Virus record (IMG/VR): IMGVR_UViG_3300025000_000001
Length of the DNA: 20,000 nucleotides
Origin: an uncultured virus (IMG/VR IMGVR_UViG_3300025000_000001)
Taxonomy: Duplodnaviria > Heunggongvirae > Uroviricota > Caudoviricetes
Strand: one strand, 5' to 3'
The stretch's first letter is position 1. The number at the start of each line of letters is the position of its first letter. Position numbers and translations under genes: made by a program. The notes beneath the pieces were generated by a model, which made no database searches, was not told where the DNA came from, and saw only the letters and a program-made list of their open reading frames with translations. Positions 1 through 20,000 of this stretch are shown piece by piece.

Positions 1-487
1 TAAACATCTCTTGTGAAAGTTGTTCCGAATGAAAGAATATGTAGGCTTCCTCGTTTTTATCATTGGCGTCTTGAAACATTTCTCTGTGCGTTTCCATCTT
101 TTTTATCTCAGATAGCCTGCACCAGAATATTTCGTAGTTGTCTTTATCGCCAATGAAGTATACAATTTTCACAGGAACTTTTTCTTTTCTCTGAACAATG
201 TCATAACTGTTGAAACTTCTTTGTTTTAATGCCAAAAATCCGCCATGTTTATAGAATTCCCGCCTACTTTTTACCTCTATCAGCAACAGAAGTCTTCCCT
301 TGTTCTCGGATTTGTTTTCTATATCTGGATATGCTACAAGATATTTTCCGTAATTTTTATGCTGTGCTACAGTTTCGCCATCACTATCCAAACACACGAA
401 CTTAACATATTCTCCATCACCATAAAAATCAGATAAACGGATTATCTCATCTTCCGCCCAATTTGATTTATTGAATTTATAAGCCAT
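1..487 (-). CDS. PD-(D/E)XK (restriction-endonuclease-like fold) nuclease, 3' end runs off the window
   Basis: Not in the ORF track. Hand translation from ATG at 487: MAYKFNKSNWAEDEIIRL...LVAYPDIENK...LLLIEVKSRREF...SFNSYDIV...VKIVYFIG. Open for 162 codons, with E, PD and EVK motifs in canonical order. Confidence 0.65.
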   Translation of the reverse strand, partial: MAYKFNKSNWAEDEIIRLSDFYGDGEYVKFVCLDSDGETVAQHKNYGKYLVAYPDIENKSENKGRLLLLIEVKSRREFYKHGGFLALKQRSFNSYDIVQRKEKVPVKIVYFIGDKDNYEIFWCRLSEIKKMETHREMFQDANDKNEEAYIFFHSEQLSQEMF

Positions 488-809
488 ACTTCTTCTTCTT
501 TTCTTCAATTCTTTTTGAGCGTTCTTCAATTTCTTTGGGGGTGAGAATATCGGACAACTTTGGTAATTCGTAGTCGTCCAACCCCAATTCCGGATGATTT
601 TTTGAAAAGTCAGGGTCATTTAATTCGTATGACAAAACCAAGTCTTCATCAGATTCCAATACTGCAACATTTGCGAAAGCGTCAGTTTCATCGGCTTCAC
701 GAATACCAGCAGACCAGGTTAGCTTTAGAATATCCTTGAGCGTATATTTTTCGTAGACTTTATGAATGTTCAACATCTCATACCACTGTTCAAACGTCAA
801 CTTTTCCAT
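477..809 (-). CDS. hypothetical protein (110 aa)
   Basis: Start moved to MEKLTF (809), with GGAGGA RBS at 815-820; promoter at 872-899. Confidence 0.8.
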   Translation of the reverse strand: MEKLTFEQWYEMLNIHKVYEKYTLKDILKLTWSAGIREADETDAFANVAVLESDEDLVLSYELNDPDFSKNHPELGLDDYELPKLSDILTPKEIEERSKRIEEKKKKYGL

Positions 810-871
810 ATTTATCCTCCTAAAATCAATCACTTATTCTATGATAAAAGGTTTCTTTTGTTTACTTGACT

Positions 872-899
872 ATTTTACCACATTATTTTGTGGTGTCAA
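872..899 (-). promoter_or_regulatory. sigma70-type promoter
   Basis: TTGACA-16-TAAAAT with TG extended -10. Confidence 0.7.
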
Positions 900-1173
900 T
901 AAGGAATTCTCCCTCTTTCTTAGTGGTGAAATATTCTACAAAGCATCGAGCATTACCGGTAGGAGTTTCGCTTTCATATCGAAAGGTTTCAAAAAACTTA
1001 GTTTCTGAATTGTAATGAGAAATATCCTTGATGGTATAAGACTTCGCGCTATTGGGGGCGAAATGTTTTGCTTTCGAGTGAAATGATTTCATAATCACAT
1101 CTAAATCTGCAATTTCTTGCACACCCAGAACATAATACCAATCCGACATTCTGCCATCAACTCTAATTATCAT
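883..1173 (-). CDS. hypothetical protein (~96 aa)
   Basis: Probable start MIIRV at 1173, just after the upstream stop; start uncertain. Confidence 0.6.
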   Translation of the reverse strand: MIIRVDGRMSDWYYVLGVQEIADLDVIMKSFHSKAKHFAPNSAKSYTIKDISHYNSETKFFETFRYESETPTGNARCFVEYFTTKKEGEFLIDTTK

Positions 1174-1177
1174 ATGT

Positions 1178-1396
1178 TTATCCCAACCATTGAAAACTGC
1201 CATCAATAGCATCTTCAAAATTGAGAAATTCCAGAATATCTAGCTCTTCATCGCTGAAGGTTTTGCCACCAACAACAATTTGAAGTTTTTCATCATCTTT
1301 ACGCATCCAGGTATCTTCAAAGAGAGTTGACCATTCATCATTCCCAATTGATTTTAAAATTTGAAAAACAGCTTTATACTTAGCATTCTTAATCAT
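1178..1396 (-). CDS. hypothetical protein (72 aa)
   Basis: GAGGAGG RBS; operonic. Confidence 0.8.
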   Translation of the reverse strand: MIKNAKYKAVFQILKSIGNDEWSTLFEDTWMRKDDEKLQIVVGGKTFSDEELDILEFLNFEDAIDGSFQWLG

Positions 1397-1431
1397 TTCA
1401 AAACCTCCTCATAAAAAGAGTATTTCATTTG

Positions 1432-1794
1432 TTAATCCTCTCGACGACCATAATTATTATAAACGCTGTCTTCTTCAACCCAGGGGGTTCTACAATTTCC
1501 ACAAGTCCACTCAGCACAAGAGCAAGTTCCAATGTGATAAACATCGGGCCAATCAGTCAGAATTTCATCATCTGAATATTCTTCTGCGCCATCAGCCAAG
1601 CCATCAGAATTTACCATGCGAACTCCATCCTGCATATTTACATACCGCCAGTTATATGCGGAATATTTATTGCAAGCGGCGCAAAATTCTATTTCTTCAA
1701 GTTCTACCAGACGATCAAATACCGCTTTGGTATTGAGAAAAAAATCATCTAAGTCCCAAATTTCCTGCGAAGTCAAAGATGCAATGGTTGTCAT
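1432..1794 (-). CDS. acidic, Cys-containing hypothetical protein (possible Zn ribbon)
   Basis: AGGAG RBS; CAAC...CSC...CGNC; 25 D/E versus 8 K/R. Confidence 0.8.
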   Translation of the reverse strand: MTTIASLTSQEIWDLDDFFLNTKAVFDRLVELEEIEFCAACNKYSAYNWRYVNMQDGVRMVNSDGLADGAEEYSDDEILTDWPDVYHIGTCSCAEWTCGNCRTPWVEEDSVYNNYGRRED

Positions 1795-1833
1795 TTGATT
1801 TACTCCTGTCTGAATGTTTTATTTATTGAATGT

Positions 1834-1862
1834 ATTATACACCCGATATTTATTCTTGTCAA
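1834..1862 (-). promoter_or_regulatory. sigma70-type promoter (perfect consensus)
   Basis: TTGACA-17-TATAAT. Confidence 0.9.
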
Positions 1863-1895
1863 GAGGGAAATTTATTCATCGTGCTGGGGCTGATC

Positions 1896-2081
1896 CTATT
1901 TGTTTTCTTCGTAAAATTTTTTATTGACACTTTTTAGAGCAACAAAATCATCAGGCGAAATTCCTTGAGTCAGCATGGCTGCAAGCAAGAATCCATCAAA
2001 GAATTGTTGAGCATAGTCACTTCGATGATTTGTGTAAATTTTTGACATGTCTTCGACAATATCATCATATGAAAGTTGCAT
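1896..2081 (-). CDS. hypothetical protein (61 aa)
   Basis: Start moved to MQLSYD (2081), GAGGAG RBS, directly after the upstream TGA. Confidence 0.75.
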   Translation of the reverse strand: MQLSYDDIVEDMSKIYTNHRSDYAQQFFDGFLLAAMLTQGISPDDFVALKSVNKKFYEENK

Positions 2082-2082
2082 T

Positions 2083-2316
2083 TCACTCTCCTCTCGCAGC
2101 ATGTTGGATTGTTGACCAGAAATCAAAGATAATTTGCTCCGTAACTGGAATTCCAACATCTGAGAGAAAATCCTTCAGAAGAAGTTCTACGCCAACCCCA
2201 GAAACTTTCCACAAAAGAAAGTTTGCTAAGGCTTGCTTTTGCTCCTCTAGGGGGATTTTCTTATTGGTGAATTCTACAAATCCGTGAACATTGTCATAAA
2301 ATCGAAGTTTTTCCAT
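2083..2316 (-). CDS. hypothetical protein (77 aa)
   Basis: AAGGAG RBS, own promoter. Confidence 0.8.
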   Translation of the reverse strand: MEKLRFYDNVHGFVEFTNKKIPLEEQKQALANFLLWKVSGVGVELLLKDFLSDVGIPVTEQIIFDFWSTIQHAARGE

Positions 2317-2345
2317 TTGATTTACTCCTTATTTCTTATACTCAA

Positions 2346-2374
2346 AGTATAACCGATAACTTCAATCCTGTCAA
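2346..2374 (-). promoter_or_regulatory. sigma70-type promoter
   Basis: TTGACA-17-TATACT. Confidence 0.85.
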
Positions 2375-2380
2375 GAGGTA

Positions 2381-2416
2381 AAATAAAACTGACTAGAAAT
2401 CAATTCTAGCCAGTTT
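2381..2416 (-). terminator. intrinsic terminator
   Basis: Minus strand AAACTGGCTAGAA-ttgat-TTCTAGTCAGTTT followed by a T-rich tail. Confidence 0.6.
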
Positions 2417-2517
2417 ATGTATCAAATTACCAAATTTACAGTAAAACGCCACAAAAGCCTTCCTGGTGGCAAACAGAGGGTGTTTTCGTAAAGTTTTGCA
2501 TGGGTAAAATGTTATTT

Positions 2518-2766
2518 TTACTCAATCGTATCTTCTTCTTCATCCTCTTCAAAAACAAAGGTTGGCAAAATCAGATAAGTTAAATGTTTTGGGGCGCGAC
2601 CATCCTCTAAGCGTTCTTGTAAAACCTCGGTAGCACGAACCATACTGACAAATCGCTCCCTACAAGGTTTTGGAAAAACCTCAGAGTTATAACTATCGTG
2701 GATAGCACCCCCAAAACCTAAATGAAAAATACGATACCAAACATTGTGTAATAGACTATTACGCAT
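2518..2766 (-). CDS. hypothetical protein (82 aa, acidic tail)
   Basis: Start moved to MRNSLL (2766), AAGGAG RBS. Confidence 0.75.
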   Translation of the reverse strand: MRNSLLHNVWYRIFHLGFGGAIHDSYNSEVFPKPCRERFVSMVRATEVLQERLEDGRAPKHLTYLILPTFVFEEDEEEDTIE

Positions 2767-3040
2767 TGAAAGCTCCTTCAATAGACTCTGCAAAACTTTC
2801 TTTATAATCATCAACCCAAACTAGCTCCCAAGTTGAACAATTTACAACCCGATATTTAGTATTCTTTTTCGGTTTGCTCTTATAATGCCAGGGCCATCGA
2901 ATAAGAAATTCCGTACAATCTTCATCCAAATAGCCCACAACATCGTTTTTCTTAGCAAGAAGTTTTTTATCATGCTCTGAAACATATTGGGAGCGCAAAT
3001 TTTCATCAGTTGTTGGCTCATATCGAACGTAAATTTTCAT
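2759..3040 (-). CDS. hypothetical protein (93 aa)
   Basis: AGGAG RBS; overlaps the next start. Confidence 0.8.
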   Translation of the reverse strand: MKIYVRYEPTTDENLRSQYVSEHDKKLLAKKNDVVGYLDEDCTEFLIRWPWHYKSKPKKNTKYRVVNCSTWELVWVDDYKESFAESIEGAFNA

Positions 3041-3064
3041 AATATCGCTCCTAAAAGTCTGGTT

Positions 3065-3433
3065 TTATTCCGGCCAACCACCGGGTCCAGTTTCCCAACT
3101 ATTTAAAGTCTTAGGAAACCGGTAGTTAGTTTTCTTGGACGCTTTCTTCAATCCTTCAATGTTGAAATGATTTTTGGCCGCTTCAAGGGTTACTTCTCGC
3201 AAAGTTTTCCCATCCCAAACATACCATTTAGTTTTAGGGTATATGTTCGCTTCAAAGCGATACCACTCGCTGCCTTCAAACCAAATATCAGTTCCGTATT
3301 TATCTAATCCCCAAACAAAACTTTTGCCAGCATTCGCATTGATTTCTTCGATGTCGTAAGCAAAATCGGTTTGATGAAACTTGACAGTTTCGGCTACAAT
3401 TTCAGTCATTTCTCGCAAAAGTTCTTTGTTCAT
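3065..3433 (-). CDS. hypothetical protein (122 aa), paralogous to the C-terminal half of 14093-14680
   Basis: AAGGAG RBS, own promoter; shared DF..D..I..N...FVW....T and YxxD..L...T...AK motifs. Confidence 0.85.
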   Translation of the reverse strand: MNKELLREMTEIVAETVKFHQTDFAYDIEEINANAGKSFVWGLDKYGTDIWFEGSEWYRFEANIYPKTKWYVWDGKTLREVTLEAAKNHFNIEGLKKASKKTNYRFPKTLNSWETGPGGWPE

Positions 3434-3462
3434 TTCAATCTCCTTTTCGTTTGATTGAATAT

Positions 3463-3491
3463 ATTTTACACCCGATTGGGTTTCCTGTCAA
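3463..3491 (-). promoter_or_regulatory. sigma70-type promoter
   Basis: TTGACA-17-TAAAAT. Confidence 0.85.
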
Positions 3492-3607
3492 GAGGGAAAA
3501 CCCAACCAAACCGGCATTCCCCAAATTCCAGTGGAGGCATGACGTAAAACGATCAGCAGTAGGGCCACAATCAATAAAAATGCTATAAATGAGAGAGCGG
3601 TTTTCAT
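3488..3607 (-). CDS. small membrane peptide (39 aa)
   Basis: Not in track: MKTALSFIAFLLIVALLLIVLRHASTGIWGMPVWLGFPS*; AAGGA RBS; one TM helix. Confidence 0.6.
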   Translation of the reverse strand: MKTALSFIAFLLIVALLLIVLRHASTGIWGMPVWLGFPS

Positions 3608-3610
3608 AAC

Positions 3611-3805
3611 TTATTCCTTTTCCCAAAATCCGGTTTCGATTACAAAAAATTCATCAACTCCTCCGCTAGAAAACATTCCAAATCCTTCGGAATAGTAACC
3701 AACGGCTAGGGGATTTTCCTTCAGAAAAGAAAATACTTCATCTTGAGTCATAATAGCATCTCTGAAATTTGACATATTTTCTGTGGGTACAATTCTAACC
3801 AGCAT
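3611..3805 (-). CDS. hypothetical protein (64 aa)
   Basis: AGGAGG RBS. Confidence 0.75.
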   Translation of the reverse strand: MLVRIVPTENMSNFRDAIMTQDEVFSFLKENPLAVGYYSEGFGMFSSGGVDEFFVIETGFWEKE

Positions 3806-3828
3806 ATCAACCTCCTAAAATGTAGTTT

Positions 3829-4161
3829 TTATTCAATCTCATCCAGATTTGAAATTTTACCCAGAATGTTTTCTACTTCTGTTTCGTTTAGCCATCCCAA
3901 AACATCATCAGTAATCGGAGTAGAATAGTCCAATTCGCCGGTGTGATTGGTTACTGCGAGTTCCCACAAGCCTTTTTCACGCCCATAGGAAAACCGGTGT
4001 CTAACCACACTAGCGCCGCGCCCATTGCTAAAACGAAAAACATACTGAATGCCGCCATGCAAATTATTTTCCTCAGCAAACGGAAATCCAAACTTGATTT
4101 TACCATTGACAGCATCACAAAAATCATCAAACAATTTATCCGCTTCATCTTGATCAATCAT
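3829..4161 (-). CDS. conserved phage-type hypothetical protein (110 aa)
   Basis: AGGAG RBS; motif F.NG.GASVV...SYG...GLWELAV...Y.TPITDDVLGWL recalled as recurrent in phage early regions, not verified. Confidence 0.85.
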   Translation of the reverse strand: MIDQDEADKLFDDFCDAVNGKIKFGFPFAEENNLHGGIQYVFRFSNGRGASVVRHRFSYGREKGLWELAVTNHTGELDYSTPITDDVLGWLNETEVENILGKISNLDEIE

Positions 4162-4205
4162 TTTATTTTCTCCTAGTAAATTCGTTCTTTTATCTAACTG
4201 AATAT

Positions 4206-4234
4206 ATTTTACTCGATTATTCTTATCCTGTCAA
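4206..4234 (-). promoter_or_regulatory. sigma70-type promoter
   Basis: TTGACA-17-TAAAAT. Confidence 0.85.
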
Positions 4235-4242
4235 GGATAAGT

Positions 4243-4488
4243 TTATTCTAGCTCGTATCCCAACTTTCGCAATTCCTCATCACACCACTCTTTTCCGCTT
4301 CCTGCTGGCCCAATCTTCCAGTTCAGATTATCAAAGGAATCACCAGAACATTCAAGATTTCTAATTCGTGGATAAATATCTCCGGCGAAAGCATAGCGAT
4401 TCGCAACATCTCGATAATCGCTTCCCTCTATAACTCGGATTGAATAATACTCATAATTAGGAATTTTCATCCAGGGTGAAAGTTTCAT
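4243..4488 (-). CDS. hypothetical protein (81 aa)
   Basis: Start MKLSPW (4488) with GGAGGT RBS. Confidence 0.8.
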   Translation of the reverse strand: MKLSPWMKIPNYEYYSIRVIEGSDYRDVANRYAFAGDIYPRIRNLECSGDSFDNLNWKIGPAGSGKEWCDEELRKLGYELE

Positions 4489-4530
4489 TTTTACCTCCAT
4501 CAAACCATTGTTTTATTCTTCACTAAATAT

Positions 4531-4559
4531 ATTTTACCATAGATCGGCAGGGGAGTCAA
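4531..4559 (-). promoter_or_regulatory. sigma70-type promoter firing away from the oriC-like AT tract
   Basis: TTGACT-17-TAAAAT with TG extension. Confidence 0.75.
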
Positions 4560-4749
4560 TCCCCAATTTCGAAAAATATTTTCCCTTTAATACTATTAAA
4601 TATATAGTAGTATTATACTATTAGTATTATATATTCTTTTATTAAAGGTATTTAATTAAGTATACTATACTAGTAGTATTAGTATAATTAAAATAGTAGT
4701 AGTAGGGGCTGTGGATAACTTTTTTGAAAAGGTAAAATCCGCCTAATAT

Positions 4750-4802
4750 ACCCCCATATATGGGGGTTAATGCCTGTTTTTAGACACTAACCCCCATATA
4801 TG
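4750..4802. repeat. 18-bp perfect palindrome plus a second partial copy
   Basis: ACCCCCATATATGGGGGT at 4750-4767; TAACCCCCATATATG at 4788-4802 is the reverse complement of 4755-4769. Confidence 0.9.
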
Positions 4803-4803
4803 C

Positions 4804-4876
4804 CTGTGGATAACTTTTGATTTTCTGTGGATAACTTTCTAATAACTGTGGATAACTTTCTAATAACTGTGGATAA
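4804..4876. repeat. 21-bp tandem repeat, each unit carrying a DnaA box
   Basis: CTGTGGATAACTTTCTAATAA in two exact copies (4825-4866), flanked by one variant and one partial copy. Confidence 0.95.
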
Positions 4877-4940
4877 GTCATCCGGGTAAAACCTCCGTTT
4901 TATCAGATGAAAATGGTCAACTTTGGGTAAAATTGATTTT

Positions 4941-5180
4941 TTATCCACTGGTAACAGTGTAAAACCATGAACCGATAATTACAGATAGCCCCAATTTCTT
5001 TATAGACTTTTCAATCTCGCTTCCATTCGGAATAATCACAACAATTCTATCTCCAACGGCAGGGGTAATTTTATGCCCGTTGGGAAGTGGATATTTATCG
5101 CCCCAGGGAACTTTACTTCTGTACTCCGGAAGGCTATACCAGTTATGATCTTCTGCTAAGTAGATTAGTCGCTCTTTCAT
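4941..5180 (-). CDS. hypothetical protein (79 aa)
   Basis: GGAGGT RBS, ATGA overlap with the upstream gene. Confidence 0.8.
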   Translation of the reverse strand: MKERLIYLAEDHNWYSLPEYRSKVPWGDKYPLPNGHKITPAVGDRIVVIIPNGSEIEKSIKKLGLSVIIGSWFYTVTSG

Positions 5181-5572
5181 TTTACCTCCAGGATGTTAGG
5201 GAAGTTTTCACCCTCTCCGAAATCTTGCCAGAACTTGAAATCTGCATATCCCTTAGTTAGCATTTCGCTAACCGGACAAACTACCTGATAATTATCGTGA
5301 TTAGTCCAGGCTTTTCCTGCTAAGGTGTGAGAGCCATCGTCTTCAGCAGACTCGCTTTCTACGATGACTATACATTCGCTCAATTGACCTAAAACATCAG
5401 CGACAATAACTCCCCAGCCATTAGTCCAGTATCCTTCAGTCAAATCCCAAAAGACACAATCAGAGCCTTTCTTCTTCAAATCTTCTCGAATTTCTTTCTT
5501 TTCAATCCGATCAGCGATCAATCGGATTCGCAGAGTTTGACCGTTGTTTTTCTTGATAAATTTTACTTCCAT
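5177..5572 (-). CDS. hypothetical protein (131 aa)
   Basis: AAGGAG RBS, own promoter. Confidence 0.85.
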   Translation of the reverse strand: MEVKFIKKNNGQTLRIRLIADRIEKKEIREDLKKKGSDCVFWDLTEGYWTNGWGVIVADVLGQLSECIVIVESESAEDDGSHTLAGKAWTNHDNYQVVCPVSEMLTKGYADFKFWQDFGEGENFPNILEVK

Positions 5573-5601
5573 TTTCGTTCTCCTTATTTAGTGATAAATA
5601 T

Positions 5602-5629
5602 ATTTTACCACAATTTATTCTGCTGTCAA
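5602..5629 (-). promoter_or_regulatory. sigma70-type promoter
   Basis: TTGACA-16-TAAAAT with TG extension. Confidence 0.75.
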
Positions 5630-5638
5630 TAGTGAGTT

Positions 5639-5827
5639 TTATTCCATTTCAAAGCCGGAATTCTTAGCACAAGAATAACAATAAAACTTTTTGTCTTCAG
5701 AGCCATAGTATCTTGCAACCATTTCACAGAAGGAACACTCCCAAGAATTTATTGGTACAATATGGCTGTGAAGTTTTTTTCCAACAAATTTGTATTTTGA
5801 TGTGAGCCATAAAAGTTTTTGAGTCAT
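5639..5827 (-). CDS. small Zn-finger-like protein (62 aa)
   Basis: AAGGAG RBS; CSFC...CYSC. Confidence 0.75.
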   Translation of the reverse strand: MTQKLLWLTSKYKFVGKKLHSHIVPINSWECSFCEMVARYYGSEDKKFYCYSCAKNSGFEME

Positions 5828-5858
5828 GTTCTTACTCCTTTATTCATTCGATAAATAA

Positions 5859-5886
5859 ATTATACTACAAATCAATCCTGTGTCAA
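5859..5886 (-). promoter_or_regulatory. sigma70-type promoter
   Basis: TTGACA-16-TATAAT. Confidence 0.8.
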
Positions 5887-5939
5887 GAGGGAATTTCCGC
5901 CAATAATTTAATATCAAATTCAGGTTTTATCCCATGACA

Positions 5940-6033
5940 CTACAAGCCATTCTGAGGCTGTTTGGAATAATATACGTCAATTGTATACTATTCAATACAA
6001 AAAGCCCCCAGAATCGTTTCTGGAGGCTTGTAG
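5940..6033. repeat. structured dispersed element, copy 1
   Basis: CTACAAGCC (5940-5948) pairs with GGCTTGTAG (6025-6033); shares CTACAAGCCATTCT and further colinear motifs with 17270-17362. Confidence 0.6.
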
Positions 6034-6062
6034 AGGCATGTTTTTGTATTTCTGCCATTATT

Positions 6063-6395
6063 CTAAACAAATAAGGCTTGATATTCTGAATCAAAATCAA
6101 TTACAATTTCAGGTTTGCCAGCCCACAAATCCCACATCCGGTCTTCAATTTGCCAAATTTCTCCAGGCTGAACTTGCAAATACTCATATCCCTTTCGGAG
6201 ATTCAATTCAGTCCATTCTTTTCCGTTCGGCTGAGGCTTGATCTTTTCGTAGAATGCGCCATCTAATTCTAGCATCAGTTTTTCGGCTTGACTTCGAGAG
6301 TTTACATTAACTGAAGTCACAGAGAGATAACCGTTTTCCTGAATGACTCTAACCGACTGAGGGAATACAACCCGATAGAAATAATCTCGTTTCAT
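6063..6395 (-). CDS. hypothetical protein (110 aa)
   Basis: Translationally coupled to the upstream ORF. Confidence 0.75.
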   Translation of the reverse strand: MKRDYFYRVVFPQSVRVIQENGYLSVTSVNVNSRSQAEKLMLELDGAFYEKIKPQPNGKEWTELNLRKGYEYLQVQPGEIWQIEDRMWDLWAGKPEIVIDFDSEYQALFV

Positions 6396-6396
6396 C

Positions 6397-6588
6397 TTAC
6401 CTTTCCTTATAACCTTCTGCTACAAGTTTAGAAGTAAATTCCGCCAACCTTTTCTTGTTCTTGAAGATTTTTAGATCAAAGAATTCGCTTCCATCTTTGT
6501 GAGTTTTTTCGCCATCATGGAAACTAACAGAATATTTGGATGTTCCGATTCCGTATTGGGTATAAAAAACTTTGTTTGAAATGCTCAT
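6397..6588 (-). CDS. conserved phage-type hypothetical protein (63 aa)
   Basis: Start MSISNK with AGGAG RBS; motif QYGIG.SKY.VSFHDG.KTHKDGS.FFD..IFKNK. Confidence 0.8.
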   Translation of the reverse strand: MSISNKVFYTQYGIGTSKYSVSFHDGEKTHKDGSEFFDLKIFKNKKRLAEFTSKLVAEGYKER

Positions 6589-6589
6589 T

Positions 6590-6802
6590 TTAGTCATCTC
6601 CTAAAACTTGTTTGCAATAAGAGTGTAATTCCTCTATTTCGTCTTCTGATAACTTCCTACCGGAATAAGTCATGTTGTAAACCTTCTCGACAATATCCCT
6701 AAGATCAGAAGATAAGGTAATCAGTTCTCCAAGAGTTGAGTCGCTAGAACTTCGGTAAAACCTAATCCAGTCCGTCAAGCTCATTTCGTGTAACTGTTTC
6801 AT
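6590..6802 (-). CDS. hypothetical protein (70 aa)
   Basis: Start MKQLHE, directly after the upstream stop; AAGGA RBS. Confidence 0.7.
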   Translation of the reverse strand: MKQLHEMSLTDWIRFYRSSSDSTLGELITLSSDLRDIVEKVYNMTYSGRKLSEDEIEELHSYCKQVLGDD

Positions 6803-6803
6803 T

Positions 6804-7058
6804 TTATTTTCCTTCTTCATCCTCTTGCACTAATCGGGCATTCAAATCCCACACAATCGAATCGATTTCATCGTAAGATTTGGCAGCATAAAGAGCATGT
6901 GCCAACTCGGTAGCATAATCTGCTACAGCACCAGAACCAAATAGACAATACAAAGCCCTTGCTACATCGTATTTTGTGGTTTCGCGGCTGTCAAATTGAT
7001 CACTCAGGGGAATAACTTCGATTTTGTGTACAGTTTCAATGGTTAAAATTGGTTTCAT
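6804..7058 (-). CDS. hypothetical protein (84 aa)
   Basis: Start moved to MKPILT (7058), AGGA RBS. Confidence 0.7.
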   Translation of the reverse strand: MKPILTIETVHKIEVIPLSDQFDSRETTKYDVARALYCLFGSGAVADYATELAHALYAAKSYDEIDSIVWDLNARLVQEDEEGK

Positions 7059-7068
7059 GCTAATTTTC

Positions 7069-7221
7069 CTATTCAATCGTAGTGGTATGAATGTTAGTCG
7101 CGCCGATATCAAGCAAATCTTGATAAAAATTATTGTACTGTTTCGCGCTCCAGGTAGGGACAATCTGCCAACGTTTGCGCCCATCCCTGTCAGTCCATTC
7201 AAAACGAGTTTTAGCATTCAT
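7069..7221 (-). CDS. hypothetical protein (50 aa)
   Basis: Not in track: MNAKTRFEWTDRDGRKRWQIVPTW...TTIE*; AAAGGAG RBS. Confidence 0.7.
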   Translation of the reverse strand: MNAKTRFEWTDRDGRKRWQIVPTWSAKQYNNFYQDLLDIGATNIHTTTIE

Positions 7222-7254
7222 GGCCCATCTCCTTTATCAAATGTAACTTTTATT

Positions 7255-7494
7255 CTAATCCGCTTCATAGACCTGTTTAGCGCCGCCGCGACCCAATTTG
7301 CCGGATTTTAGAAAATTGAAAGAATGCTCTGCAATCCAGTGAGAGTCTGAAGTTAATTCTACATTCGGAATGCCGCCAGGATAAATACGCATTACCCGAT
7401 CTAAATTCTCTACGGTCAAGCGATAAATAAAAGCCGCTTTGACTTGCTTTATCTGGTCAGGTGTTAGATTTTCGCCTTTCACTAATTTACCCAT
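7255..7494 (-). CDS. hypothetical protein (79 aa)
   Basis: AGGAG RBS, own promoter. Confidence 0.8.
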   Translation of the reverse strand: MGKLVKGENLTPDQIKQVKAAFIYRLTVENLDRVMRIYPGGIPNVELTSDSHWIAEHSFNFLKSGKLGRGGAKQVYEAD

Positions 7495-7541
7495 TTGATT
7501 TAACTCCTGTTTGCTTATCTTTTGTTTCTAACTCTTGATAT

Positions 7542-7570
7542 ATTATAAACCAAGAGTTTTATTTTGTCAA
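7542..7570 (-). promoter_or_regulatory. sigma70-type promoter (perfect consensus)
   Basis: TTGACA-17-TATAAT; the -35 contains the TGA stop of the upstream gene. Confidence 0.9.
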
Positions 7571-7791
7571 TAGTCAGTTTCGGAAACCTTGAAGATAAAA
7601 ACTTCAGACCCTTCGCGATTCCGAACGACTGCCCGATATTCATTGATTCCAATGGATTCTAGGGTAAACTTTCTGGAATAGTTTTCTTCAATATATTCAC
7701 TGATTGAAAACACTACATCGTCCGTTGTTGAAAACTTATCCAGCGAAATTTCAGCATAGTAAACTTCAACTTGTGTCATGTTTTCCGCCAT
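7567..7791 (-). CDS. acidic hypothetical protein (74 aa)
   Basis: Coupled to the upstream ORF; weak RBS. Confidence 0.7.
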   Translation of the reverse strand: MAENMTQVEVYYAEISLDKFSTTDDVVFSISEYIEENYSRKFTLESIGINEYRAVVRNREGSEVFIFKVSETDY

Positions 7792-7794
7792 TAT

Positions 7795-8169
7795 TTAGAT
7801 TGTAGCAAAGAAATCCGCAAACTTGCAGAGAGTATTGTAAGTTCCAACGGACATTCTAACTCCGGTATTAGGGATTCCAGTCCGCAAATACCAAGCGTAA
7901 ATTTTCAAATACCACTTTGAGAGTAATTTACGTTCAGCAGGTGTAAATTGGGCCAAAAATTCACGCTTACCGCGTCCATAATTTTTGTGGTCGTAAGTTT
8001 CAACAATCACAAAGAGGCGTTTAATATAATCAGAACCAAAAACAGTGACGGTTTTTACACCGCGAAAGTCTACTTGTGGATCGTCTTCATCACTCCGCAA
8101 ATATTGGAGGGTTTCATCGTTCATGTAGAAATTATTCATAACGTCATTCAGGACAGTTTGTTTACCCAT
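7795..8169 (-). CDS. hypothetical protein (124 aa)
   Basis: AAGGAG RBS, own promoter. Confidence 0.85.
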   Translation of the reverse strand: MGKQTVLNDVMNNFYMNDETLQYLRSDEDDPQVDFRGVKTVTVFGSDYIKRLFVIVETYDHKNYGRGKREFLAQFTPAERKLLSKWYLKIYAWYLRTGIPNTGVRMSVGTYNTLCKFADFFATI

Positions 8170-8197
8170 TTTTATCTCCTTATCGTTTGATAATTCA

Positions 8198-8225
8198 ATT
8201 ATATCATATATTCGCCAGAATGCAA
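8198..8225 (-). promoter_or_regulatory. sigma70-type promoter
   Basis: TTGCAT-16-TATAAT with TG extension. Confidence 0.7.
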
Positions 8226-8256
8226 GGTTAAAAGGGCATCAATTTTCCGCCAATAT

Positions 8257-8478
8257 TTACCATAAACAGGCATTCATAATTTCGACGGCTGATTTCAAGG
8301 TAATGATACCATCCGAATCATATTTAATTCCAGAATCAGATGTATAGTCCAGAAAGAAATCTTTAGAGCGGATTAACGGCAAAACATCCGAAGGGCTAAG
8401 TCCCTTGTTTTTCGCCTTAGTATACCCGATGATGTATCCCCTAATTTCCGCTTTTAATTCATTTGATAAAGTTAGCAT
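8257..8478 (-). CDS. hypothetical protein (73 aa)
   Basis: Tandem GGAGTAAAA RBS copies. Confidence 0.75.
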   Translation of the reverse strand: MLTLSNELKAEIRGYIIGYTKAKNKGLSPSDVLPLIRSKDFFLDYTSDSGIKYDSDGIITLKSAVEIMNACLW

Positions 8479-8523
8479 GTTTTACTCCTTTTTACTCCTA
8501 ATTTCCGCCATAAAATAGCATTT

Positions 8524-8736
8524 TTAGATATGTGTACCAGAAGGGTTAAACTCTTTTTCTTTTCCTTCACCCTTCTTAATGGCGTAGTTTATGATCTTCT
8601 TCATTTCTGCTAAAGTTCCGACAAATGGGGGATATGAATTGTAAACAGAATCTTTGCGAAAGAATAAAAACCAATCTCCAGTTAATGAATTCTGTACAAT
8701 CTCAATACCCTTATAGTCTACCTTGTTTTGCGCCAT
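8524..8736 (-). CDS. hypothetical protein (70 aa)
   Basis: AAGGAG RBS. Confidence 0.75.
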   Translation of the reverse strand: MAQNKVDYKGIEIVQNSLTGDWFLFFRKDSVYNSYPPFVGTLAEMKKIINYAIKKGEGKEKEFNPSGTHI

Positions 8737-8738
8737 GA

Positions 8739-8933
8739 TTACTCCTTGAACATCCGATCAAAGTAGATTTGTGAAACTTCAAATTTCCAGTCTTCAGACT
8801 GAGAATCAAGCCAGTCTCTAAAATACGCCATAGAATCAAGTTTGGTTGCATTCTCTGTTAGTGGCCCTTCAGCATAGCAGAGATTGAAAAGTTCTTCTAG
8901 CACATCGTTATATTCTTCAGGTGAGATATCCAT
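8739..8933 (-). CDS. very acidic small protein (64 aa)
   Basis: GGAG RBS; 16 D/E versus 5 K/R. Confidence 0.75.
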   Translation of the reverse strand: MDISPEEYNDVLEELFNLCYAEGPLTENATKLDSMAYFRDWLDSQSEDWKFEVSQIYFDRMFKE

Positions 8934-8959
8934 TTTTGCTCCACTAAATGACAGTTTTA

Positions 8960-9172
8960 TTATCCGACTTTGACAAAAATCTTGACAGTTCCCATTGCTG
9001 GATTTATCGCCATTAATTCAATTCGATAACGAATTTCGTTATCACCAACAATTAAATCTCCGGCAAAAATTGCCATTTCTTCACTGGTAAAATGTTCTAA
9101 AAATCCGACAAAATTTGAAGTTTCAAATCCGTTTTCGTAAAATAAAATCTTCATTCCGTTTACTGAAGTCAT
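8960..9172 (-). CDS. hypothetical protein (70 aa)
   Basis: AAGGA RBS, own promoter. Confidence 0.75.
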   Translation of the reverse strand: MTSVNGMKILFYENGFETSNFVGFLEHFTSEEMAIFAGDLIVGDNEIRYRIELMAINPAMGTVKIFVKVG

Positions 9173-9194
9173 TTTTTATTTCCTTTCTACTATG

Positions 9195-9222
9195 ATTATA
9201 CCGCGATTTGCGCCTACGTCAA
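9195..9222 (-). promoter_or_regulatory. sigma70-type promoter
   Basis: TTGACG-16-TATAAT; the -35 contains the upstream TGA stop. Confidence 0.75.
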
Positions 9223-9371
9223 GAGTCAATTTCTGCAAAGTCACTGAAAGCCCATTCAACCCACTTGTTAAACATTTCATCCCACTCTGCCGGGTCATCT
9301 GGAATTCTGATTCCTTTTTCTGCGTACCATGCTAAGGCGTGGTCGTTCATTGTCGTTTTTGAGTTGTCCAT
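9219..9371 (-). CDS. acidic Trp-rich hypothetical protein (50 aa)
   Basis: Not in track: MDNSKTTMNDHALAWYAEKGIRIPDDPAEWDEMFNKWVEWAFSDFAEIDS*. Confidence 0.65.
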   Translation of the reverse strand: MDNSKTTMNDHALAWYAEKGIRIPDDPAEWDEMFNKWVEWAFSDFAEIDS

Positions 9372-9385
9372 TTTGCGCCTATGTC

Positions 9386-9598
9386 CTAAAAACAAAGATG
9401 ACTATAGAATTTCACGGCATAACTCAGGCTTGAAAATTCTTTAACTGTTTTTCCATTGATATTTAATCGAAAAACCTGATAATTCGAGAGATAGTCTTCA
9501 ATTACAAAAACGTGGAAAAGTTCTTTATTACCATATTGATTAGCTTCAGCCGCCAGAAGTACACTATATTCACCCGACAAATCGTTATACTCAGTCAT
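9386..9598 (-). CDS. hypothetical protein (70 aa)
   Basis: AGGAG RBS. Confidence 0.75.
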   Translation of the reverse strand: MTEYNDLSGEYSVLLAAEANQYGNKELFHVFVIEDYLSNYQVFRLNINGKTVKEFSSLSYAVKFYSHLCF

Positions 9599-9685
9599 TT
9601 TTTAGCTCCTATTTTTCCGCCATAAAATACTTCTTTGATTATTCCGACTAAAACGATCAGAATTCCCCCTAAAATCCTGATTTTA

Positions 9686-9991
9686 TTAATCTAAAGCCTT
9701 CGAAATTGCCATGCGCGCGGCAGTTTTCAAAATACAAGTTTGCCCGGCCTGAGTCAAGAAATCTCCGCATTCCTTTAATTCTTTGCCGGTTTTCCCCCAA
9801 TTTAGACGCATTGCCAAATTATCCCAAGAATTCAACGGGATATTATTCAGGTGTGCATCAGTTTTGAATTTAGATTCCAGATTTTCAATTCCAAAGTTTG
9901 AGACAACGGCAGAAACGAATTTTCCGGCAAATTGCTCATAATACTGGTTGAAATTGCATTCCTGACTCAGATATTGTTTTCGCGTGTACAT
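9686..9991 (-). CDS. conserved phage-type hypothetical protein (101 aa)
   Basis: AAGGAG RBS; MYTRKQY...QYY.QF...D.HLNNIPL..WD...CILK.AAR motif. Confidence 0.85.
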   Translation of the reverse strand: MYTRKQYLSQECNFNQYYEQFAGKFVSAVVSNFGIENLESKFKTDAHLNNIPLNSWDNLAMRLNWGKTGKELKECGDFLTQAGQTCILKTAARMAISKALD

Positions 9992-10040
9992 TTTTGTCTC
10001 CTTAGATTTCTGTTTCTACCATACTCCAATTTCTTCTTAA

Positions 10041-10068
10041 AGTATAGCAGATTTTTGGTATATGTCAA
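10041..10068 (-). promoter_or_regulatory. sigma70-type promoter
   Basis: TTGACA-16-TATACT with TG extension. Confidence 0.75.
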
Positions 10069-10080
10069 TGGTGAACTTTG

Positions 10081-10482
10081 CTAAAAATCGAAGTTGTCCC
10101 AACCTTTAGCGCCTTCCCATTCTGGAAGGCGGCGAATTGCCCAGTCCTTAATCCATTCGAGAATTTTCTTGGCTTGCGATTTCTCCCAACCTTCAAACTC
10201 ACAACTCTGGTAATCAATGCAGGAAATAGCCTTCAGGCATTCAATGGATGAAATCTTTGGGGTGAAAACAAACTCATAAGGATGTGTAGAAACAGAACTA
10301 TTGTACAAATCGTTGACGCTTTTATAATTCGCCTTAATCAAAACTTCGCCCAATTTCTGCAAATCTTTAACGTTGTCAAAATTGTAAATCTTGCGCCCCA
10401 GACGAATCCGATAAAGATTGTGGGCATTTGACCAAGATAAAACGGCGTTGATCGTAGAATCCTGTACAATGAATGCGCTCAT
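10081..10482 (-). CDS. conserved phage/MGE-type hypothetical protein (133 aa)
   Basis: Start moved to MSAFIV (10482), AAGGAG RBS; N..SVN.LY...LKAI.C.DYQSCE...W..S.A...LP.W motif. Confidence 0.85.
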   Translation of the reverse strand: MSAFIVQDSTINAVLSWSNAHNLYRIRLGRKIYNFDNVKDLQKLGEVLIKANYKSVNDLYNSSVSTHPYEFVFTPKISSIECLKAISCIDYQSCEFEGWEKSQAKKILEWIKDWAIRRLPEWEGAKGWDNFDF

Positions 10483-10637
10483 TTCTAAAATTCTCCTTTT
10501 ATTATCTGAATTGGTTATAAATTTTACTCTATCGAAGTTCCAAAGAGTATCCATGCTAGATTCCGACTTATGAATTGCCGGACAAAGGGATTTGTTACCC
10601 TTCAGAACTTCTAACAGTAAACTTTATTCTTGAATAT

Positions 10638-10666
10638 AGTTTACTTGATTATTCCGAAATTGTCAA
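10638..10666 (-). promoter_or_regulatory. sigma70-type promoter overlapping the 3' end of the upstream gene
   Basis: TTGACA-17-TAAACT. Confidence 0.65.
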
Positions 10667-10954
10667 TACCCAATTTTCGGGTAGATTGTCCTCTATTCCA
10701 TATGCCCAATTCGCACTATTTTCCTCTTCATCATCATAAACGGCGCAAACTTCAAGGTAAGTACCAAAATCATGGGGAAAAGATTTAATAGTGAAATATC
10801 CAATTACATCTTCTGGCGTAGGAAACAGAGACTCTAACAGTGATTTGAAACGGCGCGCCTCCTCTAGCATTGCGGGCATATAGTTTTCTTTGTCGGTAAC
10901 ACAAACACAGTTTTCGTTAACCGGGGAAGTTCCAAGAGTGATATAATCTCGCAT
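10649..10954 (-). CDS. conserved phage/MGE-type acidic hypothetical protein (101 aa)
   Basis: Start MRDYIT, AAGGA RBS; P..E.C...FP...F.IKSFPHDFGTY.EV...YD...LPENW motif. Confidence 0.85.
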   Translation of the reverse strand: MRDYITLGTSPVNENCVCVTDKENYMPAMLEEARRFKSLLESLFPTPEDVIGYFTIKSFPHDFGTYLEVCAVYDDEEENSANWAYGIEDNLPENWVLTISE

Positions 10955-11001
10955 GATCAAAATTCCTTTTATCCTTATCTGTTTTATTTTTCGATGATTG
11001 A

Positions 11002-11030
11002 AGTATAAGCGATATCTTTTGTTTTGTCAA
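11002..11030 (-). promoter_or_regulatory. leftward promoter of the divergent pair
   Basis: TTGACA-17-TATACT. Confidence 0.85.
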
Positions 11031-11180
11031 GCGGTTTTATAAACTCATTTTATACCAGTTTTACGCCCAAAAAAGCTAAAATCAGTCTGTTTTGAGCGCA
11101 TAAATCGCTTATTTCATTTATGTTTAACGCCGGTTTTTGTCGGTAAAATAGACCAGGTTTATCAGATTTGAAAAAAAGAC

Positions 11181-11208
11181 TTGACATTATAGGCGATTTG
11201 TGTATAAT
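11181..11208 (+). promoter_or_regulatory. rightward promoter of the divergent pair
   Basis: TTGACA-16-TATAAT. Confidence 0.85.
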
Positions 11209-11240
11209 ATGATCATATTCAATAAACAGGAGAAACGATC

Positions 11241-11543
11241 ATGGCAAAAATTCACCCGAATTATACTAAATACCCCGGATTTTATAACAAAAATGGGGAT
11301 TTAACTTATTTTGCGTTTGCGTGTGGTTATTATCAGAAGTATGAAACAAAAACGGAATCGGTTGAACTGGAGAAAGATGGTTGTTTTCATGTGAAACGAT
11401 ATGTTGAATCTCCTGATCATAACCACGAAGTGATTAAGCGCGTAGAGTGGCTAACCTTTGACTCGGATGATTTGACTTCAGCCCGAAAAGCATACAGGAA
11501 AATTTTAGCAGAGATTAAGAAGTCTGAAAAGCGGCAGGAGTAA
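11241..11543 (+). CDS. hypothetical protein (100 aa)
   Basis: AGGAG RBS; G.LT.Y.FACGY motif. Confidence 0.85.
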   Translation: MAKIHPNYTKYPGFYNKNGDLTYFAFACGYYQKYETKTESVELEKDGCFHVKRYVESPDHNHEVIKRVEWLTFDSDDLTSARKAYRKILAEIKKSEKRQE

Positions 11544-11545
11544 AA

Positions 11546-11779
11546 ATGCAACCTAAAACTATTCAATTCAATTTTAATCGGAGCGTTTCAGTAGGAATTC
11601 CGACTGAAATTACACCTTATCAGAGAGAAATTGTCAAATATGCGGCTAATGCTTATTGGATTGTGCTTCAAATCGGACAAATTTACTCTTTTTCGGAATT
11701 TGCAGATGAAATTGCAAAGTATTATGATCGGAATAGTCCACAAACGTCTGAAGTGATTCGGGTTTTAAAACTGGTATAG
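11546..11779 (+). CDS. hypothetical protein (77 aa)
   Basis: AGGAG RBS, coupled. Confidence 0.8.
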   Translation: MQPKTIQFNFNRSVSVGIPTEITPYQREIVKYAANAYWIVLQIGQIYSFSEFADEIAKYYDRNSPQTSEVIRVLKLV

Positions 11780-11787
11780 TTTTACCC

Positions 11788-11817
11788 TTGACATTTTAGC
11801 ACTACTGGGTTTATAAT
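11788..11817 (+). promoter_or_regulatory. sigma70-type promoter
   Basis: TTGACA-18-TATAAT. Confidence 0.8.
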
Positions 11818-11845
11818 ACTCTTAGATAAAAAAAGGAGATAAAAA

Positions 11846-12013
11846 ATGAAATCTTACGCTTGGTATATCCGTTTTCCAGGTTCTTTCTATGCAAATGGGC
11901 CGATTCGTTTTAGCAAAAAGGTAAACGAAAAAGAATTACGGCAGTATATCAGAGAATCGTATAAGTATGATCGTTTGCCAAATGGTTTTGAATGCTGGAC
12001 AACTCGCGATTAA
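11846..12013 (+). CDS. hypothetical protein (55 aa)
   Basis: Not in track: MKSYAWYIRFPGSFYANGPIRF...RLPNGFECWTTRD*; AAGGAG RBS. Confidence 0.8.
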   Translation: MKSYAWYIRFPGSFYANGPIRFSKKVNEKELRQYIRESYKYDRLPNGFECWTTRD

Positions 12014-12039
12014 ACGAATGTTTTATAAGAGGAGCAAAA

Positions 12040-12288
12040 ATGCTATATTATGGTACAAACAATAAAGTTATTTACTGGACTAATCCGGTAAAATGGGAAT
12101 TCAAAAAAATTAATGGAGAATCCCCCAATTCGGATGAATTTCCTCAGATTATTGAGCGACTTTCCGAAGTTCTGAAGGTTGCAAAGCAAGAAGGCTATTT
12201 AGATATTTATCATCCAGTTCAGGTAGAAGACAAGGGAGTCATTATTACTGTCAAAATGGATTATGAATTTATCTCTTTTGTCTGGTAA
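12040..12288 (+). CDS. hypothetical protein (82 aa)
   Basis: Start moved to MLYYGT, GAGGAG RBS. Confidence 0.8.
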   Translation: MLYYGTNNKVIYWTNPVKWEFKKINGESPNSDEFPQIIERLSEVLKVAKQEGYLDIYHPVQVEDKGVIITVKMDYEFISFVW

Positions 12289-12297
12289 AATTGGTAC

Positions 12298-12326
12298 TTG
12301 ACACAACCGGATTAATCGGTTAAGAT
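12298..12326 (+). promoter_or_regulatory. sigma70-type promoter
   Basis: TTGACA-17-TAAGAT. Confidence 0.75.
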
Positions 12327-12368
12327 TATATCAGTAAATAAATCAGATATTTAGTACCAGGAGTAAAA

Positions 12369-12515
12369 ATGGAAAACCTTCTGAAAGAAGAAATAGAGCG
12401 TGCTAACCGATTGCTGAATTCTGGAGTGTTGGATAACATTTCATACTCGTATTGGAGAGGACGCTTAGAATCTTATCAAGAACTTTTGGAATTCATTCAG
12501 GAAAACAAAGCCTAA
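12369..12515 (+). CDS. hypothetical protein (48 aa)
   Basis: Not in track: MENLLKEEIERANRLL...EFIQENKA*; AGGAG RBS. Confidence 0.75.
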   Translation: MENLLKEEIERANRLLNSGVLDNISYSYWRGRLESYQELLEFIQENKA

Positions 12516-12566
12516 AATCCGTCTTTTATGATAGTTTTTACCGGATTTTCGGGTAAAAACTCCCTA

Positions 12567-12595
12567 TTGACAAGAATCCGATTATGCTTTATACT
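12567..12595 (+). promoter_or_regulatory. sigma70-type promoter
   Basis: TTGACA-17-TATACT. Confidence 0.85.
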
Positions 12596-12617
12596 GGAAT
12601 TATTCAAGGAGTATAAA

Positions 12618-12896
12618 CTGTCACTAACCGTAGGACAATTACGACAAATTTTATCTGATTTTTCAGATGACACACAAGTTGAAATTTTGGAATCCCATTA
12701 TAATGGGTCTGAAAATGATTATAATGAGGAATCCCCCAATGTCTACTTAGTTCATCCGGAATCTCTTACATCAGGATATCGCGATAATCCAAAAGATTAT
12801 TTAGACCCAAAAATTCTTATTTTTGCTAATTGGCAAATGGATTATATCGAATGGCAATATACCAGAAACGAATTGTTGAATTTGCTTGACAAGTAG
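12618..12896 (+). CDS. acidic hypothetical protein (92 aa), probable CTG start
   Basis: AAGGAG at 12606-12611 is followed 6 nt later by an in-frame CTG; the upstream ATG (12528) lies before the promoter. Confidence 0.65.
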   Translation: MSLTVGQLRQILSDFSDDTQVEILESHYNGSENDYNEESPNVYLVHPESLTSGYRDNPKDYLDPKILIFANWQMDYIEWQYTRNELLNLLDK

Positions 12897-12914
12897 TTAT
12901 TAATCGGTTATACT
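12886..12914 (+). promoter_or_regulatory. sigma70-type promoter
   Basis: TTGACA-17-TATACT. Confidence 0.85.
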
Positions 12915-12958
12915 ATCCTTACAACAAAAAACACGTTTTATCAGACAGGAGATTAAAA

Positions 12959-13330
12959 ATGGCCGCTCATGTACTTAACATCTTGCGTGAAATTGCAGAG
13001 AACAAGGTAAGTTTAGAACAAATCAAATCCGCTTGCGGATATGCGCCGGGTATGGATTATTTAGAATGTGATGACTGGCGCAAATTTTACTACGCGTCAA
13101 ACGTTGAAATTTGCGTAGAAATGGCAAAGAAGATTCTCCCCAAATATGATCAACTTCATCAGGTTTTGGGCTGTCCACGCAATTGTGAAGACTGGGGGAA
13201 TATGAAGTACTTCGGATTGAAAACGCGCCGATTAGGTAATTTTCGCAAACTGGCGAACAATGACGTTTTGTCAAATTATGAATTTGTCTATGATGACAAT
13301 TTCAGTATTAGAGACGTTGTAAAAGCCTAG
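12959..13330 (+). CDS. hypothetical protein (123 aa)
   Basis: AGGAG RBS, followed by a hairpin. Confidence 0.85.
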   Translation: MAAHVLNILREIAENKVSLEQIKSACGYAPGMDYLECDDWRKFYYASNVEICVEMAKKILPKYDQLHQVLGCPRNCEDWGNMKYFGLKTRRLGNFRKLANNDVLSNYEFVYDDNFSIRDVVKA

Positions 13331-13344
13331 ATAAAAGATAAGTT

Positions 13345-13389
13345 TTGTCTGTTTTCCTGCTGAAAATTGGTAGGAAAACAGGCAATTTT
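13345..13389 (+). terminator. long hairpin / intrinsic terminator
   Basis: TTGTCTGTTTTCCTGC...GTAGGAAAACAGGCAA followed by TTTT. Confidence 0.65.
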
Positions 13390-13394
13390 CACCC

Positions 13395-13423
13395 TTGACA
13401 CGCTGATTTTAGTATGATAAAAT
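13395..13423 (+). promoter_or_regulatory. sigma70-type promoter
   Basis: TTGACA-17-TAAAAT with TG extension. Confidence 0.85.
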
Positions 13424-13451
13424 TCTATTATCAGTAAATAAGGAGTAAAAA

Positions 13452-13607
13452 ATGGAAACAGAAATTGTAGGAACCTCAAAGCGTCAAATTCTTGAATTAT
13501 CGGAGTTTACTTATGTATACATTCCGATGACAAAAGAGGAATCAGATCGTTTTGCTCCGAATATTGTCAATCCTTGTTGGCGGATTCGTATTTATAAGGA
13601 ATCATAA
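13452..13607 (+). CDS. hypothetical protein (51 aa)
   Basis: Not in track: METEIVGTSKRQILEL...WRIRIYKES*; AAGGAG RBS. Confidence 0.75.
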   Translation: METEIVGTSKRQILELSEFTYVYIPMTKEESDRFAPNIVNPCWRIRIYKES

Positions 13608-13608
13608 A

Positions 13609-13782
13609 ATGAAAAAATTCAAGCGAATTATGAGCAAAATTGTCCCATTCAAAGGGAGTCAGGCATATGAAATTCAGATAGGTTCTATCGTATTTAGTCT
13701 GTTATATCCTCATTCCAACATGCAACCAGACAGGATAAATTGGGCATTAAAAGTCTGGATTGATAAGCATTGGAATAAATAG
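13609..13782 (+). CDS. hypothetical protein (57 aa)
   Basis: Start moved to MKKFKR, AAGGA RBS, coupled. Confidence 0.7.
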   Translation: MKKFKRIMSKIVPFKGSQAYEIQIGSIVFSLLYPHSNMQPDRINWALKVWIDKHWNK

Positions 13783-13783
13783 G

Positions 13784-14038
13784 ATGAAAACGATCCGAAA
13801 ATGCCGCCAGAAATCCGGTAATAAGGACTTTTATAGTCCTAATTACTGGCTGGGCTTGATTGAACTTCAGGAAAAGCGAATCAATTCGGAGGAATCCGAC
13901 AAAACTTATCAGCTTTTATTGGGTCTGGTAGAACTATGCCAAAAAGCTAAAGTTTGGTTAGACAAACAGGATAAAAATAGTCCAGTTATGAATAGGCTGA
14001 GTAAAAAGATAAGTGAAAACTCCCTATTGACAGGATAA
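13784..14038 (+). CDS. hypothetical protein (84 aa)
   Basis: ATG 1 nt after the upstream stop; no strong RBS. Confidence 0.6.
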   Translation: MKTIRKCRQKSGNKDFYSPNYWLGLIELQEKRINSEESDKTYQLLLGLVELCQKAKVWLDKQDKNSPVMNRLSKKISENSLLTG

Positions 14039-14055
14039 ACTTAATCGGTTATGAT
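14027..14055 (+). promoter_or_regulatory. sigma70-type promoter
   Basis: TTGACA-17-TATGAT. Confidence 0.85.
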
Positions 14056-14092
14056 TAGTATATCAGTAAAAACTAATCAGGAGAAAAAAGCA

Positions 14093-14680
14093 ATGGCAAC
14101 TAAGAAAAACTACCAATTTTATCCAGTTTTCAACGGTGTGAAAATTGAAGAAAAAACAGGCAATTGCAGAGAGTATTTGGAAGTGACATACTCACATGAC
14201 AAAAAGCTAAAAATTGAAGAGTGGCATTATCGTTTGCTGTATAATTTGGAGGATTCTCTTGCGCGTTGGGTACACAATCCGACTGATTATATCTCAGAGA
14301 AGGCATTAACGGACGCTATCAAAGAGTGCAAGCGACAACATGCCAAAATGGTTAAAGAAATCAAATTGGGCCAAAAACATCCGATTTTTGAAATCTTAAA
14401 GCCCATTGCAGAATCGACCCTTAAGCACTTTCGAGAAGATTTTTACCACTGGGACGCGTTACGAATTCAGCAGAATAATCCGACAAAGTTTGTCTGGATT
14501 ATCTCGGAATCTCATACTCATTTGTTGGATAATAATAACCGTTGGAATCGGGGTGTAATCGAATATACCGAAAAACAGACAAATGATACCGTTTATATCT
14601 ATGATAAGGGTAAACTGGTAAAATCTACCATTCAGACAGCAAAGCACTTTTTACAGACTGAATTCGAGTATGTAGACTAG
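14093..14680 (+). CDS. two-domain hypothetical protein (195 aa); C-terminal half paralogous to 3065-3433
   Basis: Start moved to MATKKN, AGGAG RBS. Confidence 0.85.
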   Translation: MATKKNYQFYPVFNGVKIEEKTGNCREYLEVTYSHDKKLKIEEWHYRLLYNLEDSLARWVHNPTDYISEKALTDAIKECKRQHAKMVKEIKLGQKHPIFEILKPIAESTLKHFREDFYHWDALRIQQNNPTKFVWIISESHTHLLDNNNRWNRGVIEYTEKQTNDTVYIYDKGKLVKSTIQTAKHFLQTEFEYVD

Positions 14681-14703
14681 AAAACTCCAATTTTATGTAC
14701 CGG

Positions 14704-14740
14704 AATTCCCCCAAATAAGATAATTTTTGGGGGAATTTCT
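14704..14740 (+). terminator. hairpin / terminator
   Basis: AATTCCCCCAAA-10 nt-TTTGGGGGAATT. Confidence 0.6.
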
Positions 14741-14815
14741 GGCTAAATTTTCGCCTGATAATTCGCCCAAAGAGGATGAAAATTATCAGATTTGAAAGTT
14801 GGTAGGTTTTAACCC

Positions 14816-14843
14816 TTGCAATTTTTGGGATTAGTGATATAAT
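14816..14843 (+). promoter_or_regulatory. sigma70-type promoter
   Basis: TTGCAA-16-TATAAT with TG extension. Confidence 0.75.
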
Positions 14844-14876
14844 TTATTTAATCAAGTTTAGAGGAGCGAAAATAAA

Positions 14877-15068
14877 ATGACATTATTAGAGAATTTGTGT
14901 AAAGTAAATAATCAGCAAGGCGGTACAATTCATCAATTTTTAGGTAAAAATTGGAATCAATTGAACGTCTGGAATTTTCAGGCAGAATATACCCAAATCG
15001 GATCATTTTTGTCTAAGATCGATTTGGATGAATTAGCTAAAAAGCATAAAATTGAAATCTACTGGTAG
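14877..15068 (+). CDS. hypothetical protein (63 aa)
   Basis: GAGGAG RBS; QGGTIHQ motif. Confidence 0.8.
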   Translation: MTLLENLCKVNNQQGGTIHQFLGKNWNQLNVWNFQAEYTQIGSFLSKIDLDELAKKHKIEIYW

Positions 15069-15075
15069 AATCCGC

Positions 15076-15104
15076 TTGACAAGCTAAAAATAATATGCTA
15101 TCAT
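15076..15104 (+). promoter_or_regulatory. sigma70-type promoter
   Basis: TTGACA-17-TATCAT with TG extension. Confidence 0.8.
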
Positions 15105-15127
15105 TGGATTATTCAGGAGGAGAACAA

Positions 15128-15307
15128 ATGTACACTGTAATTTATAGCACTATGTCACAAAAATATTGTTTACAGTCTAGTGACTGGACTGATTTAACTG
15201 ATTTATTGGAATGTATCCGCCAGCAGGGTTTTGTAACCAATTTAGACCTAATTACTCGCATTGAAGTTTTTCATCGCGGCATACAGGTTTATGACGTTCA
15301 ACCCTAA
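15128..15307 (+). CDS. hypothetical protein (59 aa)
   Basis: Start moved to MYTVIY, AGGAGGAG RBS. Confidence 0.8.
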   Translation: MYTVIYSTMSQKYCLQSSDWTDLTDLLECIRQQGFVTNLDLITRIEVFHRGIQVYDVQP

Positions 15308-15333
15308 TTAGGTAATAAAAGTATGATTTGATG

Positions 15334-15361
15334 ATAGGGCTGATAAACTCAGCCCTATTTT
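15334..15361 (+). terminator. intrinsic terminator
   Basis: ATAGGGCTGA-taaac-TCAGCCCTAT followed by TTT. Confidence 0.75.
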
Positions 15362-15480
15362 ACGCCAGAAATAGGATATAATTTGTCTTTTATGTCTCAT
15401 TTTGCGCCAGGGTCGCCGGTTTCCGACTAAAATTGTCTGAATTGTCACATTAAAGGATTATGAGAGTCTTAAATTTACTC

Positions 15481-15508
15481 TTGACATATGGTAAAAAACG
15501 ATTATACT
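15481..15508 (+). promoter_or_regulatory. sigma70-type promoter
   Basis: TTGACA-16-TATACT. Confidence 0.8.
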
Positions 15509-15544
15509 ATATTCAAGATTAGATGATAACAGGAGAAAAATCAA

Positions 15545-15724
15545 ATGTACACAGTTTTCGAGTATTTGGATAAGCATGGTCTGAATTGCCGTCGCCGCGA
15601 AAAAACATTTTCGACTCGCTCCTATAATGAGTGTATTCGTGAAATTGAAAAATCCGGGGGATATCAGATAAAAGCTACCTCATTTGGCACAAATCAGGAC
15701 GCTTATAATTTTTATGTCCGCTAA
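15545..15724 (+). CDS. hypothetical protein (59 aa)
   Basis: Not in track: MYTVFEYLDKHGLNCRRREK...AYNFYVR*; AGGAG RBS. Confidence 0.75.
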   Translation: MYTVFEYLDKHGLNCRRREKTFSTRSYNECIREIEKSGGYQIKATSFGTNQDAYNFYVR

Positions 15725-15733
15725 TATTGCCTA

Positions 15734-15762
15734 TTGACAAGCTAAAAATAGTGTAGTATTAT
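15734..15762 (+). promoter_or_regulatory. sigma70-type promoter
   Basis: TTGACA-17-TATTAT; shares TTGACAAGCTAAAAATA with the promoter at 15076. Confidence 0.8.
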
Positions 15763-15797
15763 TATTGCAAGTCAAGAGGATATCAGGAGATTAAAGA

Positions 15798-15992
15798 ATG
15801 AAATCAAAGTTCGTTCCAATTGTCCCAAAAATAGTTAAGAAATTAGGGACTTTAAAGTGGACTGGAAATGTCTTATTTCTATGCACTGACGGCAATGTCT
15901 GGGTGTTTACCGCGACTGGGGGAAAATGGATTAATCAAGGGTCGCCGGAATACTGCAAGTATCAGGAATTTAACGGATTCGTGCCAGAATAA
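15798..15992 (+). CDS. hypothetical protein (64 aa)
   Basis: AGGAG RBS. Confidence 0.8.
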   Translation: MKSKFVPIVPKIVKKLGTLKWTGNVLFLCTDGNVWVFTATGGKWINQGSPEYCKYQEFNGFVPE

Positions 15993-16023
15993 GGTAAAAA
16001 TACTCCAATTTACGCCAGTAATC

Positions 16024-16066
16024 AGCCGGAATTAGACCTTTTTGGTCTATTTTCGGCTTGTTTTTT
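16024..16066 (+). terminator. intrinsic terminator
   Basis: AGCCGGAATTAGACC-ttttt-GGTCTATTTTCGGCT followed by TGTTTTTT. Confidence 0.7.
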
Positions 16067-16168
16067 GCATAAATTCAGTGATTTATGAGAAGTCAAATAA
16101 GATAGGTTTAGTCTTATATCCGCCTGGGCGACTAGAATTGTATCATTGTATGAAAATTCTAAAATCGC

Positions 16169-16197
16169 TTGACAATAATCAGGTTATAGGCTAAAAT
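16169..16197 (+). promoter_or_regulatory. sigma70-type promoter
   Basis: TTGACA-17-TAAAAT. Confidence 0.85.
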
Positions 16198-16238
16198 TAG
16201 TTTATCAGTAAAACAGAGAGTTTAGAGGAGATTATACA

Positions 16239-16526
16239 ATGGAACGCCAACAAATTGCAGGAAAGTATACCCGACAAGAATTGTCCGATTTACATCTGAG
16301 CAAAGGTGAAATTTTCGGACAATTAGAGTCCGCATTCGACTATGCGCTTCCCCAAAACGAATTGGACTATATTTGCCAGATTTCTGCGCTTCCATACGAT
16401 TTGATTCGTTCGACTTGCGTTTATATTTATGATCGCGATTTTACCGGATTTGTTTCATGTTGTGATGACGTTCAATCATTTTTAGAGGATTATTACAGTC
16501 AGCCCGTAAAGTGCTATAAAAGGTAA
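16239..16526 (+). CDS. acidic hypothetical protein (95 aa)
   Basis: GAGGAG RBS. Confidence 0.8.
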   Translation: MERQQIAGKYTRQELSDLHLSKGEIFGQLESAFDYALPQNELDYICQISALPYDLIRSTCVYIYDRDFTGFVSCCDDVQSFLEDYYSQPVKCYKR

Positions 16527-16547
16527 ACTTTATCTGAATTAGCCTAG

Positions 16548-16595
16548 ATTGTAATAAGTTGTCATAATAAACTTGTGACAGTTTATTACAATTTT
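16548..16595 (+). terminator. long AT-rich hairpin (terminator or RNase III-like site)
   Basis: ATTGTAATAAGTTGTCATA...TGTGACAGTTTATTACAAT, with G-U pairs on the + strand. Confidence 0.55.
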
Positions 16596-16598
16596 AGC

Positions 16599-16627
16599 TT
16601 GACACAGATTATTTATTCTGGTATGAT
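16599..16627 (+). promoter_or_regulatory. sigma70-type promoter
   Basis: TTGACA-17-TATGAT with TG extension. Confidence 0.85.
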
Positions 16628-16651
16628 TAGTATATCAGGAGATTAAATATC

Positions 16652-16921
16652 ATGTTAGCAAAAAACGCAAATAAGATTAATAAAGAGTTGGGAAAATTGA
16701 CATATAACACCTATTTTGTCGAGATTCCCCTGCGTCAAATCTTTGACATTTTAGCCAAATGCGACCAAATTCCTCTGGATATTGATGGGACTCCGTGGTC
16801 GGGTATACTTTGCGGGCATAATGGTCAAATGCGACCAGAATTGTCTGGTTCGGGTTGACTGAATCTGTCATGGTATCAAATGGCAAGCGGACGGTATGAA
16901 ATTACAGTATATGTAAGCTAA
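16652..16921 (+). pseudogene. hypothetical gene interrupted by an in-frame TGA at 16856-16858 (nonsense or readthrough)
   Basis: The frame continues LNLSWYQMASGRYEITVYVS to TAA at 16919-16921, with a terminator 18 nt later. Confidence 0.65.
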
Positions 16922-16939
16922 TAAGACCAAAATTATCCG

Positions 16940-16972
16940 GTATCCCTGCCTTCGGGTAGGGATACTTTTTTT
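16940..16972 (+). terminator. strong intrinsic terminator
   Basis: GTATCCCTGCC-TTCG-GGTAGGGATAC followed by T7; cUUCGg tetraloop. Confidence 0.9.
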
Positions 16973-17269
16973 AACTAATTCCCACCTAAAAGGTCTATTT
17001 TATCAGAATTCCGCCTATCCGATCCCCTATAATCGGATAATTCCGGTGAAATTCCCCCAAATTCCGGCTGAGTTTTCGCCCAAAACTTCGGCTAAAATCC
17101 GACAATAAAGGTAAAATTCCCCCTAATTTTCGGCGTAAAATTCCCCCAAAATGCGCCAGGCTCTTAATTGGATAATGTTGGTCTAAATACTAATCATCAG
17201 AGGATTAGAACGCTTATGCTATGGACATACGTTCTATTCGGATATAGTTTATCATATACCTGTAGATTG

Positions 17270-17362
17270 CTACAAGCCATTCTAAGACGTTTCTACGGGT
17301 TATAGGTCAAAGTATACCTGTATTTTAAAAATAGCCCTATTTGACCCCAGAACGCCCTAGAA
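17270..17362. repeat. structured dispersed element, copy 2
   Basis: CTACAAGCCATTCT identical to 5940-5953; imperfect hairpin including GGTCAAA/TTTGACC. Confidence 0.6.
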
Positions 17363-17367
17363 CGCGA

Positions 17368-17388
17368 CGCGTCATAAAATTATTGTAT
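17368..17388. repeat. left arm of an inverted repeat with 19849-19872
   Basis: CGCGTCATAAAATT-ATTGTAT. Confidence 0.65.
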
Positions 17389-17520
17389 AATCCTTTAACA
17401 TTTCTAATATTCATTATCTGAATTATAACGCCCACAGAGTATAATTAAAATGAAGTGTTCTATAAATTGCGCTTGTTATAGAACGCCAGATTAGAATTAG
17501 ATTAATGATAGTAGAATCAC

Positions 17521-17548
17521 TTGACATAGAGTAAAATACTGGTAAACT
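17521..17548 (+). promoter_or_regulatory. sigma70-type promoter
   Basis: TTGACA-16-TAAACT with TG extension. Confidence 0.7.
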
Positions 17549-17596
17549 TATTATAGTTTAGTCAATAAAAAACATTCTGAAGATTGGAGATTAAAA

Positions 17597-17725
17597 ATGT
17601 ACGCAATTTTGCAAAAAAAAGGTGACTCTGGTAGGCTTTTTGACTTTGAAGGGACTCTTCTGTTTCGTGGAACTATTGCAGAGTGCAAAGCATGGGCGCG
17701 GTCAAATGGTTGGGTTATAATCTAA
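17597..17725 (+). CDS. hypothetical protein (42 aa)
   Basis: Not in track: MYAILQKKGDSGRLFDFEGTLLFRGTIAECKAWARSNGWVII*; GGAG RBS. Confidence 0.7.
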   Translation: MYAILQKKGDSGRLFDFEGTLLFRGTIAECKAWARSNGWVII

Positions 17726-17727
17726 CC

Positions 17728-17799
17728 ATGATAATTAAGATGGTAGTTCTCGTATTTATCATCATCGTTCTGCTAGTCGGTTTAGCAGATTGCCAGTAA
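17728..17799 (+). CDS. 23-aa hydrophobic peptide
   Basis: MIIKMVVLVFIIIVLLVGLADCQ*; starts 2 nt after the upstream stop and ends 9 nt before a terminator. Confidence 0.45.
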   Translation: MIIKMVVLVFIIIVLLVGLADCQ

Positions 17800-17808
17800 A
17801 ATAGACCC

Positions 17809-17845
17809 AAGTAGTCCAGTTTCCAGGAGGAGACTGGACTACTTT
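17809..17845 (+). terminator. intrinsic terminator / hairpin
   Basis: AAGTAGTCCAGTTTCC-agga-GGAGACTGGACTACTT. Confidence 0.75.
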
Positions 17846-18093
17846 AACGTGTAAAATCGGACATTTATGGTAATATTCGGAATTAGACCAAATTACTCTA
17901 AATACTAAAAATACCAAAAAGGTCTAAATAGTATTTAGATGAAAAAGGTCTAATTTCTATTTTGATATTTTATACCGGAATTATCCAAATTCCAGGCCCA
18001 GCGCCGGTATTCGGATAAGAATAGTCTTATTTGATTTTGTCAAGGGTGATTCTGAGTACAAAATGTAATAAGATTAAATCACCCTTTTATGAC

Positions 18094-18152
18094 ATTGATT
18101 TAACCTTGTGTTATATGCAATATGATATAATCAGCATGCTAGTTAAATCAAT
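18094..18152 (+). promoter_or_regulatory. extended -10 promoter of the helicase, flanked by an 11-bp inverted repeat
   Basis: TGATATAAT at 18123-18131 with no good -35; ATTGATTTAAC (18094-18104) and GTTAAATCAAT (18142-18152). Confidence 0.55.
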
Positions 18153-18179
18153 ACACAGTTAATCAAATGGAGTGTAAAA

Positions 18180-19784
18180 ATGTCTACCGTTCTATGTCCC
18201 AATTGCAACCGTCCGCTCATAACTAAGTCTGGTAAATTTGGTGCTTTTTTAGCGTGTCCGGGGTATCCTCTCTGCAAGCATACCCAAAAAATTGTATCAT
18301 CCCCTAAGATTGAATCGCCTAAGATTCAACCCCAAAAAACGGTAAAAAATTGGAGTGTATACCAAACGGCGATTTTTACCGCTTGCAAGGAAACAAAAGA
18401 TAATATGATTATTTCAGCCGTCGCCGGAAGTGGCAAAACAACAACTATCATCGAATCGATTAAATACTTGTCTGGTACTATCGTTTTTTTGGCATTCAAC
18501 AAAAACGCGGCTAACAACATAGCAGAGAAGATATCAAGCGAATCTCTGTGTACCGTTTCAACATTGCACGCAATTGGATTAAAACAAATCAAGAGAGTGT
18601 ACCCCAAAATTATTGTAGAAAATAATAAGAATCGATTAATCCTTAATAATCAATACGGTATGTTGGCTGAAGATAGAAAAAAATCACTCTTGAATCCGAT
18701 TTGTAAACTGGTATCATCCATTAAAGCGGAATTATCAGATTTGAATAATGAAACATTGATTAAACTCTGTGACAAATATGGAATTGAATTAGACACAGAT
18801 ATAATTGACGCGGCCAAATTCGTTTATCAGGAAAGTATTAAAAGTACTACCATGATAGACTTTGATGATATGATTTTTTATCCTGCGAACGGAATTGTAC
18901 CAGTGGCAAAATTCGATAATGCTTTAATCGATGAATCGCAAGATTTGAATCCCGCTCAAATTGCCTTATCCCTAAAAATTGCAAATCGAATTATCGCGGT
19001 AGGGGATAGGAAACAGGCTATCTATGGTTGGCGCGGTGCAATGTCTGATTCAATGGATTATATAAAATCGGCGTTAAACGCGGCGGAATTCCCCCTAAGT
19101 GTATCCTATCGCGTGCCTGATTATATAGCCGAACTGGTACACAACATACCAGGATTCGAGAGTGTACAATTTGAGACAATACATAAGCAAAATTGCGTCA
19201 CAAATGAAGAGTATACAACCTGTGGTAAGTTTATTGAATCCGCCATAGAGGATAATAGCTTAATTCTATGTCGCAATAATGCGCCTATGGTAAAACCTGT
19301 TTATACTCTTTTGTCACGCGGCGTAAAAGTTACAATTCGCGGTAAGGATATAGGACAAGGTTTAATAACCTTAATAGGTAAGGCTATGAAAGGGGATACA
19401 ACGGATAATTTAGGGGATATGTTGGAAGGGTTGAATCGCTATGCAAGTAAAGAAATAGAAAAGTTAGAAAAGTATAATCAGACTCAAAAGATTGAAACAT
19501 TAAACGATCAAATATCTACCATTGAAGCTTTAACTGAAGGGTTGAATAGCTTAGATGAACTGTATAGCAAAATTGATTCAATCTTCTCTGATGATATATC
19601 TCCAGTAGTATTTAGCACTATACACCGTGCTAAGGGGGATGAATCATCTAATGTCTATATCTTGTATCCTGAGTTAATCCCTTCAAAGTATGCTAAAAAT
19701 GAAGAATCATTGAATCAAGAATACAATTTATATCATGTTGCGATAACGCGAACGCTTGACAAATTGACATTTATTGCCAAATAG
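18180..19784 (+). CDS. UvrD/Rep/PcrA-family superfamily 1 DNA helicase with N-terminal topoisomerase-type C4 zinc ribbon
   Basis: CPNC...KSGKFGAFLACPGYPLC; Walker A AVAGSGKTTT; FLAFNK; STLH; LIDESQD; VGDRKQAIYGWRGA; LSVSYR; LCRNN; STIHRAKGDE; NLYHVAITR. Confidence 0.92.
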   Translation: MSTVLCPNCNRPLITKSGKFGAFLACPGYPLCKHTQKIVSSPKIESPKIQPQKTVKNWSVYQTAIFTACKETKDNMIISAVAGSGKTTTIIESIKYLSGTIVFLAFNKNAANNIAEKISSESLCTVSTLHAIGLKQIKRVYPKIIVENNKNRLILNNQYGMLAEDRKKSLLNPICKLVSSIKAELSDLNNETLIKLCDKYGIELDTDIIDAAKFVYQESIKSTTMIDFDDMIFYPANGIVPVAKFDNALIDESQDLNPAQIALSLKIANRIIAVGDRKQAIYGWRGAMSDSMDYIKSALNAAEFPLSVSYRVPDYIAELVHNIPGFESVQFETIHKQNCVTNEEYTTCGKFIESAIEDNSLILCRNNAPMVKPVYTLLSRGVKVTIRGKDIGQGLITLIGKAMKGDTTDNLGDMLEGLNRYASKEIEKLEKYNQTQKIETLNDQISTIEALTEGLNSLDELYSKIDSIFSDDISPVVFSTIHRAKGDESSNVYILYPELIPSKYAKNEESLNQEYNLYHVAITRTLDKLTFIAK

Positions 19785-19805
19785 ACAAGCAAAGCATACC
19801 AGAAT

Positions 19806-19842
19806 AAAAACGGTTATACCCTAAAAAGTATAACCGTTTTTT
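19806..19842 (+). terminator. intrinsic (possibly bidirectional) terminator
   Basis: AAAAACGGTTATAC-cctaaaaa-GTATAACCGTTTTTT. Confidence 0.8.
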
Positions 19843-19848
19843 GTTGGC

Positions 19849-19872
19849 ATACAATATAAATTTTATGACGCG
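19849..19872. repeat. right arm of an inverted repeat with 17368-17388
   Basis: ATACAAT-ATA-AATTTTATGACGCG. Confidence 0.65.
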
Positions 19873-19873
19873 C

Positions 19874-20000
19874 GCGCATGCTGCGCAGAGCCACCATCGG
19901 GCTCTTAGGCTCTGGTACTGGCGCATGCTGCGCAGAGCCACCATCGGGCTCTTAGGCTCTGGTACTGGCGCATGCTGCGCAGAGCCACCATCGGGCTCTT
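19874..20000. repeat. 47-bp perfect GC-rich tandem repeat (at least 2.7 copies, runs off the window)
   Basis: GCGCATGCTGCGCAGAGCCACCATCGGGCTCTTAGGCTCTGGTACTG starting at 19874, 19921 and 19968. Confidence 0.95.

Follow-up and report, generated by a model that had tools for sequence, protein, structure and literature searches.

A bacterial-type DnaA unwinding module with a phased DnaA-box array as a putative replication origin in a phage-like metagenomic contig

In most descriptions, phage replication origins are sites at which phage-encoded initiators act, and host DnaA plays an accessory part at most. What, then, would a locus resembling a bacterial chromosomal origin be doing among phage-like genes? 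The question is raised by a 20,000-bp stretch of an uncultured virus (IMG/VR record IMGVR_UViG_3300025000_000001), the whole of which is referred to here as the window. The original prediction described the locus as a bacterial-type oriC which either starts replication using host DnaA alone or serves as a decoy for it.

The element lies in a gene-free gap of about 440 bases (4504-4940), and the parts that had been predicted, namely the AT tract, the GGGC, the proximal box and four boxes spaced by 21 bp, were all recovered at the positions assigned to them. It begins on the plus strand with a DUE-like tract of TAGTA(T/G)-type repeats (4586-4693; 87% A+T), A+T amounting to 85% across 4586-4705, and TAGTAG occurs five times within this tract versus once in the rest of the window. 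The lowest duplex stability of the 20-kb window is found at 4595-4695 (nearest-neighbour dG, 100-bp windows; z = 5.0); with windows of 100-120 bp the tract scores z = 5.0-5.1, versus 2.8 for the runner-up site. The tract runs into four in-register DnaA-trios 5'-TAG-3' (i.e., 3'-GAT-5'; 4694-4705), beside which AAA at 4691-4693 forms a fifth NAN triplet. The trios are followed by the GC cluster GGGC (4706-4709) and by a single, perfect proximal DnaA box of the R1 or box#6 type (4710-4718), so that the junction reads 5'-TAGTAGTAGTAG-GGGC-TGTGGATAA-3' (4694-4718). Motif and repeat scans further delineated an array of four perfect, co-oriented plus-strand boxes (4805-4876) with an exact 21-bp period and an extended unit CTGTGGATAACTTT; the boxes (TTATCCACA on the minus strand) begin at 4805, 4826, 4847 and 4868. 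All five perfect boxes are thus contained within 167 bp. This is not a chance arrangement, as 0.27 perfect boxes would be expected in 20 kb and none of 200 dinucleotide shuffles reached five.

A sixth box, inverted and bearing one mismatch (4941-4949, minus strand; TTATCCACT on the plus strand), overlaps the stop codon of ORF 4941-5180. Relative to the proximal box, the other five are offset by 95, 116, 137, 158 and 231 bp, which, with a helical repeat of 10.5 bp, corresponds to 9.05, 11.05, 13.05, 15.05 and 22.0 turns; judging by the geometry of the sequence, all six boxes share the same helical phase. An inverted repeat (4750-4802) containing two copies of ACCCCCATATATG separates the proximal box from the array. 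Its arms, 4755-4775 and 4782-4802, are 90% complementary and, as single-stranded DNA, are predicted to fold at -13.9 kcal/mol (z = -4.0), none of 200 shuffles folding equally well; this repeat may constitute a protein-binding or cruciform site. A repeat scan of 4480-4980 returned the boxes, the AT-tract repeat and this one inverted repeat, and nothing further.

Genes run in the same direction on both sides of the element. The flanking small ORFs, 4243-4503 (86 aa) and 4941-5180 (79 aa), are both on the minus strand and neither was assigned to a family in our searches; transcription of ORF 4941-5180 is directed toward the box array. Just past the AT tract, a sigma-70-like promoter predicted from its consensus match only (4531-4559, minus strand; TTGACT-17-TG-n-TAAAAT, 10/12 consensus matches, extended -10) points leftward into ORF 4243-4503, away from the tract. 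Bacterial DnaA-box clusters can act as regulators, and an element placed within a co-directional leftward gene block next to a good promoter match could likewise be one: box-bound DnaA would regulate or block early-operon transcription, acting on read-through from ORF 4941-5180 or on the promoter at 4559-4531, and would thereby time downstream genes to the replication state of the host. About 150 bp nevertheless separate the -35 hexamer from the nearest box, and phasing maintained over 231 bp fits looping or oligomer assembly better than simple repression. Since it also leaves the trios, the GC cluster and the 110-bp extreme AT tract unexplained, we consider such a regulatory role quite unlikely.

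These same parts are those of a known unwinding module. In three reports (PMC6669920, PMC8287927, PMC10721633), the basal unwinding system (BUS) comprises a DnaA box, a GC cluster, 3'-GAT-5' trios and an AT-rich element, as found in Bacillus subtilis incC with DnaA-box#6/#7. The criteria given in PMC8287927 are a box deviating from TTATCCACA at no more than 2 positions, a spacer of 0-16 bp, typically a GC-rich cluster of roughly 4 bp, and at least 3 consecutive NAN trios on the correct strand and side of the box, and the published search program takes a single box too. According to PMC6669920, B. subtilis needs a tandem second box, and its distal boxes act in a phase-dependent manner. The element studied here displays a perfect proximal box, a GGGC spacer, four TAG trios plus AAA, an 87% A+T tract and phased distal boxes. 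It has no tandem proximal pair, the best neighbour of the proximal box having 3 mismatches at offset 12, and it does not lie beside dnaA/dnaN at a chromosomal origin.

To place this core among bacterial sequences, we searched for TAGTAGTAG-N4-TGTGGATAA, which yielded 120 bacterial instances, including 80 loci with flanks. dnaA and/or dnaN were found within 2.5 kb of the core in 62 of these 80 loci (dnaA in 59, dnaN in 56) while about 18 had neither; given the 62 loci, the core is an oriC signature. At least three of the four spacer bases are G or C in 85/120 instances, and a second box (at most 2 mismatches, offset 8-12) accompanies 105/120. The strand and side of the trios agree with the 120 bacterial loci, with the E. 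coli DUE-R1 junction and with Bacillus sp. L172, where the core lies between dnaA and dnaN. The order, strand and spacing of AT tract, trios, 4-bp GC cluster and box that had been foreseen therefore fit E. coli oriC and the 120 core instances as well as the definition in PMC8287927. The proposed likeness to the Bacillus module held for order, trios and spacing; the element differs from it in lacking the tandem box and in having a co-oriented phased array. In sum, the element shares with BUS a consensus box, a GC spacer of 4 bp and no fewer than four trios on the same strand and side, as well as an AT tract and phased distal boxes, its core being identical to the 120 instances, but differs by its position outside dnaA-dnaN, its lack of a chromosome-like context, its single proximal box and its exact 21-bp co-oriented distal array, an arrangement found in none of the 80 bacterial BUS loci.

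The layout also recalls E. coli oriC. There, too, a DUE lies 5' of TGTGGATAA (R1) with a GC-rich junction, an inverted box occupies the far end (cf. R4), and the stretch separating the proximal box from the array offers a potential site for an architectural protein (IHF in E. coli). As with the gidA/mioC flanks, transcription of one gene enters from the box side, while a promoter, here a predicted one, fires away from the DUE side. Unlike E. coli oriC, the phage element contains neither 13-mer nor GATC repeats, and its boxes, all of predicted high affinity, are 21 bp apart, whereas those of E. coli are 11 bp apart and include low-affinity sites.

A core that equals bacterial origins base for base could be a piece of a host oriC captured by recombination and devoid of any role, as phages do acquire host DNA. 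Comparison with the 120 fetched bacterial loci, made also with a view to assigning a host, nevertheless gave matches at the level of motifs only. Five perfect boxes, all phased, represent a precision that would not be expected to last without selection, and the type of array is viral rather than bacterial. That the element is an inert remnant therefore seems highly improbable, and a functional origin remains our preferred reading.

The surroundings of the element are phage-like. The window contains 44 small ORFs (median 92 aa), of which one matched Pfam and four matched PHROGs. It encodes a UvrD helicase of phage type (phrog_1967, E 3.6e-94) that is matched in 128 phage records and in 16 contigs of IMG/VR, and relatives of ORF 3829-4161 were found in 19 IMG/VR contigs. 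Two divergent small-gene blocks are each headed by a strong predicted consensus promoter. As anticipated by the original prediction, neither dnaA, dnaN nor a Rep or other initiator gene was detected among the 44 ORFs using Pfam and PHROGs, nor dnaA or dnaN using tblastn. Searches of the window for housekeeping genes, tRNAs and Rfam families were likewise negative, and ORF 14051-14680 returned no usable match from the ESM Atlas. Gene style, the four PHROG matches and the relatives of the phage-type helicase together suggest a viral identity.

One may still ask whether the contig is instead a bacterial chromosome (e.g., CPR), chromid or plasmid that has its own oriC at this site, apart from dnaA. 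No capsid, terminase or other structural gene is visible within the 20-kb window, the sequence comes from groundwater or soil metagenomes, and the roughly 18 of 80 bacterial BUS loci remote from dnaA and dnaN indicate that such a separation occurs. The short, mostly family-less ORFs (Pfam 1/44, PHROG 4/44), the divergent promoters heading small-gene blocks, the phrog_1967 helicase, the 19 viral relatives of ORF 3829-4161 and the absence from the window of any housekeeping, tRNA or Rfam match all speak against it, making a non-phage contig very unlikely.

Nor does the element seem to result from misassembly. Contigs from four runs are identical to the window, with no sequence variants among them. 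Logan contigs end at the 21-bp array, where breaks are expected because it is a repeat, leaving at least 35 kb of contig leftward and 15 kb rightward of the element. In one run, a 40.3-kb contig ends in the array and a 15.1-kb contig starts in it. Depths to the left and right of the array are 74/79, about 5/6 and about 8/6 in three runs, and a 50-bp array unitig has a depth of 70; such equal flanks and unitig depth indicate neither a chimera nor a collapsed array.

Early-gene regions of tailed phages are known to carry DnaA boxes in another setting. The preprint by Davison (10.1101/866236) describes 25 T5-like phages whose non-coding first-step-transfer region, among the pre-early genes, contains about 8 DnaA boxes; an injection-stop mechanism is proposed there as a model for these boxes, and the author argues that they are not an origin. 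By analogy, our element would be a site of injection stop or membrane anchoring, at which entering DNA pauses as its boxes bind membrane-associated DnaA. The window is likewise an early-gene region, and both systems combine several DnaA boxes, a non-coding stretch among early genes and a phage without dnaA, in our case within the 20-kb window. The T5 boxes, as described there, form pairs 3 bp apart within inverted repeats that have a spacer of 52 bp, many variants being among them, and there is no BUS, whereas a phased co-oriented 21-bp array and a full BUS are present here. In addition, no A1/A2-like genes were recognised in the window and, as the contig extends for at least 35 kb on the left and 15 kb on the right, the element is not near a visible end. 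We regard a T5-like role as barely plausible.

Other potential origins were considered within the contig. Iteron-like repeats (17046-17155 and 17895-17959) are present in a 1.3-kb non-coding region (16.9-18.2 kb) upstream of the helicase, 12 kb from the element, and this region is an alternative origin candidate. Moreover, the window covers 20 kb of a genome that measures at least 55 kb, so the remainder may encode a phage initiator and contain a different origin. A Rep/iteron origin with auxiliary DnaA boxes, of the P1 oriR, F or pSC101 type, was rejected for the element itself because no Rep family occurs among the 44 ORFs and the repeats at 4480-4980 are the boxes, the AT-tract repeat and the inverted repeat. 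The GC-skew inflection looked for at the element is absent; the sole inflection, at about 11 kb, coincides with the flip in gene orientation.

The box-plus-trio motif recurs in viral contigs. The core in its correct geometry was found in 17 IMG/VR contigs versus 2 and 4 for two controls in which the trios were placed across the box or on the opposite strand. GC-rich spacers, tandem boxes and additional boxes are seen in many of these 17 contigs. A DnaA domain was encoded in 0/49 such viral records, including 0/14 that are at least 90% complete, and in the 124 viral or phage loci neither DnaA nor DnaN was detected by tblastn over the sequence fetched. Co-oriented 21-bp arrays without recognisable trios occurred in 69 IMG/VR contigs of about 40 families, 56 of the 69 lying outside long open frames. 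Their absence from the 80 bacterial BUS loci suggests a phage-specific use of the array.

Arrays of this kind bring to mind the second role put forward in the original prediction, in which the cluster is a DnaA sink only: as phage DNA accumulates, the boxes would titrate or inactivate host DnaA in a datA-like manner and halt host initiation, without being an origin. Five perfect boxes of presumed high affinity packed so tightly, and the recurrence of trio-less arrays in 69 viral contigs versus 0/80 bacterial BUS loci, are in keeping with this. The element also resembles datA-like loci in being a dense cluster of predicted high-affinity boxes distant from dnaA. E. coli datA, though, is not known to have trios or an unwinding element, whereas the cluster described here is joined to a full unwinding module. 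A sink would have no need for in-register trios, a GC cluster or the least stable duplex on the correct side of the proximal box, a syntax which marks oriC in bacteria (62/80 loci), and titration is compatible with, and even expected from, an origin. A sink without origin function consequently appears unlikely.

Further instances add to the case for an origin. A complete phage genome of 161.6 kb (G012) carries, at 78,996-79,414, a BUS core and 10 of its 11 perfect boxes. This element falls in the bin where cumulative G-C is lowest and where a divergent strand switch occurs, a coincidence confounded by transcription direction. Pfam searches of 38 ORFs around it returned no replication initiator or helicase, which leaves the gene context uninformative, although nucleotide-metabolism genes are present. 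At three other loci (L110, L112 and L118), the element is found within recombination/replication-type modules encoding a RecE-like exonuclease and a Holliday-junction resolvase. The relatives of the window's own genes are distant: among the 16 loci with helicase relatives and the 19 with relatives of ORF 3829-4161 there was no box cluster, the maximum being 2 scattered boxes in 1 locus. ORF 5177-5572 has a single weak IMG/VR match (27 residues, E 5e-4) and no relatives in JGI metagenome contigs, in which the exact junction 39-mer had 0 matches. When the element was compared with IMG/VR by blastn, the boxes alone matched.

Among cultured phages, the closest parallel comes from the Lactococcus phage 949 group (AM4, AM5, LW81, P1048, WRP3), which has four co-oriented perfect boxes spaced by 20-22 bp. 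In phage 949 (NC_015263, 19.0-20.07 kb), an 80% AT tract precedes the boxes on the same side, there is no DnaA gene, and the cluster sits in the largest non-coding gap among small early ORFs. It differs in that its first box has no adjoining trio run or GC cluster, and in having three additional boxes about 300 bp off and numerous other repeats. Genes for a replicative helicase and a primase are present in phage 949, and no initiator is annotated in the first 50 kb of its record. The box region bears no annotated feature in NC_015263, and our literature search found no paper on it. A search of titles and abstracts likewise found no paper describing DnaA-trios or BUS in a phage genome; one report (PMC11512268) shows an Ori-Finder prediction with DnaA boxes for one phage genome.

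Taken together, these observations point to the gap at 4504-4940 being a host-DnaA-dependent replication origin, built on BUS, of a phage or phage-like mobile element, to which we assign a probability of roughly 60%. Because the element carries the module that opens bacterial chromosomes, it probably starts replication by borrowing the host initiator; DnaA binding, unwinding and origin activity are what we infer from its sequence. All six boxes, the five perfect ones and the inverted one, would be bound by host DnaA-ATP. With the boxes on one face of the helix, the phased array would concentrate DnaA and hand it over to the proximal box by looping across the inverted-repeat spacer. A DnaA filament would then run from the proximal box across GGGC, engage the TAG trios on one strand and melt the adjoining 110-bp AT tract, where a replicative helicase, either host or phage-encoded, would be loaded next. 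Transcription from ORF 4941-5180 and from the promoter directed away from the AT tract may aid melting. Each replicated genome would add five to six boxes of predicted high affinity, so that depletion of host DnaA is to be expected; titration is likely to accompany origin use as a side effect.

A broader and more tentative proposal, which we hold to be possible though doubtful, is that scattered tailed phages gave up their own origin-binding protein and carry instead a chromosome-type DnaA module together with a phage-specific 21-bp array. Besides the present groundwater phage, these would include about a dozen IMG/VR lineages in which the BUS core is exact and, perhaps, the Lactococcus 949 group. 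The module would fire replication with host DnaA-ATP and drain DnaA from the host origin as copies build up, thereby coupling phage replication to host shut-off.

If this holds true, some phages would initiate replication just like the host chromosome, and would both depend on and compete for the host's master initiator. The element would represent a natural, minimal and portable BUS variant, in which a single proximal box is combined with a phased array, and could serve as a model for the cooperation of boxes, phasing and trios. Its signature may be used to predict origins in uncultured phages, while the Lactococcus 949 group would offer a cultured system in which DnaA dependence is open to direct tests.

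The original prediction had placed a bacterial-type oriC among phage-like early genes at 4586-4949, and its description was borne out: DnaA box, GC cluster, DnaA-trios and AT-rich tract can all be read in the sequence. On the plus strand, direct reading gives TAGTAGTAGTAG-GGGC-TGTGGATAA (5'->3') at 4694-4718, and a motif scan located four further perfect TGTGGATAA boxes on this strand starting at 4805, 4826, 4847 and 4868, an array with a 21-bp period and 0 indels according to Tandem Repeats Finder. Perfect boxes number 5 in the window versus 0.27 expected, and at least five were found in 0 of 200 dinucleotide-preserving shuffles of it, whereas boxes with at most one mismatch are unremarkable over the whole window (10 versus 6.6 expected); the signal is thus a tight cluster of perfect sites. 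A sixth, inverted box with one mismatch, TTATCCACT (4941-4949), overlaps the stop codon of ORF 4941-5180. The other five boxes lie 95, 116, 137, 158 and 231 bp from the first, i.e., 9.05, 11.05, 13.05, 15.05 and 22.0 helical turns, and these near-integral offsets would place all six on one face of the DNA. The tract at 4586-4705 is 85% A+T and has the lowest duplex stability in the 20 kb (nearest-neighbour dG per 100 bp, z = 5.0; next best z = 2.8); TAGTAG occurs five times inside it and once in the rest of the window. The DNA that separates the array from the proximal box includes a 21-nt inverted repeat; this repeat contains two ACCCCCATATATG copies and folds as single-stranded DNA at -13.9 kcal/mol (z = -4.0).

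According to excerpts of PMC8287927 and PMC10721633, the basal unwinding system (BUS) of bacterial origins comprises a box carrying no more than 2 mismatches, then 0-16 bp of spacer ending in a GC-rich cluster of about 4 bp, and at least three NAN trios, the trio consensus being 3'-GAT-5'. Scanning one bacterial genome per species with the pattern TAGTAGTAG-N4-TGTGGATAA returned at least 120 loci from many phyla, and the matches listed commonly run from AT-rich DNA through trios and a mostly G/C spacer to a box, usually with a second box directly behind. Pfam-verified DnaA and DnaN from one locus served as tblastn queries against 80 loci with 2.5-kb flanks, and in 62 of these one or both genes adjoin the motif (dnaA in 59, dnaN in 56). 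As an orientation check, in E. coli MG1655 oriC the DUE precedes TGTGGATAA (R1) on the 5' side, across a GC-rich junction. Given this gene neighbourhood and the matching orientation, the window core reads as a strong oriC signature, the right way round. It nevertheless departs from the bacterial form. A tandem second box (at most 2 mismatches) is present in 105 of 120 instances among the matches listed, whereas the best candidate in the window has 3 mismatches at offset 12 and does not qualify. Within the 600 bp that follow the BUS, 0 of the 80 flanked loci show so much as a pair of co-oriented perfect boxes at 21-bp phase; 11 have two inverted boxes at this phase. No likeness between the window and the fetched bacterial origins was found beyond the motifs, so that recent capture of an oriC from one of these hosts is not indicated.

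Both parts of the element recur in other viral genomes. Three boxes at exact 21-bp phase were found in 69 IMG/VR contigs, which group into some 40 families by sequence; of the 69 arrays, 56 lie outside stop-free frames of at least 150 aa. In six loci (L004, L049, L064, L037, L044 and L070) the three phased boxes fall within long open frames (322-638 codons) and may represent repeats in coding sequence instead of DnaA sites. The longest arrays, with seven perfect co-oriented boxes at an exact 21-bp period, were seen in the related contigs L027, L029 and L057. Carriers include cultured Lactococcus phages of the 949 group; in phage 949 the boxes cluster where the small early ORFs are interrupted by their largest non-coding gap, and the entries in the first 50 kb of its record include a replicative helicase and a primase, with no initiator among them. 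Unlike in the window, the first box of phage 949 has no adjoining trio run. Many GTTTGGTTTCAAAAAT-like repeats lie beside the boxes in the same gap (NC_015263, ~19.1-19.5 kb; 2500-2900 of the fetched locus L001), and the record annotates neither.

The exact BUS core was found in 17 IMG/VR contigs, about 13 once near-identical ones are removed, versus 2 and 4 contigs for two controls of matched composition in which the trios were moved to the opposite side or strand. GC-rich spacers, tandem boxes and additional boxes are seen in many of the 17. None of 49 such viral records, 14 of them at least 90% complete, gave a DnaA domain, in a search that left out 20 of the 69 array contigs. The complete phage genome G012 (161.6 kb) carries 10 of its 11 perfect boxes together with a BUS core at 78,996-79,414 and has no DnaA gene. 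Here TAGTAGTAG-GGGC is followed by tandem boxes, next by co-oriented boxes at +52 and +64, and last by six inverted boxes. By its motifs, G012 reads as a near-textbook oriC copy and a cleaner case than the window. The same interval falls in the bin of its cumulative G-C minimum and lies at a divergent strand switch, a coincidence confounded by transcription direction. In three contigs other than G012 the element adjoins recombination genes.

In the window, the element occupies a 437-bp gap flanked by two small minus-strand ORFs; the central 2-16 kb contain three gaps of more than 400 bp, this one included. Of 44 ORFs accepted as genes (median 92 aa; 70% of the window), a single one could be assigned to a Pfam family (18180-19784, a UvrD-type helicase that carries a zinc ribbon of topoisomerase type), and four to a PHROG family, one match being weak. 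Relatives of the helicase occur in 128 phage records (~30-33% identity) and 16 IMG/VR contigs, those of ORF 3829-4161 in 19 IMG/VR contigs. As originally stated, no dnaA, dnaN or Rep was found in the window (Pfam, PHROGs, tblastn), nor any tRNA or Rfam family. We take the contig to be probably a large phage or, failing that, some phage-like mobile element; no structural gene is visible in the window. The visible Shine-Dalgarno sequences and -35/-10 promoters point, in our view, away from Bacteroidota as host. Groundwater and soil metagenomes contain the window DNA, with 13 runs in 6 studies listed. In one run, Logan contigs reach at least 35 kb leftward and break at the 21-bp array; equal read depth on both sides and a single-copy array unitig argue against a chimeric assembly or a collapsed repeat. 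Neither true relatives, in IMG/VR and metagenome contigs, nor variants, among four runs, were found against which conservation of the element could be gauged. Past the helicase gene, immediately beyond a hairpin resembling a terminator, lies a perfect tandem repeat with a 47-bp unit (19874-20000, at least 2.7 copies), which is GC-rich within a 37% GC genome and continues past the window end. Its unitigs in run X4, a metagenome run covering the window, have depths of 508 and 470 versus 79 in the flanks (~6x), suggesting an array longer than shown or a unit common to other abundant DNA.

A GC-skew inflection at the element had been suggested as a check; the skew turns at ~11 kb instead. Genes run leftward throughout 1-10960 and rightward from 11241, and the divergent early-promoter gap (10960-11240) contains the window's GC-skew minimum, a near-consensus promoter TTGACA-17-TGTGTATAAT heading the rightward block (11181-11209, plus strand) and a match TTGACA-17-TATACT heading the leftward one (~11040-11012, minus strand). 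The real origin, or a second one, could also be the iteron-like region upstream of the helicase. This 1.3-kb stretch without any ORF of at least 60 aa (16860-18180) holds the window's second least stable duplexes, three copies of G-T-A/G-AAATTCCCCC-A/T-AA (17046-17155) and three GGTCTAAATA-type repeats with a 26-bp period (17895-17959); the repeats could be iterons or mark a regulatory region. The window covers only part of the genome.

The most economical reading is that the element is a replication origin recruiting host DnaA. Under this model, DnaA would gather on one face of the helix, loaded there by the phased array and the inverted box. A filament nucleated at the proximal box would next spread over the GC cluster to the trios, followed by melting of the AT tract. 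As such a cluster multiplies, DnaA titration would come about automatically. Distal boxes of B. subtilis act via phasing and looping, according to part of PMC6669920. A promoter-like site, TTGACT-17-TG-n-TAAAAT (4559-4531, minus strand), points away from the AT tract, and transcription flanking the element has the same geometry as that of mioC and gidA around E. coli oriC. The element might instead be a pure DnaA decoy, a transcriptional switch or an injection stop of the T5 type outlined in part of the Davison preprint. We rank all three lower than an origin, as less likely, because none would need trios, GC cluster or a melt-prone tract in register. In the titles and abstracts searched, we found no report of DnaA-trios or a BUS in a phage. 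The unwinding module itself is known from bacteria; what would be new is to find it in a phage, and in a form that combines one proximal box with the phased array typical of phages.
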